From IMG/VR virus record IMGVR_UViG_3300045988_100580, positions 17,594 to 81,593 of that record: DNA of 64,000 nt; one strand, 5' to 3'. The notes beneath the pieces are model-generated. The model did no database searches and was not told the DNA's origin. It saw nothing but the letters and a program-made list of their open reading frames with translations. Every line of letters begins with the position of its first letter. Positions within the stretch are counted from its first letter, which is position 1. This document shows, piece by piece, positions 1 to 64,000 of this stretch. The translations under genes and the position numbers were made by a program. The DNA comes from a virus.

Positions 1-90
1 AAAGAAAGCGAAGAAGATAAGAAAATGGCTTTGATTAATGCCGTGCTTCCCAATATACAGCTTCGCATTAAAGGCGTTACCGAAAATTAA
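1..90 (+). CDS. 3' end of an upstream CDS, truncated by the window edge (…KESEEDKKMALINAVLPNIQLRIKGVTEN*)
   Basis: Open frame from position 1 to TAA at 88-90; the start lies outside the window. Confidence 0.4.
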   Translation, partial: KESEEDKKMALINAVLPNIQLRIKGVTEN

Positions 91-124
91 AAAAAGATTG
101 TTTTTTTTCTTCATTAATAAATAG

Positions 125-196
125 AAGCCGGATTTGAGACTCGTTACACGGATACCGAAGGTTGAAGAACGATATCAAGATAATCCGGCTTTTTTG
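125..196 (+). terminator. Long-range inverted repeat AAGCCGGATT (125-134) / AATCCGGCTT (182-191) followed by a T5 run; possible terminator of the upstream gene
   Basis: 10-bp perfect inverted repeat with a 47-nt spacer (inner CGGATACCG mini-hairpin), then TTTTTGTGTG. The loop is longer than in a typical intrinsic terminator. Confidence 0.3.
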
Positions 197-351
197 TGTG
201 ATTTCGTGAAGGATGGAACTATCATCGCCTTGGTTTAACAGAACAGACCTACGTGCTTCCACTGTCCTGACGGTCATGGACGCTCGTCTCGCCTACTTCC
301 TGCCTAATTCTCCACTGGCTACCTAATATAACTATTAACGTCACTCCATCA

Positions 352-374
352 CCTATCTCCCTTCAGTCGATAGG
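352..374 (+). promoter_or_regulatory. Hairpin H1: stem CCTATC/GATAGG, loop TCCCTTCAGTC, followed by TTCAGTCG and T6
   Basis: First of three hairpins sharing an 11-nt loop with different, self-complementary stems. Seen directly in the sequence. Confidence 0.5.
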
Positions 375-409
375 TTCAGTCGTTTTTTAAATGTTATACG
401 TTCTTTCGC

Positions 410-430
410 ATCGTTCCCTTCGGTCACGAT
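410..430 (+). promoter_or_regulatory. Hairpin H2: stem ATCGT/ACGAT, loop TCCCTTCGGTC
   Basis: Same loop as H1 and H3 with a covarying stem; followed by ACTCAATC then TTTT. Confidence 0.5.
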
Positions 431-502
431 ACTCAATCTTTTAACACAATTAGGCAAACAATACAATAGACGGAAAAAGTAATTTGTCAATCCGTTCACT
501 CA

Positions 503-525
503 CTTAACTCCCTTCGGTCGTTAAG
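503..525 (+). promoter_or_regulatory. Hairpin H3: stem CTTAAC/GTTAAG, loop TCCCTTCGGTC
   Basis: Same loop with a covarying stem; followed by TTCATTCAC. Confidence 0.5.
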
Positions 526-749
526 TTCATTCACTGTAAACAATTATATGAATAAATGGTAAAGTATATAAAATAATATAAATAATATAATGAGTAAGAT
601 CATTGAAAATGGTCTTAATATTAAGGAAAACGGAGACTATTCATAGGCGTAGTTTTAATTCAAGATTTGTTGTCCCACCCCTGAAGGTCAGGAGGTTACG
701 TTCAGAACCGTTTTCCTGTCTCTTATCCAAACCGTCATAAAATAAAAAA

Positions 750-804
750 CCTTGTATCCTATTTCTCTCAAACCGGATACAAGGCAGTGCATTTTTTTCT
801 TTTT
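750..804 (+). terminator. Stem CCTTGTATCC (750-759) / GGATACAAGG (775-784) with T-rich tract at 792-804
   Basis: 10-bp perfect stem with a 15-nt loop. The T7 run starts 7 nt after the stem, which is not an ideal spacing. Confidence 0.35.
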
Positions 805-815
805 ATGTAAAATCA

Positions 816-823
816 TATATTTG
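816..823 (+). promoter_or_regulatory. Bacteroidota sigma-A -7 box TATATTTG (consensus TAnnTTTG), 19 nt upstream of ATG 843
   Basis: Exact match to the TAnnTTTG consensus in the right position relative to the first gene of the rightward block. Confidence 0.5.
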
Positions 824-842
824 CACTAAATACAAAAACAAC

Positions 843-1862
843 ATGAAGACAAAAATAACTGAAATAATGAATCCTCACAAGTTACACGACAAGCTCTTCA
901 AGAAAGAGCAGGTCTCTCCGATAGAAGTTATATACAATAGCTTCAGCAACTTAGGGTACAATGTAGTACGCCGTCCATCCGGTCAGTGTTTAGGCAATTT
1001 GAGATATTTTAATCTATTTTATGACAAGCATACTCATCATTTCTATCAGAAAGACAGGAAGTTGAGATATTGTAGCAACTTTCTCATATCTGATTACTGG
1101 AAAGATAGAGTGCGATGTTTCATAGTTTGGAACTTTGGCTTTGGAAGATTCTTTCCGTACAATGACTTTATTGAGGCTATGGTTTACGACTATCTCCGAT
1201 ATGGGAGAAAGTCAGTTCCTTATCTTAAAAGCGTGCAAGAGGCTGAAGAAAAGTGCGTAAGGTTCTATATCCGGTCTCAGATAGATATGCTCCGTAAGGA
1301 AGGATATGCTGCATATCGGGCTAAGTTTAAGGAAGAACGTCCTCAGTATTTCATCGGAGACGATAGGACGGTGTTTAGATGCCTTGACAGCTCTTTGAAA
1401 AGAGAAGAGAAGATTGCTGCATGCGTAGCCCACAAAAGGGCTTTAAAAGAAGGGATAATGACTTCCTTCATCAATCACCTTAAGAAACATCCTACCACTT
1501 TATATTCGTGGTTCTCGTCAGAGGTAGATAGCGAAGGAAAGAATAGGCTCTGTCTATCTGAAAAGGCTGTTTCGTATTTGAATAAGAGACTGGTTCGCAA
1601 TGGGTTAAAGTCTCTTTCTGCATCATATCTTTTTAGAACGTTTAGAAAAATGGTGAAGATCTTGTTCGGTTCCAATGTCAGGTCGTTTTTGAATAGCTGT
1701 CTGATGTCTGTTTCAACAGAAGAGGTTTTAACCAAATCTATGAAGAAAGTAGTTTCCAAGACGGTGCTGTTTTTGTACAAGAGAGCGCTTAAGAACTATC
1801 GCCGGGCATGCGGTCTTAAGTACGACCCTGATTCGGGCGGTTTGTCTGCCGTACATGATTGA
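843..1862 (+). CDS. Hypothetical protein, very basic (K/R-rich), 339 aa
   Basis: Long ORF preceded by a -7 promoter box. No motif recognised. A tyrosine-recombinase reading was considered and not supported. Confidence 0.6.
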   Translation: MKTKITEIMNPHKLHDKLFKKEQVSPIEVIYNSFSNLGYNVVRRPSGQCLGNLRYFNLFYDKHTHHFYQKDRKLRYCSNFLISDYWKDRVRCFIVWNFGFGRFFPYNDFIEAMVYDYLRYGRKSVPYLKSVQEAEEKCVRFYIRSQIDMLRKEGYAAYRAKFKEERPQYFIGDDRTVFRCLDSSLKREEKIAACVAHKRALKEGIMTSFINHLKKHPTTLYSWFSSEVDSEGKNRLCLSEKAVSYLNKRLVRNGLKSLSASYLFRTFRKMVKILFGSNVRSFLNSCLMSVSTEEVLTKSMKKVVSKTVLFLYKRALKNYRRACGLKYDPDSGGLSAVHD

Positions 1863-1930
1863 TTTTTAAACGTATCCCATAACGTTGGATTTTCTCGTTC
1901 GTTTCTCTTATCTTTGTGAAAAAAGATAGT

Positions 1931-4771
1931 ATGAAATTACGAATCATAAAAAATCGTCCGATATTCGCTCCTGGCGGTAGTGTTCAGGATAAGAAACAGG
2001 ATATTAATGTATCCTCTACTCAGTCTATTCTTGATTATGGAACGCCTGTTAATAAATGGGGTGAATCTGATATTCAGAATATATATATGCCTTCTGATGT
2101 GATTTTAGAAACAGAGGAGGGGGAGATAAATCCATTTAGTAGTATGCCTACATCCGATCCGTTTTTTGAAAACAATGATGCAGGATATGCAGGATATCTC
2201 GCTGATAATAGGGGTATGGTTAAAAACGTAGAGAAATCAGTCGTTGATAATACAATGAATGTAGGTGGTGTTGATGCTGATTCCTCTAAAGAAAAACGTT
2301 CCCAAGATGGTAATCCTCTTGATCCTATGACTACCCCATATTATTCACCCGATCTAACCGGCAGAGCTCAAATGTTCGGTACAAGTCTTGGCCGGATAAG
2401 AGCCGGTAATAAGGTCGGTGCTAATGTGGCTCAAGCTGCCTTGTCTGGTGTTAGTTTAGGATTAGGTCTTACCCGTAATATCATGGGAGCTTCATCTGCT
2501 GCGTATGCAGCCAGCAGAGACGAGCAGGCAGCGAGGGAAAAACTTGCCAAGGAGCGTCGTCAGCAATTCATCAAGTGGGAACGTGAAGGTGGTGGCGTGA
2601 ATTTAGGTAACGGTCAGAAGATGGATACGTCTGATATGACCGGCGAATATATTTATCCTCTTCCCAAGTCTATGGAAGATGCTGCGAATGTAGAGATAGA
2701 GAAAGGCGAGTACGTGCTGACTCCTGACTCCGTAGGGCCTATGGAAGCCAAAGGGAACAGACATGAAAATGGTGGCACTCCGGTTGATTTGCCAGAGGCT
2801 TATATTGTTTCCGATTATCGTAAGATAGATGATGAGTTTGCCTCTTACGTTAGAGAAAATTATGGTATTAAGGCAACGTCAAAAGATACATACGCTACAC
2901 TCCTTGATCGATATAAGAAGAAGATTGGTTTGTCTGATAAGTACGAAGATCAGGAGCGTGTATATAAGAGATTAGATAAAAATGAAGATGTAAAAGACAA
3001 AAACACATCTAATCTTAATGCTTCTATTCTTTCCAAGTACGTCAATGAAAACCAGAAAGAGATAGACGAGCTTGAAGCACAATTTCGTTCTTTCGCTGAA
3101 ATCGTTTATGGCAAACAGGAAGAATCTAAGCGTAACGAGAAGATGGATGCTTTTTTCAGGGATGGCGGGGTTGTTGATCTGAATCAGGTAAAGAAACAAG
3201 CTAAGGCTTTTAATATTGCAGAATCAGATGCTAAGAACTGGATATATGACGAGTATGTTAAGCAAACCAGAAAAATGGCTGAAGGTGGACCTACTCAGAA
3301 GGAGCTGGAGGAACTTAGAAAGAATGCTATCGGCTACAATAAGCTTATCAATCAGTTATTTGGACGAACTCTTAATATGACTGTATCTGATGTTAGTGGT
3401 CGTGAGCAGATTCTTAATCCTGATTCCAGTGTCAATGCCAACCAGAATCTCCAACATAGAAGCAATTTAGGATACGGCAGGGTAAATGATAAGGCGGTAT
3501 CTAATTTGCTCGACATAAACCGATGGGCTAACAAGTACAATACGGATGGTGATTTTGATACAGAAGGTTTCCAGAAAGGATACAACAGGCAATTAAATGC
3601 ATTGTGGGCGTTAGCTGATGTAGGCGCTATTACGAATGCTGATGCAGCCAAGAAATTCAGAGATGAATACGGATTCTGGGGCCAGGACGCCGGAAGCTAC
3701 GGAGGGAATCAGGCTTATAATTCATTTGCCGTAGATGATAAGTTTGGTCAGACAACAGCTACTCGTTCTTATTATGGGTTGGACGTTGTTTCGGCAGAGC
3801 AAAAAAGATTGTTAAACGAAAAAGGGATAAAGAATTATGTTGACTTATTTGGTGATAAATCTGATGCCGCTAAGAAGATTCTGGGCTCCGATTATAATAA
3901 GTTTGTTGCTTTAAGAGATAGTGGGTTAATGCCGGAAATAGACTTCGTTCTTGAGTCTGTTAAACCAGAAATGAAGCCTATTGAGGCCGGTCCCATAGCA
4001 CCAGGCCTTACACCGCCTAAGATTGGATCTACTGGAAGGATAGAGGTAAAACCGAAAGCAAGTACGCCTACGACTGCAACCGACACCGATACAGAGGAGG
4101 TGGTTGAAGACAACGGACCTAAAGGACAGGGCAGACCGGCGGCGTTCGTTCCTATTTTCCCGGAGATGCTGAGAACGCTCGATACAGGCTTGGAGATAGA
4201 AGGTCTGGAAAGGCATCAGGCTCCGAGAATAGACCCGGTTCTTCAATCTGCTGATCAGTATATCAACGAGCTCAACCGCGCTACATCGGCTCAGTTGGAC
4301 GCAGTAGGTGACGTGCCCGACTCCCAGCGCTCCGCTATTCTGGCTAATATGAACGCCATAGCCGGAAGCAATATAGCCAAGTACATTAACGAAGTAAATT
4401 TCAATAATGCAAGGCAAATAAACGAAGCTGATAGATTCAATGAAATGGCTTATGTTCAGACAGACGATAAGAACATAGCGGAAAGGCAACGTTACGAATC
4501 TGGGTTATTGAAGGCTATGGCTATAAGGGATGAAAATCTTGCTCGTTATTATGATAGCATAAACAGCGAAATACAGAATAAGTTCAATGTTCGTACATCG
4601 TTGAATGCCATAGCTTCCATAGCTCCGAATATGAGAATGCTTCCAAGTGGCCAAATTATTTACGTTCAAGGTAATCAGGATGTGATGAATATGGGTGATT
4701 ATTCTACACCTTACTTGAGAAGTTTAAATGAAGAAGATGACGAAAATAAAAGAAGAAGGAGGACCAAATAG
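1931..4771 (+). CDS. Large protein (about 946 aa from ATG 1931; the ORF track starts at GTG 1916), putative virion/ejected protein
   Basis: Uninterrupted 2.8-kb ORF with a Gly/Ala-rich N-proximal segment and a basic KRRRR C-terminus. Its stop overlaps the next start (TAGTG). Confidence 0.6.
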   Translation: MKLRIIKNRPIFAPGGSVQDKKQDINVSSTQSILDYGTPVNKWGESDIQNIYMPSDVILETEEGEINPFSSMPTSDPFFENNDAGYAGYLADNRGMVKNVEKSVVDNTMNVGGVDADSSKEKRSQDGNPLDPMTTPYYSPDLTGRAQMFGTSLGRIRAGNKVGANVAQAALSGVSLGLGLTRNIMGASSAAYAASRDEQAAREKLAKERRQQFIKWEREGGGVNLGNGQKMDTSDMTGEYIYPLPKSMEDAANVEIEKGEYVLTPDSVGPMEAKGNRHENGGTPVDLPEAYIVSDYRKIDDEFASYVRENYGIKATSKDTYATLLDRYKKKIGLSDKYEDQERVYKRLDKNEDVKDKNTSNLNASILSKYVNENQKEIDELEAQFRSFAEIVYGKQEESKRNEKMDAFFRDGGVVDLNQVKKQAKAFNIAESDAKNWIYDEYVKQTRKMAEGGPTQKELEELRKNAIGYNKLINQLFGRTLNMTVSDVSGREQILNPDSSVNANQNLQHRSNLGYGRVNDKAVSNLLDINRWANKYNTDGDFDTEGFQKGYNRQLNALWALADVGAITNADAAKKFRDEYGFWGQDAGSYGGNQAYNSFAVDDKFGQTTATRSYYGLDVVSAEQKRLLNEKGIKNYVDLFGDKSDAAKKILGSDYNKFVALRDSGLMPEIDFVLESVKPEMKPIEAGPIAPGLTPPKIGSTGRIEVKPKASTPTTATDTDTEEVVEDNGPKGQGRPAAFVPIFPEMLRTLDTGLEIEGLERHQAPRIDPVLQSADQYINELNRATSAQLDAVGDVPDSQRSAILANMNAIAGSNIAKYINEVNFNNARQINEADRFNEMAYVQTDDKNIAERQRYESGLLKAMAIRDENLARYYDSINSEIQNKFNVRTSLNAIASIAPNMRMLPSGQIIYVQGNQDVMNMGDYSTPYLRSLNEEDDENKRRRRTK

Positions 4772-7700
4772 TGGCTTCACAGTATAGTATTTTAAGGCAA
4801 TATGCCCCGTATGTTAGTCCTTACAACATAGATCTTGTTAAGGACGTCATGATGTACAAACAGCGGAAGGTTGATGCTGCTCGTGAAAAGATCTATACCC
4901 AGGTAGATTATCTTATGGGTCAAGAGATAGATAAGCCTGAAGCCCGCGCTTATATGGAAGATAAGATGTCAGGTGTGATTGCTAACATCAATCAAAAATT
5001 CAAAGGCGTGGATCTTTCTTCTGATGGTGTTACGAGAGCCATACAAGGAGAGATCAGTTCGGTGTTGGATGATACGGTCATTAACGCTATTGCCGGCACA
5101 AAAGAAGGCAGGAGGGTTATGAAGGAAATAGAATCTATAAAACAGAATCATCCTGAACTTTATTCTCCTATTAATGAATGGCATGCTTTGGACCCTTATT
5201 ACAAATGGAGGTCAGATGGTAAAGCAGGATCAAGGTTGGGAGGTCTTCATTATTCTCCTTATGTTGATTATACTAAGGAGATAAATAAGCTGGTTAGTGA
5301 CTTTAGGAAAAACAACGAAGGCAAGAAGATTCAGACAACAGAATATGATGTTAAAGGTAATCCTACTGGTGGAATCATAGAAGTCAACGTAGATGAGCTT
5401 ACTGATTCCCAGATAAGGAATTTTGTGTCTGCTAACTTATCTGAAAACATGAGGAATCAGATGAGAATAGAAGCATCATACATGGCAGCTACCAATCCGG
5501 TGTTCAGTAATCCGGATTTGGTTAGTCAATACATTGGGTCTTATGTCGAAAGATACGATAGGCATATAGGAGCATTGGAAGCAAAAAAGAAATCAGTAGG
5601 GGATAATAAGGATATTATTGATCGTATTGACAGTCAGATACAGGAAGCTAAAAATCAGAAAGCAGAAGCCAAGAGGGAGGCAGATATGATAATAGCTTCA
5701 TCAGATCCGGTAGCGGCTGCTAATTTTGTTGTTACCAATAATCTTTTCGATAAGATGGTTGATGCATGGAGATACGACAATACAAGTTTTGAAAGGAAGA
5801 AAGATGATCTTTATTTTGCAAGGTTGGCAGAGGATAGGGCTCAGCAAAAGTTTTTGACTGACAATGCCAAGTCTATGGTTGAAATATCATTGGCGAATGA
5901 GCAGCTTGCTCAGGCTAAGATTGAAACCGAATACATGCGTACTTACGGTTCCAAGATGGGCACTGAAAGCTCATCCGGAGGCACAAGAGGAGCAGGCGGT
6001 GTAGGAGTGCCGATGGCTCCTATGGACGGGCCTACGGCTATCAATTCTGGAACGGGTAAGATAGGATCTGTTAATTTGGCTAATATCCCTTATGAACAAC
6101 TCACATCTTCTTCCACAGAGCGTAGAGCAAATTTATTGAAATTATATAATTCATTATCTCCTACAGACAGAAGCAATATCGTTGCAGCATCATACGAAGA
6201 AGAAAAAACTGACCCAGGATTGTATGCTAATATGACTCCTGAAGAACGGATATATTCTTATTTAAAAAATAATGGAGGTCAGAAAAACGGATATTTCGGA
6301 CAAGGAAATAACAGATTGTCTGAAGCTTATGATGCTTTACTTCTTTCTGATTCTAAGGCAAATGGAGCTGCAAAGGCTATAAATAACATAACTGATTATC
6401 AAATAGATAATATAGTTACTAAAAAAAATAAGGATATTATCAGGAAAGTTCGTAATGCTAAGTTTATGAAAGGAAATTCTTTTATGAATCTTACCAATAC
6501 AGATGATAAGGCTGGAGCCTTCCTGCTCGCCACAGCCATAACAACTGGTGTATCTGATGCCGTAGGGTTCAGAGAATACATGATGGATCCTTCAAGAGGA
6601 ATAGATATTCTTAGTGCTATATCTCCGTCATTAGGAGCTAAGGTGAGTGCCGGCAAGTTGGGGAAAAACATATCTGATGCTATTACAAGCGAGAATAATG
6701 GTTCTTCTACTGGTACATTGGCTCTTATTAATGGAATGAAGAAACTCAATGGCGATCCTGATTTTAATATATCTGATTATATGACCATAGATAAGGATGG
6801 TGATATAGATTTAAAAGATTATCAGGAAGGTGAACCATTGACTATTACCCAGCTAAGATATGCTGAGAAAAACAGTAGGGTGTCTGATATGATAGCAAGT
6901 CAGATGCAGGATGAGATAAAAATGTCTGTATCTCCCGATCAGATTTCTGATAAGTTATCTCAGTATCATTACCTTGATTCTTACAAAAGATACAATTGGA
7001 ATGCCGATTCGCCGGAAAAGTCTTTGCAGAAGGCTCAGTTTAGAAGATTGTCTGGTTACATGGCAGGAAAGGTAAATAATCTGGATCCTACTGCTATTAA
7101 TGCCATTAATATGGATACCGAGATAGATAATGGCACCGTTAGAAGATTCTTGACTGCTCAAGTAGGTTCCGGTAAAAATTCTTATGTTACAGAAAGGGTT
7201 GAGATTACGAATGACGAGCTTCTTAAGGCGGGTATAGATCCTTCGGTCGAGGAGCGCAATTATCCGGTAGATGGCTACAAATCAAGTTTTGAAACCTGTG
7301 ATTTTGTAGATACCGGAAAGAAGGAAGGTTATTCTTATGATAAGTATCTTATACGTAATGGCCTTCCTCGTTTGGCTTCTAAGGCTGATGTTAAGAATGA
7401 TCTTTATGATATAGTAAAGGTTCATGGTTCTTACCTTAAGCCAGAAGAAATGAATGTTGTTAAAGCCCTTGTTGATAATTTTATTGACATGTCTGATAAT
7501 ATATCAGTTCAGTTGGAGGGAATGGACGATAGGGGTTCAAGAGAGGTAGCGGTCAATTTCTATGACAAAAGGACTAAAAATTCTAAAAATCCTGCATTGT
7601 TGTTCTCGGATTTTGTTCCTTTGGATCCAGGTAATGATGAGTATGCGGATTACTGGAATAGCATTCACCAGAAGTGTCCTCAGTACTTCTTTGTAAAATA

Positions 7701-7830
7701 CGTGAAGGAGGCTGTTCAAGAACGTCTTGATCAGATGAGGGATCCGTATATGAGAGGAATAAATATCACGCCCAACATGAATGACAAGTTTAGTAAGTTG
7801 AACGATTTTTTGCAGAAAATTTATGGCTGA
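4771..7830 (+). CDS. Large protein, 1019 aa, GTG start overlapping the upstream stop; putative virion-associated
   Basis: 3-kb ORF. AGAAGGAGGA lies 8-17 nt upstream of the GTG. Translationally coupled on both ends (TAGTG and ATGGCTGA overlaps). Confidence 0.6.
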   Translation: MASQYSILRQYAPYVSPYNIDLVKDVMMYKQRKVDAAREKIYTQVDYLMGQEIDKPEARAYMEDKMSGVIANINQKFKGVDLSSDGVTRAIQGEISSVLDDTVINAIAGTKEGRRVMKEIESIKQNHPELYSPINEWHALDPYYKWRSDGKAGSRLGGLHYSPYVDYTKEINKLVSDFRKNNEGKKIQTTEYDVKGNPTGGIIEVNVDELTDSQIRNFVSANLSENMRNQMRIEASYMAATNPVFSNPDLVSQYIGSYVERYDRHIGALEAKKKSVGDNKDIIDRIDSQIQEAKNQKAEAKREADMIIASSDPVAAANFVVTNNLFDKMVDAWRYDNTSFERKKDDLYFARLAEDRAQQKFLTDNAKSMVEISLANEQLAQAKIETEYMRTYGSKMGTESSSGGTRGAGGVGVPMAPMDGPTAINSGTGKIGSVNLANIPYEQLTSSSTERRANLLKLYNSLSPTDRSNIVAASYEEEKTDPGLYANMTPEERIYSYLKNNGGQKNGYFGQGNNRLSEAYDALLLSDSKANGAAKAINNITDYQIDNIVTKKNKDIIRKVRNAKFMKGNSFMNLTNTDDKAGAFLLATAITTGVSDAVGFREYMMDPSRGIDILSAISPSLGAKVSAGKLGKNISDAITSENNGSSTGTLALINGMKKLNGDPDFNISDYMTIDKDGDIDLKDYQEGEPLTITQLRYAEKNSRVSDMIASQMQDEIKMSVSPDQISDKLSQYHYLDSYKRYNWNADSPEKSLQKAQFRRLSGYMAGKVNNLDPTAINAINMDTEIDNGTVRRFLTAQVGSGKNSYVTERVEITNDELLKAGIDPSVEERNYPVDGYKSSFETCDFVDTGKKEGYSYDKYLIRNGLPRLASKADVKNDLYDIVKVHGSYLKPEEMNVVKALVDNFIDMSDNISVQLEGMDDRGSREVAVNFYDKRTKNSKNPALLFSDFVPLDPGNDEYADYWNSIHQKCPQYFFVKYVKEAVQERLDQMRDPYMRGINITPNMNDKFSKLNDFLQKIYG

Positions 7831-10800
7831 CAATAATATAGATAGATATAATCCTGCTGCTAAAACCACTTACGAAGATGTGGCAAGGCAAAGAAAATTA
7901 GCCGAAGAAGAGAATTATACTCCGGCTACACTACCAGAGACGACAACGCCTCTGGTTCCTAATTATATGCCTGGTGAAGGTGTGTATGCCCAACCTAAAT
8001 TTCCGGATTACGCATCAAGGATAGCTGCTGCCGAATACGAAGAACCGTATATAGCCAAGGAGATAAGCAACAGCTACTCGGAGGCACTGGCTCGTAACAG
8101 CTACAGGGGGGCTACACCTGCCCCGCCGCCTCTTAATCCCTATGGACCAAAGGTAAGTATCCGTGAAAGTCATCAGATGGGTAATGATGGGGTATGGCGT
8201 ACAAAATATCCCAACTATATTCCGGGTATAAATAATGAGGATTATTATGCCAGGAGACAGAGCGGGTGGAGTAAGTTTTGGAATGGTGTAGGTAAATTCG
8301 CTTTAAAGTCTGCATTGTACGGTGCGCAAGGAGTTGTGTCATTGCCTGACAAACTTATCAATATGGCATCTGAGGGAAGTTACAAAGCTGCGTTAAACAC
8401 TAACATGGATAAGTTTGTAGGTGATCTTGACCAGCAAATAGACATGCTTCTTCCCCATTATTACAAGAAAGAGGTAGAAGATTATAATTTCGGTCAGAAG
8501 CTTTTTAAGGATACCGGTAATTTCTTATGGAATGATGTCCTTGGTAACGGTATGTCTTTTACCGTAGGAGCCATGATATCAGCGTACATGACCGGAGGAC
8601 TTGGAGTTGGATCATTGGGCAATATAGGTGCTAAATTAGGTGGAAGAATCGGAGCTAAGTTGGCAGCAAGGCAAGCTGCCAATAGGGGCATAGGAAGCCT
8701 TAAAAGCGTGTTTAACGACTATGTAAGAAAAGGAGTTGCCACCGGAAGAAATGTAGGGGAGGCGGCTAAGACCATGACGTTGTTGGCTACCAGTGCCGGA
8801 TTCGAGTCATCGGTTGAAGCAAATTCTTTTATGAAGCAATCCGAGTCTGATTTCAAGGATTATTATCGTAAGATTTATGGTCGTGATCCCAATGCAGAGG
8901 AAATGGCTGTTTTTCGTAATTCTAATGCTGATGTAGGTAGTGCTATATTTGCCGCCAATATGGGTATAGTAGGATTATCCAACTGGCTTCTTTTCGGTAA
9001 GTATATAGGGTTAGGAGGCAAGGCTATACCTGGGTTGGAAAAGAAGCTCAACAAGCATTTATTTGGATTAGGGACGGAAGTTGCGAAGCCGGGAGAGATG
9101 GCTATTAAAATAACCAATCCCAATATAGGACAGAAGATAGCAGGCAATGTTTTCAATATCATGAAAAGACCGGTATCTGAAGGATTATGGGAAGAAGGAT
9201 CTCAAGGTGCTGTCCAGAATACGGCTGAGGAATATGTTAAGTCAAGATATGATAATGTCGCCATGAACGGAGCCGTTGATGTTCTTGATGCTATTTCTGA
9301 AGGGTTTAAAAAGCAATATACGTCTAAAGAAGGATGGACTGAAATAGGAATCGGTGCTATTATCGGTTCTTTGTTCGGTATGAGGGAAGGCTTCTTTGGG
9401 GTGAAAGAGTATAGCAATAGTCAGATCTTGCTGGAAAGGCAAGTAAATGAATATAACAAAGCATCTTCTAATCTTAATACGGCGGCTTTGAATACGTTGA
9501 AAAAGTCAATGAGTTTAGGGCCTCAAGTTCGTTCCGATGCTCAGTCTATGACCGGCAAGGAGCTTGATGATGCAATGTTTGAAAAGATGTCGATTGACAA
9601 CCAAATGGGAACCTTAGAGGATTCGGCTGAAAATTTCAGGCAGATGGTTGATATGATGCCTATTTCGGAAATAGCCGAAGCCAACGGAATATCTTTGGAA
9701 GAGGCAAAGAAATACAAGGATTCTATTATTGATAATTATAATAATCGTCTTTCGGATTTCAGATCTGCCCAGAGTTTTGCCGAAGATCTTATAGGTGATG
9801 ATTCTAAGATTGAGTTTAGAAAATACGTGGCTCGTAATGCTTTTCTTGGCCTTCAATCAGAATCAAGGATGAAAGACATAGCTTCTGTCATAGAAACGCT
9901 TTCGGGTCAGCCTCGCGTGGCATATGCACTAAATACGTTCTCCCGGCTGTCAGACAGGGCAAGGGAGCGGGCGATGGCTATCCGTGGCATACGGTCAAGG
10001 ATAGAAGAACTTGAATCCGAAATAGAAGATCTTGCTACCCGCCCTCGTAACGTAGAAGGGAAAGATCCACAAGCTGAATCCATACAACGAAAAACCAAAG
10101 AATTGGAAAGTCTTAGAACCAATTATAACAATTCGTTGTCTGAGTTATCAACGTTAATAGGAAAAGAGTTTTCGATAGAAGAGTTGGTAAGTAAAACCGA
10201 ATCTGTTTTATCATCGCCTCTTTCTCCCATAAGTTCACAAGATGTAATAGAAGCCTATGATACGCTTGTGGCTTTTGATGATTATTTTAATGTAAAATCA
10301 AGACAGGAAAAGAAGTTTACAGCCAAAGACAAAGCCATGAGATCCTTGGTAAACGAATACCGTAGGAGTTTGATGGATTATAGGAATATGAATAACTTCT
10401 TATCTAAGATGCTTGATAAAAGATTCTTAGCTGAGGAAAACAGGGGATTTTCAAAAGCTCTGTCTTCTCTATGGTCTACTCCTTATAAGGGGGATGACAA
10501 GGTTCCTGATTTTGCAGAGCCTAATAAAGTTGGTGAATATGACACTGATGAGGTAGTAGATCAAGCTGTGTCAGAAGGTAAGATTTCGGAAGACGAAGCT
10601 TGGACTATCAAGGCTTTTATGCATGCTCTTGATAGAGTAAGGGAAGATAGGATGAAGGAGACAGAAGATGATATAAAAGAGTCACCGCTTACGGAGTCTG
10701 TATCGGATGAAGATTATGAGGCTGCTATGGATAATCCTATTATGGTTCCGGTAGTAAGGCAGTCTATAATTGATAAACTATATACAGGGAATGCCGATCT

Positions 10801-13800
10801 TCTTACTGCGAGAGAAAAAGATGTGTATGATAAATACAAACAAGATTTTGATGATTATGTATCGTCTTTAGGTGATAGTCCTGTTAATCTCATAAAATCA
10901 TTATCTGAGAAGGCTGATAGGCTTACAAGTCCGAGATCAGTATATGAGGAAAATAAAGCTATTATTGATATGGCTAAGTCTAATTTGGAGCCAGATCAAA
11001 GAAAGGAGCTTGATGATGCTATTTCTTCGTATGTTGATATAATGAACAGACGGGACAAAGGAGAGAAAGTTGACGAAGATAAGCTTGCTGATTCGGTGTT
11101 TACCATAGAAGATCTTGGCCAGGTTGGAAACATCACAGATCTCCTTCCTTATATCGAGCAAAACAGGATTATTGACAAAGGTCGTATTTCCGAATCTACG
11201 TTAAGTGATTTCGGGGAGGATGATGCTAACATAGATTCTCTTGTAAATGAGTTAGATGAATCCGATAATACGCCTGGAGCTAACATAGATAGCGCCCAGA
11301 ATCCAGAGACGTTGATGGTTAGAAGAATATCCAACGATGGCAACGAAAGGTATGAAATTGCAGGTCTTAGAGCCGATAAATTTATATCTTCTATAAAATC
11401 ATTGGTTCCTATTCAAATAAGCTCTGAAACGAACGCTAATGACACTAAAAGGTATTCTCTTAATATAGGTGGAGAAACGGCTACTATAATTGAATTGCCT
11501 TATCATGCGAGATGGTCTATAGACAAAGAATCGGCTCGTGTTCTTAACCGTTACACAGACGTGTCTATTCAGGACGTGGGTAATTCCTATTCTTTGGTTT
11601 ATAAGCGTCTTGATTCAGATGAATTGGTTCCGTACAGAACAGGTGTCGGATTCGGAGAGAATGAGGTAGATAAAATAGATCAGGAAGCATTATCTTCTTT
11701 GAAAAAAGGAGATAAGGTTAATCTCGAAATAGATGTAAATGATACCTATAATCAGTCTCTTTTTGCCGAATACAATGACGCTGTTCAGTCCGGCGATAAA
11801 AAAAGAATAGAATCTGCTGAGAATAAACTGGTATCCAATATGGTTATCAAGGTCATGAGTGGGAACAGATTCGTTTCTGTTGTAAAAGCTGATACAGGAG
11901 GCATAGATGGTATAAGTAAAATAAGAAGAACGGCTTTTAACAAGTGGAAGAAGGACGCCGGCCGGTCGGCTACCATCGGCGTCGGCACGCATGTTGTTGC
12001 CCAGACCCTTCCCGGAAGACCGGTGTTTAACATGAAGGTGAACGGTCAAGGATATGGCCAGGTAGAAAATCTCCCTATTACCGAAAAAGGTGCTGAAAAA
12101 GTATCTGATGTCGGATATGTATTAAATGGCAAAGTCGTGCTTAAGAACGGATCTAAATACACAGGCTTCCCATTTGCTTATTCTATATTAAATGACAAGG
12201 GGAATAATTACAAAAATGTAAGAGTTCCGGTAGTCGTCATCAAAGGTAAAAACGGTCTTAATTATCTTTTCCCAGTTAGCCTACGTTCTGTGGAATCAGA
12301 GGAAGGGCGGAAATGGATGTCTTTTATAGATATGCTGCTTGAATCCGGTGATTCTGAATTGCTACAGATGGGTCAAGATGATATACAAGATCTTAATGCG
12401 TATCTAACCAAGTTAGGTCTTGATCCGGCTTCGTATCAAGTATCGTATTTGAATCCTATTTCAGGTCTTAGAAAAGCTCGTGAGGCTATAGAAGAATTAT
12501 CTACAGTTCCTGATGTTGTTAAGTGGGTAGAAGATGGAAGTAGGAGTGTGAAAGACATTGTGACGTCTGAAGTAGAATCTGGAATAGATTTCGAAGGTGA
12601 GATGTTTGTTGCTCCTAAGATCAGGATTCAGTTTGGTAAATCATCTTCCAGACCTAAATCACTTATAGAGGATGATCTTCCTTTCTCTGATGAGGGTAAG
12701 ACCGTTACTTCTAAAGAAGACGTGGATGTTTATGAAGAGGAAATGCCAGAGGAAGGGGCTGTCCGGGAGACTCAGCCGGCGCCATTAGCTCAGCCGACTC
12801 CTGCGGCACAAGCTGCGCGGTCTTTACCTGGCAAGAAGCGTACCTCCAGGAAAAACTTCTCTCTTATGTTAAACGAAATAGAATCTCATATAGAAAAAGA
12901 AGGATTGCCGTCTTATGCTAATATTTTTGATTTTATAGCAAGGAAGATTGTAGGAGGTGATTTGAGGTTTCTTCGTGAGAGAGGTAACCCTAAAAGCCTT
13001 AAGGAAGAAATGGGATTAGAACCTAAAGGAACAGTAGGTGATAAAATATCCACTCCTTCCAGTAAAGGTGGTAAGACCTTAGAAGAATACGTTTCTTGGC
13101 TTCGTTCTCAAACAGATCAGGTGGTGGTTGATTATGTTGGGCCAAGATCTGACGAACAAATTATATCAGAGTTGAAAAACTTTTTGAAATATATTAATTT
13201 TGTTCCAAGCAAGGCTTTGAATTATTCTCTTAGAGTCAATGGCATGGATACCCTAAAAGAATATGGCACAAAAGAGGAAGTAGAAAAAATGGAATCTGAT
13301 ATCAATAGTTTGGTTTCTAAAGTTTTGCCTACGGTGGATAATAAAACTGTAGAAGATGTTTCTACTGCAATAAAATCAAACAACTTGCCTGCCATATGGG
13401 AGCCCGTGGAAAGCCTTGATATGACAAACGAGGAAAAAATAGAGTTTTTGAATAACGTAGCAGATTTCCTTAGCGGCATACCAGAGTATGATGCTGTCGT
13501 GGAGTCTATAGAGTCAGAATCAGATAATATTTTAAATGATGGAAAAGAAGGAAGTGCAGAAGGCGGTGCAGTACGCACTGAGGAAGATGGCGATAAAAAG
13601 GGAGATGGAGAAGGCAAAGGACAATCCAGAACAAATGTCGAAGTTGAAAGAAATGTCGAATTACCTGGATCTGAAGAAGGAAGAGTAGATAACTATAGGA
13701 AGAACGGAGATAAGTTCTCTGACATTGCTGAAGTTACTTTATGGCTACTTAGAAGGGCTGCCGGCATAACCTCTATCCCGGAAGGAGAAGAGGTTTATGT

Positions 13801-14464
13801 AGAGGGAGATGAGGTTAATAGTATTATGACCGATATGGAATCAAGGTATGGTATAGACACCATCAATCACTCGCATACGACTAAGGCTATAAGGGACCTT
13901 AACGGCGTATCAGGTTATAAAGTAGAATACGGCTTAACCTTTTTGACATACGATCCTTTTATTAGAATATCCAATCTAAGGAAAGGATCTAAGGCTGCGA
14001 AAGACGAACCTCGTATATCCGAAGAGTCGCTTACTCACATATCAAGGGTGACAACCCCTTATTTCCTGTACGGCGGCGATGAAGCATATACATCTGTTCC
14101 GGCTAAGGTAGAACCTATACCGGAGAAGATAATGGGTCGTAATGGCATTAAATTTGGTATGAGTGTAGTCGAGTTAACCAAATTAGGGTACAAAAAAGCT
14201 GGTGGAAACTGGATATATAAATTCTATATGAACTCAGGTGTGTATGATTTGTATAATATCAGTACCGGTGAAGCGTTTAGGGCAAAACCGGATCTTGGAG
14301 TTAAGATAAGTTCCAGCGCATTCATCCGTTCTTTATCTCAATCTGGTAGGAAAATACAAAATATGATTAGTAATATGAGCCAGGAAGAGATAGATAGGAA
14401 TAAGAATCTTGTAGAAGGTTCTGATAATTCGGATTCGATAAATGAGTTAAATAAGGAGTGTTAA
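7823..14464 (+). CDS. Giant protein, 2213 aa; candidate virion-packaged RNA polymerase or cargo protein (hypothesis only)
   Basis: 6.6-kb uninterrupted ORF. No catalytic motif identified by eye. Confidence 0.6.
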   Translation: MADNNIDRYNPAAKTTYEDVARQRKLAEEENYTPATLPETTTPLVPNYMPGEGVYAQPKFPDYASRIAAAEYEEPYIAKEISNSYSEALARNSYRGATPAPPPLNPYGPKVSIRESHQMGNDGVWRTKYPNYIPGINNEDYYARRQSGWSKFWNGVGKFALKSALYGAQGVVSLPDKLINMASEGSYKAALNTNMDKFVGDLDQQIDMLLPHYYKKEVEDYNFGQKLFKDTGNFLWNDVLGNGMSFTVGAMISAYMTGGLGVGSLGNIGAKLGGRIGAKLAARQAANRGIGSLKSVFNDYVRKGVATGRNVGEAAKTMTLLATSAGFESSVEANSFMKQSESDFKDYYRKIYGRDPNAEEMAVFRNSNADVGSAIFAANMGIVGLSNWLLFGKYIGLGGKAIPGLEKKLNKHLFGLGTEVAKPGEMAIKITNPNIGQKIAGNVFNIMKRPVSEGLWEEGSQGAVQNTAEEYVKSRYDNVAMNGAVDVLDAISEGFKKQYTSKEGWTEIGIGAIIGSLFGMREGFFGVKEYSNSQILLERQVNEYNKASSNLNTAALNTLKKSMSLGPQVRSDAQSMTGKELDDAMFEKMSIDNQMGTLEDSAENFRQMVDMMPISEIAEANGISLEEAKKYKDSIIDNYNNRLSDFRSAQSFAEDLIGDDSKIEFRKYVARNAFLGLQSESRMKDIASVIETLSGQPRVAYALNTFSRLSDRARERAMAIRGIRSRIEELESEIEDLATRPRNVEGKDPQAESIQRKTKELESLRTNYNNSLSELSTLIGKEFSIEELVSKTESVLSSPLSPISSQDVIEAYDTLVAFDDYFNVKSRQEKKFTAKDKAMRSLVNEYRRSLMDYRNMNNFLSKMLDKRFLAEENRGFSKALSSLWSTPYKGDDKVPDFAEPNKVGEYDTDEVVDQAVSEGKISEDEAWTIKAFMHALDRVREDRMKETEDDIKESPLTESVSDEDYEAAMDNPIMVPVVRQSIIDKLYTGNADLLTAREKDVYDKYKQDFDDYVSSLGDSPVNLIKSLSEKADRLTSPRSVYEENKAIIDMAKSNLEPDQRKELDDAISSYVDIMNRRDKGEKVDEDKLADSVFTIEDLGQVGNITDLLPYIEQNRIIDKGRISESTLSDFGEDDANIDSLVNELDESDNTPGANIDSAQNPETLMVRRISNDGNERYEIAGLRADKFISSIKSLVPIQISSETNANDTKRYSLNIGGETATIIELPYHARWSIDKESARVLNRYTDVSIQDVGNSYSLVYKRLDSDELVPYRTGVGFGENEVDKIDQEALSSLKKGDKVNLEIDVNDTYNQSLFAEYNDAVQSGDKKRIESAENKLVSNMVIKVMSGNRFVSVVKADTGGIDGISKIRRTAFNKWKKDAGRSATIGVGTHVVAQTLPGRPVFNMKVNGQGYGQVENLPITEKGAEKVSDVGYVLNGKVVLKNGSKYTGFPFAYSILNDKGNNYKNVRVPVVVIKGKNGLNYLFPVSLRSVESEEGRKWMSFIDMLLESGDSELLQMGQDDIQDLNAYLTKLGLDPASYQVSYLNPISGLRKAREAIEELSTVPDVVKWVEDGSRSVKDIVTSEVESGIDFEGEMFVAPKIRIQFGKSSSRPKSLIEDDLPFSDEGKTVTSKEDVDVYEEEMPEEGAVRETQPAPLAQPTPAAQAARSLPGKKRTSRKNFSLMLNEIESHIEKEGLPSYANIFDFIARKIVGGDLRFLRERGNPKSLKEEMGLEPKGTVGDKISTPSSKGGKTLEEYVSWLRSQTDQVVVDYVGPRSDEQIISELKNFLKYINFVPSKALNYSLRVNGMDTLKEYGTKEEVEKMESDINSLVSKVLPTVDNKTVEDVSTAIKSNNLPAIWEPVESLDMTNEEKIEFLNNVADFLSGIPEYDAVVESIESESDNILNDGKEGSAEGGAVRTEEDGDKKGDGEGKGQSRTNVEVERNVELPGSEEGRVDNYRKNGDKFSDIAEVTLWLLRRAAGITSIPEGEEVYVEGDEVNSIMTDMESRYGIDTINHSHTTKAIRDLNGVSGYKVEYGLTFLTYDPFIRISNLRKGSKAAKDEPRISEESLTHISRVTTPYFLYGGDEAYTSVPAKVEPIPEKIMGRNGIKFGMSVVELTKLGYKKAGGNWIYKFYMNSGVYDLYNISTGEAFRAKPDLGVKISSSAFIRSLSQSGRKIQNMISNMSQEEIDRNKNLVEGSDNSDSINELNKEC

Positions 14465-14466
14465 GT

Positions 14467-14997
14467 ATGAGAAGGAGATTTTTTAATGCTGCGGATAATT
14501 TTGTGGGAGGATGTTATAATAAGTTATCCAATGAAGATATAAAAAGGCTTGGAGGAAAAAGACCTTATGTATGTCAGTTTAATAAAATTCATATACATAT
14601 AGGACCTGTATTAAAAGATTATGATTCTGATGTTAGTTACATAATGTTTAATAGTGATTGGAATTATGGTGGTTATGAATCTATGGTTTATAATCATAGC
14701 AATAATGGTATTTTTATATTAGGTGAAAACAAAATTGGTAACATAGAAGATCATATACAAGATCTAACATATTGGTACGAATATGATCCAAGCATTAATG
14801 AAAATTATTGTTATTTTTATTATGAGGCTAATAACAGCGGAAATGCTATCAAGTTGAATGGTGAGTTTGGTGATACCAGTACTGTTTTCAACATTCCCAG
14901 CTTGAAAGTCACCACTCTTCGTGATGGCAGTTTGAGTTTTCCGGAGATTTATATAGAAGGAATTTGGGATCCGTCATTGTATAAGTCGGTTTTATAA
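14467..14997 (+). CDS. Small protein with N-terminal MRRRFF, beta-rich and N/Y/G-rich (177 aa from ATG 14467; the track starts at GTG 14458)
   Basis: AAGGAG 9 nt upstream of ATG 14467. First of three genes beginning MRRRF. Confidence 0.55.
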   Translation: MRRRFFNAADNFVGGCYNKLSNEDIKRLGGKRPYVCQFNKIHIHIGPVLKDYDSDVSYIMFNSDWNYGGYESMVYNHSNNGIFILGENKIGNIEDHIQDLTYWYEYDPSINENYCYFYYEANNSGNAIKLNGEFGDTSTVFNIPSLKVTTLRDGSLSFPEIYIEGIWDPSLYKSVL

Positions 14998-15021
14998 TTA
15001 ACTTTGCAAAAAAGTTAATTA
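14995..15021 (+). promoter_or_regulatory. A/T-only hairpin TAATTAACTT / AAGTTAATTA with 7-nt loop, between the stop at 14997 and ATG 15024
   Basis: 10-bp perfect inverted repeat with no following T-run. Confidence 0.25.
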
Positions 15022-15023
15022 CA

Positions 15024-17282
15024 ATGGGTGTCAAATGTCAGATAGAAAAAAAGGAAAATGAAATAAAACGGGTTAAGGCTCCTAACGGGGAGCCTTCCGT
15101 TCTTTACGAAAGTGCTTTAAAAGTATTAGGAAACAGCGAGCGGGCCCTTCAGGTATGGGCTAAGGCTTACACTCCTGGTTTTTTGTCGTATTACGGTCAT
15201 TGGAATAACCCGGCTCCAGGGGAGATGTTTAACACCGATCCCAATGGCGAACCTCTTTTAGAAGATGTGCTGTCGTATATGAAGCGTCAGACTTATTTTG
15301 CTGATCCTTTAACGGCTCAGGACATTAAGGATGTAAGGGATTTCCTTTTGTCTACTCATTATTTTTTCAATGCGTCTTCATTGTCTAATGCTATTCTCTT
15401 CGATTTTTATGTAGATGGCAGTTTGATACTGAATGAGCAGAAATTAAGGAGATCCGGTTTGTATGATGAAACAGAAATAAGTCGTATTTTATCCGATCCT
15501 TCTGTTTTAAACGAGGTTTCGACTTCCATGAGAAAGTTAATAGATTCTTCTATTAACGAACATGATAGGGAAAAAGATAATTATTTTATGTCTATTGACT
15601 ATCAGTATGGTCCTATTGTTTACAAGGAGGGAGTGTTTAACCAATTTGGTAAAAAAGTACCATATAATCCTTCTGAGCTTTATTGGGCTATGGGCAAAAC
15701 AGTAGCCGGCATAAAAAACTTTTCTGAATTTTCATCTGCTTTTGAATCGTTGAGAAACTCATACCCTGAACTGGTTGAGAAATTCGTTTCTGATAAAGAA
15801 TTTGCCGAATCTATGTTTGATGAGTTCTCATCTACGAATAAGATTCCGGTAATAAACATAGAAGGGGATGATGTGGTAGAAGGCAAGAGAAGATCCTTGT
15901 CTAAGCTACAAGATCTGTCTTATTACAATTCCGGCAAAATAGAGTTCCTAAGAGCTCGTATATCAGCTTATTTACATAGGGCTAATGCCGACACCGAATC
16001 CGACTTAAGAAGCATGATATGGGATATAGAAGAGGCTTGTACGTGGTTTGGCATAGATATAATAGGGACATCGGAAACTTATGATGGCACAGAAGAATCT
16101 TTGAATAAGATAGATAATTTGATGCTGGATCTTGATATTTATGTGGCCAGGCATAATGATGTAAATTATGCTCCAACGCTGGCATCTTCTATAGATGATG
16201 TTCTTGGTGATAGCACAGATTATTATTTTAGATTATTACCGGAGTATATGGATAATTTGAATATCGTTTATTCTGAATCCGATATAGACCCAGTAGAGGC
16301 ATTTGAGAAACATTCATTGCTTAAGGTAGGAGATAATCTATATCAAAGGATCAGCAAAGATGATATTAACGAGATGTATCAAATATCAACAGTGTTAGCC
16401 AAGTACAACCTAACTCATTTTTCTACTAAAATATATCCTGAATCTTGTTTTAAGAACGGCGTTTTGGATAAAGAGAAAGTACGGAACGTAGATAATAATA
16501 CGCTCATGGATTCCATTAAAAAATACGTCAGATCGTTCATGGATTCTCAGAACACAGAGGACATGATAATGACCAGGATGGCGTTTGGACACCCGGCGGT
16601 ACTTGACGTTCCTTACGTGGATGTGGATCGGGAGTATAGTCGATACATGAACAAAAAACAAGATAGCGAAAACCCATTATCCTTATTCGATTTATACCAA
16701 TCTTACCTTGACAACAAACTCCATAAAACAAAATTATATGATAATGCCTATAAGTATCTTGACTTCAAACCTGGTCCATCTTTGGGTCTTATTTCTGATG
16801 ATCCTGATATTTTGAAATCAATAGAATTATCTTTATCTGGAAAAGACAGGTTGATGTTGTTTGATTATAGCATGACCAGTACCGACCCTTCTTTATCAGA
16901 ATTGTTTTATTTGGAGAGGTATGACCCTTCGTATGCTGGGAATGATTTTGAACACTATTTTTACACCAGGCACCCGTATTTGTTAAAAGAAAAATCGGGT
17001 TCTAATATCGTAGAGCAAGATGGTGTTATAACAGCAGAAGGTATTTATGATAATTTTATAAGAGTAGGTAATAAGATATGGTCTAAAGTAAGCGAGAGTA
17101 GTTCCGGCTCTATCTACCAAAATCTGACAGGAACCGAATCGGAGGTGAAATACGATTCTACTCAGAAGGCTAAGACGGTAGAAACTGATTACGCTCCATA
17201 CCAAAACAGATCTGGCTTGACGCAAGACATGACCGTAAGTAAGTCTGAATTGGATGATCTTAACAAATTGGAATGCAGGTAA
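15024..17282 (+). CDS. Hypothetical large protein, 752 aa
   Basis: 2.3-kb ORF with no recognised motif. Confidence 0.6.
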   Translation: MGVKCQIEKKENEIKRVKAPNGEPSVLYESALKVLGNSERALQVWAKAYTPGFLSYYGHWNNPAPGEMFNTDPNGEPLLEDVLSYMKRQTYFADPLTAQDIKDVRDFLLSTHYFFNASSLSNAILFDFYVDGSLILNEQKLRRSGLYDETEISRILSDPSVLNEVSTSMRKLIDSSINEHDREKDNYFMSIDYQYGPIVYKEGVFNQFGKKVPYNPSELYWAMGKTVAGIKNFSEFSSAFESLRNSYPELVEKFVSDKEFAESMFDEFSSTNKIPVINIEGDDVVEGKRRSLSKLQDLSYYNSGKIEFLRARISAYLHRANADTESDLRSMIWDIEEACTWFGIDIIGTSETYDGTEESLNKIDNLMLDLDIYVARHNDVNYAPTLASSIDDVLGDSTDYYFRLLPEYMDNLNIVYSESDIDPVEAFEKHSLLKVGDNLYQRISKDDINEMYQISTVLAKYNLTHFSTKIYPESCFKNGVLDKEKVRNVDNNTLMDSIKKYVRSFMDSQNTEDMIMTRMAFGHPAVLDVPYVDVDREYSRYMNKKQDSENPLSLFDLYQSYLDNKLHKTKLYDNAYKYLDFKPGPSLGLISDDPDILKSIELSLSGKDRLMLFDYSMTSTDPSLSELFYLERYDPSYAGNDFEHYFYTRHPYLLKEKSGSNIVEQDGVITAEGIYDNFIRVGNKIWSKVSESSSGSIYQNLTGTESEVKYDSTQKAKTVETDYAPYQNRSGLTQDMTVSKSELDDLNKLECR

Positions 17283-17324
17283 TTTTTGTATATATATATA
17301 GTTTTTTCATAGTTATAATTTGGG

Positions 17325-17352
17325 AAGTGAGGCTTGTAAAAGTCTCACTTTT
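17325..17352 (+). terminator. Stem AAGTGAG/CTCACTT, 12-nt loop, then TTTTCTT
   Basis: 7-bp perfect stem directly followed by a T-run, downstream of the 752-aa gene. Confidence 0.5.
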
Positions 17353-17788
17353 CTTATATATGCACGTATATCAATAACATACAAGAAAAGTTAGATTTTC
17401 ATTGTTTATGAATTATTTTTGTTAAGTTTGCAATATTAGTTTCAGGAAGGGATTATGGAAATAAGGAAAAAGTAAGAACCGAACGTAACTAATAACAGTA
17501 GGAAATGAGAATCAGTACCATCAAACGTAACAACAGCATTCATCTTATGTATAAAAACATTATGAATGATTTAGGTCAATTAAGAACTGTAGTTTCAAAA
17601 TCCTATATTTATAATCTGATACAAAATCAAACCGGATTAAGTATCATAACTATATCCCATGTACTTAACCATACCAAAGAACAGGATACGGATTCTTTGT
17701 GAAAAGCATGTATTTTCATACATTTGTTCGTTCTTTAGTTTTAGTGGGGAAAAGTTTTTCATGGTATTTTAGTTTAGATTAGTTGAGG

Positions 17789-17823
17789 CAGGATTCGCAG
17801 TGATGCGGATCCTGTTTTGATTT
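17789..17823 (+). promoter_or_regulatory. 11-bp stem CAGGATTCGCA/TGCGGATCCTG (one G-U pair) with GTGA (GNRA) tetraloop, then TTTTGATTT
   Basis: Strong hairpin inside the 750-bp noncoding stretch 17283-18036. Confidence 0.45.
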
Positions 17824-18036
17824 ACAGCGCTTTACCCAAAAAAGGAAAAGCGAAAGTTGCTGATTATCAATTTTTCCCCATAAATGGGGAAAACTACTCG
17901 TTGTATATTATATTTCCGTTTTTACTGAAAATCCTTCCATTTTATCGGAAACAAACTCAGCCTTGTTCCACCCTGCAATCATAATCTTTGTTACGTGCTT
18001 CATGCACGTATGTTTAACAATTAAATACTATAAAAT

Positions 18037-19045
18037 TATGGGTGGTGATAAAATCGTCCTTTTAGATGGAGCCGGGGCTAACGGTGGTGGTGCAGCCACT
18101 AACGGTCTTCTTTCAATGATTCCCGGCATGTTTGCTAATTTGATAGGTGGTAATAAAATGGATCCGAATCTGGTGGCGGCTTTGATGAACGGTCGTAACA
18201 ACCAGGACGGTTTCGGTGGGGCTAACGGTTGGTGGCTCTGGATAATTGTTTTGTTCTGGCTGTGGGGTGGACGCGGCTTCGGTAACGGTTTTGGAAATGG
18301 CGGTGATTGTTGCGCCAATGGTTTGCCGGCTCAGTTGAATAACGATTACGGTCGTGAACTTTTGATGCAGGCAATTCAAGGTAATCGTAGCGCCATAGAT
18401 CAGATTGCTTCTGCTTTGAACTGTTCTACTACTCAACTTCAGAACGCTATCTGCAACGTACAGGGTGCTATTGATAAAGTAGCTGGTCAGGTAGGTATGA
18501 CTTCTCAGGCTGTTATCAACGCAGTTCAACAACAAGGTTGTGAAATAGGAAATCAAATCAGCTCTTGCTGCTGCAATCTGAGTTCGTTGATTAATCAAAG
18601 CACTTGCCAGACTCAGGGAATGATTACTCAGCAAGGTTTTGATAACCAGCTTCGCACGTTGGAACAAACCAATATCTTGCAGAATGGTCTCAACCAAGGT
18701 CTGGCTAACAATCGTGAGCAAGCTACAAGCCAATTCAATATCTTGTCTGCGAAACTTGACGCCCAAACCGTTATGATCAACGACAAATTCTGTCAGTTGG
18801 AAATGAGGGAGATGCAGAACACTATTGCTCAACTTCGTGAAGAAAAAGCGGCTTTGACAGCTTCGGCATTATCTCAGCAACAAACCCAGAATATCGTTGG
18901 TCAATTACGCCCGACGGCCGTCCCGGCCTACCCCTCTTGTTCTCCTTACCAGGCTTATACTTGGGGACAGGTATTCGGAGGAGGTTGCTGTAATAACGGA
19001 TGCGGATGTAACAACGGATGTTGCAATAACAACGCTGCTGTCTGA
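18037..19045 (+). CDS. Low-complexity membrane-associated protein: Gly/Asn/Gln-rich, one Trp-rich TM segment, C-terminal Cys/Gly/Asn repeat CCNNGCGCNNGCCNNN
   Basis: Start taken at ATG 18037 (MGGDKIV); the track begins at 17963. The composition is highly unusual. A mirror ORF at 18113..18832(-) is treated as an artefact. Confidence 0.5.
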
Positions 19046-19068
19046 TTTTATTAAGAAAGGAGGCTAAT

Positions 19069-19482
19069 ATGGCTTGTGTTTCTAAAATAGGATCGTTGTA
19101 TGAGATGGTTACGAAGAATGTTATTGTCAGTACGACAAATACAGTCTTCGGTATTAACCCACGGGCTTGGATCGCCCTTCCGTGTGAGGGTCTTATCCTT
19201 CTTAAGATAAGGCAAGTAGTCCCCACAGCCGGAAGTGCTCTACCGGTACAGATTGCGGTCCCGGCAAACAGCACAGTTTCAACAGTAGGAGCCGACACCT
19301 GTTGCCCGGTTACGGGAGTGAATGTCGTGAACCCTATTAACGTAGCTGTCACGGGTGCTGCTATGGTAAATGGCACAGAACGCCTTCTGTACTTCAATAA
19401 AGTTCGTGGCGTGTTAAGATTAATGGATTGTTGTGTTCCGACAACAACAGCCCAGGCGTCTGAAGTTAAAGCAGGTAAATGA
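19069..19482 (+). CDS. Hypothetical protein, 137 aa
   Basis: AAAGGAGG 9 nt upstream of the ATG, followed by a terminator hairpin. Preferred over the overlapping 18822..19397(-) ORF. Confidence 0.55.
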   Translation: MACVSKIGSLYEMVTKNVIVSTTNTVFGINPRAWIALPCEGLILLKIRQVVPTAGSALPVQIAVPANSTVSTVGADTCCPVTGVNVVNPINVAVTGAAMVNGTERLLYFNKVRGVLRLMDCCVPTTTAQASEVKAGK

Positions 19483-19489
19483 TTTCAGT

Positions 19490-19517
19490 AGGGTGATGAA
19501 GATCATCACCCTATTTT
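19490..19517 (+). terminator. Stem AGGGTGATG/CATCACCCT with 5-nt loop, then ATTTT
   Basis: 9-bp perfect stem with only a T4 run. Confidence 0.45.
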
Positions 19518-19532
19518 CACCTAACTAATATT

Positions 19533-20027
19533 TTGATCATGTTTTCAGATTTGAAGAAAGGGTTTCAGGTACATACCCTTGATACTAATACAGTACCTAA
19601 ATACGAATTGGGAAAGGTAGTAGCCGTATCCGAACCCAGGTATCTTCCTCCTCAGCCAGGTCAGTATCAGGCGATGCAGACCCGCGTGGTGGATCTGACG
19701 GTAGAGCTCACTGGCGAAACCAAGACCTATACGGTCCCGGAATCCCAGAATGTGGCTAAGGCTATGGGCATAACATTATCTACCAGCATAGATCCGATTA
19801 TGAACGAACTGAATGCTATAAAAAACACCAGTCAAGACATAATAAACAGCGTAGATGCCCATCGTGCCAAGATAGAGGCTTGTGAATCTATATTAGAAGA
19901 CATCAATCCGGCATTCAAACAAACGAGAGAGCAGGATCGTAAAATAGCTGGTATAGAAAATAAGGTGAATGACCTTACTGATTCATTCGAAGATTTAAAG
20001 AAGTTAATTGTAGAACGTTTGAAATAA
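19533..20027 (+). CDS. Hypothetical protein, 164 aa
   Basis: ORF track; no motif recognised. Confidence 0.5.
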   Translation: MIMFSDLKKGFQVHTLDTNTVPKYELGKVVAVSEPRYLPPQPGQYQAMQTRVVDLTVELTGETKTYTVPESQNVAKAMGITLSTSIDPIMNELNAIKNTSQDIINSVDAHRAKIEACESILEDINPAFKQTREQDRKIAGIENKVNDLTDSFEDLKKLIVERLK

Positions 20028-20034
20028 GTGTAAT

Positions 20035-20403
20035 ATGATAGTATATGATTTAAATTCAGGACACAGAGAATATCCTGGATATGACGAGATAGAAGACAGA
20101 CGAGGTGGAGGCAGAGGCAGAAGCCGGCGTTCTGATGGGACGTACATGGGGTACGGTGGTGGTATTTACGACCATTACGGTATGCATGAGAAGATGAAGG
20201 AAATGGAAGAACGCGAAAACGAGCTGGAAGAAAGGGAAAGAAGGCTTGAAGAGCGCGAACGTCGTCATGAAATGGAGGACCGGGAATACCGGAGGATGGG
20301 TTACGAATCCTACCCGACCGATTACTATGGAGACGACAGATACTACGGTGACGGACCTCAGATGCGTAGAGGTCGCGGACGTGGCAGAGGTCGTTCTTAT
20401 TGA
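20035..20403 (+). CDS. RGG/RG- and Tyr-rich low-complexity protein with ERE repeats (ends GRGRGRGRGRSY)
   Basis: 122-aa ORF ending at TGA 20401-20403. The same frame continues open to 20790. Confidence 0.5.
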   Translation: MIVYDLNSGHREYPGYDEIEDRRGGGRGRSRRSDGTYMGYGGGIYDHYGMHEKMKEMEERENELEERERRLEERERRHEMEDREYRRMGYESYPTDYYGDDRYYGDGPQMRRGRGRGRGRSY

Positions 20404-20496
20404 GGAGCAGACGCAGAGGATCCAGCTTATCAGAAATATGTAGATACTTACGGCTACCATTTTTCTAATGCTCTCGCTGATGAGGCGGTAAAGAAG

Positions 20497-20790
20497 ATGG
20501 TCAACGTCGATGGATCCAAGAGGATCTGGAAGCAGCCGGAAATAAAAGATATTTTTGAAAAGTGCGGAGCGAAGAAGCCGGATAAAGCGACATGGGGCGA
20601 TGTCCAATATGTCTTTGCAATGTACTATTCGGATGGTTTTCCGAAGGTCTTCAAATGTGAGAACGAGTTGGTGAAAGCTACGTTAATGTATTTGGATGAT
20701 CCGGATGCTCCCGAAGGAGTAGCCTTTATAAGATGGCTTGCCGTGCAAGATTACCTCGGCGAAAAAATAAACTGGAAGGATCTGACCTGA
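20497..20790 (+). CDS. Hypothetical globular protein; the frame is open from 20404, directly after the TGA of the RG-rich ORF
   Basis: First ATG at 20497. The 31 codons between TGA 20401 and ATG 20497 look coding (GADAEDPAYQKYVDTYGYHFSNALADEAVKK). Confidence 0.5.
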   Translation: MVNVDGSKRIWKQPEIKDIFEKCGAKKPDKATWGDVQYVFAMYYSDGFPKVFKCENELVKATLMYLDDPDAPEGVAFIRWLAVQDYLGEKINWKDLT

Positions 20791-20955
20791 GATCCAGATC
20801 CAGGTCCTTCCGGTGGTGCGGGAGCCATAGTAAAAAATATGATTCCCGCATTCCCGTTTTTCCCGTTTGGAAAAAAAAGGAATAAAAATATTATACCGGT
20901 CGGCGGGCAATAGAATACCCGTGGCCGGTTTGTTTCACATAACTTTTTTTGGGAT

Positions 20956-21132
20956 ATGAATATAGCACACGAATCTAAATCGAATAAAACCCCATTGTAT
21001 TTAATAGGAGAGTTGATTGGCGTACCGAATACGGTTATGGACTCAGCATTGCATGAACTGAAAGATAGAATAGACAAAGACCCTAAATATAAAGATGTTA
21101 AAAATTGGCTCGAATCTTTACCCAAGATCTGA
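20956..21132 (+). CDS. Small hypothetical protein, 58 aa (MNIAHESKSNKTPLYLIGEL…)
   Basis: Not in the track (under 60 aa). Translated by hand. Followed by a terminator. Confidence 0.35.
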   Translation: MNIAHESKSNKTPLYLIGELIGVPNTVMDSALHELKDRIDKDPKYKDVKNWLESLPKI

Positions 21133-21154
21133 ACCTATTTTTTTCAATACCAGG

Positions 21155-21190
21155 CCCGATGCGATTTTAACGTATCGGGTTTTTATTTTA
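21155..21190 (+). terminator. Stem CCCGATGCG/CGTATCGGG (one G-U pair), 7-nt loop, then TTTTTATTTTA
   Basis: GC-rich stem immediately followed by a T-run. Confidence 0.55.
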
Positions 21191-21259
21191 ATTCATATTG
21201 TTTTATTTTAAATCTAATTAATTCATGAATGTCGTACTTTTGTTGAAAAAGTATTCTAT

Positions 21260-21487
21260 ATGGAAAATAAGGAAGATTACGTTGGTTACGAGGATCAAGA
21301 ACTGTGTAACCGGTATTACAAAGAGGCTGAAGCCATGAGACAAAAGCAGGACTGGTCTCGGCTTAGGGCTGTCCCTGCTCCGGCCAAGGGAACGCCATCG
21401 CCCGGCTGGGGTCAGCTTGGACGTGGAAATGATGTCCGTGTTAAGTATGTTAGCATCAATTCAGGATTAGGAGGGGACAGATTATGA
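21260..21487 (+). CDS. Hypothetical protein, 75 aa
   Basis: ORF track. Confidence 0.4.
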   Translation: MENKEDYVGYEDQELCNRYYKEAEAMRQKQDWSRLRAVPAPAKGTPSPGWGQLGRGNDVRVKYVSINSGLGGDRL

Positions 21488-21514
21488 CTGTAGAAGAATT
21501 GGCTAATAAAAGAT

Positions 21515-21829
21515 ATGATGGACGGCAATCAGTTGGAGTATGAATTTGACAACATTAATTTAGATCATATCACATTTAAAGGTAATGGCAAAAAATCTTT
21601 TTCATTTAACAGATCCCTTGTTGAAAATTTAATTGAAACATTTGATACTATGCAGGATATATACTCTGATAATTACGGGATTAAGGTTTATACCGGTAAT
21701 TGCATAATTCAACTGAATGTAAATCCAAAGGACTTAAGTGAATCCTTTTTTGACGTATATGACAGAGTTGGGATGAAATTGGTATATAGCATACAAAATA
21801 GTATCTTGAAAGAAATGTTTATCATATGA
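21515..21829 (+). CDS. Hypothetical protein, 104 aa
   Basis: ORF track. A GGAGG at 21470 precedes a different 20-codon frame (ATG 21483), so the start is ambiguous. Confidence 0.45.
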   Translation: MMDGNQLEYEFDNINLDHITFKGNGKKSFSFNRSLVENLIETFDTMQDIYSDNYGIKVYTGNCIIQLNVNPKDLSESFFDVYDRVGMKLVYSIQNSILKEMFII

Positions 21830-22125
21830 TCACCAAGCAGGACATACAAGCAGCAGCATCGTATATTTTTCGAAGCAGTTTTGTCTCGGAAGACCAGGCA
21901 AGGAAAGTAATGGTAAGAGCCGGCAATAACGCTACCAAGATCCTCGTCAAGACCTTTAGAGGCAGGTTGTTCAAGAAAGCTTTTGGAAGAGCTCGTAGAG
22001 GAAAGGATATTAGTTCTTTTGAAAGACAGGAAAAAGAAAGTGGTTTCAATTTTCTACACAATCATAATAATGGTCGTATGCGAAGCGGTCATATTGTAAT
22101 AAACGGAACTGGTCTGTTTAAATAA
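21826..22125 (+). CDS. Hypothetical basic protein, 99 aa
   Basis: ATGA overlap with the upstream gene. Followed by a terminator. Confidence 0.45.
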   Translation: MITKQDIQAAASYIFRSSFVSEDQARKVMVRAGNNATKILVKTFRGRLFKKAFGRARRGKDISSFERQEKESGFNFLHNHNNGRMRSGHIVINGTGLFK

Positions 22126-22131
22126 ATAATG

Positions 22132-22161
22132 AAGTCGGGTACGTAAGTTATCCGACTTTTT
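22132..22161 (+). terminator. Stem AAGTCGG/CCGACTT, 13-nt loop, T5
   Basis: 7-bp stem plus T-run. Confidence 0.5.
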
Positions 22162-22163
22162 CA

Positions 22164-22171
22164 TATATTTG
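22164..22171 (+). promoter_or_regulatory. -7 box TATATTTG ending 4 nt before ATG 22176, implying a leaderless or near-leaderless mRNA
   Basis: Exact TAnnTTTG match immediately upstream of the start codon. Confidence 0.45.
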
Positions 22172-22175
22172 CGTT

Positions 22176-22499
22176 ATGGCAAGAGGTTATTATTGGATAC
22201 CACAGACAGATGAAACGTTAAATGGCATAAGCTATTACGTAGCTAAGATAGTAGGGGATATCACGTTTGATACTAAACGAAAAAGAATCGTATTTCAAGC
22301 TGATAGGTATTTCCCTGTAGGGTCTGTTTTCCATTTTACGCACAATTGCTTCAATTATATCATAACTTGCCGACTTCGCAAGCCGGGGCTTTGGTTTGAA
22401 GCCAGGAGAGAAGATTCGGGCCCTATTTGCCCTGAAGATATTGAGCGCTTTGAATCGGGAAGGTTTATACACCGAGATGGGTACATGCATTACATATAA
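22176..22499 (+). CDS. Hypothetical protein, 107 aa
   Basis: Promoter-proximal ORF, preferred over the overlapping 22218..22523(-). Confidence 0.5.
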   Translation: MARGYYWIPQTDETLNGISYYVAKIVGDITFDTKRKRIVFQADRYFPVGSVFHFTHNCFNYIITCRLRKPGLWFEARREDSGPICPEDIERFESGRFIHRDGYMHYI

Positions 22500-22503
22500 G
22501 CCG

Positions 22504-22539
22504 AACTTGACAATTGGCGTCAAGTTATAATTATTTTTT
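22504..22539 (+). terminator. Stem AACTTGAC/GTCAAGTT, 7-nt loop, then ATAATTATTTTTT
   Basis: 8-bp perfect stem plus T-run. First of two tandem terminators. Confidence 0.45.
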
Positions 22540-22554
22540 CTCCATATTATTTTT

Positions 22555-22593
22555 AAGCCATCAGACTGAGAAGTTAGATGGCTTTATTTTTTA
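22555..22593 (+). terminator. Stem AAGCCATC/GATGGCTT, 14-nt loop, then TATTTTTT
   Basis: 8-bp perfect stem plus T-run. Confidence 0.5.
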
Positions 22594-22613
22594 TGATATG
22601 CTTGATTTTTAAC

Positions 22614-22621
22614 TACCTTTG
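22614..22621 (+). promoter_or_regulatory. -7 box TACCTTTG, 23 nt upstream of ATG 22645
   Basis: Exact match to TAnnTTTG. Confidence 0.45.
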
Positions 22622-22644
22622 TCTCATAACAAAAATGTTTTACT

Positions 22645-25600
22645 ATGACATCAACGTGTATTATTAAAAGAGATAATAAAAATAAAGTTGTTTCTGTCTC
22701 TACCAGATCAGGGGACAGGTCTATGTTGTTTGATAAAATAGCATCTATTCCTCTTATGGAGAATAGGGAACGGGCTACTACTGTTTTTAAAACCGTATTT
22801 TCTAATAAGTTCTTAAAGGCTTTTGGTGACTGGAGAAGGAATGTGCCTATCAACAAACAGGCTTACAATAAGGTAAAATCTAACATCGGCCTTATTCCAG
22901 AGACCTATAGAGAAAGGGTGCTGGATAAGGCTTCTAAGATGAGCAACCCTATTCTTGTGTCGAAATCAGATGCACCTTATGGGATTCAAGAATCAGGCTT
23001 TGGATTTTATAGCCAAGATCTGGGTGATAATATTATGTTGGTGGATGCTATGGTTCCGTCAAGTATCTCCGTGCCGGAAGAACCAGGAATAGACTCAGGG
23101 CAGTATCTACAAGATGCTATATCTTCGGACTTCACTCCCGTATCTATGGTACAGGATAATGATGTTAATTATATGGTTATAAAAGACGGTCTTAAGATAT
23201 TTAGTCCAGAAGAGCTACCAGAAACAGATTCTAATCCTGTGGGTGTAACGTATCAGACTGGAGAACCTCGTTTGTTTTTTATGAATGATCGTAATCAATT
23301 ATTTGAAGATTACGGAGAAGCTCTTCGCTCTGGCGGGAATGATATCAGAATAGGATTCTTATCAGGCATCGTTCAAGAATCTACCGTGGATGGAGTGGCA
23401 GACATTACTTACAAGGCTGGAAAGTATGTTCTTAATAATCCCAAGTCTTTTATACCGGTCATGACCGCTTCTGCTTCTACTTCTTTATCAACAAAAGGCG
23501 GTATAATTAACTACCTTATAAAGAAAGGTCTTTTGTCCGGATCCAAGATATTCGATCCGGAAACAAGAAGCTATTATATTACAGGAGAAGGACATACAGG
23601 ACAAATTAGACTTTTCAATTCAGCCTTATCCTACACTGAGCTCCGTAATCATTTTGGTTCCGATGTTTCCATGAACGACCAGGGTATGATAACCATAAAT
23701 TCATTGGATAATAGTAAGGTAACTATGAGACTCGCCACCGGAGGAACAGAAAGAGTTAGCAAGGAGCAGATAAAGAGCGATCTTAAGTCTGGAAGATACA
23801 ATGAATTGGATGCTAAATACGATCACTTTGATGCGCTTGTAGTTTCATTTATATTAGAAGACAATGATCTTTATGCTGATACTAAAGCTAAGATAGTATC
23901 GGATTATAGCCAAGAGGAACGTAATCAACGAAATTCTATTGTTGAGATACTGAAAACGCTGGGCGTTAGTGTCGTTGGCATGACCGATTATATAGAGAAG
24001 TACCAAACTAAATACGGACACGAACCTTCTGCTAAGGCATTGGCGGATATTGCCAATAACGTAATAGCAGTCGGTGAAGATGCTACTTTGTCTGACTTAG
24101 TAGAAGAAACAGCACACTTTCTCGTAGAGGCGTACAGAGATCAGAATGCTGTTGAATCTGTTTTGCAAGATGTAGAAGGCACTGAAGAATGGAATCAGTA
24201 TGCAGGTCAGTATTATAATACATACGGTAAGGTATATGAAGGCTCTGAACTTGATAATGCTGTTAGGAGAGAAATTCTTGGAAAGATCCTCGCCAGGGAG
24301 ATGCAGACCGGCACAGCACAGGCGCCGGTAGAGCCCACCTCCTTCCTGGGGCGCGTCCGGCAGCTTCTCTCTGGAATTGTAAACTGGCTTAAATCAGCTT
24401 TATCAACCCAAAGACAGGATTTGAATAACGTTATTAAAAATATTCGTGATCTTGCCATTACTGACATAGATAAAGGATTTGACACCTCTCTGTTAAAGGA
24501 TAATGACTTTACATTATACTCCCTTTCTTCTATGAACAAGAACAAGTTTCTTGAGTCCAAGATCAGATCACTAAGAAAAACATTAAGAGACTTACGTCAG
24601 ATAAGCTCTGATAGGGCTGTAACTACGTCTATGACCCTTGCTCAGCTTAAGACCATAGAAGATAAGATAAATAAGGTAGAGACCGAAATAGACAAGAATG
24701 AGATGGCGGCTGCCATGAACAGCATGATCTCCACAGCCGAAGCTCAGGTCAGATACTTAAGTAATGTGGTGAACGCCATCCTTCATGGTGATACCAAAGA
24801 TGGTAAGCTTCACTTCAATACCAATGATCGAAAGAACGTAGATATTATCAACAATCAGGTTCTTCCGATCATGAACGATCTTCGAGGATATATCCGTAAC
24901 AGAAGTACCGAATTTGATGAACGTGAAAAGCAGGATTATACAAATAGGATCAATACCGTCATTGCCGACATCAATGGTATTCAGTCTGATATTAAATCAG
25001 TACAAGACCTTGATGAAAGCACGTTGCTTGATAAGTTAATGAACGAACTTCATGTGCCGGCAGATAAGGTAAAGAGAGTAAAAGAATTTTTTGACAAGGT
25101 TCAACACGATGTTTCTTGGATAAGTAGGTGGTTCGGTATATTAGAGCATTCTTCCAGTCCGTTCAATAACGCTCTTGGAGCTATGATTGCCAAAGACAAT
25201 TACAATGCGATGGTGAATGCCCAGCCCGCCATATCTGACTTCCTGGCATATGCTAAAAAGCATGGTTTTAACAAATCTGAATTTGAAAAACTGCTTCAGA
25301 AAGTAGACGGCAAAACTTCTAATTACCTTCGTAGTGCTCTTGATATGGCTAAATACGATCGTAATAAGAAGTTGGCGCAGATGCGAGCGTTTGCGACTGC
25401 CATGAACATAGAAATATCAGAAGAAGAAATCAATGATGTGGTTGACAATAATCGTAATTACGTATTTAAAAGAGAAGTAGTTGACAAGGACGGAAATACG
25501 GTTACTGAAAACGCTAAATTTAAGCCCTCATCTGACAGGGTTAATACTGATATTTTTACCATCGAGCAGGAAAAGATCTATACAGAACAGATGGAGAAGT

Positions 25601-28600
25601 GGGATGCTGAAAATTCAGAACTGGAATTTAGTGAAAGTTATGCCACAAGAATGGAATCCATATACAAAAAGGCCGAAGAAGAATTAGGGCATCCGGTTTC
25701 TCAAACAACCAAAGAATACCTTAATGCTCTTTCTCGGCAGAAGCGGATATTGAGGCAGCCTTTTATTGATAGCAATGGTAATTTTGATGAGGTTGCTTAC
25801 TATAAGAGTAGTAACTACGAAGAAGAAGGACTGCTTCGTAAACAACGTAAGGAAGCAGCTTCAGAATACATATATGTAGGAACCAGGAGAGTGGAAAAAA
25901 CCGGCGACCAACTTAAGATGGCCAAAGAAATACAAGCTATAAATGAAGTTTGGAGAAAGGAATCAAATAATGTCACTAATGTCGTATCAGAATCGTTTTT
26001 GCAAAAATTGAGAACGATTCAGAACGAGTCAGGAGGAGAAGCTGCGCTGAAGACACTTATGTTGGGGGGGCACCTGTCATTCAACGATCGGTTTTGGAAT
26101 GACGTAGAATCAGAACAATCGGCGCGTACCGAATCAAATAACAAGGCTTCGTATCTTAAAATGGCACAAGACATCATTAGTTCTACGACAAGTGATAGAG
26201 ATGCAACTGACGTGGATTCGATTGTAAAAGATATAGAAAAAAATAAGGCTATTATAAAGGAAATAATCGGAAACAATCGCGATGTGGCTGATATCGGAGA
26301 AATTAATGAAGCGACATTTACCTCATCTGAAAGAGATGCTTTTAGGGCCGCATCTGAAGCTATTGAAGCCGATTACGCTATCTTAATAGATTATGCTAAG
26401 ATGGTGGGTCTTGAAGATATTGATAAGTACCTTACTAAAAGCAGTAAGGCTGAAAACGAAGTAAATCAGTCTTATTTAAATGCTCTTGCTGACTCCAAGG
26501 AAGTGGAATGGAAGTTCGTACAACGTCATACTACGGCGAAGAAAGCAAAAAGGATTCAAGCCTTAAGGGATAAGTTATTCAAAGCTGCTGATAACCGGTA
26601 TCTGTTTACCGTATCTGAAACCAACTACTTGTCAGAAAAGCTTGGAATAAGCAAAGAATTAGACGGTAGAGATTTTAGGAATGCCGTCAATGCTAAAATG
26701 GCCAGCTTGTTTTTAAATAACACAAGAGAATCAGGTATAGAAGAGGCTAATGCTATTGTTAATGAATTTGCCAGGAGCCAGGTCTTTTCATACTATAAAC
26801 GCATGGCGCCTACCGGATATGCGGCTATGATCGACAAAATTGGTCGAGGTGAGATAGATGTGGCGCAGATGGTTAAGGACGTACAAAACGGTACATCCAC
26901 CCAAGATTATGGCATGGACATATCGTACCTGTCTTTCGACCCTGCAAGGGCATGGGTGGCTGAATCTGAAGCCGAAAATAGCGGTCGTAATCCTGATTAT
27001 GTAAAAGATCATGGGTATGGTCATCGCATGCCTAAGAAAAGCCTGTATCGTGATGAATCGTATCTCAATGACTTTGGTATCAAATATGATGCTGATGGTA
27101 ATGAGGTCGCTACTAAAAACGTAGAGCAGTGGAATATGATTCAAAAACTCAAGGAAATAAAAAGACAATCCCTTGATCTATACAAAGAGCAGAGTCCCAA
27201 TTTGTATGCTATTCCACAGATATCAAAACAAGACATAGAACGTATGGAAGGATTGGGTATTAACTTCAAAAATACGGTTCGTAATTTTGTATCAGATCTG
27301 TGCCTGGACAGAGTAGACGATTCTCTATATGGTAAGACCAGGCAAGGGGAAGTATATGACCCGGAAGACAGACTTAGGTCTATACCTAAATACTACATAT
27401 ATGAATTGGAGAACCAAGATGATGTATCTCACGATTTTGGCTACTCTTATTCGATGCTTATGATGCAGTCATCGTTATACAACGAAAAGCAGAAGTCTAT
27501 AGAGCTTGCCCAAGGACTGGAGCAGATGTTGCTGAACAAACAATTTGAGGGCGGTAAGAAGGCTGAAGCAACCCAAGCATATCAGATGTTTAGGGACTTC
27601 TTCAACGATCATTATTATGGCATTAGGATGAACACCAAAAAACTTACGGTGAACATCGGAGGATATGCGGTAGACCTTACAAGAATTATGATGGCTGTTG
27701 AAAGATTTATGTCGGTTATGAACTTGGCACTGTCTCCGTTTGTGGCAGCTACCGGCGCCCTGACAGGTCATATCAACCTCATCATGGAATCTGCCGTAGG
27801 ACAGTATATAAGCAAAGACTCCCTTAAATACGCATCGGCTGAGTTTTCACGTCTTGCGCCATCTTGTATAGCAGAAACCGGAGACATAGATAGGAAAAGC
27901 AAATTATATGTCATAGGTGAGAGAATGGGGATATTCAATATCCGAAATCGTATGTATGGTGCCGGATACAATAGAGCGGCCAGGACCTTAATGCGTTCGC
28001 CTATGTATGCTTTTATGGAAATCCTGAACTACCCTCTTAATCCGCAGGTTATGATTGCTACTATGGACAATGTTCGTTATTACAAAGGCCGGTTCTACAC
28101 GTTCCAAGATTTCAAGATGGAAAAAGAACGCAATAAAGAACAGAGTACCATAAAAAGAGAATGGAACGCATTAAAAGATCGTACTTTATGGAGTATGGTA
28201 GACGTCGTGGATGGAAAGGTGGTTGTAAAGCCGGGATCGGGTGTTACTGTTGAGGAAGTTGAAACCCAGATGGCTATAACCAGGAATCAAGTCCGTAGCT
28301 TGTCGCAGATATGTAACGGATCTTTGAATGAAGAAAACCGAACTGCCGCATCGCGCAACTGGATAGCCAGGTTCATGACCGCCCACCGAGGCTGGCTGGT
28401 GCTGGCAGCTCAACGTCTGTGGAAAAGACGTGGCTTCAATTTCCAAACAATGCAAGAAGAGGAAGGGTTGTCAATTACGTTAAAGAATATGATAGCCAAA
28501 ACATTTAGCTTAGCTTCCGAGTCTGGTATGAAAAACATCATAGATGCCTGGAACGAAAATAAAGATAATATGAATGAGGTAGAGAAAACCAATATAAAAC

Positions 28601-29067
28601 GTCTTAGTGTCTATGCCGGCACGTTCCTTATCATGCAAGCCGTATCCATGCTTCTTGCCGGATGGCGTGATGATGATGAAAACGAAGAAAGTTGGCTTAC
28701 TCAATTTGGATCCTATGTCGGATTCAGAACCATAAACGAAATAGCTTCACAGATGCCGTTTATTATGGAGCTTAACGTTGTAGATATCATTAACGACCCG
28801 TTTGTCATGGGGCGGAAGTTGAAGGATCTTACTGATCTTAGGAATTACTCACTTGATAAAGTAACATCCGGCACATACAAAGGAGAGTTTAAGTTATTTA
28901 GGCAACTCGCCAAACAGACGTTTATCAAACAATGGTATAACATCAAGACGCCGGAAGACATAGCGCGCGCCTATAATTGGTGGCAGCAGACAAACAACAA
29001 GTCAATGATGTTCTTCATCGGCGCCACTCCTGATTCGGAAGGAGACGATGATGTTAGTTACAAATAG
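22645..29067 (+). CDS. Giant protein, 2140 aa; candidate virion-packaged RNAP subunit or ejected cargo protein (hypothesis only)
   Basis: 6.4-kb uninterrupted ORF with its own promoter box and upstream terminators. Confidence 0.6.
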   Translation: MTSTCIIKRDNKNKVVSVSTRSGDRSMLFDKIASIPLMENRERATTVFKTVFSNKFLKAFGDWRRNVPINKQAYNKVKSNIGLIPETYRERVLDKASKMSNPILVSKSDAPYGIQESGFGFYSQDLGDNIMLVDAMVPSSISVPEEPGIDSGQYLQDAISSDFTPVSMVQDNDVNYMVIKDGLKIFSPEELPETDSNPVGVTYQTGEPRLFFMNDRNQLFEDYGEALRSGGNDIRIGFLSGIVQESTVDGVADITYKAGKYVLNNPKSFIPVMTASASTSLSTKGGIINYLIKKGLLSGSKIFDPETRSYYITGEGHTGQIRLFNSALSYTELRNHFGSDVSMNDQGMITINSLDNSKVTMRLATGGTERVSKEQIKSDLKSGRYNELDAKYDHFDALVVSFILEDNDLYADTKAKIVSDYSQEERNQRNSIVEILKTLGVSVVGMTDYIEKYQTKYGHEPSAKALADIANNVIAVGEDATLSDLVEETAHFLVEAYRDQNAVESVLQDVEGTEEWNQYAGQYYNTYGKVYEGSELDNAVRREILGKILAREMQTGTAQAPVEPTSFLGRVRQLLSGIVNWLKSALSTQRQDLNNVIKNIRDLAITDIDKGFDTSLLKDNDFTLYSLSSMNKNKFLESKIRSLRKTLRDLRQISSDRAVTTSMTLAQLKTIEDKINKVETEIDKNEMAAAMNSMISTAEAQVRYLSNVVNAILHGDTKDGKLHFNTNDRKNVDIINNQVLPIMNDLRGYIRNRSTEFDEREKQDYTNRINTVIADINGIQSDIKSVQDLDESTLLDKLMNELHVPADKVKRVKEFFDKVQHDVSWISRWFGILEHSSSPFNNALGAMIAKDNYNAMVNAQPAISDFLAYAKKHGFNKSEFEKLLQKVDGKTSNYLRSALDMAKYDRNKKLAQMRAFATAMNIEISEEEINDVVDNNRNYVFKREVVDKDGNTVTENAKFKPSSDRVNTDIFTIEQEKIYTEQMEKWDAENSELEFSESYATRMESIYKKAEEELGHPVSQTTKEYLNALSRQKRILRQPFIDSNGNFDEVAYYKSSNYEEEGLLRKQRKEAASEYIYVGTRRVEKTGDQLKMAKEIQAINEVWRKESNNVTNVVSESFLQKLRTIQNESGGEAALKTLMLGGHLSFNDRFWNDVESEQSARTESNNKASYLKMAQDIISSTTSDRDATDVDSIVKDIEKNKAIIKEIIGNNRDVADIGEINEATFTSSERDAFRAASEAIEADYAILIDYAKMVGLEDIDKYLTKSSKAENEVNQSYLNALADSKEVEWKFVQRHTTAKKAKRIQALRDKLFKAADNRYLFTVSETNYLSEKLGISKELDGRDFRNAVNAKMASLFLNNTRESGIEEANAIVNEFARSQVFSYYKRMAPTGYAAMIDKIGRGEIDVAQMVKDVQNGTSTQDYGMDISYLSFDPARAWVAESEAENSGRNPDYVKDHGYGHRMPKKSLYRDESYLNDFGIKYDADGNEVATKNVEQWNMIQKLKEIKRQSLDLYKEQSPNLYAIPQISKQDIERMEGLGINFKNTVRNFVSDLCLDRVDDSLYGKTRQGEVYDPEDRLRSIPKYYIYELENQDDVSHDFGYSYSMLMMQSSLYNEKQKSIELAQGLEQMLLNKQFEGGKKAEATQAYQMFRDFFNDHYYGIRMNTKKLTVNIGGYAVDLTRIMMAVERFMSVMNLALSPFVAATGALTGHINLIMESAVGQYISKDSLKYASAEFSRLAPSCIAETGDIDRKSKLYVIGERMGIFNIRNRMYGAGYNRAARTLMRSPMYAFMEILNYPLNPQVMIATMDNVRYYKGRFYTFQDFKMEKERNKEQSTIKREWNALKDRTLWSMVDVVDGKVVVKPGSGVTVEEVETQMAITRNQVRSLSQICNGSLNEENRTAASRNWIARFMTAHRGWLVLAAQRLWKRRGFNFQTMQEEEGLSITLKNMIAKTFSLASESGMKNIIDAWNENKDNMNEVEKTNIKRLSVYAGTFLIMQAVSMLLAGWRDDDENEESWLTQFGSYVGFRTINEIASQMPFIMELNVVDIINDPFVMGRKLKDLTDLRNYSLDKVTSGTYKGEFKLFRQLAKQTFIKQWYNIKTPEDIARAYNWWQQTNNKSMMFFIGATPDSEGDDDVSYK

Positions 29068-29203
29068 ACGAAGAATATCGGACTTGCATTGTTTTTGTAT
29101 GATTCCAATATGTTATATTAGCATCGTCAAAGAGTAGATTGTACGTTTTTTGTTCTTACTTGAAAGATTATGTAGGTTAAATTTTTTCTGAAATTGTTTT
29201 CTT

Positions 29204-29245
29204 ACCGGTTCTCAGTCAGAGATGATAGGGAACCGGTTTCTTTTA
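29204..29245 (+). terminator. Stem ACCGGTTC/GAACCGGT, 18-nt loop, then TTCTTTTAT
   Basis: 8-bp perfect stem plus T-rich tail, downstream of the 2140-aa gene. Confidence 0.4.
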
Positions 29246-29281
29246 TGTTGTCAATTATTGCTATCTTGCAAACAAAAAATC

Positions 29282-29899
29282 ATGAGACGAAGATTTCAAA
29301 TAGGGATGGGGGTAAATCCCTCGCTTATAATCAATAAAGGCATATACATCCAACATGTAGATGGAGGATTATATACAAAAGAAAATTGGTCTAATAAAGG
29401 ATATTCCAATGATCTATGCAATGGAATAGCTCTTGTAGATAAAGTGTGTTTTGTTATAGCCACCGAATATATTGGCACATTTAGTTGGGGTAAGGATGGA
29501 AGAGTAGACAATGTATTTGCACAAAATAGTTCTTATATGGAGACCGTTAAAAAGGATTATTGGGGGCGTGAAAATCAGAATGCGTATCTTGAATATGATA
29601 CCAGTAATGAAAATTACGCTTTTAATAAAGCTAATAGCTATTTATTTAAAAATGGTCAAAATGGATATGTAGGTGGCGCCGGAGAGTTTTTTTTGATATC
29701 ATTGTATGCGAATGAAATAAACGAATGTCTTTTAATGGTAGGAGGTACGATAATGAGTAATAAAATGTGGACATCCACTCAATCTACACAATTTACCTAT
29801 TCGTGGTATTATGATATAAACATCCAAGGAGATCATTTGGATACAAGTACAAGGAGTAATCCACGTTATGTCCGCCCCTTTACCGAATTAATTTTATGA
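29282..29899 (+). CDS. MRRRFQ… protein with a DUF1566-like C-terminus (WTSTQ…SWYYDINIQG…RYVRPF); start taken at ATG 29282
   Basis: C-terminal pattern resembles the DUF1566 signature (YWSST…AWyvnf…VRcVR). The track starts further upstream at 29222. Confidence 0.5.
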   Translation: MRRRFQIGMGVNPSLIINKGIYIQHVDGGLYTKENWSNKGYSNDLCNGIALVDKVCFVIATEYIGTFSWGKDGRVDNVFAQNSSYMETVKKDYWGRENQNAYLEYDTSNENYAFNKANSYLFKNGQNGYVGGAGEFFLISLYANEINECLLMVGGTIMSNKMWTSTQSTQFTYSWYYDINIQGDHLDTSTRSNPRYVRPFTELIL

Positions 29900-29903
29900 A
29901 ATT

Positions 29904-29978
29904 ATGAGAAGAAGATTTGAAAATAATGCTAAACTATATGAGTATAAGATAGTTAGCAATTGTATAGGGGGGGGGTAA
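29904..29978 (+). CDS. ATG-initiated 24-codon frame (MRRRFENNAKLYEYKIVSNCIGGG*) that ends right after a G9 tract; N-terminal part of a frameshift-split gene
   Basis: ATG 29904, G run 29967-29975, TAA 29976-29978. One added G would fuse it to the 29960..30643 frame. Confidence 0.5.
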   Translation: MRRRFENNAKLYEYKIVSNCIGGG

Positions 29979-30643
29979 TCGTAGAAGGAAAGAAAGTAGG
30001 CACCATTCCACAGGGCGGGCAATTTATCTTTCTGTCTAAAAAAGAACGGCTGGATTCCATAAGGGTCCAAGGCGGTGTTCCAATGGATGATAGGCAAGAG
30101 ATCGATAGTCAGGTTGATACGACAGAGGAATTGCTTGAACGGGATTCGGTGGTTCTTGCTATTGCTTTAACAACCTCTCCTTATTATGGATTTAGAGTAA
30201 GTGTGATAGCACCTGATGAGTTTACGCTAAGAACAACCAATAGGATTGATAGAATCTTTTTAATAACAAGATTTACTCCACCTGCTGCTATATACGGTGT
30301 AAACTTTGGTGATCCTATTGTCCTTAATTATGATAGTTACCAATATAAGATGCCAGATCTTGTAACTGATGGACCTCATGATAGAATAGTTAGGGCAGAT
30401 CCTAATCTTACTTGGGGTGTAAGATGTGCAGACGCCGACTTTAAACCTTTGCCATATCCAGAATCATGGTTTGGCCAAGGTTTAAATTCTATGTTCTTAT
30501 CAGATATGAAACAAAGTCTTGCTCCTGGTGATCATCATGTATCATATACAGCTTATATTAATTTGGACTTGATAAATGATGGCGGAAGTAAAGTTCATAC
30601 TGAATATCTGATATTAAAAAAAACACTTAATTTTACGATATGA
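29960..30643 (+). CDS. Body of the frameshift-split gene (227 aa as annotated from TTG); full length would be MRRRFENNAKLYEYKIVSNCIGGGVIVEGKK… with G10
   Basis: Long ORF in a frame offset from the ATG 29904 frame. The track's TTG start lies inside that upstream frame. Confidence 0.5.
   Translation: MYRGGVIVEGKKVGTIPQGGQFIFLSKKERLDSIRVQGGVPMDDRQEIDSQVDTTEELLERDSVVLAIALTTSPYYGFRVSVIAPDEFTLRTTNRIDRIFLITRFTPPAAIYGVNFGDPIVLNYDSYQYKMPDLVTDGPHDRIVRADPNLTWGVRCADADFKPLPYPESWFGQGLNSMFLSDMKQSLAPGDHHVSYTAYINLDLINDGGSKVHTEYLILKKTLNFTI
29967..29975 (+). repeat. Homopolymeric G9 tract (candidate slipped-strand phase-variation switch, or sequencing-error hotspot)
   Basis: Nine consecutive G in an AT-rich genome, exactly at the frame junction. 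Confidence 0.8.
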
Positions 30644-30689
30644 CAACAATCCCCAACCGTACGCCTATTGTATGGTTGGGGATTGTTGT
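30643..30689. terminator. 16-bp perfect inverted repeat ACAACAATCCCCAACC / GGTTGGGGATTGTTGT with 15-nt loop, at the point where the two gene blocks converge
   Basis: Perfect 16-bp stem with a T-rich tail on the plus side (CATCTTTTCTT). Likely bidirectional terminator. Confidence 0.6.
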
Positions 30690-30732
30690 AGTTACCATCT
30701 TTTCTTGTATAAGCAGAACATGAAATAAGTTT

Positions 30733-31221
30733 CTAAGCATTAACTTCATGACCTCCCCTATCTGTGAAAACTAAACCAATACCTTCTATGATATGTCCTA
30801 CTACAGGAGCTTTGTCAAATTCCTCCTTCGTAGCCCAAGTAGCATTATCAGGCATAAGATCCTTGAATGCGTCCGAAACATCACCTTGACACCAGCAGTT
30901 ATTTGATGTAACAATGCCTTTCCCTTCGATATTGATATACATTTTTCTTCCACCACATCCAAGGCTGTTCCATCCGCTCGGTACGTTTTCCACCATAGGC
31001 TTAAGCACCCAGCTTACACCGTCTATCCTAACCCATCCAGGATCGTCTTTGTGCTTGTCGTACAAGTTTTGCCAAAAAGAGCATTCGTAGCACCATCCCC
31101 TGTCTTCCATGACAGTTCTTATCTCACTCCTTTCAAATCCATCTGCATCCATCGTGTGCGGAGAATGAGGCTGGTGAGGGGTGCCACATTTTGGACATAC
31201 GAGTTTTAAATTCTTTTCCAT
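30733..31221 (-). CDS. Cys/His-rich hypothetical protein (CPKCG…H…CYECSFW), 162 aa
   Basis: Last gene of the leftward block. Putative zinc-binding. Confidence 0.5.
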   Translation of the reverse strand: MEKNLKLVCPKCGTPHQPHSPHTMDADGFERSEIRTVMEDRGWCYECSFWQNLYDKHKDDPGWVRIDGVSWVLKPMVENVPSGWNSLGCGGRKMYINIEGKGIVTSNNCWCQGDVSDAFKDLMPDNATWATKEEFDKAPVVGHIIEGIGLVFTDRGGHEVNA

Positions 31222-31222
31222 A

Positions 31223-31459
31223 TTATTTAACTTTTACGATCTTAATAGAATCTCCGATATTGTATTCCCCTTGGTATCCAACGAATTTTATAAGCCTATT
31301 ATTATAAAATATTGAAATTCTTTCGTCTTCACCATAATACATTATACCTCCATCTTCTAAAGGACGTAGATCATATATAACCCATCCGTTATTAACCTGA
31401 CTATCATCATGCGAACATGATGATAACACAAGTGCCATCAATAAAATAAAATACCTCAT
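31223..31459 (-). CDS. Small lipoprotein (signal MRYFILLMALVLSSC, lipobox LSSC), 78 aa
   Basis: Hydrophobic h-region followed by Cys at position 15. Confidence 0.5.
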   Translation of the reverse strand: MRYFILLMALVLSSCSHDDSQVNNGWVIYDLRPLEDGGIMYYGEDERISIFYNNRLIKFVGYQGEYNIGDSIKIVKVK

Positions 31460-31466
31460 ATTATTT

Positions 31467-31658
31467 TCAACATAAAAATTTATAACCTGTTTTTACAGCT
31501 TCCGCTTCTTCTCTCGTATCAAACATTAAGGTAGTGACAGCTCCTATTCCTTCACAAACGTAAAACACTTTCACCCACCACCTAAAAACCCCAGAGCCAT
31601 AATCGTCATAGTACGGCTCGGAAAGAACTTCTTCTACATACCCATCTAAGTAATTCAT
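31467..31658 (-). CDS. Hypothetical protein, 63 aa
   Basis: ORF track. Confidence 0.4.
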   Translation of the reverse strand: MNYLDGYVEEVLSEPYYDDYGSGVFRWWVKVFYVCEGIGAVTTLMFDTREEAEAVKTGYKFLC

Positions 31659-31663
31659 GATCG

Positions 31664-32368
31664 TTACTCCTTATTTTTAGATTCTGCTTCTTCGAGTATG
31701 CTAATTACTTTGTCAACAATATCTGAATCGGACATCTTCTCAATAAAAACATCCATTGCCTTAGTTATGTCATTGGCTTCTTTTTCTTCAAAAGCTATTT
31801 CTCCACCGGTAATAGCATCAGATAATGATGTAGATAAGTGTCTTATCTTATCAATGCTCATAAACGTAAATGGATTACCACCTTGACCTCCACCCATTTC
31901 TTTCATGATCTGATATCCACCTGAAATAAGTCTGCCTGATGTCGTGGCCAAGGAGGATACGATTAGGGACAGTACCGCCACCTCCGTCCGCTCCTCGGAT
32001 ACACCCCTCGACCACACGGCTGCCCTTATAGCGCCGGCCAGGTCGTCTATGTATGGCATGAGGTAATCTTCCATCGCTTGTGTTATATCAGCTATAACCT
32101 CACTACGCTCTTTATTTATGTAGTAGATAGAAGCATTGTACTTCTTTATCTCTTTGTCCATATCATTTAAAAGACGCTTGATATTGTGCTTATACATAGG
32201 ACTGGTTTTAATTACTTCCTTTAGCTTAAGAATGTAATTATAAGCCTGGTCATTTACGAACAACGTCATGGTTTCAACCGTTGAATGAAGCGTGTTGAGG
32301 CTGTTAAGAATCTTATCGAAATTGTTTATCAAATAAGCTTTTCTGGCTTTTGCTGCATAGTTAATCAT
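31664..32368 (-). CDS. Hypothetical protein, 234 aa
   Basis: ORF track; no motif. Confidence 0.5.
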   Translation of the reverse strand: MINYAAKARKAYLINNFDKILNSLNTLHSTVETMTLFVNDQAYNYILKLKEVIKTSPMYKHNIKRLLNDMDKEIKKYNASIYYINKERSEVIADITQAMEDYLMPYIDDLAGAIRAAVWSRGVSEERTEVAVLSLIVSSLATTSGRLISGGYQIMKEMGGGQGGNPFTFMSIDKIRHLSTSLSDAITGGEIAFEEKEANDITKAMDVFIEKMSDSDIVDKVISILEEAESKNKE

Positions 32369-32903
32369 CGCATTCGAATTTTAGATTTTCAAGTTCATGT
32401 ATTTGTAACCTAAGAGACTTAATTAAATTCGTTCTCTGTTCCTCTGCATGTTTTAAAGCCTCTTCCTTGCTTTCAAAAGCACAATCCCCTATCTGATAAG
32501 GGGTGTAACGACCAGGAGTGTCGGCTAATAAAAGACCACCACAATCTTCTATTCTGGCTTTTACCTTTCTTATTTTCCCATCTTTTAGACACATGTCTGT
32601 AACCCATACGAATTTACCATATAATTTATCATACTCTTCTGATCTCTCTTCTTGCAATTCATACCATTTAGGCTTAGGAAATCTTAATGTGAATTTAACC
32701 TCAGTATCTTTTTCTAAGACATTAATATCGTATGCTTCCGGCCACAGCTCTTTTATGCTGTCTTCGTCTTCGGCATACGCTACAAGTATGAATGAATCAT
32801 CGGATTCACCACTACACCAATATGGATATTTTATAGGCCATTTGACTGGACGGTAGTCGTTACCGCAGTCGGATTTTTTAATGTAAAATCTTGCTCTAAT
32901 CAT
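32361..32903 (-). CDS. Hypothetical protein, 180 aa
   Basis: ORF track. Confidence 0.5.
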   Translation of the reverse strand: MIRARFYIKKSDCGNDYRPVKWPIKYPYWCSGESDDSFILVAYAEDEDSIKELWPEAYDINVLEKDTEVKFTLRFPKPKWYELQEERSEEYDKLYGKFVWVTDMCLKDGKIRKVKARIEDCGGLLLADTPGRYTPYQIGDCAFESKEEALKHAEEQRTNLIKSLRLQIHELENLKFECDD

Positions 32904-32910
32904 ATCGTTA

Positions 32911-33222
32911 TTAATCTGATAATTTTTCTATTTTAATTAATTTTGATGATAGATACATATTCCATTTCCCTCTGCCTTTGTCACCTTTTTCGTTTTGTTT
33001 TTGGATTGTCAAGTACAGATCTCCGTCTTCACATACTTCAACTTTTTTCAAGAAGCCTATCATTTCATCTCCTGCTTCGTGTAAAATACGGATCTTATCT
33101 CCTTCTTTTAACCCATAATTGGAATCAAAGTATTCTTTTTTGATTCTATCAATGTTGTCTTTATGGTTTTTTATAGCATAAAGCTCTTTTCTTAATAAAT
33201 AATTTAGTTGTTCTATTGTCAT
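32911..33222 (-). CDS. Hypothetical protein, 103 aa
   Basis: ORF track. Confidence 0.45.
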   Translation of the reverse strand: MTIEQLNYLLRKELYAIKNHKDNIDRIKKEYFDSNYGLKEGDKIRILHEAGDEMIGFLKKVEVCEDGDLYLTIQKQNEKGDKGRGKWNMYLSSKLIKIEKLSD

Positions 33223-33776
33223 TTCTTTTCCTCCTTATTTAATGGTATTAATCCTTTCCCGTGCTTATCATACCACAGCATAGCTATACAATTCCATGCA
33301 CATTGTGCAAGATGAAAAGCTCCTGTATCTGAGTCTATTCTTTCCCCTTTCATGTATTCCATTAGGTGTCTGGCAGCCGCAGCACGATACCGTTCAAACC
33401 CGTTGTCAAGGTTCTGCCATTTATTGGGTCCGTACTTCTTTGCGCCAGCATGATAGACTCTTACAATGTCTTCAATCTCTTCCATAGGAAGTAAATCCCA
33501 TCGTAGTTTGTCGTCTATGATGTCATTTTTCACCGATTTGTTTTCTATGGGGTCTTTGGTAAGAATAATACCCATAATATCCGTTTCTATAACGAACGTC
33601 TCCCCATTGCAACAAACCTCAGCATATTTATCATTTACTTCTATGTCTGATACTGCCTCCGCTATAGCTCCTTTGGCGACTTTAAATTCGGCACTGATTA
33701 TATCATCTTTCAATATGCGAAAAATAGATCCTTTTGGATAAAGGATATTTTTAGTATTATCATCCATCTTTTCCAT
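33219..33776 (-). CDS. dATP/dGTP pyrophosphohydrolase-like (MazG-like) protein
   Basis: Motif KKYGPNKWQN…FERYRAAAARHLMEYMKGERIDSDTGAFHLAQCAWNCIAML matches the phage dNTP diphosphohydrolase N-domain pattern (KYG..NW…RH…D.ESG..HLAH). Confidence 0.55.
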   Translation of the reverse strand: MEKMDDNTKNILYPKGSIFRILKDDIISAEFKVAKGAIAEAVSDIEVNDKYAEVCCNGETFVIETDIMGIILTKDPIENKSVKNDIIDDKLRWDLLPMEEIEDIVRVYHAGAKKYGPNKWQNLDNGFERYRAAAARHLMEYMKGERIDSDTGAFHLAQCAWNCIAMLWYDKHGKGLIPLNKEEKK

Positions 33777-33828
33777 TGTTTTATCGTTGTTTTACCTCAT
33801 TTCGATAGTAATATAATCCATCTTCGTC

Positions 33829-34116
33829 TTATACCCTATCATTTCTGTTTTTCTCAAAATACTGTCTTACGGCTTCAATCGCCTTATCGTCATCAAAAGC
33901 CTCTACAAACCCCTCATAGAATCTATTTCGCTCCATAGAGAACGTATTGCTTCCATCCGGAATGGTTCTGAACACAACTACCTTCTCTCCATCTACGTTC
34001 GTTCCTATGATGTTGTTATGGAGAATAATAGAATACCGCCCAGAGTTTTTGTTCTGGACGACACTATGTTCGAGATTGTAGAGTCTAAGTAGTTCTCTTA
34101 TTTCTTTTACTCCCAT
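33829..34116 (-). CDS. Hypothetical protein, 95 aa
   Basis: ORF track. Confidence 0.45.
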   Translation of the reverse strand: MGVKEIRELLRLYNLEHSVVQNKNSGRYSIILHNNIIGTNVDGEKVVVFRTIPDGSNTFSMERNRFYEGFVEAFDDDKAIEAVRQYFEKNRNDRV

Positions 34117-34117
34117 A

Positions 34118-34834
34118 TTATTTTACGTTTTTAGAAGTTACAGCCTCTTCTCCCCATTTCTTTACATATATAGATCTCATCATGTTCATTAAATTAGAGA
34201 AAGAAGAGATGGTTCCCATTTCTATACAAAATGCAAGATTAGATTGAAGCATTTCAAGTTCTTTTAACTGCTCTTGAGTTGCTCTGTTATCTAAAACATA
34301 TTTATGTTTATTGAATACAATCCAGTTTAACTTATCAGCCATTTCTATATAATCAACATCTTCAAATTTTGATACAGACCTTGAAAGAGTATTGTATTTA
34401 TCCCCTATCTCTATTCTATCCAAAATAAGTTTATCATTTAACCATCCAGTAACTTCTGCATACAGCATAGGATTTAATTCTATAGCGACTAATACCCATA
34501 TGTAGGGATCACACATAACATTTCTGTTTGTTCCTCTTCCTGTAGTCTTATAGGCATTATACCACTTCATTACTTTTATCAAAGAGTTGTTTTCCACTAT
34601 ATCCATAAACTCTTTCAAGGTTTCACTTTTTATGTATTTCTGTTTTTTAAGAATATAAAATATCCTTTCTGCACTCTCCTTGTTCGAAAGAATATTTTCT
34701 ATTCTCTTATCATTCCACCCCATCTCCACTCTTTTTCTTGTATATGCCTCTTGTAATCCAGTTAATGACATAAAGGAAGTTTTAATGTCCTGTCTGATTA
34801 CCACTCCATACAATAACCTGTCTTTAGAAATCAT
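34118..34834 (-). CDS. KilA-N domain DNA-binding protein (putative antirepressor-like)
   Basis: N-terminal about 135 aa ends in GRGTNRNVMCDPYIWVLVAIELNPMLYAEVTGWL, which resembles the KilA-N C-terminal signature (GTWVHPDLA.EFA.WLSPEF). Confidence 0.45.
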   Translation of the reverse strand: MISKDRLLYGVVIRQDIKTSFMSLTGLQEAYTRKRVEMGWNDKRIENILSNKESAERIFYILKKQKYIKSETLKEFMDIVENNSLIKVMKWYNAYKTTGRGTNRNVMCDPYIWVLVAIELNPMLYAEVTGWLNDKLILDRIEIGDKYNTLSRSVSKFEDVDYIEMADKLNWIVFNKHKYVLDNRATQEQLKELEMLQSNLAFCIEMGTISSFSNLMNMMRSIYVKKWGEEAVTSKNVK

Positions 34835-34954
34835 AACTTTTAAATTATTTAATAAAATACGCTTGTATTAAAATTACACGACGTAAAAATATAGATTGTG
34901 TAACTTTAATACAAGCGTATTGTGTTAAATTTTACTTATAGTGTTTTTATAGAC

Positions 34955-35311
34955 TCACATTATTCCTTCTAAATTTACTTTTATAGAACCATTTATGGTT
35001 TTAATGCTCCCATCTATGGTTGAAATCACATCATCTATATCATTTATAATGCCTTCCATGTCATCAACCACCTCCTCCATATCAGTTACAGCCCGATCTG
35101 ATTCCCAATATCTTTCTGAGTCTTGTAACGATTCCGGTATATTATCTCTCGCCTCCGTCTCTTCATCTAAAATCATATCAATATCATCTTTGGCTGAATT
35201 TATGTTGTGCTTTAACTCCGATAACTTTGATTTGATGTATTCAAAATCTGTTTTATACTTATTTGCGTTTTTGATAACATCTGATATTTTTTTTCTTCTC
35301 TTGTTGTTCAT
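34955..35311 (-). CDS. Hypothetical acidic coiled-coil protein, 118 aa
   Basis: ORF track. Confidence 0.45.
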   Translation of the reverse strand: MNNKRRKKISDVIKNANKYKTDFEYIKSKLSELKHNINSAKDDIDMILDEETEARDNIPESLQDSERYWESDRAVTDMEEVVDDMEGIINDIDDVISTIDGSIKTINGSIKVNLEGIM

Positions 35312-36729
35312 GCTTTTATCCTATTATAATATTCGATAATCTTTTCTTTCCTATCTCCCGGTTTTACTGCCATATTCTCAGCCAAGAACCTAAAATACGA
35401 CACCGGTATGTCCTTGAATCTAATTCCTTCATATTTTCCAAACCACATTATTATACTGTCAAGATCGTCTTCTCTCCTACCATCTCCATTCACAGATTTA
35501 AGAGAAGCTGCCCGGCGAAGGATTTCGTCTTTGGTAATAATATCCCCCATCCTTATATTGGATAGAAGCTGATTGCCGGCAAACATACACCAGCCCTTAG
35601 AAGGAAATTGTTCGATCGTTAAATCTTCTATCCGGCCGAAACGCCTCATGTTGTCGCAGCAATCAACTATCAGTGCCTCTTTCTTGTCAGGATGAATACG
35701 AACGCACCTGCCGAGCACCTGGTAATATGTTGAATATGAGAATGTTGGGCGCCCAAACATCACACAATCAAGTTCGGGAAAATCAAATCCGGTAGCAAGC
35801 GTTGAATAATTAAAAACCACCTTCAACTTACCTTCTTTGAAATCGGATATGATTTGTTCTCTTTTCTTTTTGGTTGTTAGCGATGTTACGACGCCGGTTA
35901 TGGCTCCCATCCTGGCATTCATGAACTCTGATATTCTATTACATGATTCGATAGAATCCATGCAAACCAAAATGGCTTTACGCTCGTTCATAAGCTGAAG
36001 AAGACGCTTATAGATAGAGTTGTTTAAGCCATTTCGTACAATACTTTCTTTAATAGATTCGTTGGTGTATTCGGCCCCGGTACTGTTTAACATCAGAGCC
36101 GATTCATCAAAAGACCATCGTTCGTACTTAAGTGGGCACCAAAACCCTTGAGAAGTTAGCTCTTGTATTTGAGTTACGTGAACTATCTTCTTAAAGAAGT
36201 TATGCTCGTCTTTCGTCAGCATATTGAGCTTGCTATAGTTCCCTTCCAGCATGGAACTGTAGGTTCGGAGGCGGCAGGGAGTGGCGGTGAAGCCCAGTAC
36301 CTTCGCCTCTGGAAACCCGTTCATAAACTCCATAAATTCAGAACCTTCTTCAGGAGAATATCCTGAATGACATTCGTCTATCAATAAGGTATCTATCCCT
36401 ATATCCTTCAACCTCGCTACATCTTTCTTTATGCTCTTTAATGTTGCATAAGTCATAGCCGACAGCTCCTTTATACCACATGAAGCAGAATATATAGTAG
36501 GTTTAGAACCGAATGATACGGCCTTTGCATAATTCTGCTCCAGAATCTCTTTTGAGGGCTGTAATACTAATGTCGGTCTATTTATTTCATGTGCTATCTT
36601 GGATATCAGAAGGCTCTTTCCACATCCGCATGGGGCTACGATTATGCCAGGCTTCTTAGATCTTCCTGTAAGAAACTTAAGCCCGGCATCTACTGCCTCT
36701 TTTTGGTAAGGTCTAAGTTCAAAGCCCAT
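35308..36729 (-). CDS. Superfamily-2 DEAD/DEAH-box (type III restriction-res-like) DNA helicase with a small C-terminal FGKYEG…IPVSYFRFL domain
   Basis: Walker A APCGCGKS, motif II DECH, motif VI-like QVLGRCVR. C-terminal MWFGKYEGIRFKDIPVSYFRFLAEN resembles the QSregVF_b-type phage C-terminal module. Confidence 0.8.
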   Translation of the reverse strand: MGFELRPYQKEAVDAGLKFLTGRSKKPGIIVAPCGCGKSLLISKIAHEINRPTLVLQPSKEILEQNYAKAVSFGSKPTIYSASCGIKELSAMTYATLKSIKKDVARLKDIGIDTLLIDECHSGYSPEEGSEFMEFMNGFPEAKVLGFTATPCRLRTYSSMLEGNYSKLNMLTKDEHNFFKKIVHVTQIQELTSQGFWCPLKYERWSFDESALMLNSTGAEYTNESIKESIVRNGLNNSIYKRLLQLMNERKAILVCMDSIESCNRISEFMNARMGAITGVVTSLTTKKKREQIISDFKEGKLKVVFNYSTLATGFDFPELDCVMFGRPTFSYSTYYQVLGRCVRIHPDKKEALIVDCCDNMRRFGRIEDLTIEQFPSKGWCMFAGNQLLSNIRMGDIITKDEILRRAASLKSVNGDGRREDDLDSIIMWFGKYEGIRFKDIPVSYFRFLAENMAVKPGDRKEKIIEYYNRIKA

Positions 36730-37096
36730 CGCAATCTATTTTACTGTTTTTTGAAAGTTCTATTATCGCCTCTTTCAACATTTCCCTTGCTTTATTCTCA
36801 TTATCTTCGAGCAAGCATACACTGCACGATATGCCCATACGATCTCCATAAGCCTCGGCATTACCTAATGTGAATGCGCAGCAGTAATCATAATCCATGT
36901 TTTTTGCTACGGCAATAAACTGATTATCTTCTATCAGTACAGCATATTCAGCATCAGTTTCACACATGATAATGGCTTTATCTTTTTTTATAGACAATAC
37001 CTTGTTTCTGAAAAGTCCGTTATAAATCCATAGTTCCTTTCCTGCATTTTTATAAAACGCAACCATATCTTCCTTGATTGTAACTTCTTTTTTCAT
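36719..37096 (-). CDS. Hypothetical protein, 125 aa
   Basis: ORF track. Confidence 0.45.
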   Translation of the reverse strand: MKKEVTIKEDMVAFYKNAGKELWIYNGLFRNKVLSIKKDKAIIMCETDAEYAVLIEDNQFIAVAKNMDYDYCCAFTLGNAEAYGDRMGISCSVCLLEDNENKAREMLKEAIIELSKNSKIDCDGL

Positions 37097-37099
37097 GAC

Positions 37100-37420
37100 T
37101 TACTTGTGTTTAACATCAGTAATTAAAACATATCTTTTAACAATATCTTCAAGCTCCATAGAAAATAATAAAGTTGGGCTTTTTCCGTACTCGTACAGAG
37201 CGAACCCTTCCTTTATGTCTAATATCTTAATCACATGCTTGCCTCTTTCAAATGGATCCATGAAGTAGCCTTCGTATTCGTATCTTTGACCGACTTTTAT
37301 TTTGTCGGTCTTCTTCTTCATCTTATACCGATCTATTGCCATGCTTATTTTTATAAGAATCGTTACAAACAAGTATAATAATAAAAAGGCCGCTGCTCCT
37401 GCTATCAATACTTCTTTCAT
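37100..37420 (-). CDS. Small membrane protein (N-terminal TM), 106 aa
   Basis: Hydrophobic segment AGAAAFLLLYLFVTILI. Confidence 0.45.
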   Translation of the reverse strand: MKEVLIAGAAAFLLLYLFVTILIKISMAIDRYKMKKKTDKIKVGQRYEYEGYFMDPFERGKHVIKILDIKEGFALYEYGKSPTLLFSMELEDIVKRYVLITDVKHK

Positions 37421-37590
37421 TGCACCTCTTTTAAGTAGTTAAACCATATATCCTCCAGTCTTTCCTGAAGCTCAAATGCTTTCTTAAAATTCCCGCTTCT
37501 TACAGCAACGTCTCTCATGTATTCTACGTTTATAACCTCCGGATCTTGCCGGTATTTTGTTCTTAACTTTTGAACATCCTCGTATTTCAT
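37417..37590 (-). CDS. Small hypothetical protein, 57 aa (MKYEDVQKLRTKYRQDPEV…), ATGA-coupled to both neighbours
   Basis: Hand translation; not in the track. Confidence 0.35.
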   Translation of the reverse strand: MKYEDVQKLRTKYRQDPEVINVEYMRDVAVRSGNFKKAFELQERLEDIWFNYLKEVQ

Positions 37591-38606
37591 CGCTTTATTT
37601 TTTTAGACGGATCCCAATCTGAAGAGAAAGGGCATTCGTTTTTGTTATGTAATCCAAAGTCACAATAATAACACAGTGCTGACGGGCAGGGCAGCTTGTT
37701 TTGCGAAACAGGCTGGCTTAGGGTGGCACGCCGCTTGCTATACCTGGCTTCTTCTGCTCCCTGGATGTACGCTTGAAATGTTTTTACACTATTATCTTCA
37801 AAATCATACATTTTAGACAAAGTGTCATTTAGCATTTCTATAGATTTTGTTTTACGCTCTTCATCTATCTTAACCTTTTGGTACTGCCTGGTTCTGGTAA
37901 AGAAATAGATGTTCATATCTGGCAGAACTCCACCATATTTTCTATAGATGTAAAATGAATATATAGGATGCTGTAAATTCGTTTCCAACTTCTTAGAATC
38001 AAAAATCTTATTCCCTGATTTCCAATCTATGACATAATGGTGAACTACGTTCTTGCTCTTTATAGCCAGATGAAGGTCTACCGATCCTACTATGTACACA
38101 TGAGTATGAATTACTCCATTTATATCAACAGGCTTAGGAAGACGGTACGGCAGCACAAAATCTTCTTCGACTCCAACTATAGCGCCGTGTCTGATAAGTT
38201 TCTCACAGGGATTAAGATCACTATCAGCTATCATAAACCTATTCCCGTCTTTTTTAAACAGATCCACAATCCAAGCAAGAAGCTCCCCAGATTGTTTCAT
38301 GGCTATCATCATATTTTCCGGTGATAGCCAAGGTATGTCTTCTTGGTAAGCATAGTAACTTATTGCTTCTCCAAGGTCTTTACCAGAAGGCTGTCTTCCG
38401 TTCTTGAAGAAGTGTTCCAGTGTCTTATGAATAACCGTACCATAAGACGTAGCTTCTTGTTTTTCCGTAGACCTTTTGCCCTCCACGTAAGTTTTATACC
38501 ATTTCATTGGACAAGTAAGAAACGTATCTATCTGGGAATAAGATATGGCAAGACGTTTCACACCATTAAACTCCTTATATAGCAAATGCGTTTCCGGGAC
38601 CATCAT
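37587..38606 (-). CDS. PD-(D/E)XK nuclease, Cas4/RecB-like, with a C-terminal 4-Cys (Fe-S type) cluster
   Basis: YSQIDTFLTCPMKWY N-motif, catalytic VIDWKSG (D-x-K), C-terminal CPSALCYYCDFG…NECPF. Confidence 0.7.
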   Translation of the reverse strand: MMVPETHLLYKEFNGVKRLAISYSQIDTFLTCPMKWYKTYVEGKRSTEKQEATSYGTVIHKTLEHFFKNGRQPSGKDLGEAISYYAYQEDIPWLSPENMMIAMKQSGELLAWIVDLFKKDGNRFMIADSDLNPCEKLIRHGAIVGVEEDFVLPYRLPKPVDINGVIHTHVYIVGSVDLHLAIKSKNVVHHYVIDWKSGNKIFDSKKLETNLQHPIYSFYIYRKYGGVLPDMNIYFFTRTRQYQKVKIDEERKTKSIEMLNDTLSKMYDFEDNSVKTFQAYIQGAEEARYSKRRATLSQPVSQNKLPCPSALCYYCDFGLHNKNECPFSSDWDPSKKIKR

Positions 38607-38908
38607 AAGTCATTGTCTTTAAATCCTTCCGGGTAATATACGACATACTTCTTACCGTCTTCTGGTGTCATGGCAAACTGCATGTAGTTATTACGATTAC
38701 GATGCTTGCCATCCAATCCTCGTTTCCAATACAGGATACCGTCTATATCCACATAAGATCGGCCGCGGTCGGCTCTAACCACGTCCGTGTGTAGCAGATA
38801 CCCGTCGGAAGACACAATCCACACTTTATCCCCTTTGCTTAAATAAGATATTCTTTTTCTTACAACAACCCTTTTCTTATTATCCAATACAAATTCCTCG
38901 TCAGTCAT
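38603..38908 (-). CDS. Hypothetical protein; probable start at the internal ATG (MTDEEFVL…) preceded by GAGGAGG. The track extends the ORF to 38962
   Basis: SD-like CCTCCTC at forward 38918-38924, 10 nt upstream of ATG 38908. Confidence 0.45.
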   Translation of the reverse strand: MTDEEFVLDNKKRVVVRKRISYLSKGDKVWIVSSDGYLLHTDVVRADRGRSYVDIDGILYWKRGLDGKHRNRNNYMQFAMTPEDGKKYVVYYPEGFKDNDL

Positions 38909-39115
38909 ACTCTTCATCCTCCTCTTCTTCTGTTTCAAAATCGATTCCATAATACTGATCATAATGCTTGGTCAGTTCTTCTGGTTCTAAATCTTGTCCA
39001 AAATCCATGTTAAAAATATCGTAATTAGTAAAGCACTGTTCCTGCCGGCAGGAAATCTATGAATGCTGCTTTTATTTCTTCAATTAGGCCCAAGTGTAAC
39101 CCTGGGCCATTGTAT

Positions 39116-40816
39116 TTATTTTTTGTCATCTCCTTTTAGCTTCTTTAAAGTATCTGCAATCGGAAGCTGATCAATGACTCCCAATGCCGGAGCGACGGTC
39201 TTAACAACATTGTTAAGGAAATTACCGGTACTGTTCTGACCGCCGTCAAATACCGTGATATTTCCGAGGTTAATGTGCTCAAATGCCTTAACCTGTTCTC
39301 CGGCAATTTCTTTCCACTGATTAACCATCTTGTACTGGATGGCGATCTGAGGATTGGATTCTGCTGCTTCCACCATAGCCTTAAATCCGTCGGCTTCTGC
39401 CATTAACGACTTTTTTTTACCTTCGGCTTCTGCCTCCAGCTTCATCTGAATAGCTTTTGCCTCTGCCTCAGCTTTTGCCAAATGTGCTGCTGCCTCAGCC
39501 TCAGCCCGGCGTTTGATCTTCTCGGCCTCGGCATCAGCTTGCAAGATAGCCTCTTCCTTCTGGGTTTCAGCCGGCACAATCTTTTCAGCCTTAAGCGCAG
39601 CCTGAACTTTCTTAGCCTTAGCTTCTTCCACTTCTTTGTCGGCAAGCTCTTTTGCTGTTTTTACAGCCGCTTCCGATTTAACTTTTTCTTCTCCGGCCTT
39701 CTTCTCTGATTGAGCTTTGATGATCTGTAGTTCTGATACTGACACAGCAACCTCCTTCTGGGCATTGTTGTATCCTATAGACGCATTTTTCTCAGCCTCA
39801 GCCTTCTTAATCTGAGCTTCAGAGTCTTGTATTGCTATAGCTGCTTCCTTGTCAGCTTCAGCCTTATTCTTTCCGACTTCTTCCATCCTTTCAGCCTCGG
39901 CTTTATTTACTTCAAGTTCTGCCTTAGATCTTACGATCGCCGATTCCTTGTCGGTTAAAGTTTTTGCGATAACCGCAGCCCTGTCTCTATCTGCTTGAGC
40001 TACACCAATCTGTTTCTCTTTATCGGTTAAAGCTAAAGCTATTTCTTTTTCTTTCTTCGTTTCAGCTACTATCGTTTCCTTTTCTTTTTCAGTACAAGCA
40101 ATTTGAATCTCTTGTTCTTTTTTGGTATTAGCTACAGCCGTTTCTTTCTCCTTCTGCTGTACAGCAATCTTAATAGCACCCAGCTTCTCCTGTTCTTCGA
40201 TATTAGCCTGTGCTTCGTTCAGAGCCCTACTTTCAGCTTCCTTACCAAGGTTCATAATATAACCGGCTTCGTCTCTAATGTCACTGATGTTGATGTTCAG
40301 GAGGTAAAGACCTAACTTATTAAGCTCGTTATCAATGTTCTTTCTTGCCTTATCCAAAAACTCATCCCTGTCAGAATTAAGTTTTTCGATTGTCATTTCA
40401 GCAATAATCAAACGCATCTGACCGTAAACGATGTCCGTAATAAGATTTTCAGTAGATTCGGTATCCATCCCCAAAAGTCTTTCTGCCGCATTTTGCATGA
40501 TTTCGGGATTTGTACTGATAGCTACTGTAATGGTCGTAGGTACATCTACTCTAATATTCTGAGATGACAAAGCACCGGTAAGCTTGCAATCTATTTGCAT
40601 AGGCTCCATTGACAAAACATCATAGCTTTGAATAATAGGCAAGACAAATGCCGCTCCACCATGATATAATTTTGCCGACTTCTTTTCCCCACCTGTCTTA
40701 CCGTAAACGACCAAGACCTGATTAGGCTTACATCTACGATACCTTGATAAGACTCCGATGATTGTCAAAATAATCACTACAGCTAAGATAGCTGACACGT
40801 ACATGATTGTTGTCAT
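39116..40816 (-). CDS. SPFH/band-7 flotillin-like protein (YqiK/FloT-like)
   Basis: N-terminal TM, SPFH core, then a long Ala/Glu/Lys-rich coiled-coil with EA repeats and a C-terminal conserved tail. Confidence 0.7.
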   Translation of the reverse strand: MTTIMYVSAILAVVIILTIIGVLSRYRRCKPNQVLVVYGKTGGEKKSAKLYHGGAAFVLPIIQSYDVLSMEPMQIDCKLTGALSSQNIRVDVPTTITVAISTNPEIMQNAAERLLGMDTESTENLITDIVYGQMRLIIAEMTIEKLNSDRDEFLDKARKNIDNELNKLGLYLLNINISDIRDEAGYIMNLGKEAESRALNEAQANIEEQEKLGAIKIAVQQKEKETAVANTKKEQEIQIACTEKEKETIVAETKKEKEIALALTDKEKQIGVAQADRDRAAVIAKTLTDKESAIVRSKAELEVNKAEAERMEEVGKNKAEADKEAAIAIQDSEAQIKKAEAEKNASIGYNNAQKEVAVSVSELQIIKAQSEKKAGEEKVKSEAAVKTAKELADKEVEEAKAKKVQAALKAEKIVPAETQKEEAILQADAEAEKIKRRAEAEAAAHLAKAEAEAKAIQMKLEAEAEGKKKSLMAEADGFKAMVEAAESNPQIAIQYKMVNQWKEIAGEQVKAFEHINLGNITVFDGGQNSTGNFLNNVVKTVAPALGVIDQLPIADTLKKLKGDDKK

Positions 40817-40847
40817 AACTTTTAAAATTTAATTGTTGATAAAAAAA

Positions 40848-41342
40848 TTAGATACTTAATTCTCCTTCTTCATATTTTATATTCGCCTTGTCGCCGTTTT
40901 TGTAGGTTTTTCCAGACAAGCATCTTACTCTCATTTGCTCTTGTCTTCCATTTTTCGAAATATTTACCATATAATGATTCTTCCCTGATCTAAATACTAT
41001 CTCCACTTCTCTTCCGTTTAAATCTTCCGGACATTCGTACACCATTTCTTGCTTTAACTTAAGAAGTAACTTATATACGTAAAACAAAACGATAAAGAAA
41101 AACGACCCTATCACAACCCCTACTAAATGGGAACCCGAAAAGTAAGTAGTCCAGCTATATCCAAGAATGAAATGTGTTATGCCCTTGAATGATATGATGT
41201 CCGACAAAGACATGCTTAAATCAGAAGCACTGTCAATGTCAATATCCGTATCCAGATCAGATCCTAATATCGACAACAAAAACTGTATAACAAAAGCAAA
41301 TGACGCTATTAAAGCCATGCATAAAATTATATCACTTCCCAT
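40848..41342 (-). CDS. NfeD-like (YqiJ/YuaF-like) membrane protein, the usual flotillin partner
   Basis: Multiple N-terminal TM segments plus a C-terminal beta-barrel-like soluble domain. Encoded immediately upstream of the flotillin gene, as in yqiJ-yqiK operons. Confidence 0.5.
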   Translation of the reverse strand: MGSDIILCMALIASFAFVIQFLLSILGSDLDTDIDIDSASDLSMSLSDIISFKGITHFILGYSWTTYFSGSHLVGVVIGSFFFIVLFYVYKLLLKLKQEMVYECPEDLNGREVEIVFRSGKNHYMVNISKNGRQEQMRVRCLSGKTYKNGDKANIKYEEGELSI

Positions 41343-41583
41343 ATCCTTCTGTTATTATTTTGTAAACAAGATCAGTCATATCTTTGATGGTCTCCATATC
41401 ATAATCAATAATAACAATATTGAATTTTTATTCCACCATCATTTCAAGTTCAATTTGATCAAGAGAATCTAATCCAAGTTCTTTAAACGTCACATCTTCT
41501 TCATGAACTATATCCATTTCTGAATTAAGAAACTGAGTAATAATTATATCCTCTATAATCTTTCTGATTTCTACTTTTTCCAT
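41332..41583 (-). pseudogene. acpP: Acyl carrier protein gene interrupted by an in-frame TAA (at 41428-41430) where ACPs have Glu: MEKVEIRKIIEDIIITQFLNSEMDIVHEEDVTFKELGLDSLDQIELEMMVE*KFNIVIIDYDMETIKDMTDLVYKIITEGYGK
   Basis: Clear ACP signature LGLDSLD (phosphopantetheine Ser) and an overall 82-codon alignment to E. coli ACP. A single in-frame stop (TAA against GAA) splits it. ATGA overlap with NfeD. Confidence 0.6.
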
Positions 41584-42284
41584 TGCTTTCTAATTTTGTT
41601 AAATAAATACGTTTTTATGTTTTTCAATCTCTCTTTGTCTGTTTCAGAACTTCCGGTAAACAAATAATCCGGATTGCCTTTAGCCGGCGGCGTAGGCAAT
41701 TTAGATACGGCAAACAACCAATCCATTTCCTTATTCTTCTTAGACTCCAAATAAGGCTCGGTAGCGATCTTGAATTTTTCAGCTATTAAGTCGAAGAGCT
41801 TTGAGTTTTTAAGGTTCATATGGACTGAAAAAGCCTGAGAAGGCGGTTTCCATATAAAGTTACATAAGCTCATTGTATAATCTCCTGACTCTGCTATATA
41901 AGATTCCGTTACCTGAAGTATGACCTCTTTCTTGAATGAGGTGTTACCCATAAACCAACACAACCTGGATTCCGCTTCTTTTCTGCTGACACCTATGTCT
42001 TTTGAATACGATTCGTACATTCCTATCATAATCTTCAACGTTTCCAGAACCTCGTCTGTCATCTCCGGTGTCTCTATATAATTCACAAAAGACGTTCCTT
42101 TGTTGGTCAATCTCATCACGCCTGATTTTAATTTCTCAACCAGGCCAAGCTCTATATACCTCCCAGCATCTTTTTCCAGCATGGCTTCGATCATAACCGT
42201 ATCCTTCTGTCTTATAGCAAGAAGATTAGCCAGATCATTAGGAGTCATGTCTGATGCTGCAAGTTGTCTGAAATTGATGTACAT
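41571..42284 (-). CDS. Hypothetical protein, 237 aa
   Basis: ORF track. Confidence 0.5.
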   Translation of the reverse strand: MYINFRQLAASDMTPNDLANLLAIRQKDTVMIEAMLEKDAGRYIELGLVEKLKSGVMRLTNKGTSFVNYIETPEMTDEVLETLKIMIGMYESYSKDIGVSRKEAESRLCWFMGNTSFKKEVILQVTESYIAESGDYTMSLCNFIWKPPSQAFSVHMNLKNSKLFDLIAEKFKIATEPYLESKKNKEMDWLFAVSKLPTPPAKGNPDYLFTGSSETDKERLKNIKTYLFNKIRKQWKK

Positions 42285-42286
42285 GC

Positions 42287-42496
42287 CTAATCAGCTTTAA
42301 TAAAAATAACATCCTTACCATCCTCCCTCTCTACGTGATTACACGGGCCTGCGACTACATCTACCGACCCGCATGTAATGTGGTCATTAAATATACATCC
42401 TTCACATCCTAAGTCTGGCTCTGGAGCATCCACACATTTTAATCTCACAAGTCCGGCATCAAACACTTCTCCTACTTTAAATTCCTTCTTTTCCAT
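42287..42496 (-). CDS. Small Cys-rich protein, 69 aa
   Basis: CVD…CEGC…C…C pattern. Confidence 0.4.
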   Translation of the reverse strand: MEKKEFKVGEVFDAGLVRLKCVDAPEPDLGCEGCIFNDHITCGSVDVVAGPCNHVEREDGKDVIFIKAD

Positions 42497-42511
42497 ATTT
42501 CCTCCTTGTTT

Positions 42512-43114
42512 TTAACTGTTGTACCCTTCTTTGATAATCGAATTTCTACCGGTAGATACCGACTGTCGAAGATCGTCATGTACAGAATCTACCGTAGAAT
42601 ACTTGTTTCTGGTTGTAAAAATCACTTCCAGCATCTCCTTGTAATCACCTAAAGCTACTTCATATCTCGGATCTACTTTGGCTTTTCTTTCGGCCTCGGC
42701 ATTACTCTTAGCCAGCTCTCGGTCAAGAAGATCTTCTTTGATTCGGTCAGCAATCATATCAAGTTCTTTTTTTATAACTTCTCCTGCTGCCCGAAGTTGA
42801 CCTTCTACGTCGCCAAGCTGATCTTGGACGGTTCCTATTTCTTTCTTTAGGCGATCGTATTCGTTAATCATACCCATATCACCTGCATAGCCGGAAAAGT
42901 CCTTGATTATTCTGGTTCCTTCTTTAAGGAGTTCAATAACTCGTCTTTTACGTTCTCTGCTTATTAAAGACGGAAGACGATAATTCATATCCGCCACCGC
43001 CTTATCATGTATGGAGTTGATTAAAAACATCTCTCTTTCATCCCCTGCAAACTCAGTAAGAACCAAAAGGAACTTACTTATCAGGTATTCGTTTTCTTCT
43101 ACTGTTAGTCTCAT
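42512..43114 (-). CDS. Hypothetical coiled-coil protein, 200 aa
   Basis: ORF track. Confidence 0.5.
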   Translation of the reverse strand: MRLTVEENEYLISKFLLVLTEFAGDEREMFLINSIHDKAVADMNYRLPSLISRERKRRVIELLKEGTRIIKDFSGYAGDMGMINEYDRLKKEIGTVQDQLGDVEGQLRAAGEVIKKELDMIADRIKEDLLDRELAKSNAEAERKAKVDPRYEVALGDYKEMLEVIFTTRNKYSTVDSVHDDLRQSVSTGRNSIIKEGYNS

Positions 43115-43129
43115 GGTTCTTATTTTTTT

Positions 43130-44263
43130 TTAATACAATGACGGTTCTTCCTTTGTCTCTTGTTCTTGATCTTGATTGTTCGTAACGTCTTCCACAGTAT
43201 AGAGCTTGGGCGGCGTCGGCGGCTGGTTGGGGTTCACGAACTTCGTCCCGCCCTCCCCGTACATCCATCCATGCCCCGGCAGGATCTCTGGGTGGATTGT
43301 ATTAGTAAGCTCTTCCATACTAACTTGCCTTACCTTCAGTATATGATGAAACACCAGTCCGGCTGTCCTGAATGATGTTTTGTTTTCAGTTTTAAACCTA
43401 TCAAGAGTCTGATACCAATCTTTCCCAAATATCATATACTTATCCAGCCCGTACCTACGAGGATTGTGCAAGCCTATCATTAACGTACATAACTGACCCA
43501 GCGTATCAGACTGGTAAAAATCAGAAAGACGCGGAGGCTGCTCTTGTGGGCTTTTTATCCTTCCTTCTATCTCTCTGTTGAATTGTGATATGATGAGGAA
43601 AAATATGTTTTTATATACTAATTTAGCTTCGTTCATAACCGCCACCAAATCATCTATAGCCGACTTAGGATCTAACCCCATTCTTTTTATCAAAGCAATA
43701 TGATCGACTTTAAATATTATAAGACGTTTGTCTTTGTGTTTGGTAGCTATATGATACACAGCCGCCTCAAACTCTTTTACCGTACACGGAGCATCGATGT
43801 ATATTATATTATTCCTGATTTCACCTTGAAGGATTTCAAACATCCTCATCTCTTCCACTGTATTAGAATCTTGCCTTCTTAATATTTCAGGAGCCCGCTT
43901 TTTCATATCCTGGCTCATTCTACGAAGAAGAAGATCTTGAGGATTCATTTCGAACTCGCAATTAACAAGAAAATAATCTTCTGCTTGCGGGTTGATCATC
44001 GGATTCATAACATTTTCCAATATCTTTTGGGCCACATACGATTTACCTACAGATGGCCGGGCTCCTATGGCAATAGCATGCTGAGGGAAAATACCTCCAA
44101 GCAAAGCCTCATCAATATAATCGTATCCGGTTTTAGCGGGGATAAGCTCTCCCCGCCTGTATTTCAAGATATTCTCATACGCCTCTTCCATGACCTGTTT
44201 AGAGGTCTTGAATATCCTTCTTATATCTATCCTATTTGCTATCTCCTCGTGCATTTTTGTCAC
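43130..44263 (-). CDS. dnaB: DnaB-family replicative helicase (C-terminal RecA-like domain)
   Basis: Walker A GARPSVGKS (DnaB has GARPSMGKT), IDHIALI, SQFNREIE (DnaB SQLNR). Confidence 0.75.
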   Translation of the reverse strand: MTKMHEEIANRIDIRRIFKTSKQVMEEAYENILKYRRGELIPAKTGYDYIDEALLGGIFPQHAIAIGARPSVGKSYVAQKILENVMNPMINPQAEDYFLVNCEFEMNPQDLLLRRMSQDMKKRAPEILRRQDSNTVEEMRMFEILQGEIRNNIIYIDAPCTVKEFEAAVYHIATKHKDKRLIIFKVDHIALIKRMGLDPKSAIDDLVAVMNEAKLVYKNIFFLIISQFNREIEGRIKSPQEQPPRLSDFYQSDTLGQLCTLMIGLHNPRRYGLDKYMIFGKDWYQTLDRFKTENKTSFRTAGLVFHHILKVRQVSMEELTNTIHPEILPGHGWMYGEGGTKFVNPNQPPTPPKLYTVEDVTNNQDQEQETKEEPSLY

Positions 44264-44552
44264 CTTTTGTATCCGATTTGGATCCCCTATTAGCTTTTAC
44301 TGATTTATACCTAAGACCGTTCTTGGTATGAGAACAATCCTTGCCTTTTCTCCAGCCCTTACCCTTCTTCTTGTCCGTTTCGTAGTTTTTACGACCAAGC
44401 TCCCGGCGTTTGGCTTTCTGTTCCGGTCTGGCATTTATCTCCTTGTCTTTTTTAGCCTTTTTCTTCCTGGCTTCGGGATGAGTCCTGTAGTACTCTGTTG
44501 ATCTGCCCATCTTCTTACATTTTTTGATTGATAATAGCACAAAGATAGGCAA
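44232..44552 (-). CDS. Lys/Arg-rich low-complexity ORF, 106 aa; possibly a basic DNA-binding protein or a spurious frame
   Basis: ORF track only. Confidence 0.25.
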   Translation of the reverse strand: MPIFVLLSIKKCKKMGRSTEYYRTHPEARKKKAKKDKEINARPEQKAKRRELGRKNYETDKKKGKGWRKGKDCSHTKNGLRYKSVKANRGSKSDTKGDKNARGDSK

Positions 44553-44560
44553 TTCTCGCC

Positions 44561-45127
44561 CTATTTCAACCTGCCGTAACTCATATCAGGATCACACCAG
44601 ACATACCCGTCTTTCTCATCATGAAGATACTCAGGACATCCTCTACATGCGCTACTTCCTGACACTATTTGATTGTTTTTATTAGGGCACTTATCTCCAG
44701 GTTTATGCCATTCTATTTTTGAACCTGACCGTTCTTTGTTTATATAACAGAACTGAAATACTTTTCCCATCGTCTTCTCGCCAAACATACCTATATGCGT
44801 GTACTCTTCCGGTATAGATAGAAATTCAGATAAATCTTTATACATCCTTTCCCGTTCCTCCGGCGTAGACCATAATCTGTCAAGTTCGGCATGGACTCTT
44901 ATCTTAAGAGACCTCAGTGATGGCCCCGCAAGCCGGCCTTTAGCTTTTCCCTTATTCGGCCCTGATTCATGAACACCGACATAAGCGTTGCATGGTTTGC
45001 ACATCATAACCATCCCTAAGCCTTTTCTGCTATATATTTTATCGGCATTTACCAGCTCAGTTTCTCTTCCGCAATAAGGACAAATTTCGCCTCTTAAAAC
45101 CCGTTGTTGGCGCTCATTAAGTTCCAT
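44561..45127 (-). CDS. Zinc-finger protein, DUF3268-like
   Basis: CPYCG…MMCKPCNAYVGVHE…GRLAGPSLRSLKIRVHAELDRLW matches the DUF3268 pattern. Confidence 0.5.
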   Translation of the reverse strand: MELNERQQRVLRGEICPYCGRETELVNADKIYSRKGLGMVMMCKPCNAYVGVHESGPNKGKAKGRLAGPSLRSLKIRVHAELDRLWSTPEERERMYKDLSEFLSIPEEYTHIGMFGEKTMGKVFQFCYINKERSGSKIEWHKPGDKCPNKNNQIVSGSSACRGCPEYLHDEKDGYVWCDPDMSYGRLK

Positions 45128-45372
45128 ACCCTATTCTTTTGTTTTTCTTTAAACTTTTCATACAAACTGCTTTCAGTTTCCATTTCTGAGATCTCTACCT
45201 CTACGTCCTCTCTTTTGAAAATTACTTTCTTGGCTGTCGGATACGCACATTTAGAGATACGAATAGCATTACGAATAGCGTAAACAAAATACGTTTCTGG
45301 TGACGATTCGATCACCACTACCTCATTTAAAGTATTTTTATAATTTTTCATGTTGTTATCTACTTGCTTCAA
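45094..45372 (-). CDS. Hypothetical protein, 92 aa
   Basis: ORF track. Confidence 0.4.
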   Translation of the reverse strand: MKQVDNNMKNYKNTLNEVVVIESSPETYFVYAIRNAIRISKCAYPTAKKVIFKREDVEVEISEMETESSLYEKFKEKQKNRVWNLMSANNGF

Positions 45373-45709
45373 TTATATAACCCGGATGATCTTCACACGC
45401 CTCTTTGTATTTGATAAGAAACTTAAGAAATGAATCATAAGACCCCCATCCGTTTTCCGGCTCGTATCTCAAAAGACTTTTTCTCTTAGAGATCATAATA
45501 CATATACCTTTTGTAAGTACATTCTTCATCTCATTGGTATATATTTCTTTATACAATTCTTCTGGTCTCCAAACATAATCGTACAGCGTTTCTTTATTTT
45601 CCGATACGAATATTCTTTGTGCCATCTTGTTCATGTTGTGGGTGATGTTTGCAACCCATTCACGATCCTCTTCTTTCTTCTTGTTCTTAATATAAACATC
45701 CAGGCTCAT
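45356..45709 (-). CDS. Hypothetical protein, 117 aa
   Basis: ORF track. Confidence 0.45.
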   Translation of the reverse strand: MSLDVYIKNKKKEEDREWVANITHNMNKMAQRIFVSENKETLYDYVWRPEELYKEIYTNEMKNVLTKGICIMISKRKSLLRYEPENGWGSYDSFLKFLIKYKEACEDHPGYIIEASR

Positions 45710-46700
45710 GATATTTCTCTTTTACCTTGTTATTAATTATCAAATCTGCCACATCATCTCCGTCTCCTACATTTTCAACATTTTGAAGATAGTCTGATAC
45801 TTTTATCCTTGACTTCATCATCATCCCATCTATCTTTTTACTCCATGTCTCAAATGCTTGTCCTTTGTCCGGAAAAGCTACAATCTTTCTATCTTTTAAA
45901 ACATCTATCACTTCCGGCCTTAGATTCTGCAACCCACCGGTAGCTACAAATAACTCATCCGGTTTATTCACAGCGCATATAATAGCCGTCTTTTCTGATT
46001 CCACCAAATTAACCACCTTATCCGGATACTGGCTTAGAAGATGCTCTCCGAACAGGCATTGTCTAAACAAGAAGTCTCTTGCATGCAACGAGTGATAAAA
46101 CATAACATGAGGCCGCTCATTGTCACCGTCTTTTTCCTTCACTCTTTTTACATCAATCTCATTCCCCTGGCTGTCGGTCTTTATATAAAAGTCCATGATC
46201 TTGCCGGTTCTACATACAAAGTCCTTATCTATCTGCCAGAATATACAACATCCTTTCCATCCCCATAAGTCCATTGTTCCGACATGATATCTTCTAAATA
46301 CGTCAGATACCCTTTCTTTTCCCCATAGAGACGATAAAAATCTAAATACGGTGTTTCTGTCGTCTGGAACCACAGTCCTCTCAAACTCGCTAAAAGGTAT
46401 GTAATTTACAACGTCAGGATTTACAGGAGGACGATAAGCTCTTATACACTTGTTTCCCGAAATCCAAAGATCTTTGTCGCCCACATCCTTGCCGGTAGGC
46501 CGTTTATCATAACCGCAAGTCCGTTCATGATCGCATCTTCCGAACTCGTTTCCAACAACCTGACCGGTCGCCACATCAATATAAGGAGTAAGGCACCGGC
46601 TTTTTCCGCAAGCCGGGCAGGTCAGCTTTAGTCGGCTCCTGCCAGGCCTGCGGTCAAGTTGAAACCGGGGTACGTTTTCGTATCTTCTAAAATCAAGCAT
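45687..46700 (-). CDS. DNA primase-like protein (N-terminal Cys4 zinc ribbon plus C-terminal TOPRIM-like region)
   Basis: CPACGK…CDHERTC zinc ribbon. ESEKTAI…FPDKGQ in a TOPRIM-like arrangement. Confidence 0.55.
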   Translation of the reverse strand: MLDFRRYENVPRFQLDRRPGRSRLKLTCPACGKSRCLTPYIDVATGQVVGNEFGRCDHERTCGYDKRPTGKDVGDKDLWISGNKCIRAYRPPVNPDVVNYIPFSEFERTVVPDDRNTVFRFLSSLWGKERVSDVFRRYHVGTMDLWGWKGCCIFWQIDKDFVCRTGKIMDFYIKTDSQGNEIDVKRVKEKDGDNERPHVMFYHSLHARDFLFRQCLFGEHLLSQYPDKVVNLVESEKTAIICAVNKPDELFVATGGLQNLRPEVIDVLKDRKIVAFPDKGQAFETWSKKIDGMMMKSRIKVSDYLQNVENVGDGDDVADLIINNKVKEKYHEPGCLY

Positions 46701-46709
46701 AATGCTTAT

Positions 46710-48029
46710 TTATATTACAAATCTTTTAGACATTTCCTCAGCAATATCATATACGACAATATGATCCTCTTCATTGTAAGGCTTATTGATATTCAGCACT
46801 CCCTTTCTCACTTTGAACCTCTTGTCTTTTCTGATATGATTCAACATCCCTTGTTGGAATACACAGTCTGCCTTCTCCATAGCAGCATTTTTATCAGACC
46901 ATTCTTTTAGCGTATAACCTTTACTGTTCGTGCTTTTTGGAGAAAAATTCATAATACGTGCATCAATTCCGTACCAGTTTTTAACCATTCTCCTTTCAGC
47001 CTCCAATTGAAAAGCATGTTCATTTCGTATGTCACCTGATTTAAAATCTAAGATAACAATCTCTTCTTTCTCCACTTCTCTCACTTCCTTCTTCGGATCT
47101 CCTTTTTTGAACTGCCCCGTAGCCCTTTGATACACGGCTCCAAAATAACCTTCTTCTTTGTACTTGAATGTCATTTTAACCATCGCATCTATCGGCGTAG
47201 CTACCAAATAATCTTCTAATGATAATATTCTTTCAATCATCATCGGCTTAACCTTATACTCCGAACAAAATTTAGCAAACTTCATAACCCTAACAATCAT
47301 ATCGTCAAGATCATCTATGCTACCAAAGAATTTGTCAAGATTCTTTTTTGATATTTTAAGCTTGCCTTCTTGCACTGTCTTAACTATAAAACTTCGATTT
47401 AAGACCATATCTCTACCTGTCAAGTATAATCCGTATAGGTAGTGCATGATCGTTCCTTTATCTGCATCATATTCTGATACTTCTTCCGGATTGCGACCAA
47501 TCATCCTCATCTCCTGTCTCCATTCTTGAAGAGCCGTTTTGTCATCTACGAATCCGTCTCTGATCATGGTTGTTACCGAGGCGTATATCTTGGCTGTCCC
47601 ATCGTCCATCTTTCTTACATAAAAACGATTACCGTCTAATGTCAATCTTACGAATTTGGGAGTCTCGATCTTCTTTAACTCATCACAGATATAAAACGGC
47701 TCTAACGTTTCCTGATTTTCTGTAAACGGATTCGAATCTTCTTCTCCAGGGTTAGGAGCGGCTTCCTCCGCCGGAGCTTCCGGTTCCTCCTTCTGGGCCT
47801 GCTCTGGCTCAGAAGCCGGCTCTTCAACTACTGGAACCTGTCCGCCTCTTTCTGCTATGTCTTTGTTTTTTATTAAAGACATAACTTCCTTTCTCAATTG
47901 CTCCGGTGTTTGATTAGGATCTGACACCGACATCACAACATCGTTCATTCTAAACAACGTATTTCCTTTTCCCTCCACCATAGGTACAAACCCTAAATCT
48001 GTCAATATTTTTATTTTCTGTTCTATCAT
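46710..48029 (-). CDS. Putative second PD-(D/E)XK-family nuclease/exonuclease with an acidic low-complexity linker
   Basis: ATPIDAMVK … EIVILDFKSG (D … D-x-K arrangement). N-terminal domain, E/P/A-rich linker, nuclease-like C-terminal domain. Confidence 0.4.
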   Translation of the reverse strand: MIEQKIKILTDLGFVPMVEGKGNTLFRMNDVVMSVSDPNQTPEQLRKEVMSLIKNKDIAERGGQVPVVEEPASEPEQAQKEEPEAPAEEAAPNPGEEDSNPFTENQETLEPFYICDELKKIETPKFVRLTLDGNRFYVRKMDDGTAKIYASVTTMIRDGFVDDKTALQEWRQEMRMIGRNPEEVSEYDADKGTIMHYLYGLYLTGRDMVLNRSFIVKTVQEGKLKISKKNLDKFFGSIDDLDDMIVRVMKFAKFCSEYKVKPMMIERILSLEDYLVATPIDAMVKMTFKYKEEGYFGAVYQRATGQFKKGDPKKEVREVEKEEIVILDFKSGDIRNEHAFQLEAERRMVKNWYGIDARIMNFSPKSTNSKGYTLKEWSDKNAAMEKADCVFQQGMLNHIRKDKRFKVRKGVLNINKPYNEEDHIVVYDIAEEMSKRFVI

Positions 48030-48111
48030 CGCAATTTCTCAATTAATTCCTCTTTAACATAATACAACACAGTTACAGTCTCATCAATATCTGTGGCTGC
48101 TTTCTCAAATA

Positions 48112-48633
48112 CTATTTGGGGTTATATCTGTCAATTATTTCAATAATCAACCTACCTCTTTCTTTAATCATTCCCCTGCTTTCCATATCCAGTACCTTCT
48201 TTACCGCATATTTCCACACAAAAGGAAATTCTGTTTCAAGTTTATCAAATTCTATCCGGTCAAGATACATGTCGAATACCGTATGCTCCGATTCATGTAG
48301 AAAAACTATATTATCTCTGCAAGTGGCAACCGACTTATATATCCTTTTCGGAAGTATGTGACATACGTTACATACTGTAGGAAAATGAATAGCCCTACCA
48401 GTCATAGACATCCGAATACTATTTAGCTCTTCCAGCATAAGACGAAAAAACCCGGATAAATCCGGGCTCTCTAACTTTTTCTTCTTGCTGCTGTTTTTAA
48501 TGGATGTAATTCTGTTTTTCTTCTTCGGAGTCAACTCTTTGCTCCTGCAAGCCTGGCATAAGCCATGACTTCTTATCATCACTTTTCGTCCGCATCGTTC
48601 GCAGACGTATAGCTTCTTTTCCTTGCTTTCCAT
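48112..48633 (-). CDS. Zinc-ribbon protein, possibly HNH-like nuclease
   Basis: CERCG…C..C at the N-terminus; CNVCH…H…H further on. Confidence 0.35.
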   Translation of the reverse strand: MESKEKKLYVCERCGRKVMIRSHGLCQACRSKELTPKKKNRITSIKNSSKKKKLESPDLSGFFRLMLEELNSIRMSMTGRAIHFPTVCNVCHILPKRIYKSVATCRDNIVFLHESEHTVFDMYLDRIEFDKLETEFPFVWKYAVKKVLDMESRGMIKERGRLIIEIIDRYNPK

Positions 48634-48818
48634 TCGAATAATAATGATATTATTGAAAAGAACAATCCCGCTGAAGCCAGTAGATAAGGTACGTTCATTA
48701 ATAATTTAGATACCTCGTCTGTCTTAATCACTATCAGAAGGAAAGCGCCTGCTGAAAACAATGATATTATCGCCACAACAAGCGCTATGTTGGAAACTAC
48801 ATCAGCCTTACTCTTCAC
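48579..48818 (-). CDS. Small two-TM membrane protein, 79 aa
   Basis: Two hydrophobic helices. Confidence 0.4.
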   Translation of the reverse strand: MKSKADVVSNIALVVAIISLFSAGAFLLIVIKTDEVSKLLMNVPYLLASAGLFFSIISLLFEWKARKRSYTSANDADEK

Positions 48819-49305
48819 TCTTCTTCTCGCCTAATTTTTCAGCTCCCTTCTGAAGATCATATTTGAATACGTCAATGATCTTCGTTTCAGCAATAGCTTC
48901 GCAATTCCAGTCGCCTAACGTGCCCTGCATACCTTTAGTCAACACAGCTTCGGCATCCTTAGGATTGCCGGCCTGGACATACATATAGCATGGAGTTTTC
49001 TTTTCTTTACCTTTCTTTTCATCCAGTGTAATGTAATTTACCTTACACTTATACCAGTACTCAGCTTCTCCGTTGAAGAAGATTTCCGACACTTTAATAG
49101 GATTTATTTTAACAATGTCGAACACTTGAAATAAATCCTTGAAAATCTCTAAAGATCTTGATTCTGCCTCTGTATAAGATAAGGCATCTACCAAATACTT
49201 TTCAGTTACTTTCTTTTTTTTGCCGTTCTCGATATTATCAATCTCGGCTTTTACTGTGATTTCAAACCAACGATTCATGTCTATATTTTTATTCAAATTA
49301 ATCAA
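48808..49305 (-). CDS. DUF4494-like protein
   Basis: Pattern EAEYWYKCKVNYITLDEKKGKEKK…YMYVQAGNPKDAEA…DWNCEAIAETKIIDV resembles the DUF4494 family common in Bacteroidota phages. Confidence 0.4.
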   Translation of the reverse strand: MINLNKNIDMNRWFEITVKAEIDNIENGKKKKVTEKYLVDALSYTEAESRSLEIFKDLFQVFDIVKINPIKVSEIFFNGEAEYWYKCKVNYITLDEKKGKEKKTPCYMYVQAGNPKDAEAVLTKGMQGTLGDWNCEAIAETKIIDVFKYDLQKGAEKLGEKKSEE

Positions 49306-49730
49306 TCCATTTCCTTTTGTACCATAAAGCGTTTACACCTTGATAATTTCAATTTCTTGTATGTAATATCTCTTTGGTTTTTACCATCAATATCTCGAAT
49401 ATTAAAACTACCGGTTTTACGCCTTGCGAATATAAAATAATAACTGTTTTCAAACATAACCCTATCAAACAATCGGAAACAACACTTAGGCTAATAATCG
49501 GAATAGCTTTTGGCTATTATGCATAATACAATACAAATTGTTTATGATTTGTATGGGTTATGCATTATTCTCGATTATTCGTGGCCACGAAATACTTACA
49601 CCCCTCTAAGTGCGTCAGGGCTTCAATCATAGCTTCTTTTATCTCTTTTTCTTCCATTCTGTTTGTTTTTTTGGACAAAGATATGCCTTTTGATAATAAA
49701 AAAGATTCAAAATGATTTAATTTAGCTTAA
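49306..49730. promoter_or_regulatory. 425-bp noncoding island inside the leftward gene array, with a 14-bp perfect palindrome TTCGTGGCCACGAA (49579-49592) and several hairpins and direct repeats
   Basis: No ORF over 30 codons. Contains AATAGC/GCTATT and TACAAAT/ATTTGTA hairpins and a TTATGCAT(A/T)AT direct repeat. Confidence 0.45.
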
Positions 49731-50399
49731 TTACTGCTCTTTTGATTCGTCCGGTATAGGCATGTCAAACTTTTTTCTGATAAACGACTCTGTTTCTTCG
49801 TTGAATGGATAGGCCTCCTTGATAAAATTCATAGCTACCTCCATGTCACCGTCTGCTATATCTTTATACCTTTCAAAGATACCAACCAGGTCATTGTTGT
49901 ATGAACGTTCTTGTTTTATGTTGTACACGTATTTCAATACCCTGTCTTTGATTTCATTGGCTTTTTTCACAGTATCATTGAAAGAATTTATACTTTCCAA
50001 TTCTGGATCTTTGTTTTCCTTGTTTACCTTATCAAACTCTTCCTTGCTATATCCCGCTTCTCCTGTAATGGCTGGGCAAACACTTCCATTTATGATCCAA
50101 AACTGCTCATACGATCCTATCAGAAACTTTGATTCCATTTTAAATGCATTATATTTAATAAGCAAATTAGCCACCTCTGTTGCACCTTCTATGGTTCTAA
50201 AACCGATGCCGATATCTTTTAACATAAATACTGGAACTCCAGTTCTTGGATACACGACTTCTTTTTTGTTCTTTATATTCCAGTTTTTAGCTTCAATTGG
50301 AATACCTTTACCAGCAAGCTCTTTGTCTATATACAGATATATCTCTTTGCATGTCAATGACACAATCTCATCTCTGCTTAAATCAAAAACTGTTTTCAT
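49731..50399 (-). CDS. Hypothetical protein, 222 aa
   Basis: Protein-like composition. Preferred over the low-complexity opposite-strand ORF 49819..50421. Confidence 0.55.
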   Translation of the reverse strand: MKTVFDLSRDEIVSLTCKEIYLYIDKELAGKGIPIEAKNWNIKNKKEVVYPRTGVPVFMLKDIGIGFRTIEGATEVANLLIKYNAFKMESKFLIGSYEQFWIINGSVCPAITGEAGYSKEEFDKVNKENKDPELESINSFNDTVKKANEIKDRVLKYVYNIKQERSYNNDLVGIFERYKDIADGDMEVAMNFIKEAYPFNEETESFIRKKFDMPIPDESKEQ

Positions 50400-50599
50400 T
50401 TATTTTTATTTATTAAATTAAACAATCTACCTCTTTGTTCGGGCTCCGTATATTCAACCCATATATCGGCTGCCACATTTCTAAGAAATTCCATAAAGTC
50501 TTGATGATCCCTGTATTCAGCAGAATCAACTTTTCTCACAAAACTTAGAATTTCCTTTAACATCTTATTGTTTTCTTCAAGAAGTTCTCTGTCGGTCAT
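50396..50599 (-). CDS. Hypothetical protein, 67 aa
   Basis: ORF track. Confidence 0.4.
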   Translation of the reverse strand: MTDRELLEENNKMLKEILSFVRKVDSAEYRDHQDFMEFLRNVAADIWVEYTEPEQRGRLFNLINKNK

Positions 50600-50719
50600 A
50601 ACCTTTCATATTTTCTTCTTAAGTCTTTACCTGCCCAGATATCATGATCTTTTTCTTGTTCTTGATAAATCTTTGCTGCTTTTTCAATATCTTCTCTTTT
50701 CATAATTTTATACTTTAAT

Positions 50720-51223
50720 CTAACCTCCAATAAAATCATCGGGAGTTATATATCCTACTGATTCCATACGGTCTATAATCTCATTCGCATTCATTTCTGA
50801 ACCGTTCCATTCAAGTATGATTTCATTTCCTGAAGCCATGCTCAAATTAGGCTCATTATCTCTAAATCCTGAGAAAGCAAGATGTTCCCAAATGGATTGC
50901 AGTGCAAGATCCGCTTCGTTTTGTTTGTTTTCTGCTTTCTTTATGGCATTTCTTAATTTTTTATTCATTATCACCCCCCTTTCTTCTTCGCATGGGAGCA
51001 AGTCCTCGATGTATGCCCAGCGCATATAATGATCCTTTTCTGAAAGTTCTTCCCATGGCTTGCTCTTGGTTAAATAGACCAAATCATAAGCACCGTCAAT
51101 ATCCTCCACAATGAGCAGTTTCCCTTTGTCTGGCTTTTCTCTTGCATCGTGCCACACGCTGTTAATGCGCCATTCTGCACCAGCTTTAAAAAGAGGAACA
51201 GCAAATTCTATATCTTGTTTCAT
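50720..51223 (-). CDS. Hypothetical protein, 167 aa
   Basis: ORF track. Confidence 0.5.
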   Translation of the reverse strand: MKQDIEFAVPLFKAGAEWRINSVWHDAREKPDKGKLLIVEDIDGAYDLVYLTKSKPWEELSEKDHYMRWAYIEDLLPCEEERGVIMNKKLRNAIKKAENKQNEADLALQSIWEHLAFSGFRDNEPNLSMASGNEIILEWNGSEMNANEIIDRMESVGYITPDDFIGG

Positions 51224-51267
51224 GTCTTATTATTGTTTAATTAATTTAAATATTTTTAGTTTTGAAA

Positions 51268-51513
51268 TTATTTAATATGCTTATCGGCTGGATTGATTAT
51301 CAATCCATCGTCACATGAAGGGAATGATATGTTAGATTCTCCATTATCAAGATTAGTCAGTTTAACCGTTCCAGCATATTCATCATCCACAAAAAACAAT
51401 TGATCCGAAGAAACCACAAACCTGCATTGATATGCATTCATCATTGCTCCAAGTTGTCTAATCTTAGTTTTAATCTCTAAAAGTTGAGCGTTGTTGATTA
51501 TATTCTTATTCAT
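51268..51513 (-). CDS. Hypothetical protein, 81 aa
   Basis: ORF track. Confidence 0.4.
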   Translation of the reverse strand: MNKNIINNAQLLEIKTKIRQLGAMMNAYQCRFVVSSDQLFFVDDEYAGTVKLTNLDNGESNISFPSCDDGLIINPADKHIK

Positions 51514-51666
51514 ATTTTATTAAAGTTTATCTATTATTTTGTCACCCATTTCCTGCCATTCATCACTCACGCTTATAACCAATCCTATGACAGTGAATGA
51601 TAATAACAACGTAAAAATAAGCCATAACAGAAAGCAGATAAAAACACATACATACCTTATGATTTT

Positions 51667-52413
51667 TCAGTTGTTAGATAAAAGCAAAATCGGTTCATTT
51701 GACTCCGCAATTGCTTTTATTTGTTCTGGATTGATAAAACTCTTGACTTGTTCACTTATCTTACAAATAGATTTGATCATATCAACGAATAATTTTGAGG
51801 TGCATTCGTTGCATTCCACTTCCATTACCGGCTTATATCGATTGTATGACATACCTGCTACACAATTCAGCCAGTGCGCATAGGTTCCTTTTTCTGTATT
51901 TAACCTGCTGTATTCTACTTTTGTCTCTCCATTTCCATATTCAATTACTCTTTTTAGAAATGGTTTTGCATAAACACTAAAACCGAAAGGTTGGGTGTTT
52001 AAGGCATCTAAACGGGAAGTTCCATCCCTCCATTCTCCATTTTCATCGCCTCCTGTCCATTCCTTAGAGGGGTTAGGGACAATATTTCCGTTTTTGTCAT
52101 AGGAAAACATGCAATTCGTTTCCAGTTGATACTTAATAATAGGCACTTCTTCTACTATTTTATAACTCAAACATCTCTTTAAAACTTCCCTGATTTGACT
52201 TTCCAAATCAGAAAGTGCTATACTATTAAAATATCCTTCATTGCCTAATCTGTTTGTAGGTAATTTGATCCCATAAGAATGAATCTTGTCCACATCTTCT
52301 TTTGACAAGGTAGTGGTAAACACTCCTTCTTTGGTGACATTTACTTTAACAGTTACGGACAAACTGTTGTTAGCATTCTTTTCCGTTATATTTAGTGTTG
52401 TTAATGCTGCCAT
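51667..52413 (-). CDS. Hypothetical protein, 248 aa
   Basis: ORF track. Confidence 0.5.
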   Translation of the reverse strand: MAALTTLNITEKNANNSLSVTVKVNVTKEGVFTTTLSKEDVDKIHSYGIKLPTNRLGNEGYFNSIALSDLESQIREVLKRCLSYKIVEEVPIIKYQLETNCMFSYDKNGNIVPNPSKEWTGGDENGEWRDGTSRLDALNTQPFGFSVYAKPFLKRVIEYGNGETKVEYSRLNTEKGTYAHWLNCVAGMSYNRYKPVMEVECNECTSKLFVDMIKSICKISEQVKSFINPEQIKAIAESNEPILLLSNN

Positions 52414-52431
52414 AATCAGAACTTTTTAAAA

Positions 52432-52683
52432 TCAATTCGAATAAATATAATACATTCCTGCTTCATATACCTTATGTACATCAGGGTCATTCTTGTCTTC
52501 CGGTTCCAATTCACTCTCTTCGCGAGTATAATCCCATTCAGAGTTGTAGTACATATCCTCATTTGTTTTCTCCAAGGAGCAATCTTTCATCAAATTCATA
52601 TTTTCTCCCCATACTGCAACTTCTTGTCGTTGCTCTTCTTCTGTCATAAGGGATATTTTGTCTTTTAATTCTTTCCAGGTCAT
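52432..52683 (-). CDS. Hypothetical acidic protein, 83 aa
   Basis: ORF track. Confidence 0.4.
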   Translation of the reverse strand: MTWKELKDKISLMTEEEQRQEVAVWGENMNLMKDCSLEKTNEDMYYNSEWDYTREESELEPEDKNDPDVHKVYEAGMYYIYSN

Positions 52684-52707
52684 GATTTCTAAAATATGAT
52701 CAATAAT

Positions 52708-53091
52708 TCATTCTACATCAAAAAGTTGATCTAACACCAATAATTCTGCATCCATATCTTCATCTTTCGGGAAACGAACTTTTATATTTCCAAACTTAGA
52801 TGTCTTAAACAAGATGTAGGGGTTCATGTCTTCGGCGGTCACCGGCTTATATTCCTTAACTTCCGACATCTTGAGATACCAGTCACCTATTTTTACAAAC
52901 CCAGAAAAGATAGAACACAGATGCGCTTTTACAGACTGTATCTCCTTTTTATCTTTGAAAGGTATAATTTCGTCCTTTCCCCTTATCCTGATTGACAAGA
53001 AAGGACGAATGTTATCTGTTTCATTTTGAAATTTGAAGCCTGTTATGGCTTGCTTGGGGATTCTTCTTCCCATTAATATAAAATAGCTCAT
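52708..53091 (-). CDS. Hypothetical protein, 127 aa
   Basis: ORF track. Confidence 0.45.
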   Translation of the reverse strand: MSYFILMGRRIPKQAITGFKFQNETDNIRPFLSIRIRGKDEIIPFKDKKEIQSVKAHLCSIFSGFVKIGDWYLKMSEVKEYKPVTAEDMNPYILFKTSKFGNIKVRFPKDEDMDAELLVLDQLFDVE

Positions 53092-53402
53092 TGTGATAAG
53101 TGATTTTGTTTTATATCAGGTAAGTAATTTGTAATAACATCAAGTGATATCCACAACTCTGGCTCTATGCTGTTTTTTATTCTATCACTGAAAAGAGAAT
53201 TATCATCACAATCACAATGAGAGATTGTGACATAACAATCTTGATAATCCCACCAATGAGCCGATTTAAAATCGTCCCCTCCATTCCAGAATCCTATTCT
53301 TATACCTCTTGGGTTGAAATCTTCATCTATCCAACTTGGGTGATAAGCCAACACTTCTTCTCCCTCTGAAGGTTTTTCCTCTTTGAATTTCTTCCAGTTC
53401 AT
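53088..53402 (-). CDS. DUF551-like small protein
   Basis: W-rich pattern WKKFKEEKP…VLAYHPSW…GFWNGG…AHWWDY…VTISH. Confidence 0.35.
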   Translation of the reverse strand: MNWKKFKEEKPSEGEEVLAYHPSWIDEDFNPRGIRIGFWNGGDDFKSAHWWDYQDCYVTISHCDCDDNSLFSDRIKNSIEPELWISLDVITNYLPDIKQNHLSQ

Positions 53403-53413
53403 CTCACCTTTAA

Positions 53414-54211
53414 TTAATTAGACACAAATATACAAGTTTTACTAAGATGCCCTTCTGTCATCTCTATGAAATTCACACAATCTAATTTGCTTAATTTGTA
53501 AATCAATGCCGGATTGTGTACTATGGCTATAATTTGCGTTTGTGGTTTATGGAATGACAATACATTATAAATTTGCATTATATTGTCAATGTCAAGATTC
53601 CTGTCTGGCTCATCCATGAGAACCGTGTATTCAAAACTGCTTTTTGTTAATGTTATGCGATTTCTTTTATAATACTTCAACAGATTATCAATTCTTTTAA
53701 TCCAAAACGCATTTGATTTTTTCTTGTATTCTACAAGATCTTGTATTGGAAACGTATAATCCTTTTGACCGAACATTAAATTGAAAAGTGATTCCAATGA
53801 TAACACCACTTTCTCTCCATAAGATCTTCTAATATTATTCACATACAAATCTAAATTGCTGATGTTTTTCAATACACCATCTCGATTCATCTCCGCCGAC
53901 GGTAATAAACGGAATACTTTCCCTGCATAATCGGATGATATGTCAATCCCATCAAGAACCTTGTCATCATCATCAAATATAGGTGGAAAATCCAGTGCCT
54001 CGATCGGCATTTCAGAGCACATAGACTTCTCACACAACATATACATTGATATGATATTAAGTAAGGTCGATTTTCCACTACCGTTTTTACCTATAATTAC
54101 ATTCACTCCTGGCTTGAAAATAAATTCTCTGCCATTTTCAAATGTTTCTATGTCCGAAACATATTTAAATGGAGTTTTCGTATTGTCTTTTATTTTTACT
54201 GATGTTATCAT
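53414..54211 (-). CDS. Small ABC-type (AAA_21-like) ATPase, 265 aa
   Basis: Walker A GKNGSGKST, Walker B/D-loop LMDEPDRNLD, H-loop IVHNP. Confidence 0.65.
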   Translation of the reverse strand: MITSVKIKDNTKTPFKYVSDIETFENGREFIFKPGVNVIIGKNGSGKSTLLNIISMYMLCEKSMCSEMPIEALDFPPIFDDDDKVLDGIDISSDYAGKVFRLLPSAEMNRDGVLKNISNLDLYVNNIRRSYGEKVVLSLESLFNLMFGQKDYTFPIQDLVEYKKKSNAFWIKRIDNLLKYYKRNRITLTKSSFEYTVLMDEPDRNLDIDNIMQIYNVLSFHKPQTQIIAIVHNPALIYKLSKLDCVNFIEMTEGHLSKTCIFVSN

Positions 54212-54222
54212 TGTAATCCTTT

Positions 54223-55077
54223 TTAAAAATCAATTACCGTCCGAACCATGTCTCCGATGTGCTTGTTGCCGGTGCCCGTGAGGCCACTGGAGAAGACCAC
54301 GTACCACGCGACGGCCTGGCTGCTCTCAGTGCTGGACCAATACCACGTCGAGGAGAGGGGAGATGCCGAAACATAAGCGAATGCTTTGTTTAGTTCGTCC
54401 ATATAATGGGCCATTAAATTTAATTGACCAAGAGATGGTATATACTCGCCATCTTCCAGCAGATTTCTCAATTTTGGATTTCTGGCTACAAGGCGTTCCG
54501 TATTGCCGCGTCCGTCAATGTCAAACAGCGCATCACATTCACGTTCGTAATATGTCCCACTTCCGGATTCTTCACGGCTATCATCGTCAAGCAATTGTAC
54601 GATATCATGCTCCGTCAGTGAGATTGCAAATGACATGTATCTGTGCTTCAACCCGATGTATCGTACACAATCTTTGGAGTTATCGCCGGTAAACGGCTCT
54701 GCATGTCCGTCTTCGTAGATTATATACAGTCCGTCAGTTGACTCTTTCTTATCCTCTTCGGATGGTACTCTGTTTTCACATGTACATTTCTCACTTTTGG
54801 ATCTTACGATTATATTCAATTCATTTAATACATGATTCCTGATGACGCTCTCGCACGCTCTTCTTACAAAATCATGATCTCTTTGTTTGAGTTCATCATT
54901 CACCATGCATCTGATCCAGTTTTCTATCTGGTTGTCACCTCCATATGTATTAACCATGTACCGTTTTACGTGTTTCTCCAATAACGGCTCTATGTTTTTG
55001 ATTATATCTTCTTTGGTAAGGTGAAGTTCATTTAATATACAGTTCCTTACTGCCCTGTATTCTTTACTTGTGCTCAT
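54223..55077 (-). CDS. DUF1566 (Lcl C-terminal domain) protein
   Basis: C-terminal WYWSSTESSQAVAWYVVFSSGLTGTGNKHIGDMVRTVIDF matches the DUF1566 signature. Confidence 0.55.
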   Translation of the reverse strand: MSTSKEYRAVRNCILNELHLTKEDIIKNIEPLLEKHVKRYMVNTYGGDNQIENWIRCMVNDELKQRDHDFVRRACESVIRNHVLNELNIIVRSKSEKCTCENRVPSEEDKKESTDGLYIIYEDGHAEPFTGDNSKDCVRYIGLKHRYMSFAISLTEHDIVQLLDDDSREESGSGTYYERECDALFDIDGRGNTERLVARNPKLRNLLEDGEYIPSLGQLNLMAHYMDELNKAFAYVSASPLSSTWYWSSTESSQAVAWYVVFSSGLTGTGNKHIGDMVRTVIDF

Positions 55078-55099
55078 AATATTCTGTTATTTTTTTTAA

Positions 55100-55762
55100 T
55101 TAATCCCATCCTCCATCAGCATACAAAGAAACATCTTCATCTTCTACGTTTACACCTTTAATAGCCTGTAGAAGTTTTTTCTTTGTCTCCCGGCACATAT
55201 TGTAACCATATCCTTTATACCGATATGAGCGCTCCCATGTACTTACTGGAAAAGGGATATTTTCGTCAATAACCAGCCTCTTCATATGAAGATGTTCGAA
55301 GAATTTCTCATGATAGAGTAGTTTGTACTCGTATGCTACTATACTTGCAGATGAGAATGGAAAATAATCATCTTCTTTTTCTTCGTATTTGGGCTCCTTA
55401 TAGTAAGCCGTTTTTGTCACAGTAAAATCGAAGCTCCTAAGAATCTCTTTCGGCTTTCCAAACTCTGACTCTATGAACTCTATCCATACCTTTTCTCCCT
55501 CTTTCTGGAACGCACATACCTTCTCATTTCTGTACTTAAATCTCCACCCTTCTTTTTGGTGTTTTTCATCATTGAACAAATTGACAGCTTCCTGAAAATC
55601 GCTTTCGCTTTCAAAGAATACATCAATATCTTTCACTTTTTCCTCAGAAAGAATATTCTTAAAACATCCACCAGCTATGAACCCCTTGTGACCTTCCATA
55701 TACTTGTCAAGCCATCTTATTTGCCAGAAATTATCTGGAGTATCTATTACAAAATTATTCAT
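55100..55762 (-). CDS. Pol-beta-superfamily nucleotidyltransferase-like protein
   Basis: GFIAGGCFKNILSEEKVKDIDVFF fits the hG[GS]x9-13DhDh NTase motif, with downstream acidic residues (IEFIESE, SFDFT). Confidence 0.4.
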   Translation of the reverse strand: MNNFVIDTPDNFWQIRWLDKYMEGHKGFIAGGCFKNILSEEKVKDIDVFFESESDFQEAVNLFNDEKHQKEGWRFKYRNEKVCAFQKEGEKVWIEFIESEFGKPKEILRSFDFTVTKTAYYKEPKYEEKEDDYFPFSSASIVAYEYKLLYHEKFFEHLHMKRLVIDENIPFPVSTWERSYRYKGYGYNMCRETKKKLLQAIKGVNVEDEDVSLYADGGWD

Positions 55763-55780
55763 ATTGTTTATGTTTTACCG

Positions 55781-56035
55781 TTACCAAGCGAGATAAAAAT
55801 TCCGCTTCACAATAATACAATGAGTGTAATTACTCAGGTCGATTCCGTTGTCCGTAAATGCATCCAGGACCCGTTTTTCCACGTATTTGAGTTTTACTGT
55901 TATCCCCTTCTTAAACACTTCTATTAACTTCTCATTGCACTCAATAGGTCCAATAAGACAGTATCTATTCGAGGGACTGTCTGATATACAATATGTCTGA
56001 CATCCTAACATGTTGCTTAAAATATTCTCATACAT
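55781..56035 (-). CDS. Hypothetical protein, 84 aa
   Basis: ORF track. Confidence 0.4.
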   Translation of the reverse strand: MYENILSNMLGCQTYCISDSPSNRYCLIGPIECNEKLIEVFKKGITVKLKYVEKRVLDAFTDNGIDLSNYTHCIIVKRNFYLAW

Positions 56036-56160
56036 ATTTTCTATATTTTACAATTCTTAGCTATGTTACTTAATTCAGCGGTCATTATCAAATCTGATAG
56101 TGACCGCCCCGCATGCACATTTTTGAATAAATTTTACTTTTAATAATTTTCTCATTAGAG

Positions 56161-56436
56161 TTATCCTCTATTTACTTTTTTCTTTATTTCTTCCGCGATC
56201 TCTTCTAATGTTGTTGGAGATAAATAATCATCTACCCTCAACTCTCTTACATAACCTAAGCAATCCAGACCCTTAGCGTCTATTTCCTGCCTCTCTTCGT
56301 CGACCCATCTTAAAGTGCCATTTTCTCCACATTCCGGGCATTTATCTGCCCCACATGGAAGAAGCATTTGCGCCCCACATAAGACACATCTCACCCAGTC
56401 TCCATGCTGCACCCCTTCGTATGTTATTGTTTTCAT
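56161..56436 (-). CDS. Zinc-ribbon protein, 91 aa (CVLCG…CPECG)
   Basis: Two CxxC pairs. Confidence 0.45.
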   Translation of the reverse strand: MKTITYEGVQHGDWVRCVLCGAQMLLPCGADKCPECGENGTLRWVDEERQEIDAKGLDCLGYVRELRVDDYLSPTTLEEIAEEIKKKVNRG

Positions 56437-56617
56437 ATTTGTTATCCATTTTTATTAGTTCCCTTTATATCCGACCTCAAAAGCTATCGGGTCATGTTTT
56501 CTAAGCATCCTGCCATAATACAGAGAGCGTGACCGGTCTTTGCCGCCTATTATCCATTCTTCGGAAGACAAGCTGAGACCGATTCCATCCAGATATGACT
56601 CAAATGCTTTTCGGGTA

Positions 56618-57064
56618 TCAGCACGCTGTTTCATATTCTTCCATATATTTTATATGCAGACTGAGGCAAACTTCTTTTGCTGTGTAAGTCCGGTAACTGT
56701 TTCCGAATATCTCTTCCGCTCCATAATAGGAAACCAAATCATATATTCTTGTAGCGACCGGACGAAGCAACCAGTCATTCCAAGTATCACCGACATAGGA
56801 ACAAAACGACTTCAAATCATCTTTTGCCCAACCTGTCAAAAACATCTCACGCATATCTTCCTCGCTTATCCAACTGTACGAAAACTTATTTGGTTCATAA
56901 GGATTGCGGTATATACATTGCCAGCTTTTTTCTTTGGTAATATATCTCACCAATAACCCATACTCAAAAAGGCTGGTAACTTTGTCACAATCCATACCAT
57001 GCCACACGGTTCTATCAAATTTCTTTGTTGCCATATTCAACTCTCCATTTTTAGTTTGCACCAC
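56618..57064 (-). CDS. Hypothetical protein, 148 aa
   Basis: Preferred over the overlapping plus-strand ORFs. Confidence 0.5.
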   Translation of the reverse strand: MVQTKNGELNMATKKFDRTVWHGMDCDKVTSLFEYGLLVRYITKEKSWQCIYRNPYEPNKFSYSWISEEDMREMFLTGWAKDDLKSFCSYVGDTWNDWLLRPVATRIYDLVSYYGAEEIFGNSYRTYTAKEVCLSLHIKYMEEYETAC

Positions 57065-57395
57065 TCACATCCTCGTCACCAGGCAGATAATCTATGATGT
57101 ACGACAAGTGTCCGGCGAATACATCGTTCGGTTCAAATTCTACCACTTCTCTGCTTTCTTTGTCTCTTCCCTTTATTTTAAGCACATTGTTCACAATTTG
57201 AACTTCATATATCTCCACATCTGTCGGATTCAGAGATATACTATCCATGTTTACTGCTATGATTGGATATTCGGCTTCACCATCATATATATCCCATATA
57301 TAGCAACCACCGACAGATTTGATGGCTGCTTTTAATTCACATTGTTCCTGTAACTTGATTTCTTCTATCAGTTTGTAAAAATCGGTATGTTTCAT
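57051..57395 (-). CDS. Hypothetical protein, 114 aa
   Basis: ORF track. Confidence 0.45.
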   Translation of the reverse strand: MKHTDFYKLIEEIKLQEQCELKAAIKSVGGCYIWDIYDGEAEYPIIAVNMDSISLNPTDVEIYEVQIVNNVLKIKGRDKESREVVEFEPNDVFAGHLSYIIDYLPGDEDVSGAN

Positions 57396-57401
57396 GATTA
57401 T

Positions 57402-57710
57402 TCATTTTTCAGTGTTATACATCAAATCTTCTGCTACTCCGTTCGGGCATCGTTCATCAAACCAATGCCATACATCAAACTTGTCTGTCCCTGATGGGAA
57501 GTCCAGAAAATCTTCTTCAATTTCATCGTTCTCGTTCACCGGAAACTGATCATCAAAGTCAAACGCATTATTATCTTCTCCCCATTTTTTAAATTTTAGC
57601 TTTATACTTCCACCGTTCTCCACTAATGCCTCTTTGATGTACTTTAATCTTTTTGCATTCAGATCAATCTCTGCTTTTTCTATTTCTTTGTACAATTCAT
57701 TCAGATCCAT
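57402..57710 (-). CDS. Hypothetical acidic protein, 102 aa
   Basis: ORF track. Confidence 0.45.
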   Translation of the reverse strand: MDLNELYKEIEKAEIDLNAKRLKYIKEALVENGGSIKLKFKKWGEDNNAFDFDDQFPVNENDEIEEDFLDFPSGTDKFDVWHWFDERCPNGVAEDLMYNTEK

Positions 57711-58212
57711 ATTCCACTATATTTATGTTGTCAAATTTTTCTTTTATAACATCCAAGGCTCCACACTCGTTTGTTACCATAACATACTTTCCTGGCTTCA
57801 TTCTCCACAGATTAAAATATCTTGTCACATTTATAATGCTATTAAATAATGATATTTCGTATCTTGTGTTCCCATTTTCATCATGTCCAGCTTTTTTAAA
57901 ATAACATAGGGTCGGCTTGTATTTGAAATAATTAAAAAGCCTATACCATCCCTTCCCGTTACATGTTTCACGATTCCATATTCCAGTAAGCTTCCTATAT
58001 CCCCTTACCGGTATTTTCACTATTTCCCTTGGCACGATTTCAATATACTTTCCTTCTCCGATTGGTATAGTCATATTACCTGTCTCTTCCGTGCAAAAGT
58101 ATTCTATTTCAGATGCCATGTCTTTATATACATAGAACCGGTATAGGTTCCCGTCAGGGTCTACCCGATCCATGTAATATAATATCACTTTGTCTACTTT
58201 TATCTTTTTCAT
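57697..58212 (-). CDS. Hypothetical protein, 171 aa
   Basis: ORF track. Confidence 0.5.
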   Translation of the reverse strand: MKKIKVDKVILYYMDRVDPDGNLYRFYVYKDMASEIEYFCTEETGNMTIPIGEGKYIEIVPREIVKIPVRGYRKLTGIWNRETCNGKGWYRLFNYFKYKPTLCYFKKAGHDENGNTRYEISLFNSIINVTRYFNLWRMKPGKYVMVTNECGALDVIKEKFDNINIVEYGSE

Positions 58213-58460
58213 TCCTTTATTCTACTTATCTTTAAATTGTTATTCTTACAGTATTCCTTCAACCAACTATCTGTTAGATAACGATTGACTCTATCGTATT
58301 TCTTTTTCGGACCCTTGCTCCAGAATTTCCATTCGTTTGTGATATTGTACCCATATTTATCAAACCAATAGATATAATACACTACGTTACCGTATAAATC
58401 CACTCTTTTTCTTTCCTGTATGACTACCTCATAAGGTATCTCCTTGTCTCTTTTTCCCAT
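58209..58460 (-). CDS. Hypothetical protein; start taken at ATG 58460 (MGKRDKEIPYEV…) preceded by AAGGAGG, rather than the track's GTG at 58496
   Basis: SD CCTCCTT at forward 58468-58474. The upstream extension would run into a terminator hairpin. Confidence 0.5.
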   Translation of the reverse strand: MGKRDKEIPYEVVIQERKRVDLYGNVVYYIYWFDKYGYNITNEWKFWSKGPKKKYDRVNRYLTDSWLKEYCKNNNLKISRIKE

Positions 58461-58481
58461 CTTTGTCCTCCTTTCTTGAAT

Positions 58482-58518
58482 AAAAAAAAACGGCACCTAT
58501 CTTCACAGACCAGTGCCG
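58482..58518 (-). terminator. Minus-strand intrinsic terminator: stem CGGCAC/GTGCCG (58491-58496 / 58513-58518) followed by U9 in the minus-sense RNA
   Basis: GC-rich stem. A9 run on the plus strand at 58482-58490. Confidence 0.55.
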
Positions 58519-58539
58519 GCAACTAACTCGCATGGAAAA

Positions 58540-58950
58540 CTACTTAACCTCAACTAATTCTACAGAGCTGTAGAATTTAGTGAAGCTACCAACAAATTCT
58601 CTTATATTTTTATATTCTTCTGGTCGTTTTCTGTTACCGTCTTTTATACAATTCACCCACAGTCTATCCTCTATGTTCTTAATCGCATTCTCTATCGTAA
58701 ATTCGTCGCTGACGCTCATTAAACACGAAGACCCGGTTTTCTTATGTGGTTTATATATCCTTGAAAAAGACCACATTTTTATTCTATCATATATATATCC
58801 GTTGTTGGGATAAACGAATCCTATCCGGCTGTCACCTTCTTTAGCGTAAAACACACCTGGCTCCTTCCCGCCCTTTCTATATACTACAAATCCTTTTTCT
58901 TTTAGGATATTAACCACTTTATCTAATTTATTTTCTACGTTCATTTTCAT
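58540..58950 (-). CDS. Hypothetical protein, 136 aa
   Basis: ORF track. Confidence 0.5.
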   Translation of the reverse strand: MKMNVENKLDKVVNILKEKGFVVYRKGGKEPGVFYAKEGDSRIGFVYPNNGYIYDRIKMWSFSRIYKPHKKTGSSCLMSVSDEFTIENAIKNIEDRLWVNCIKDGNRKRPEEYKNIREFVGSFTKFYSSVELVEVK

Positions 58951-59401
58951 GCAAAAATTTAAAAACGACCCTCATTATAGTTGCGAAGTTCTCTACCTTA
59001 ACCCACTCATGAGCTACTGCTCTAAGTACAGACGTTTCATATGTTGGGACATTGTCTTCTTTAACCACCTTACAAGAAGCCAGAACTCCTTCAGTCGGCT
59101 TTGGTCCTCGGTCATGCAGCTCGCAGAGACCGTCCGGCTGGCGGAATGCGCACCACCCGTCTTTCACTGTTGGCTGGATCATCGCTATTGGTTTTTCTTT
59201 CACTGCAAGATACCCTACCATCCACATTGTTTCTTTTAGCCTGTCAGCGTATCCGGCATCTATGATAGCTTCTATGTCTTTTGGCGTACCAATACAAGGA
59301 ACCTCACACATGTTCTTGCATTTATCACATGTACAAGGCTGCTCCCATCTATTATGATCTATGCCAACCAACTTCTTTATCCGTTCTACTTCCTCTTTCA
59401 T
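58928..59401 (-). CDS. Cys-rich hypothetical protein, 157 aa (CTCDKCKNMCEVPC…)
   Basis: ORF track; putative metal-binding. Confidence 0.5.
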   Translation of the reverse strand: MKEEVERIKKLVGIDHNRWEQPCTCDKCKNMCEVPCIGTPKDIEAIIDAGYADRLKETMWMVGYLAVKEKPIAMIQPTVKDGWCAFRQPDGLCELHDRGPKPTEGVLASCKVVKEDNVPTYETSVLRAVAHEWVKVENFATIMRVVFKFLHENERRK

Positions 59402-59402
59402 A

Positions 59403-59687
59403 TTATACTGTCTCTGTTAGTTTTTCGTAATACAACTTCATTTCCGGTGAAGCGTATTCCATGAATGCTTCGAATAAGTGTGGTACCTCTATTATCATAT
59501 TCACATTACAACCTTCTGTCTGTGAAAGCGATTCAAGATCATTACTGTACAGGCACGTAACATAGGCACCTATATTAAATACATGCAAATCTATCCTTAC
59601 GTATTCTATACATGAAGACAATGCATTAAACAAATTCTTTACTTCATTCTTGTCAAAAAGTTCTACAAATTCTCTCAACCCCATCAT
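59403..59687 (-). CDS. Hypothetical protein, 94 aa
   Basis: ORF track. Confidence 0.45.
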   Translation of the reverse strand: MMGLREFVELFDKNEVKNLFNALSSCIEYVRIDLHVFNIGAYVTCLYSNDLESLSQTEGCNVNMIIEVPHLFEAFMEYASPEMKLYYEKLTETV

Positions 59688-60067
59688 TTTACCACCCTTT
59701 CTATGTGTTTAATTAATACTACTGCTATTCCCTTACCGGTTTTTATCGCACATTCCGACCCTTTTATCCATTCTACACACCCTACATACTTTTCCGTAGC
59801 ATGAAATCCGGGATTGTATTTTCCAGATGTACTGAACTCTACCGTATCCCCTACCCTCAGATCATCAAAAGCAATAGACCATGTGGTCCAAATTCTGTCA
59901 TGTCTCCCAGGCTGAATGGCCCCGATTACGCCTTTTTTACGACCGTTTTTTATTGCCCTTAGTATTATCTTCCTATCACCTTCGATAAGGCTGCAAAAGC
60001 GCCCGTAAAAGGTCAAATCAACCTGTTTTCCTCCTATTTCTTCTCTTATTTTTGTTATTCTGTTCAT
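59684..60067 (-). CDS. Hypothetical protein, 127 aa
   Basis: ORF track. Confidence 0.45.
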   Translation of the reverse strand: MNRITKIREEIGGKQVDLTFYGRFCSLIEGDRKIILRAIKNGRKKGVIGAIQPGRHDRIWTTWSIAFDDLRVGDTVEFSTSGKYNPGFHATEKYVGCVEWIKGSECAIKTGKGIAVVLIKHIERVVK

Positions 60068-60311
60068 TTTCTGATTTTGTTTTATTTTTTTTCTTGTTTT
60101 TTCTATCTTCTATAGAAGATGATAATAACATTATCTTTTCTATGTTACTTTTTGACTGTAAAAAAGAATCGCATTTCATTACTACTACCACCTTCTTAAG
60201 TTTCCCATTATCGTATAGCGATACACGCATCATGTTTTGCACCTCGTCCACTATCAGACCTGGAATAGTCTTAGCCATTTTGCGTAGCTTATTATACTCC
60301 GGTCTTTCCAT
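60018..60311 (-). CDS. Hypothetical protein with a K/R/N-rich tail, 97 aa
   Basis: ORF track. Confidence 0.4.
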   Translation of the reverse strand: MERPEYNKLRKMAKTIPGLIVDEVQNMMRVSLYDNGKLKKVVVVMKCDSFLQSKSNIEKIMLLSSSIEDRKNKKKNKTKSENEQNNKNKRRNRRKTG

Positions 60312-60576
60312 TTCCTCTGTTTATTACTCTATAGTATTTATCCTTATCCCCTTCTTTCAACTTCTCCAGATAGAAAATTCCATCATGTAAATGAGACAAA
60401 CAAAACCTGTATCCGTATTTCTGTACTCTTCTTACATGATCCCGCAGTCTTATCTCTTCACTTTTGTCTTGTACTTTGATTTTAATACTGTCTCCTTCTT
60501 TGATTGTGTATAAAATAGTTTGAATCTCTTCTTTTTTCATCTTATAAAATATTTTAACGGCAGCACCTATACTCAC
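60292..60576 (-). CDS. Hypothetical protein, 94 aa
   Basis: ORF track. Confidence 0.45.
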   Translation of the reverse strand: MSIGAAVKIFYKMKKEEIQTILYTIKEGDSIKIKVQDKSEEIRLRDHVRRVQKYGYRFCLSHLHDGIFYLEKLKEGDKDKYYRVINRGNGKTGV

Positions 60577-60603
60577 GCACCACTACTGCCTTATGTTTAA
60601 CAA

Positions 60604-61413
60604 TTAAATACTTAACTCTTCAATGGTCAAGCCTTTTTCTTTTGCCCACTTTAGCATCGCGCATAATTCTGTTTCTGACTTATATTTCGGATCACGCCAC
60701 GCCCATCCGAATTTATCCAGGACATGATGATATAATTCGTCGGCCTTTGCCGTGTAAATGTCTTTGAATAAATGCTCCGAACCTTCCGGTATAAGCATCT
60801 CTGTTGTTGCAAAATCGGAATACGATAAACATCCGTAAGCATATTCTGTTATTTCACTCCATGCTTCTCCGGCTTTAAATCCAAATTCTTTTACAAAAGC
60901 CAAAGTTAGATACATATTTAATAATATTGTTACATCATATCCGGAATCCGACTTTCTTTCTATTATTTCCTTTTCAAATTCCTTTAAATCTTCAGGTCCT
61001 AAAAAGATGTATCCTGATACCGACCGGTAATTAGTCTCCGCATACTTCTTGCATTTATCATCATTGACAATCTTACTAATGTTAGATAACATCTTTTGCC
61101 TCCATTCATCACAAAACTCTACCTCTACGTTCATCCAATCAGTACCATAATTATATTCTTTCGGATATCCGACCGATGTTACCTTTATACTATTCACGCC
61201 ATATCCGTAAAGGCGTTCGCCCACCTTATTCGCCCATTCCTGTACAAAAGAAATAAACTTATTGCAATAAGAATCAAAATCAAAATCTAATTCCTCCTCA
61301 TATTCCGGCATCTCTTCATAATCTTGTTCAAAGAAACATCGAGGATCTGCTATTGTTTCATAGAAACTTACGTTAATGAAACAAAACTCGTTGGTTGTCG
61401 TTTTTAATATCAT
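60604..61413 (-). CDS. Hypothetical acidic protein, 269 aa
   Basis: ORF track. ArdA-like anti-restriction was considered, with no support. Confidence 0.5.
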   Translation of the reverse strand: MILKTTTNEFCFINVSFYETIADPRCFFEQDYEEMPEYEEELDFDFDSYCNKFISFVQEWANKVGERLYGYGVNSIKVTSVGYPKEYNYGTDWMNVEVEFCDEWRQKMLSNISKIVNDDKCKKYAETNYRSVSGYIFLGPEDLKEFEKEIIERKSDSGYDVTILLNMYLTLAFVKEFGFKAGEAWSEITEYAYGCLSYSDFATTEMLIPEGSEHLFKDIYTAKADELYHHVLDKFGWAWRDPKYKSETELCAMLKWAKEKGLTIEELSI

Positions 61414-61664
61414 AGCTTTTTGTATTTACGTACATTTTTCTTGCCATAGAATCTACACATGGCACGAATCTGACTATAAAATACTTTTGTCCTCCTGGCC
61501 TCAAAGTATTTAAACATTTCTTCATTCTTTGTTTCCCACACGTAATCCGTTTGAGAACTCATGTGATTTTTGTCCTTGCGTGAATAATGGTAATATGATA
61601 CCACAACACGTTTCGCACCATTCTTTACAGGTACGATATTCACATCTATGTTATTATCTGTCAT
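61410..61664 (-). CDS. Hypothetical protein, 84 aa
   Basis: ORF track. Confidence 0.4.
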   Translation of the reverse strand: MTDNNIDVNIVPVKNGAKRVVVSYYHYSRKDKNHMSSQTDYVWETKNEEMFKYFEARRTKVFYSQIRAMCRFYGKKNVRKYKKL

Positions 61665-61710
61665 ATTATTATCGTTTTATATATTATACAAATACAAAGA
61701 GCGCATACCT

Positions 61711-62016
61711 TCACAGGCCGGCGCTCTTTTCAATAAAAATGAAAAAACTAACATTACATAAACATATTGTTTTCTGCTCTTTATTACAATACTTTGTCCC
61801 ACAATTGTTATATCGTCCGTACTCTTTTTTCGTATCATTCAAGATTTCAAACACCATCTTCTTATGATCTTTGTTTGGTAACTTGTCTTTAACAGCCGAT
61901 ATCACGCTCGCTATAGACGTAAAGCCTGAATCTGTTATTGAACACAACAACAAACCTCTGTCGTCGTCTGTGCTTATCGCTGACGCCTTTATAATATCAT
62001 TCCTATATATTCTCAT
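61711..62016 (-). CDS. Hypothetical protein, 101 aa
   Basis: ORF track. Confidence 0.4.
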   Translation of the reverse strand: MRIYRNDIIKASAISTDDDRGLLLCSITDSGFTSIASVISAVKDKLPNKDHKKMVFEILNDTKKEYGRYNNCGTKYCNKEQKTICLCNVSFFIFIEKSAGL

Positions 62017-62194
62017 AATCTTTCGTTTTATTGTCTACAAACTTATCTATATCGTCTCTTATTCTTTTTAGCACTCCGGCTATAATTTCCGGCATCTCTC
62101 CTTCGGTACGGTTCAGAGTTTCTATCACCCCATCAATCCTACCAATTTGACGCCATAAGAAATTGGCGTCTTTCGCATTAAATTCCCTCATCAT
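62003..62194 (-). CDS. Hypothetical protein, 63 aa
   Basis: ORF track. Confidence 0.35.
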   Translation of the reverse strand: MMREFNAKDANFLWRQIGRIDGVIETLNRTEGEMPEIIAGVLKRIRDDIDKFVDNKTKDYENI

Positions 62195-62426
62195 GTCTTA
62201 TTTTACAGTAAACAACTTGCTTTTTTAAGCACCAGTCTTGCGATTCTGAGAGTGAACACCGTTCGGAGTTGTTAAAAAATATACAATCTTTGCAGAACAT
62301 AAGAGGATCTTCGTCGTCACCAACTACTTTGACATCATACTCTATACCATACAATTTTAATCTAAATACATCTCCTGTTTTTTTAGAAGACAAATCCATG
62401 TTCGGACCGAATGTTATTACTTCCAT
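62178..62426 (-). CDS. Hypothetical Cys-containing protein, 82 aa
   Basis: ORF track. Immediately downstream (in the minus sense) of tRNA-T-arm-like element 1. Confidence 0.45.
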   Translation of the reverse strand: MEVITFGPNMDLSSKKTGDVFRLKLYGIEYDVKVVGDDEDPLMFCKDCIFFNNSERCSLSESQDWCLKKQVVYCKIRHDEGI

Positions 62427-62446
62427 ATAATTATGTTTTATTGTTT

Positions 62447-62520
62447 GTGAGATGCCCAGAATCGAACCAGGACCGGCACATACATACCGGCACGCCGCGC
62501 CATCTCTCTATGATACACAA
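62447..62520 (-). ncRNA. tRNA-like fragment or structured leader element 1: minus-sense …CCTGG-TTCGATT-CTGGG-CATCTCACAA…
   Basis: T-arm-like hairpin with a GGTTCGATTC loop motif plus a 7-nt acceptor-like tail. I could not fold a full cloverleaf; the sequence is about 12 nt too short and no anticodon arm was found. Confidence 0.3.
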
Positions 62521-62599
62521 ATAGACATGCCTATTCTCACGAACCGACATGCCAAAACCCAAAACTTAATTTGATGAATAAAATAGATTAACAAAAATA

Positions 62600-62914
62600 C
62601 TATTCTAATTCTTTTATAATATCTTTCACAATATTCAGCCTTACCTCCTTCGTTTCTGGACTAAGACAACCAAACCACCCATAAAACGTTCTTGTTTCCT
62701 CTGGTTCTGTGGCCATACTTATCTTCTCTTCCAATTCCGGGAAATATATTCTTACCATTTCGTCTGAACTAAACTCATAGATATTTTTATGTGTTTTGAA
62801 ATACATAAACACTACATTTCTTAACGCAACACATATATATTCCCCATCCTCTAACCTATCAATCATCTTATATACCTTTTCCCATATGAATAATCGCTCT
62901 TCTTTTGTAAACAT
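62600..62914 (-). CDS. Hypothetical protein, 104 aa
   Basis: ORF track. Confidence 0.45.
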   Translation of the reverse strand: MFTKEERLFIWEKVYKMIDRLEDGEYICVALRNVVFMYFKTHKNIYEFSSDEMVRIYFPELEEKISMATEPEETRTFYGWFGCLSPETKEVRLNIVKDIIKELE

Positions 62915-62922
62915 ATCCTTCT

Positions 62923-63270
62923 TTATTTTTGTGGTATTATTTGACTGTATGCAGACTTTTCCATGTACACAACACTATGCTCCTGTCCAAGTATTTTCTT
63001 TGCTGCCTCTTTCTTTATCGCACAATATCTCCCTGTACGATACGGATTCTTTTGATCTGATCCATCCTCGACTTCGATAATAAAACAGCCTCCGTCATCT
63101 ATTATCTTTTTGCAATTGTCACATACTCCTCCCGTGCATATATGATGCGGCGCCTGACCTTTGATGTTATTCCCTAATAAAGCAATCCCCATCTCTTCTC
63201 CACATATCATGCAGACTTCTATAGACGGATTCAATCCGTGTTCTGGATGTAATGTAATACTGTCTTTCAT
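62923..63270 (-). CDS. Cys-rich (zinc-finger-like) protein, 115 aa
   Basis: CxxC pairs (CMICGEE, CTGGVCDNC). AAAGGAGG SD upstream. Confidence 0.5.
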   Translation of the reverse strand: MKDSITLHPEHGLNPSIEVCMICGEEMGIALLGNNIKGQAPHHICTGGVCDNCKKIIDDGGCFIIEVEDGSDQKNPYRTGRYCAIKKEAAKKILGQEHSVVYMEKSAYSQIIPQK

Positions 63271-63296
63271 TTTCTTTCCTCCTTTGTTTTTAATAT

Positions 63297-63381
63297 TGTG
63301 TGAGATCGCCGGAATCGAACCGACCTACCGCACCATGAATCCCATAAAGCAAATGCTCCGATCTTCGCAGACGGGAGCATT
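63297..63381 (-). ncRNA. tRNA-like fragment or structured leader element 2: minus-sense hairpin ATGCTCC-(14 nt)-GGAGCAT, then GTCGG-TTCGATT-CCGGC-GATCTCACACAA, directly upstream of the SD of gene 62923..63270
   Basis: Same GGTTCGATTC…ATCTCACA motif as element 1 with a covarying stem. No cloverleaf could be folded. Confidence 0.3.
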
Positions 63382-63424
63382 CTGTCTAAAGCATAAGAAA
63401 ATTAATGAAGAAAATCTTCCTCAC

Positions 63425-63505
63425 TTACGCCATAGCATCTAAAATAGCTATCAGCACTATTTCTATGACAAACATAATAGAAAATATCTTAAATGCCTTT
63501 TTCAT
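63425..63505 (-). CDS. 26-aa hydrophobic micro-peptide MKKAFKIFSIMFVIEIVLIAILDAMA with a strong SD (GGAGGAG)
   Basis: Base-by-base hand translation. SD CTCCTCC at forward 63514-63520. Single predicted TM helix. Confidence 0.4.
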   Translation of the reverse strand: MKKAFKIFSIMFVIEIVLIAILDAMA

Positions 63506-63611
63506 ATCGCTATCTCCTCCTTTTTATTTTTTTAGTTCCACAATAAACTGTTCCGGCTCTGCCCCGACCTACGTTCCACCTACAACCGCAGGCCTTAGCC
63601 CAAGGCGCCGC

Positions 63612-63872
63612 CTATTCCCCCTCTATGGCAGCCTGTTCGTACCTACAAAGCCAATCTCCTTCCATACAACTATTACTACGCGATAACAAACATTTATCCT
63701 TATAATAATCATAAAAAATACTCCTCTCACAACTGTAATCCCTAATTTCTATACAGCTAACTACCTTAGCATATACTATACCATCACTACCTTCTATTCC
63801 TCTTACCCCAAAAATAGAACCTTCTCCCTCCTTACTCAAATCTAAGTCAGGCGCAAAGTCATATACGTTCAT
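63612..63872 (-). CDS. Hypothetical protein, 86 aa
   Basis: ORF track. Confidence 0.45.
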   Translation of the reverse strand: MNVYDFAPDLDLSKEGEGSIFGVRGIEGSDGIVYAKVVSCIEIRDYSCERSIFYDYYKDKCLLSRSNSCMEGDWLCRYEQAAIEGE

Positions 63873-64000
63873 GTTGTTTATGTTTTAATTGTTATACATT
63901 CCGATTGAAAAAAAATACTCACATAATGCAGTCCTTAACTCTTACCTACAGAATACCGTTTTAAAAACGCTGATCTGTTGAATTTTGTTGAAAGAGAGTT

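Follow-up and report, generated by a model that had tools for sequence, protein, structure and literature searches.

An old Bacteroidaceae-derived NfeD-like/flotillin gene pair in a variable cargo slot of an epsilon crAss-like phage

The window analysed here, a 64,000-nucleotide stretch of viral DNA, carries a flotillin gene directly preceded by a gene for a short NfeD-like membrane protein, and the two are homologous to a two-gene operon of Bacteroidaceae chromosomes. The pair is host-derived, its transfer is old, it sits in a slot whose content varies among related phages, it is maintained by purifying selection where present, and it is independent of the acyl-carrier-protein (ACP)-like gene next to it. 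It is most likely a non-essential, conditionally useful membrane-scaffold module. On balance, the two genes are probably a captured operon that tunes the scaffold of the host during infection and confers a conditional benefit, with the ACP-like gene standing apart from it.

Epsilon crAss-like phages are numerous in the human gut; to our knowledge none has been cultured so far, and the window phage is likewise uncultured. Judged by its sequence, the window comes from such a phage, and it belongs to the same species as crAssE-Sib (GenBank OR575929.1; 98.1% nucleotide identity). The crAssE-Sib record already bears the labels 'flotillin family protein', 'transmembrane protein' and 'acyl carrier protein'; the paper that describes this phage mentions neither flotillin, ACP, SPFH, NfeD nor membrane (Babkin 2024, PMC11054128).

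The ACP-like, NfeD-like and flotillin genes all lie on the minus strand (Table 1). The gene order, strand and coordinates of the first-pass annotation, taken from the ORF list of the window, are correct, except that the ACP ORF listed there (41428-41583, 51 aa) is merely the N-terminal fragment of an interrupted 83-codon gene. The placement between a DnaB helicase and a Cas4-like nuclease is also right in outline: Pfam confirms both genes and the trio lies inside the replication block, but neither gene is its immediate neighbour. Three ORFs (200, 69 and 237 aa) separate DnaB from the ACP-like gene, and one 119-aa ORF separates flotillin from the PD-(D/E)XK nuclease. The ACP-like gene starts inside the 3' end of the 237-aa gene and, counting its TGA, overlaps the start of the NfeD-like gene by 11 nt. 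The NfeD-like and flotillin genes are co-oriented with the replication-block genes among which they sit. A promoter/terminator scan gave no signal beyond shuffled expectation.

Table 1. Features of the flotillin locus and its surroundings, in window coordinates
Feature	Coordinates	Strand	Remarks
Flotillin (SPFH2-type)	39116..40816	-	566 aa; Pfam Band_7 + Flot
NfeD2-like (YuaF/YqiJ-type) partner of flotillin operon	40848..41342	-	164 aa
Acyl-carrier-protein-like gene	41332..41583	-	83 codons, in-frame TAA at 41428-41430 (codon 52)
Conserved 237-aa protein	41571..42284	-	backbone partner of ACP-like gene; no Pfam match
Small 34-codon ORF	39025..39129	-	overlaps flotillin stop at A6 run
Conserved 119-aa backbone gene	38603..38962	-	downstream edge of variable cargo slot
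DnaB-like replicative helicase	43130..44263	-	Pfam DnaB_C 9e-17; context gene
PD-(D/E)XK (Cas4-like) nuclease	37587..38606	-	Pfam PDDEXK_1 2.5e-21; context gene

The flotillin, its NfeD-like partner and the host operon

The flotillin matches the Pfam models Band_7 (PF01145, aa 30-211, 91.7 bits against a cut-off of 23.6, E 7.6e-26) and Flot (PF15975, aa 450-559, 38 bits against 27, E 2.1e-9). Its N-terminus contains a hydrophobic stretch, MYVSAILAVVIILTIIGVL (aa 5-23), followed by SRYRR, an anchor that can be read straight off the sequence, and its long coiled coil is rich in Ala, Glu and Lys (59, 50 and 46 of them, respectively, among residues 196-470). The protein aligns along its full length with bacterial flotillins. 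The NCBIfam FloT model NF058507 reaches 5e-42 and 144.5 bits, under its equivalog cut-off of 700, and the phage protein is a member of the flotillin family without the status of a B. subtilis FloT equivalog. The best sequence matches among solved structures are to the eukaryotic flotillin-1/2 cage (PDB 9bq2, 9l3g), with human flotillin-2 (9bq2) matching over aa 30-305, the SPFH domain plus the beginning of the coiled coil, at E=6.8e-23; unlike that cage, the phage encodes a single paralogue with a TM-type anchor.

A homologue search yields 6,969 matches at E<=1e-10, phage and bacterial pooled, and most of the best 120 of these 6,969 sit on phage-sized contigs; 11 of 50,697 GenBank phage records give any match. 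Other phage SPFH proteins occur in the T4-like phages RB43, 44RR and Aeh1, in Vibrio phage KIT04 ('flotillin family protein') and, as an SPFH domain, in a Segatella Crassvirales genus; compared as SPFH genes alone, they are at most ~30% identical to the phage flotillin. A literature search found no paper joining crAss-like phages with flotillin or ACP, and one preprint on an SPFH domain in another Crassvirales genus.

The NfeD-like protein has three TM helices and an acidic D-x-D loop, and it ends in an OB-fold domain. In its AF2 model (pLDDT 89.6) the helices span residues 2-26, 52-69 and 72-96; a single-sequence AF2 model (pLDDT 53) was unusable. Short NfeD proteins are recognised by a length of ~140-180 aa and three N-terminal hydrophobic helices (PMC2636767), and the phage protein has this size and these helices, together with a soluble all-beta OB-fold of NfeD type at its C-terminus. 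It matches no NfeD model of Pfam or NCBIfam even at E<=10, receives no direct assignment from Pfam, NCBIfam, PHROG or PADLOC, and its model retrieves only generic OB folds from the PDB with Foldseek. One of 80 family members matches the NfeD model PF01957 (6e-5), and a viral homologue 35% identical to the phage protein carries the name NfeD-like in UniProt. YuaF, too, has very low similarity to canonical NfeD (Hinderhofer 2009, PMC2636767). Only its structure, its gene context and transitive homology identify the 164-aa protein as NfeD-like. Profile searches bear out two of the first-pass family assignments, Band_7/Flot outright and PP-binding once the ACP frame is repaired, and leave NfeD without a model match.

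The proposed likeness of the pair to yuaF-floT and yqiJ-yqiK was well founded, and the pair proves to be a direct homologue of a Bacteroidaceae two-gene operon. As in the B. subtilis yuaF(nfeD2)-floT(yuaG) and E. coli yqiJ-yqiK operons, a short three-helix NfeD with an OB domain precedes a flotillin-type SPFH gene. These operons are only remotely related to the phage pair by sequence (the NfeD-like family profile gives E=0.17 against YuaF, and FloT 144 bits against 700), and, unlike the B. subtilis operon, the phage locus has neither a sigma-W context nor a yuaI-like third gene. The Bacteroidaceae operon matches the phage pair in gene content, gene order and orientation (P. vulgatus ATCC 8482, L099 4430-6689; B. 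xylanisolvens XB1A, L093), with an intergenic gap of 25 nt in P. vulgatus and 31 nt, on the same strand, in the phage. The NfeD gene lies directly upstream of the SPFH gene in the phage, its sister species and the sampled Bacteroidaceae loci with upstream sequence available (29/30). Chromosomal flotillins of Bacteroides and Phocaeicola align with the phage flotillin over its whole length at 65-69% identity, compared with 73-74% among themselves; for NfeD, identities are 35-42% between phage and host and 46-48% between hosts. The phage flotillin differs from those of the hosts by insertions of 22 and 11 aa in the coiled coil and by the absence of their charged C-terminal tail. Unlike the host operon, the phage copy lies amid phage replication genes, has a phage-like composition, and is polymorphic both in its presence and in coiled-coil length.

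Three observations argue that the transfer is not recent. First, amino acid identity to the host flotillins is no higher than 65-69%. Second, the two phage species sharing the pair have diverged to saturation in dS. Third, the GC3 of the pair (0.37-0.40) is like that of the phage backbone. The sister species, whose backbone is 75-82% identical, retains the entire 237-aa/ACP/NfeD/flotillin order, and distant epsilon phages lack the pair; together with the homology to the host operon, this marks the pair as old host-derived cargo in a variable slot. The idea of a recent host-derived insertion absent in relatives is therefore right as to host origin and absence from distant relatives, but wrong as to age. 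An ancestor of this epsilon crAss-like lineage would have acquired the NfeD-like and flotillin genes together, from the chromosome of a member of the Bacteroidaceae. SPFH2 and NfeD2 genes have been described as jointly inherited and laterally transferred (PMC2636767).

The ACP-like gene and the variable slot

The ACP-like gene had been read as part of the flotillin module and as a hint of lipid chemistry, an attractive link but a wrong one. It is a fast-evolving backbone gene that carries a nonsense allele in the window. Codon 52, TAA here, is CAA (Gln) in the intact gene of crAssE-Sib and in 78 of 81 related loci. Once repaired, the product matches PP-binding (PF00550) at 27.7 bits against a cut-off of 20.8, which the truncated ORF (18.5 bits) does not reach, as well as PHROG 5934 ACP (2.9e-11), ACPs of the PDB (~7e-7) and NCBIfam ACP models (down to 1.9e-9, every one under its cut-off). 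The DSL serine motif is present as LGLDSLD, and its serine is kept in the phage species and the sister species. The gene has a GC content of 0.276, against ~0.38 for the window, and a dN/dS of 0.33; 6 of 81 related loci carry a disrupted copy. A sequencing error is unlikely, since a second, non-identical genome (L002) has the same TAA. Stop-codon recoding was rejected as the cause of the TAA; all other long ORFs are open under code 11. The tRNA search of the window found none, no suppressor is among the 6 tRNAs of crAssE-Sib positions 1-100,000, and the tRNA-Gln of that phage has the normal anticodon TTG. Premature stops in relatives are mixed TAA, TAG and TGA, at Gln, Glu, Lys, Trp and Tyr codons.

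The ACP-like gene is paired with the 237-aa gene upstream of it, independently of flotillin. In the five sampled relatives L120, L122, L126, L127 and L128 an ACP-like gene is the next ORF after the 237-aa gene, with or without flotillin; L122, L126 and L127 have the two without flotillin, with Asp in place of the attachment Ser. L123, the most distant relative, has a 65-aa ORF lacking the DSL motif after the 237-aa gene. Homologues of the 237-aa protein (36-99% identity) are found on phage-sized contigs only, and none of the 80 loci with its gene has a disrupted copy; its dN/dS is 0.05. Its N-terminal ~90 aa have a weak winged-helix likeness (eS19 at E=0.04; HTH_45 at 1e-3 in 2 of 26 members). 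A role as PPTase or acyltransferase was considered for this protein, and no signal beyond these weak winged-helix matches was found.

A link between ACP-dependent lipid chemistry and the flotillin/NfeD scaffold is thus largely refuted and scarcely credible. The ACP-like gene does adjoin NfeD, its stop overlapping the NfeD start, and the conserved DSL serine also speaks for such chemistry. Set against this are the nonsense allele beside intact NfeD and flotillin genes, the disruptions and high dN/dS, the flotillin-less ACP-like/237-aa pairs with their Ser-to-Asp change, the lack of an ACP in the host operon of the Bacteroidaceae loci, and the lack of any annotated PPTase, acyltransferase or lipid gene anywhere in crAssE-Sib. 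The hint of lipid chemistry therefore falls with the exclusion of the ACP from the module; the ACP itself may use host enzymes for loading.

The NfeD-like and flotillin genes occupy a variable cargo slot between the ACP-like gene and the 119-aa gene. The latter is intact in 81 of 81 loci, and in flotillin-less epsilon phages its counterpart, 45-48% identical, follows a DNA methylase. More distant epsilon phages have the order 237-aa/ACP-like/C5-methylase/119-aa plus two radical-SAM genes, with neither NfeD nor flotillin.

Loss, selection and candidate roles

Seventy-four conspecific loci, chosen by the 237-aa gene, form the population sample. Of these, 48 have an intact flotillin gene, 17 have none, 5 have one with a stop or an interruption and 4 a partial one, leaving 26 of the 74 genomes (35%) with no intact copy; NfeD is intact in 72 (97%). 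A Logan contig carries a deletion that fuses NfeD to flotillin. The values of dN/dS are 0.033 for flotillin, 0.048 for NfeD and 0.056 for DnaB, and 0.06-0.09 for NfeD alleles lacking a phage flotillin (n=12). Many deletions begin on the side of the 119-aa gene, beside a mobile HEARO element, and hit flotillin first. The survival of NfeD may be partly geometric, given deletions entering from that side, and its purifying selection in flotillin-less strains could reflect divergence that predates a recombination-borne spread of the deletions.

Strains with flotillin, without it, with a truncated form or with a shortened coiled coil co-circulate. The length variants are discrete in-frame deletions; tandem repeats were considered as their source, and none was found at the DNA level. 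Some natural alleles join the 34-codon ORF to flotillin, as in P0091 (594 aa), where its peptide forms a C-terminal extension, and small ORFs are called or annotated at its place in crAssE-Sib and the sister species.

Frequent deletions and stop codons would be expected of neutral, decaying passenger DNA without function for the phage, but this is highly improbable: it is contradicted by a dN/dS of 0.03-0.05, as low as that of DnaB, and by conservation of the pair across two phage species with saturated synonymous sites. Anchoring of phage DNA replication or virion assembly to the membrane, as suggested by the first-pass annotation, would suit a site within the replication block between DnaB and the PD-(D/E)XK nuclease. 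It fits poorly, because flotillin is missing or broken in 35% of conspecific genomes, whereas replication genes are disrupted in none of the related loci. Moreover, the same replication genes occur without the pair in other epsilon crAss-like phages, and flotillin-less strains are recovered as long contigs, which suggests normal replication and assembly; an anchoring role is very unlikely.

The preferred reading is that of a captured operon re-tuning the host scaffold. The flotillin, by its hydrophobic anchor, and the NfeD-like protein, by its three TM helices, would insert into the host inner membrane. The predicted flotillin oligomers would form through the SPFH domain and coiled coil, yielding a cage or microdomain scaffold, and the OB domain of the NfeD-like protein would join this assembly by analogy with B. 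subtilis, where FloT and NfeD2 co-assemble and FloT recruits NfeD2 (PMC4928834). The phage pair would thereby supplement or re-tune the homologous host flotillin/NfeD scaffold during infection, and the payoff may be better membrane integrity or organisation, a benefit that would be conditional, not essential. Deletion of nfeD2 in B. subtilis has no visible phenotype (PMC4928834), so that a strong role for NfeD alone is not expected. The NfeD-like protein probably also works with host flotillin, since it is kept and constrained in strains without the phage flotillin.

With a different emphasis, the NfeD-like protein would be the key effector, docking on host flotillin cages, and the phage flotillin an optional, re-tuned co-subunit with a longer coiled coil; the scaffold would be repurposed, for example, against membrane-damaging abortive-infection effectors or competing phages. 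Such a role would account for the retention of NfeD in 97% of genomes against the loss of flotillin from 35%, and, if true, would be the first case of a virus taking over a flotillin microdomain of bacteria. It is nonetheless unlikely.

The pair may instead be cargo for counter-defence or inter-phage competition, its scaffold shielding the inner membrane from abortive-infection effectors or blocking the entry of competitor DNA, and paying in some hosts or communities only. Flotillin presence is polymorphic within the species and yet under strong purifying selection where it occurs, the pair is co-oriented with the replication-block genes, and the slot of relatives holds a C5 DNA methylase. Such methylases are typical anti-restriction cargo. 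The argument from the slot is, however, guilt by location only, no PADLOC model matches the flotillin, NfeD-like or ACP proteins at E<=0.01, and the literature search found no described flotillin acting in defence or anti-defence, which leaves this role unlikely.

Control of a host membrane protease (e.g., FtsH, HflK/C-like), setting the stability of regulators and thus persistence versus lysis, is a quite unlikely role. SPFH proteins do associate with FtsH, as in the case of YbbK (cited in PMC2636767), crAssE-Sib encodes a repressor and anti-repressors (PMC11054128), and a 2026 preprint floats the same idea for the SPFH domain of another Crassvirales genus. However, the phage protein is of flotillin type, not HflK/C type, the NfeD-like protein has no protease domain, and in B. 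subtilis FloT and FtsH share no microdomain beyond milliseconds and rarely colocalise (PMC4928834).

The captured operon independently supports assignment of the host to the Bacteroidaceae. Strains with and without flotillin also constitute a natural experiment on the purpose of bacterial flotillin/NfeD assemblies.

Gene block and phage identity

A single block of minus-strand genes spans 30.7–64 kb of the window; around the flotillin locus its transcription order is DnaB, 200-aa, 69-aa, 237-aa, ACP-like, 164-aa, 566-aa, 119-aa and PD-(D/E)XK nuclease. GenBank OR575929.1, a 151-kb human gut phage genome deposited as "phage csAssE-Sib", matches the window at 98.1% identity; the literature knows it as crAssE-Sib and places this epsilon crAss-like phage in the proposed genus Epsilonunovirus (PMC11054128). 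Its GenBank annotation already labels the genes of interest "acyl carrier protein", "transmembrane protein" and "flotillin family protein"; the crAssE-Sib paper (PMC11054128) makes no mention of flotillin, ACP, SPFH, NfeD or membrane.

Minus-strand genes at and around the flotillin locus (window coordinates)
Feature	Position	Strand	Detail
DnaB-like helicase	43130-44263	minus	Pfam DnaB_C 9e-17
200-aa ORF and 69-aa ORF	after DnaB in transcription order	minus	
237-aa ORF	41571-42284	minus	
ACP-like gene	41332-41583	minus	83 codons
164-aa membrane protein (NfeD-like)	40848-41342	minus	
566-aa protein (flotillin)	39116-40816	minus	
119-aa ORF	38603-38962	minus	
PD-(D/E)XK nuclease	37587-38606	minus	2.5e-21

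Flotillin and its NfeD2-like partner

The first-pass annotation described an ACP/NfeD/flotillin trio, an observation that is partly confirmed and an interpretation that is partly supported. The flotillin assignment of the 566-aa protein is secure: the HMM check proposed for it returns Band_7 at 91.7 bits and Flot at 38 bits, both above Pfam thresholds, and NCBIfam FloT at 5e-42, under the equivalog cut-off. The closest solved structures are human flotillin-2 and flotillin-1 (6.8e-23, aa 30–305), and the protein has a hydrophobic anchor at its N-terminus and a long Ala/Glu/Lys-rich middle region. A 34-codon ORF (MTKNKYNGPGLHLGLIEEIKAAFIDFLPAGTVLY; window 39025–39129, minus strand) overlaps the flotillin stop at an A6 run and is joined to flotillin by loss of one A in some alleles (P0091, 594 aa), a fusion for which sequencing noise, frameshifting and natural variation are all possible sources.

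Pfam yields no match to the 164-aa protein even at E<=10, and none turns up in NCBIfam, PHROGs or PADLOC. A word-indexed homologue search recovers close phage relatives only, and an exhaustive profile search recovers 414 clusters with members of 160–180 aa. The AlphaFold2 model, built on an alignment of 80 homologues from the latter search, is confident (pLDDT 89.6) and predicts three TM helices and an acidic loop, which is disordered, followed by a C-terminal beta domain of six strands. It is exactly this beta domain that the family profile aligns to YuaF (E=0.17); one of the 80 family members matches PF01957 at 6e-5, and a viral homologue in BFVD, 35% identical, is named "NfeD-like C-terminal domain-containing protein". 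The predicted architecture is the one by which short NfeD proteins, and the poorly conserved NfeD2 (YuaF/YqiJ) flotillin partners, have been defined (PMC2636767), and on this modelled likeness the protein is accepted as NfeD2-like.

The ACP-like gene and the cargo slot

The third member of the proposed trio does not hold up in the same way. The ACP ORF as first described is only a 51-codon fragment of a longer gene, with an in-frame TAA at codon 52 (41428–41430, minus strand) in place of the CAA (Gln) of crAssE-Sib and 78 of 81 related loci. Sequencing error is rejected as its source because a second, non-identical genome (L002) has the same TAA, which marks it as a real, segregating nonsense allele; no suppressor tRNA for it was found in the window or in positions 1–100,000 of crAssE-Sib. 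The ACP gene is disrupted in 6 of the 81 loci (stops at codons 22, 22, 43 and 52, those at 22 and 43 having arisen independently, and two interrupted copies, L046 and L047), and no disruptions occur across these loci in the NfeD, DnaB, primase, nuclease, 237-, 200- and 119-aa genes. It is unusually AT-rich (GC 0.276, GC3 0.238; neighbours GC 0.35–0.42), and in one conspecific genome (L128) it is only 62% identical while neighbouring genes are 92–97% identical. In more distant epsilon phages an Asp replaces the phosphopantetheine Ser (GFDDLD in L122, 5675–5938; L126, 6675–6938; L127, 6675–6944), which suggests a prosthetic-group-independent role for this backbone family.

The conserved partner of the ACP-like gene is the 237-aa gene, whose product exhibits weak winged-helix similarity in its N-terminal region (eS19 C-terminus, E=0.04; HTH_45 in 2/26 homologues) and no PPTase or acyltransferase signal. 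Lipid-related enzymes are not annotated anywhere in crAssE-Sib. Taken together, the disruptions, the Asp variants, the 237-aa partnership and the lack of annotated lipid enzymes place the ACP outside the flotillin module. The lipid chemistry at which its adjacency had hinted is thus unsupported, and ACP-linked chemistry is disfavoured as an explanation of the pair.

A sister species (backbone proteins 75–82% identical; >200 index blocks of the contig collection) retains all four genes between DnaB and nuclease in the same order: 237-aa, ACP (88 aa), NfeD-like (166 aa) and flotillin (568 aa). The more distant epsilon phages (L122, L124–L127; backbone 57–69% identical) retain the 237-aa and ACP-like genes, but NfeD and flotillin are absent; a C5 DNA methylase, the 119-aa homologue and two radical-SAM genes follow in that order. 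Because methylase and NfeD/flotillin stand in the same place among relatives, the interval from the ACP-like gene to the 119-aa gene is, by gene order, a variable cargo slot that the flotillin pair occupies in one sub-lineage. A replication anchor, proposed from the position of the pair between DnaB and the nuclease, is disfavoured by the data.

Other variation was observed in these neighbourhoods. The radical-SAM genes are adjacent to each other, between the 119-aa and nuclease genes (L122 7217–8946, L126 9231–10990, L127 8188–10964). The slot methylase of L126 (6949–8826) has 625 aa and that of L127 has 279 aa. The additional sequence in L126, which starts CFDKETL, ends VVHN followed by C and sits at the catalytic GGSPC motif, reads as an intein. 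The window encodes a 473-aa helicase without insertion (35308–36729), a gene interrupted in L024, L025, L067, L038, L039 and L203 by ~0.9–1.0 kb insertions at two sites, one following aa 36 and the other around aa 114–123. These are probably inteins, given the Hom_end_hint domain in the L203 product.

Among 50,697 GenBank phage records, only 11 have any match to the flotillin. crAssE-Sib (99.8% identical, 98% of query) is the sole record covering more than about half; the runner-up, Vibrio phage KIT04, is 29% identical over 50%, and seven of the remaining records are about 20 kb or less. Earlier reports of SPFH genes concern T4-like phages and, as a brief mention, another Crassvirales genus.

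Selection, origin and possible role of the pair

Pooled dN/dS within the species, with the window as reference, is 0.033 for flotillin, 0.048 for NfeD-like, 0.050 for the 237-aa gene, 0.056 for DnaB and 0.333 for ACP. In 74 conspecific IMG/VR loci, picked via the 237-aa gene and so unbiased for flotillin, 48 have an intact flotillin gene and 17 lack it cleanly; it is partial in 4 more and carries a stop or an interruption in 5. The NfeD-like gene, intact in 72/74, is the more persistently retained half of the pair, and its 12 alleles in flotillin-less genomes have dN/dS of 0.06–0.09. Purifying selection combined with frequent flotillin loss is the signature of an accessory module that works but is of use only under certain conditions; junk DNA, with which loss might be reconciled, is disfavoured.

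The flotillin deletions have several independent junctions, and in several strains they adjoin a mobile, non-coding element of 362 nt that has inserted where the 119-aa gene begins. This element is a HEARO (IscB omega-type) RNA (96.8 bits versus the Rfam cut-off of 83), present in L129 (7503–7864), L130, L160, L177, L197 and about 30 other loci; the window and crAssE-Sib have no copy, and no ORF is adjacent where it is inserted. Its alleles exhibit compensatory changes in hairpins, and diverged copies (~78% identical) lie at other sites in L054, L061 and L081. A Logan contig carries an in-frame fusion, NfeD(1–80)::flotillin(C-terminal ~79 aa). Flotillin length varies among strains (P0148, P0153, P0161): some alleles have lost 85 or 99 aa of the coiled coil in frame, and the longest contigs carrying these measure 151 kb and 39 kb, respectively. 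Others are nonsense alleles, with TAG for CAG at Gln codons 405 and 490 in L048 and L077/L078, and P0161 stops after residue 425, immediately before a Gln. TAG-to-Gln recoding occurs in other crAss-like lineages, and the TAG alleles may be read through in strains with a suppressor tRNA.

When one genome of each species is searched with the phage flotillin, full-length matches come from chromosomal contigs in Bacteroides and Phocaeicola, among them B. xylanisolvens XB1A, P. vulgatus ATCC 8482, B. salyersiae and B. nordii. A 165–177-aa homologue of the phage 164-aa protein lies immediately 5' of the bacterial flotillin gene, and the genes neighbouring this operon vary between species. The suggested bacterial-type operon therefore stands for these two genes but not for the ACP, which is not found near flotillin in those genomes. 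Counted over aligned columns, identity between the phage flotillin and the Bacteroides and Phocaeicola copies is 65–69% (genus versus genus, 73–74%), and that between its partner and host partners is 35–42% (genus versus genus, 46–48%). GC3 of the phage copies (0.40 and 0.37) is like that of the phage backbone; P. vulgatus has 0.53 and 0.51. Operon homology, identities and GC3 together indicate that both genes were taken jointly from a host operon and that this capture is not recent. A recent host-derived insertion absent in relatives would fit the host origin and the absence from distant epsilon phages, but not the identities and GC3. The same homology points to a Bacteroidaceae host for the phage.

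The data show the protein families, host-operon origin, old acquisition, a variable slot, purifying selection with frequent loss, and ACP independence. The molecular steps are inferred from the families (PMC2636767; PMC4928834): both proteins would enter the inner membrane, flotillin would oligomerise, and the OB domain of the NfeD-like protein would join the assembly. Since the host has a homologous pair and the NfeD-like gene persists without phage flotillin, the most economical model has the phage supplementing or re-tuning the host flotillin scaffold during infection. Rival roles for the pair would be counter-defence or superinfection exclusion, or control of a protease (FtsH). The locus represents a previously undiscussed, host-derived accessory operon of known protein families on an abundant phage, and it offers a clue to the host and a natural series of alleles with which to study what such scaffolds do in bacteria.

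Follow-up and report, generated by a model that had tools for sequence, protein, structure and literature searches.

The locus considered here raises the question of why a hairpin-rich island carrying a perfect 14-bp palindrome interrupts a block of phage genes that are all encoded on the minus strand. The sequence analysed, referred to as the window, comprises 64,000 nucleotides (positions 17,594 to 81,593 of the IMG/VR virus record IMGVR_UViG_3300045988_100580), and the island lies in it between an upstream 222-aa ORF (49731-50399, minus strand) and a downstream DUF4494 gene (minus strand), which is followed by replication genes (primase/helicase and replication factor). An earlier note, based on the letters and a program-made ORF list, had described the island as a 425-bp gap free of ORFs. 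The gap exists, but its size is 452 bp (49279-49730) because the DUF4494 gene starts at the ATG at position 49278, as indicated by the annotation of phage csAssE-Sib and by a Pfam match that runs from residue 4; the alternative start at TTG 49305 was rejected on the same evidence. The program-made ORF at 48808-49305 begins DUF4494 at this TTG and overlaps the end of the element described below, and the island start previously placed at 49306 is an artefact of that ORF. The description as free of ORFs was only partly right: the gap contains two short minus-strand ORFs, one of 30 or 37 aa (49565-49657 or 49565-49678, depending on the start codon) and one of 51 or 56 aa (49302-49457 or 49302-49472). 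The first is what is left, at the 5′-end, of a conserved 86-aa gene that has been truncated, and the second is the C-terminus of an IscB protein. A direct reading of the region found the palindrome, both hairpins and the TTATGCAT(A/T)AT direct repeats, with the palindrome at 49578-49591 instead of 49579-49592.

A tRNA scan of the window found none, and an Rfam search returned nothing at the gathering threshold and, at E <= 10 within 49200-49800, only chance snoRNA-like matches; HEARO was not matched even at E <= 10. Sigma-70 promoter matches were no more numerous than in shuffled sequences, and a terminator scan found none. The GC skew changes sign only once in the window, at approximately 30.5 kb, and has no inflection at 49.5 kb. 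This sole inflection coincides with the position (approximately 30650-30730) at which the coding strand switches from plus to minus in a convergent arrangement. Two other proteins encoded in the window were recorded: a 185-aa ORF at 33219-33776 (minus strand) with a dATP/dGTP diphosphohydrolase N-terminal domain (PF18909, 4.5e-26), and a DUF3268 zinc-finger protein at 44561-45127. Enzymes of the dATP/dGTP diphosphohydrolase type are associated with phages that substitute a canonical DNA base.

The identity of the island emerged from comparison with relatives. The sole matching phage in GenBank, csAssE-Sib (OR575929; 151 kb, human gut, 86% identity), has between the same two genes a 340-bp gap with an annotated 86-aa ORF, an arrangement termed here the empty allele. 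Among 80 IMG/VR loci retrieved with the DUF4494 protein (approximately 190 loci were fetched over all comparisons), about 59 are likewise empty, with a gap of approximately 340 bp and the 86-aa ORF (MKEEEKKIKEAM...CKYFVVTIVNEE...), 19 are occupied, with approximately 1.71 kb between the same two genes, and two (L004 and L006) carry a truncated tnpB instead. On the gene strand, the first 152 nt of the island are conserved in all alleles except L004 and L006, and the remainder aligns only to occupied alleles. Against the occupied allele L002, the island aligns in two blocks, L002 1292-1548 at 98% and L002 2799-3000 at 100%, and the 1,250 bp between them are lacking. The island is thus very probably a dead copy of a 1,552-bp IscB-omega RNA element of the OMEGA/ISC type (IS200/IS605 superfamily) that was gutted by a 1,250-bp deletion.

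The parent element, as present in L002, consists of a HEARO/omega RNA and a 408-aa IscB, which is the only protein that it encodes. IscB is an RNA-guided nuclease ancestral to Cas9. HEARO is the omega RNA of IscB, and IscB elements are placed within the IS200/IS605 superfamily (Meers et al. 2023; PMC13565253). The HEARO family RF02033 matches L002 at 1508-1700 with 113.1 bits, against a gathering score of 83, and lies 50 nt before the iscB ATG on the same strand. The 408-aa ORF (L002 1751-2977) contains RRXRR (PF14239, 3.4e-60) and HNH (PF01844, 4.3e-9) domains and matches solved IscB structures (OgeuIscB and others) with E values of 1e-42 to 1e-44, the chains 7UTN and 7XHT at 1e-42. Intact 408-aa copies were found 26 times among the fetched loci, in 22 distinct nucleotide sequences, with a median dN/dS of 0.09, and the IscB protein is therefore under purifying selection in this phage group. 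A search for a Y1 (HUH) TnpA transposase (Y1_Tnp) among the 20 window ORFs of 114-188 aa gave no match.

The Rfam match begins 60 nt inside the DNA that is foreign to the phage, and a boundary at the start of this match (L002 1508) was rejected, as it left a 60-nt foreign segment unexplained. The true scaffold start is AATAATCG at L002 1449, a placement based on a Vibrio homolog, a second insertion locus and RNA folding. The sequence shared with the homolog of Vibrio olivae (79% amino-acid identity) begins exactly at L002 1449, and at this start AAUAAUCG pairs with CGAUUAUU, located just before the conserved AGCCUAAG, closing a three-way junction with one long and one short hairpin (z = -6.8). 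The same architecture is formed by different sequences in the Vibrio RNA and in a 75%-identical phage paralog, and L068 carries a compensatory change from G:C to A:U in the 5′-domain of the omega RNA. A 71-nt two-hairpin insertion is present in the first omega RNA stem. As single-stranded DNA, the omega RNA end of the element also folds strongly (z = -5.8); no far-end hairpin was detectable in the terminal 100 nt (z = +1.3) or in the Vibrio homolog. This homolog, on contig NZ_JBHMEP010000019 of Vibrio olivae CECT 8064 (L082; HEARO 88.9 bits), is the closest cellular one, and a marine Vibrio is an odd place to find it, given that the element is one of human-gut phages. Approximately 15 nt (TAACGCAAAAAGGA) occur on both sides of the Vibrio copy (L082 2190-2210 and 3740-3760), which resembles a target duplication; nothing of the kind is present at the phage loci. 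Further related sequences were observed: in some relatives, the 75%-identical IscB paralog, which lies approximately 6.6 kb away (L126 9152-10567) and again ends directly at an AATGGA start codon, and in others, isolated 172-nt copies of the omega RNA core (element positions 83-254) approximately 1.7 kb from the main element (L108 47-217 and L125 3803-3973).

When the parent is mapped onto the window, every feature noticed previously finds a place. The 5′-domain of the omega RNA (element positions 1-100) occupies 49480-49579 on the minus strand, so that element positions 1-100 correspond to window 49579-49480, and it constitutes the right end in transposase terms. In it, the P1 helix AAUAAUCG/CGAUUAUU (minus strand) is formed by pairing of 49572-49579 with 49493-49500 and encloses both hairpins: the short hairpin AATAGC-TTTTG-GCTATT is at 49502-49518, the upper stem of the long hairpin (ATACAAAT-N8-ATTTGTAT) is at 49531-49554, and the TTATGCAT(A/T)AT repeats (49517-49527 and 49558-49568) form the lower stem of the long hairpin. 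This domain is identical to the 5′-part of intact elements at all 100 nt, and its 95-103-nt hairpin cluster is far more stable than shuffled sequences (z = -4.8 to -6.8). The retained 100 nt represent the complete 5′ three-way junction of an RNA of roughly 250-300 nt, which is recognisable as omega RNA only through the intact relatives because Rfam has no match on the window itself. The earlier suggestion of a small non-coding RNA was accordingly right in direction, the hairpins and repeats being the 5′-domain of the IscB guide RNA, although the RNA gene is truncated here.

The deletion junction lies at 49479/49480, with 1 nt of microhomology, and element positions 101-1350 (1,250 bp) are gone. 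Beyond it, element positions 1351-1552 (202 nt) correspond to window 49480-49279: residues 351-408 of IscB and the stop codon are found at 49302-49478 on the minus strand (residues at 49305-49478 by tblastn, with 100% identity to the 408-aa IscB of L002 over 58 aa), followed by the terminal 23 nt of the element (...TTAATTTGAATAAAAATATAGAC; 49279-49301, minus strand), which form the left end in transposase terms and abut the DUF4494 start codon. The remnant thus measures 301 bp and keeps both termini of the element, and neither an intact iscB ORF nor a complete omega RNA scaffold is present in the window. The 25-mer spanning the deletion junction was absent from IMG/VR and JGI metagenome contigs, which indicates a private allele or, conceivably, an assembly artefact.

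On the other side of the scaffold boundary, the remnant of the small gene occupies 49565-49657 on the minus strand (30 aa when read from the ATG, 37 aa when read from the TTG at 49678) and ends with ...CKYFVATNNRE*, reading into the element. Identity to the relatives stops at the element boundary. In a large assembly collection, contigs from 29 blocks have a gene call for this same 30-aa product, and at each of the 10 places listed an IscB ORF adjoins it, of 408 aa in nine and interrupted early in L103. IscB elements take their guide from the sequence that flanks the RNA scaffold (Meers et al. 2023). By position, the 16 nt directly 5′ of the scaffold (GTATTTCGTGGCCACG; 49580-49595, minus strand) would correspond to this guide, the boundary being fixed by two independent insertion contexts; a guide function is moot in the window, since both scaffold and nuclease have been deleted.

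The palindrome TTCGTGGCCACGAA straddles this same boundary, with 12 nt belonging to the coding sequence of the small gene (F-V-A-T) and 2 nt (AA) being the first of the omega RNA scaffold. It was made perfect by a 6-bp deletion (ATAGTA) abutting the scaffold boundary: among the IMG/VR loci, the most frequent occupied allele has the sequence GTGGCCACGATAGTA|AATAATCG, and the window has GTGGCCACG|AATAATCG. Empty alleles have no palindrome and read TTCGTAGCCACGAT, TTCGTGGCTACGAT or TTTGTGGTCACGAT at this site. Eight perfect 14-bp palindromes occur in the window, two of them inside the island, against 5.5 expected from first-order Markov simulations, so that a single one is not unusual. The same flank type, with the 6-bp deletion and the palindrome, is found beside a full-length element in L099 and L101-L107, seven of which encode an intact IscB of 408 aa and one of which (L103) has a stop after 19 codons; in L093 and L095 it accompanies another internal deletion. 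At its centre, the palindrome is polymorphic at synonymous codon positions (GTA/GTG, GCT/GCC) in both occupied and empty alleles, including alleles that share the junction of the window, and such variation is the signature of coding constraint and not of a protein-binding site.

These data bear directly on the proposal of the earlier note that the island is a replication origin or a repressor/operator region centred on the palindrome. The island is AT-rich, structured and intergenic, lies beside replication genes and includes a conserved promoter-like block, all of which would suit such a function. However, the skew has no inflection at this position, the palindrome occurs once in the window even when two mismatches are allowed, and it is unconserved and variable at synonymous sites within coding sequence, approximately 85-105 nt downstream of the promoter-like box. 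Moreover, about three quarters of the sampled relatives lack the mobile element to which all of the structured sequence belongs. The note had itself held that a conserved short protein-coding gene in relatives, together with an unconserved palindrome, would speak against its reading, and both were found. We therefore give an origin or operator at the palindrome next to no credence.

A control function is plausible only for the promoter-like, 5′-leader block at 49656-49730 (minus strand), right after the stop codon of the 222-aa gene. It is near-invariant in the IMG/VR relatives (80 loci, L004 and L006 aside) and in csAssE-Sib, which is 78% identical here. Its TATCTTTG (49676-49683) fits the Bacteroidetes -7 consensus, TAnnTTTG, and a TTTG is located at 49708-49711; the spacing between the two, 24 nt, is longer than typical. 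The combination TTTG-N24-TATCTTTG occurs once in the window against 0.84 expected and is thus without statistical support, and CATATCTTTGTCC, considered as a repeated phage promoter motif, is not repeated in the window.

The mobility of the parent element is evident from a second locus, flanked on one side by a terminator hairpin and on the other by the ATG of a different phage gene (MGKFNKKDEG...), which is occupied in three relatives (L111, L114 and L129) and empty in 53 (L136-L188). The empty site reads ...GAAAACAACA|AATGGGAAAG and the occupied site ...AACAACA|AATAATCGAG...AATATAGAC|AATGGG, with no target duplication beyond an ambiguous AAT. L129 is on the same contig as L012, at which the DUF4494 locus is empty. 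The element family is therefore mobile and inserts next to a TAM without duplicating its target. In all four contexts, the right flank, (A)ATGR, is the start codon of the next gene, and in the window the ATGAA comprising the DUF4494 start codon and the following 2 nt appears in reverse complement as TTCAT (49274-49278, plus strand) at the position of the transposon-adjacent motif. Geobacillus IS elements have been reported to use TTCAT as their TAM (Meers et al. 2023). The natural TAM of the element is apparently (A)ATGR, i.e. start codons. RNA-guided, TAM-dependent cleavage by the parent IscB is predicted from the dN/dS of 0.09 and from the (A)ATGR beside the insertions, both of which are indirect indications.

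At the first locus, a constant right junction is accompanied by six different left junctions, all of which abut the scaffold start. In the upstream 186 nt of the empty allele, NATGR occurs exactly three times, and each occurrence coincides with the junction of a single occupied class (B2, L122 and B1, the guide of the B1 class being GTGGCCACGATAGTAA); the remaining three classes have lost 6, 9 and 25 bp, respectively, and do not lie at NATGR. An origin of all left junctions by transposase action alone was rejected, given that three of the six are not at this motif. All occupied alleles of the first locus read ...TATAGAC|ATGAATCG at the right junction (window 49276-49282), one A short of the ...TATAGACA|ATGAA predicted from the second locus, and the absence of this A from every copy speaks for one common origin, after which the left junctions changed. 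The site has also been occupied in another manner in L004 (2023-2901) and L006, where a truncated TnpB of 292 aa (OrfB_IS605, 8e-19; HTH_OrfB domain) is joined to the C-terminal half of the small 86-aa gene and the genes upstream are not those of the other relatives; the same spot has thus been struck by a second kind of OMEGA nuclease element.

It may be asked whether this allele series reflects an active RNA-guided homing element in the gut-phage population. Such an element would land on start codons by means of (A)ATGR and would then walk upstream through successive re-insertions at NATGR and tandem collapse, renewing its guide each time and generating a series of alleles anchored at the scaffold boundary; the 6-, 9- and 25-bp deletions would be possible scars of cleavage, by the element itself or by a transposase, at the boundary between guide and scaffold, and the window copy would be a burnt-out allele immune to homing. 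We regard this extended scenario as unlikely. An arms race, in which all surviving empty alleles would either mismatch the guide or have a mutated TAM, was also considered and dropped as unsupported, because 20 empty contigs carry GTGGCTACGATAGTAA followed by ATGAAG, an exact match to the guide variant of L044 with the ATGAA intact.

Decay of the element is recurrent. Six distinct internal deletions (the window, L092, L093/L095, L094, L114 and L125; that of L114, at the second locus, measures 228 bp) and four premature stops (L009, L033, L045 and L103) were found. The right breakpoints of three of the six deletions (the window, L093/L095 and L094) fall within 16 bp, at element positions 1339-1354, and those of the other three are at 480, 1046 and 1137. 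The cluster lies just upstream of a TAnnTTTG-like box, TATGTTTG (L002 2821-2828, equivalent to window 49451-49458). Selection for an outward promoter or leader and a structural hot spot are both candidate explanations for the clustering. In this neighbourhood, TTTCCGATTGTT at window 49468-49478 resembles ATTCCGATTATT, the 3′-strand of P1, at 49493-49503, the two copies being 25 nt apart.

If the clustered breakpoints reflect selection, the retained 200 bp may be under constraint and the remnant would not be entirely functionless. It could have been kept for regulation, with the last approximately 200 bp providing an outward promoter or leader from which DUF4494 and the replication genes are expressed, or with the 5′-domain of the RNA stabilising or attenuating the read-through transcript. 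An element that always inserts directly before a start codon must supply expression signals to the downstream gene, and in the large assembly collection, contigs from 27 blocks have a gene call for the 51-aa terminal ORF. No record of the 56-aa form starting at TTG was found. On the other hand, the promoter call is a matter of a short consensus, half of the right breakpoints lie elsewhere, and a structural hot spot could instead account for the cluster, given the resemblance of TTTCCGATTGTT to the P1 strand. Retention for regulation is accordingly judged improbable.

The termini of the remnant suggest a further alternative, namely a gene-less, non-autonomous transposon resembling the palindrome-associated transposable elements (PATEs) of the IS200/IS605 group, with both ends preserved and movable in trans by a TnpA of the host or of another element. 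Both termini (100 nt and 202 nt) are indeed retained, the family is demonstrably mobile, and PATEs related to IscB and TnpB have been described (Meers et al. 2023). However, the end sequence is present as a single copy in the 64-kb window, the exact junction is absent from IMG/VR and the JGI metagenomes, and the other decayed alleles do not keep the omega RNA end, only approximately 6 nt of which are left in L094. The lack of a detectable far-end hairpin, and of a Y1 transposase among the 20 window ORFs of suitable size, also speaks against such a transposon, which we consider highly improbable.

The favoured explanation, a dead IscB-omega RNA element, would involve the following steps. The element would have entered the genome of a human-gut phage of roughly 150 kb, within a block of genes and immediately before the DUF4494 start codon, disrupting the small 86-aa gene. 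In intact copies, the promoter-like block precedes the truncated small gene, of which the final 16 nt lie in the guide position; the omega RNA scaffold and then iscB come next, and all read in the direction of the phage genes. A 6-bp deletion beside the scaffold boundary, common to many relatives with intact IscB, would then have created the perfect palindrome, and a later deletion of 1,250 bp would have removed the omega RNA core together with IscB residues 1-350, so that the element retains only its final 202 bp and, in 100 nt, the 5′ three-way junction of the RNA. The remnant would presumably be transcribed through from the upstream promoter-like block, which would express DUF4494 and the replication genes downstream. 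This remnant would have neither nuclease nor guide function and would merely undergo read-through transcription, and the island is most likely non-functional; a residual RNA role of the surviving domain, which is intact and very stable, is possible.

The result removes a false lead, in that the window has no origin or operator here and every feature that attracted attention is accounted for. The island is an ordinary fossil of a known element type; of more interest, as a by-product, is the surrounding allele series, which comprises empty, intact and decayed alleles at one site and a second locus with clean empty and occupied pairs, all in a gut phage of the lytic type. Natural IscB series of this kind are scarce and could be used to infer the natural TAM and the turnover of guides, as well as to test OMEGA homing between co-infecting phages. 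The annotation of csAssE-like phages can also be improved, since the ORFs concerned are currently unannotated, hypothetical or called HNH endonucleases. A literature search found no paper on csAssE-Sib, on IscB in its phage group or on IscB in crAss-like phages.

Several known systems invite comparison. The free-standing Seg and Mob homing endonuclease genes of T4, known for intronless homing, are likewise nuclease cassettes that are present or absent between two conserved phage genes, with mosaic flanking markers and recurrent decay, the classic life cycle of a homing gene; in the present case, where homing is a proposal, the target would be set by a flank-derived RNA guide and not by a protein. 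PATEs share with the remnant a short length (here 301 bp), the absence of genes, both termini of a parent and a richness in hairpins, whereas the remnant is a single copy whose junction was not found elsewhere, and the unrelated breakpoints of the sibling decayed alleles are those expected of random deletion and not of a propagating derivative. IscB homologs were found in 31 phage records of GenBank, where HNH endonuclease is the usual annotation, so that an IscB element in a phage is not new in kind. These homologs, from Ralstonia phages, Staphylococcus Silviavirus, Clostridium phage c-st and human faecal phage contigs, belong to the same family (31-53% identity), but they are intact genes in other phage groups. 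The csAssE-Sib group is not represented among them, and its sole genome in GenBank has the empty allele.

The closest counterparts are the IscB-omega RNA (HEARO) elements, such as that of OgeuIscB and the ISGst IscB of Geobacillus (Meers et al. 2023). In contrast to these, the window copy is dead, being reduced to 100 nt of RNA and 58 codons, and its parent has a 71-nt two-hairpin insertion in the first stem and no detectable far-end hairpin, resides in a gut phage of the lytic type and sits exactly on start codons, with cleavage and TAM predicted from the sequence. In other respects, the parent conforms to the type: it encodes an RRXRR/RuvC and HNH protein, has the HEARO RNA directly upstream in the same orientation with the flank 5′ of the scaffold in the guide position, lacks a nearby tnpA, is oriented like the upstream gene, and is inserted without target duplication beside a motif whose reverse complement (TTCAT/YCAT) equals the Geobacillus TAM.

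Follow-up and report, generated by a model that had tools for sequence, protein, structure and literature searches.

A Gad2-family anti-defence candidate and an orphan ABC ATPase in a probably mosaic phage early region

We have identified one credible anti-defence candidate, a short nucleotidyltransferase (NTase) of the Gad2 family, together with one orphan ATPase in a four-gene phage region. The region is probably a mosaic early accessory stretch in which four genes, encoding a Gad2-family NTase, an ABC ATPase, a probable binder and an orphan, have been inherited independently, and not one system. The DNA of the window, the whole 64,000-nucleotide stretch that was analysed, is 93% identical to that of phage csAssE-Sib, a 151-kb epsilon crAss-like phage (PMC11054128). 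The source is a human-gut epsilon crAss-like phage, presumably with a Bacteroidales host. Phages of the crAss-like type dominate the human gut virome, and little is known about how they handle Bacteroidales immunity. The four genes are the following.

55100..55762, minus strand: NTase, 220 aa, a short protein homologous to the NTase domain at the N-terminus of Gad2 (Pfam PF26128; phrog_4400)
54223..55077, minus strand: 284-aa protein, its N-terminal part lacking a known domain and its C-terminal domain Lcl_C/DUF1566-like
53414..54211, minus strand: stand-alone ABC-type ATPase, 265 aa, of an apparently phage-restricted family
53088..53402, minus strand: 104-aa orphan protein, lineage-specific, for which DUF551 had been proposed

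These four open reading frames lie on the minus strand at exactly the positions given in the original prediction, are co-directional and are separated by gaps of 11-22 nt. All are real genes under purifying selection, with dN/dS values among close relatives of 0.09 (104-aa gene), 0.13 (ATPase), 0.41 (284-aa gene) and 0.09 (NTase), and hundreds of homologues were recovered for three of them. The ATPase gene is situated within the replication/early region, a few kb from genes for a primase/helicase, a replication factor and NinG. Stop-codon recoding was ruled out as the origin of longer public gene calls, as the standard code gives 93% and 84% ORF coverage. Scans returned no excess of sigma-70 promoters and terminators over shuffled sequence, no Rfam match in the window and no tRNA.

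The Gad2-like nucleotidyltransferase

The label of Pol-beta-type nucleotidyltransferase originally given to the 220-aa protein was borne out, and its family could be named. Pfam PF26128 (Gad2) is recorded for homologues of the protein, and BLASTP aligns it with two experimentally supported Gad2 proteins (1e-11 and 3e-7), the better alignment pairing residues 26-202 with residues 26-177 of the verified Brevibacillus Gad2. A comparison by hhalign gave 97% probability (E 9e-11), and the alignments stop at about Gad2 residue 165-177. The catalytic motif is placed as follows.

55622..55672, minus strand: NTase catalytic motif GG(31-32)-x11-K44-D45-x-D47, its columns invariant in 34 members

Residues G31, G32, K44, D45, D47 and, as third acidic residue, D112 are invariant in these 34 family members, as is FDFT, and the motif columns align with the IAGG...NDxD and FDFT of Gad2. 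No match was obtained to the NTase profiles of defence systems, namely the CD-NTase of CBASS, AbiEii and the MNT-type toxin-antitoxin NTases.

Gad2 is a predicted NTase that phage SPbetaL7 requires to overcome Gabija (10.1101/2023.05.01.538930), and our search for literature on its mechanism found nothing beyond this original report. We read the protein in the window as, most likely, a Gad2-family ribonucleotidyl transferase that is active and depends on Mg2+. It would act as Gad2 presumably does, neutralising a host nuclease-type defence (Gabija or a similar system), and it would do so by enzymatic nucleotide transfer, not by binding and blocking, and without the C-terminal half present in full-length Gad2. 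The short Gad2-like form is found in 139 GenBank phage records, whose carriers include phages of Streptococcus, Bacillus, Listeria, Aeromonas, Vibrio, Bacteroides and other hosts, and a catalytic-domain-only relative is also carried by the present crAss-like lineage. This spread suggests that the anti-defence activity may reside in the NTase domain by itself. If the domain suffices, it would offer a minimal protein for solving the mechanism of Gad2.

It is also possible, if somewhat doubtful, that the NTase is an RNA-end-modifying or repair enzyme and not an anti-Gabija factor, adding CCA, A or poly(A) to tRNA or other RNA for phage RNA metabolism or against tRNA-cleaving defences. The predicted NTase model resembles class II CCA-adding enzymes in their head and neck. 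In comparison with class II tRNA nucleotidyltransferases (CCA-adding and A-adding enzymes and bacterial poly(A) polymerase, e.g. 3H37, 4WBY, 3AQL and 1MIV), however, the protein is short: the matched enzymes have 372-517 aa, and at only 220 aa it has no room for the body and tail domains that hold the tRNA in CCA-adding enzymes. PolyA_pol (PF01743) was not matched in the Pfam search at E <= 0.1, and neither phmmer nor the family profile retrieved anything from PDB sequences, whereas the similarity to Gad2 is visible with plain BLASTP.

The stand-alone ATPase

The 265-aa protein matches Pfam SMC_N, AAA_21 and AAA_23 above their gathering scores, which confirms its labelling as an ABC-type ATPase. 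Its motifs, with conservation of the single residues judged over 55 diverse members, are as follows.

54065..54091, minus strand: Walker A GKNGSGKST, aa 41-49; G41, N43, G46 and K47 invariant in 55 diverse members
53810..53824, minus strand: ABC signature-like SYGEK, aa 130-134; S130 and G132 invariant
53588..53626, minus strand: Walker B and D-loop TVLMDEPDRNLDI, aa 196-208; D200 and E201 invariant, DEPDRNLD nearly invariant
53516..53518, minus strand: H-loop histidine H232; H232 and N233 invariant in 55 members

The catalytic motifs stay invariant even at 30-50% identity, and in the predicted model SYGEK occupies the N-terminal end of helix 131-148. The family comprises about 185 clusters at 50% identity, with nearly all members at 245-290 aa. 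The claim that no effector is fused to the ATPase also held: family members have no recognised extra domain, and the longest of them carry no additional Pfam domain. In a scan of 185,579 species genomes, the matches listed included five full-length bacterial copies, four of them on metagenome-assembled (MAG) contigs. The family is large and well conserved, and apparently phage-restricted.

Given the intact motifs, the protein would be expected to form an ATP-sandwich homodimer that cycles by hydrolysis. It has no dedicated phage partner, and its target must therefore be a host component or a nucleic acid. Our tentative best guess is that it might interfere with, or mimic, the SMC/OLD-type ABC ATPases that it most resembles. 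The family has no known role and few bacterial copies, and it offers a concrete candidate to screen for defence and counter-defence functions.

The closest structures to the ATPase model are defence ATPases (PtuA), which score only marginally above generic ABC domains, and in the sequence-profile comparison to solved structures AriA scores no higher than ABC-F, SMC and Rad50. In PADLOC, the best matches are mad3 (3.8e-17) and AriA (3.5e-13), with the best-scoring stretches mainly in the P-loop region, and the profiles that the largest numbers of family members match are mad3, AriA, HEC-02A, AbiLi, LmuB, GajA and PtuA. The PADLOC scan, which the original prediction had proposed, produced only generic P-loop-level matches to the ATPase and nothing for its three neighbours. 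No role in replication or packaging was assigned to the ATPase, and the NTase motif found support, so that the outcome named as refuting the original prediction did not occur.

One alternative, which we hold to be possible but on balance unlikely, is that the ATPase is a phage replication, recombination or repair accessory, acting as a minimal SMC/RecF/Rad50-like head that would clamp DNA upon ATP binding. The SMC-like clade typically shows an N-terminal beta-strand and, after it, a GxNGSGKST motif. SMC_N scores above the Pfam cut-off, the good matches in structure and profile comparisons include SMC, Rad50 and UvrA heads, and the replication genes lie nearby. However, neither a coiled-coil nor a DNA-binding insertion is present in the ATPase, nothing like Mre11/SbcD or RecO/R was found nearby as a partner, and the gene sits among variable accessory cassettes, outside the conserved replication block.

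A more far-reaching proposal is that the ATPase is a stripped-down mimic of the PtuA/AriA/GajA/OLD sensor ATPases, which it would poison or titrate through mixed, effector-less assemblies, and that it makes up an anti-defence island together with the Gad2-like NTase and the hypervariable, lectin-like binder. We regard this as improbable. If true, it would place an anti-defence island in epsilon crAss-like phages, which are among the most abundant groups of human-gut phages.

More improbable still is that the ATPase serves the phage as an exclusion or abortive-infection factor directed against competing phages, as P2 Old or prophage-encoded PARIS are; its best PADLOC matches are indeed the defence ATPases mad3, AriA, AbiLi, GajA and PtuA, and phage-encoded ABC-ATPase defences are known, but the known systems need a nuclease or other effector, and the one expected in Septu, PARIS, Gabija, OLD or Lamassu was neither fused to any member of the family nor conserved nearby in the 15 loci compared.

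The neighbouring genes and their inheritance

For the 284-aa protein, the DUF1566 label was weakly supported. Lcl_C (PF07603) was matched with an E of 3.8e-4, at 21.2 bits against a gathering cut-off of 34.9, and only by the last 40 residues (profile positions 75-116 of 117). The same profile was matched by 28 of 30 homologues at E <= 0.01, the best at 2.8e-7, and phrog_4245 matched the protein at E 7.8e-8. The end of the protein is unusually variable.

54226..54357, minus strand: hypervariable C-terminal tip of the 284-aa protein, aa 241-284, with a column entropy peak at aa 261-280

In this gene dN/dS is 1.19 for aa 236-284 and 0.33 elsewhere. Since its C-terminal tip appears lectin-like (DUF1566) and is under diversifying selection, the 284-aa protein probably binds a variable ligand.

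The DUF551 label of the 104-aa protein was not supported. The PF04448 profile was not matched, and searches of Pfam, PHROG, PADLOC and NCBIfam gave no match at E <= 0.1. An iterative HMM search of the collected loci returned close orthologues only, homologues were confined to csAssE-Sib-like phages, and no similarity was seen to a motif-sharing 167-aa protein (50720-51223). Judged by its sequence, the protein is a lineage-specific orphan.

The original prediction took the four genes together as one exclusion or anti-defence module. The anti-defence reading was strengthened for the NTase, which belongs to the Gad2 family and aligns with a verified Gad2, and it was not supported for the four genes as one system. 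Gene presence was scored in 72 close relatives with adequate flanks. All four genes are present in 16 of the 72; the NTase, 284-aa and ATPase genes occur without the 104-aa gene in 33; the 284-aa and ATPase genes occur without the other two in eight; the 284-aa, ATPase and 104-aa genes occur without the NTase in seven; the ATPase is the only one of the four in six; and the ATPase and 104-aa genes occur without the NTase and 284-aa genes in two. Overall, 25 of the 72 carry the 104-aa gene. The distance from NTase to ATPase differs among these relatives. Where genes have been deleted, all that remains beside an intact ATPase is a scar or a shortened C-terminal fragment of the 284-aa gene.

Farther afield, the ATPase was the sole gene common to 15 diverse loci. 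Clustering of its neighbours in these loci produced no conserved partner, only two local families, one unannotated with 195-225 aa (4 of 15 loci) and one of about 106 aa (4 of 15 loci), neither of which is in the window cluster. No Gad2-like NTase was present near 19 distant ATPase loci, and no such ATPase near 3 distant NTase loci.

Since, even between nearly identical phages, each gene comes and goes independently of the others, the four do not form one module. The opposing explanation, that all four make up one inter-phage exclusion or anti-defence module in which ATPase and NTase cooperate, has in its favour the co-directional and tightly packed genes, folds of ATPase and NTase that both recur in defence and counter-defence systems, and the retention of NTase, 284-aa gene and ATPase together in 49 of the 72 close relatives. 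Against it stand the rarity of the full set, the survival of the ATPase after loss of the NTase and of most of the 284-aa gene, the lack of any common neighbour across the 15 diverse ATPase loci, the absence of joint occurrence of the NTase and ATPase families outside this lineage, and the lack of a PADLOC match for three of the four proteins. We consider a single module very unlikely, and the neighbourhood analysis has already largely refuted it. The short intergenic gaps are compatible with co-transcription, and functional cooperation inside this lineage could therefore still occur. The non-module result is a warning against over-reading gene adjacency in mosaic phage early regions.

Relation to known systems

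The ATPase can be compared with PtuA (Septu; retrons Ec83 and Eco7), AriA (PARIS), and GajA or P2 Old (OLD family). Those proteins have 375-630 aa, whereas the ATPase in the window has 265 aa and is without their helical or coiled-coil insert. It has no fused or adjacent nuclease partner (PtuB HNH, AriB or Toprim), its family is phage-encoded and not located in defence islands, and the sequence matches are mainly limited to the P-loop and Walker B regions.

The 284-aa protein resembles targets of diversity-generating retroelements (DGRs), which have C-type-lectin-like or DUF1566 variable regions, in that it ends in a DUF1566-like WSST...AW...G...VR motif and is hypervariable from one relative to another over its last ~45 residues. 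It differs from them in that the DGR template of csAssE-Sib itself is unrelated to the sequence of the 284-aa gene, and in that the substitutions in the tip are not confined to adenine-mutagenesis positions. A template repeat for the tip was found neither in the window, nor in the flanks of 80 relatives, nor in the complete csAssE-Sib genome. With no template repeat and no adenine pattern, a DGR variable region was ruled out.

The NTase shares with the Gad2 of Bacillus phage SPbetaL7 and of a Brevibacillus laterosporus prophage a homologous N-terminal NTase domain (aa 22-191 against Gad2 aa 22-164), with the GG...DxD and FDFT motifs, and it is likewise phage-encoded within a variable accessory locus. 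It differs in identity, which is only 20-25%, and in host, which is presumably Bacteroidales and not Bacillota. It is also shorter, at 220 aa where Gad2 has about 400 aa: the entire C-terminal half is missing, and these ~220 residues may be essential for targeting.

Organization of the four-gene region

The window DNA is 93% identical to that of phage csAssE-Sib (OR575929, 151 kb, human gut), an epsilon crAss-like phage by published analysis (PMC11054128). Separated by 11-22 nt, four co-directional minus-strand ORFs occupy window 53088-55762, one of them with a variable tip:

53088-53402, minus strand, ORF of the 104-aa protein
53414-54211, minus strand, ORF of the ATPase (265 aa)
54223-55077, minus strand, ORF of the 284-aa protein
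54226-54357, minus strand, hypervariable, GC-rich, A-poor C-terminal tip of the DUF1566-like domain (aa 241-284 of the 284-aa protein)
55100-55762, minus strand, ORF of the nucleotidyltransferase (NTase, 220 aa)

Small minus-strand genes form a long series from near 30 kb, where the GC skew changes sign, and the four ORFs are part of it. The strand switch also falls near 30 kb, and the plus-strand half carries two very long ORFs, of 2213 aa (7823-14464) and 2140 aa (22645-29067). In csAssE-Sib, primase/helicase, replication factor and NinG genes lie a few kilobases from the corresponding region, and the orthologues are annotated as ‘hypothetical’, ‘AAA ATPase domain protein’, ‘DUF3988 domain-containing protein’ and ‘polyA polymerase’. 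All four ORFs are real genes, with pairwise dN/dS among close relatives of 0.09 (104-aa protein), 0.13 (ATPase), 0.41 (284-aa protein) and 0.09 (NTase). Public gene calls for homologous proteins (P0001, P0007, P0121-P0128 and others) are often 70-120 residues longer than those of the window, for example 311 versus 220 aa and 388 versus 265 aa, as if stop codons were read through; in the window itself, nothing indicates that stop codons are reassigned.

Window 56077-56108 (minus strand) holds an interrupted inverted repeat of 13 bp, GCGGUCAcUAUCA / UGAUAaUGACCGC, within a 125-nt gap (folding z-score -2.45) that separates the gene at 55781-56035 from the one at 56161-56436. With no U-run after it, the repeat does not qualify as a canonical terminator; an operator or an RNA element, placed at the start of the transcription unit holding the four genes, is a possible reading.

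The original prediction labelled the 104-aa protein DUF551. This label is unsupported, since the protein has no match in Pfam, PHROGs, PADLOC or NCBIfam, no homologue was found outside csAssE-Sib-like phages, and it shows no similarity to a 167-aa protein (50720-51223) with a comparable W...KP...G motif.

Gene neighbourhoods and the variable 284-aa protein

The original prediction was mostly right in its observations, and the proposed anti-defence role holds in spirit for one gene, NTase; the neighbourhood data do not bear out a cluster acting as a unit. Among 72 close relatives with enough flanking DNA (ATPase 92-97% identical), the complete set is present in 16, and 33 have NTase, the 284-aa gene and the ATPase without the 104-aa gene. 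The remainder carry the 284-aa gene and ATPase (8/72), these two with the 104-aa gene (7/72), the ATPase alone (6/72) or the ATPase with the 104-aa gene (2/72), and several different distances separate NTase from the ATPase. Relatives in which the 284-aa gene is scored ‘absent’ retain a 25-residue scar or a C-terminal fragment of 101-145 aa immediately upstream of the ATPase, which is itself intact; the gene was lost by deletions sparing the ATPase. In lineages further removed, the ATPase gene comes after two radical-SAM genes or sits amid unrelated small genes, and neighbour clustering of 15 diverse loci found nothing common to the window except the ATPase itself. No Gad2-like gene was present in the flanks of 19 distant ATPase loci, nor an ATPase at three distant Gad2-like loci. 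Promoter and terminator scans were uninformative on this question. The four genes are thus not a module; they lie in mosaic accessory DNA of the kind typical of large phages.

Other ATPase neighbours were also observed. In relatives' loci L002 (4343-5991) and L003-L006, an ATPase 64% identical to that of the window directly follows radical-SAM genes (203-226 aa and 343 aa), with a HicA toxin gene near some copies. An unannotated 195-225-aa family without a Pfam match, absent from the window cluster, recurs at four distant loci, lying within a few kilobases of the ATPase (L007 1959-2636, L094 1972-2637, L098 5878-6540) and immediately downstream of it in L100 (8808-9395). A family of ~106 aa, unrelated to the 104-aa protein, is found near the ATPase in four large-phage loci (L177 4796-5113, L178 3605-3925, L179 5667-5990, L180 3590-3925; 146-351 kb where the contig is complete) and directly adjoins it in three.

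The DUF1566 label of the 284-aa protein is weakly supported: the window copy matches Lcl_C (as DUF1566 is now called) over its last 40 residues only, below the Pfam cut-off, although Lcl_C is the sole match in 28 of 30 homologues. In close relatives this gene has 75-99% nucleotide identity, compared with 92-97% amino-acid identity for the adjacent ATPase. Variability is concentrated in residues 241-278, and dN/dS is ~1.2 in the tip against 0.33 in the remaining gene. Tip identity to csAssE-Sib is 97.8%, against only ~90% for the entire gene, which suggests that recombination shuffles alleles. The tip resembles the variable region of a diversity-generating retroelement (DGR), an origin we rejected: no template repeat was found in the window or within 5 kb in 80 relatives, the complete csAssE-Sib genome holds a single copy of the tip sequence and no template for it, and substitutions also fall on third codon positions. 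csAssE-Sib, the closest complete relative, does carry an annotated DGR outside the window (csAssE-Sib coordinates 45751-47816; putative tail-fibre gene variable region, template repeat and reverse transcriptase), the template of which is unrelated to the tip.

A self-contained ABC ATPase family

The ABC ATPase label was confirmed by three Pfam families above gathering score (SMC_N, 41.7 bits, cut-off 40; AAA_21, 41.3, cut-off 27; AAA_23, 32.1, cut-off 27). Across 33 close and 55 diverse members, invariant residues comprise G41, N43, G46 and K47 of Walker A, S130 and G132 of the signature, D200 and E201 of Walker B, inside a nearly invariant DEPDRNLD, and H232 and N233 of the H-loop. The AlphaFold model is confident (pLDDT 84, pTM 0.85), with a low-confidence stretch at residues ~105-135, immediately before the signature helix.

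An exhaustive HMMER search (E < 1e-30) delimited a family of 185 clusters at 50% identity, nearly all of 245-290 aa and aligning end to end; no extra Pfam domain was found in the few longer members. Among GenBank phages, csAssE-Sib and one faecal fragment are the only carriers of the ATPase, and viral contigs of 146-351 kb also hold relatives. In 185,579 species, one genome each, there are at least five full-length copies among the matches listed: four on MAG contigs (Bacteroidales, Prevotellaceae, Paludibacteraceae and Erysipelotrichaceae; two contigs of 122-147 kb) and one on a 6-kb contig of a Vibrio assembly. The latter (L096, 6.3 kb, marine Vibrio olivae CECT 8064) encodes an ATPase with 70% identity to that of the gut phage; contamination or a stray phage contig seems a better account of it than a gene belonging to Vibrio. 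The family is thus a self-contained ABC ATPase whose catalytic motifs are intact, and it appears essentially phage-confined.

PHROGs holds no family specific to it, and a viral structure library gave as top match a 279-aa ‘ABC transporter domain’ protein of a Dickeya phage. PDB sequences of ABC-F, SMC, Rad50, EF3 and AriA match the family profile at similar E-values. Every member matches the PADLOC defence ATPases mad3, AriA, HEC-02A, AbiLi, LmuB, GajA and PtuA, the best E-values being only 1e-10 to 1e-19 and the top-scoring stretches mostly near the P-loop. A role in DNA transactions is at least as likely as one in decoy or interference, which the evidence allows because the ATPase slightly prefers defence-type ABC ATPases, is scarce in bacterial genomes and has no effector.

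The nucleotidyltransferase and Gad2

The NTase label was likewise upheld. Across 34 family members, G31, G32, K44, D45, D47, F111, D112, F113 and T114 are invariant, making up a GG-x-DxD signature and a DFT motif. The PHROG matches of NTase are phrog_4400 (4.7e-66), which has no assigned function, and a weakly matching ‘nucleotidyltransferase’ family; NTase has no match in the local Pfam copy, and PF26128, named ‘Gad2’, is listed in the precomputed annotation of its homologues. The short form is present in 139 GenBank phage records, with hosts including Streptococcus thermophilus, Bacillus, Listeria, Aeromonas, Vibrio, Maribacter and Bacteroides.

SPbeta-like phages encode Gad2, a 400-aa protein and the second of their Gabija anti-defence factors. 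Phage SPbetaL7 cannot overcome Gabija without it, co-expression with a Brevibacillus prophage homologue cancels Gabija defence, and the nucleotidyltransferase domain is an AlphaFold prediction (10.1101/2023.05.01.538930). With both reference sequences from the supplement of that study, BLASTP E-values were 3e-7 for SPbetaL7 Gad2 and 1e-11 for the verified Brevibacillus homologue; aligned segments span NTase residues 22/26-191/202 and Gad2 residues 22/26-164/177. Profile-profile comparison gave 97% probability.

A serious rival is that NTase is an RNA-end repair or tailing enzyme, in keeping with its predicted fold, which resembles that of class II CCA-adding enzymes, and with RNA-repair genes elsewhere in csAssE-Sib. 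Genes of that phage outside the window include those for a polynucleotide kinase/3'-phosphatase, an NrnA-like phosphodiesterase and, near its left end, four tRNAs. No sequence-level link to CCA-adding enzymes was detectable, and Gad2 is therefore the closest characterised relative of NTase. Nothing in NTase corresponds to the remaining ~220 residues at the C-terminus of Gad2; judged by homology, confined to the catalytic domain, NTase is a credible anti-defence candidate.
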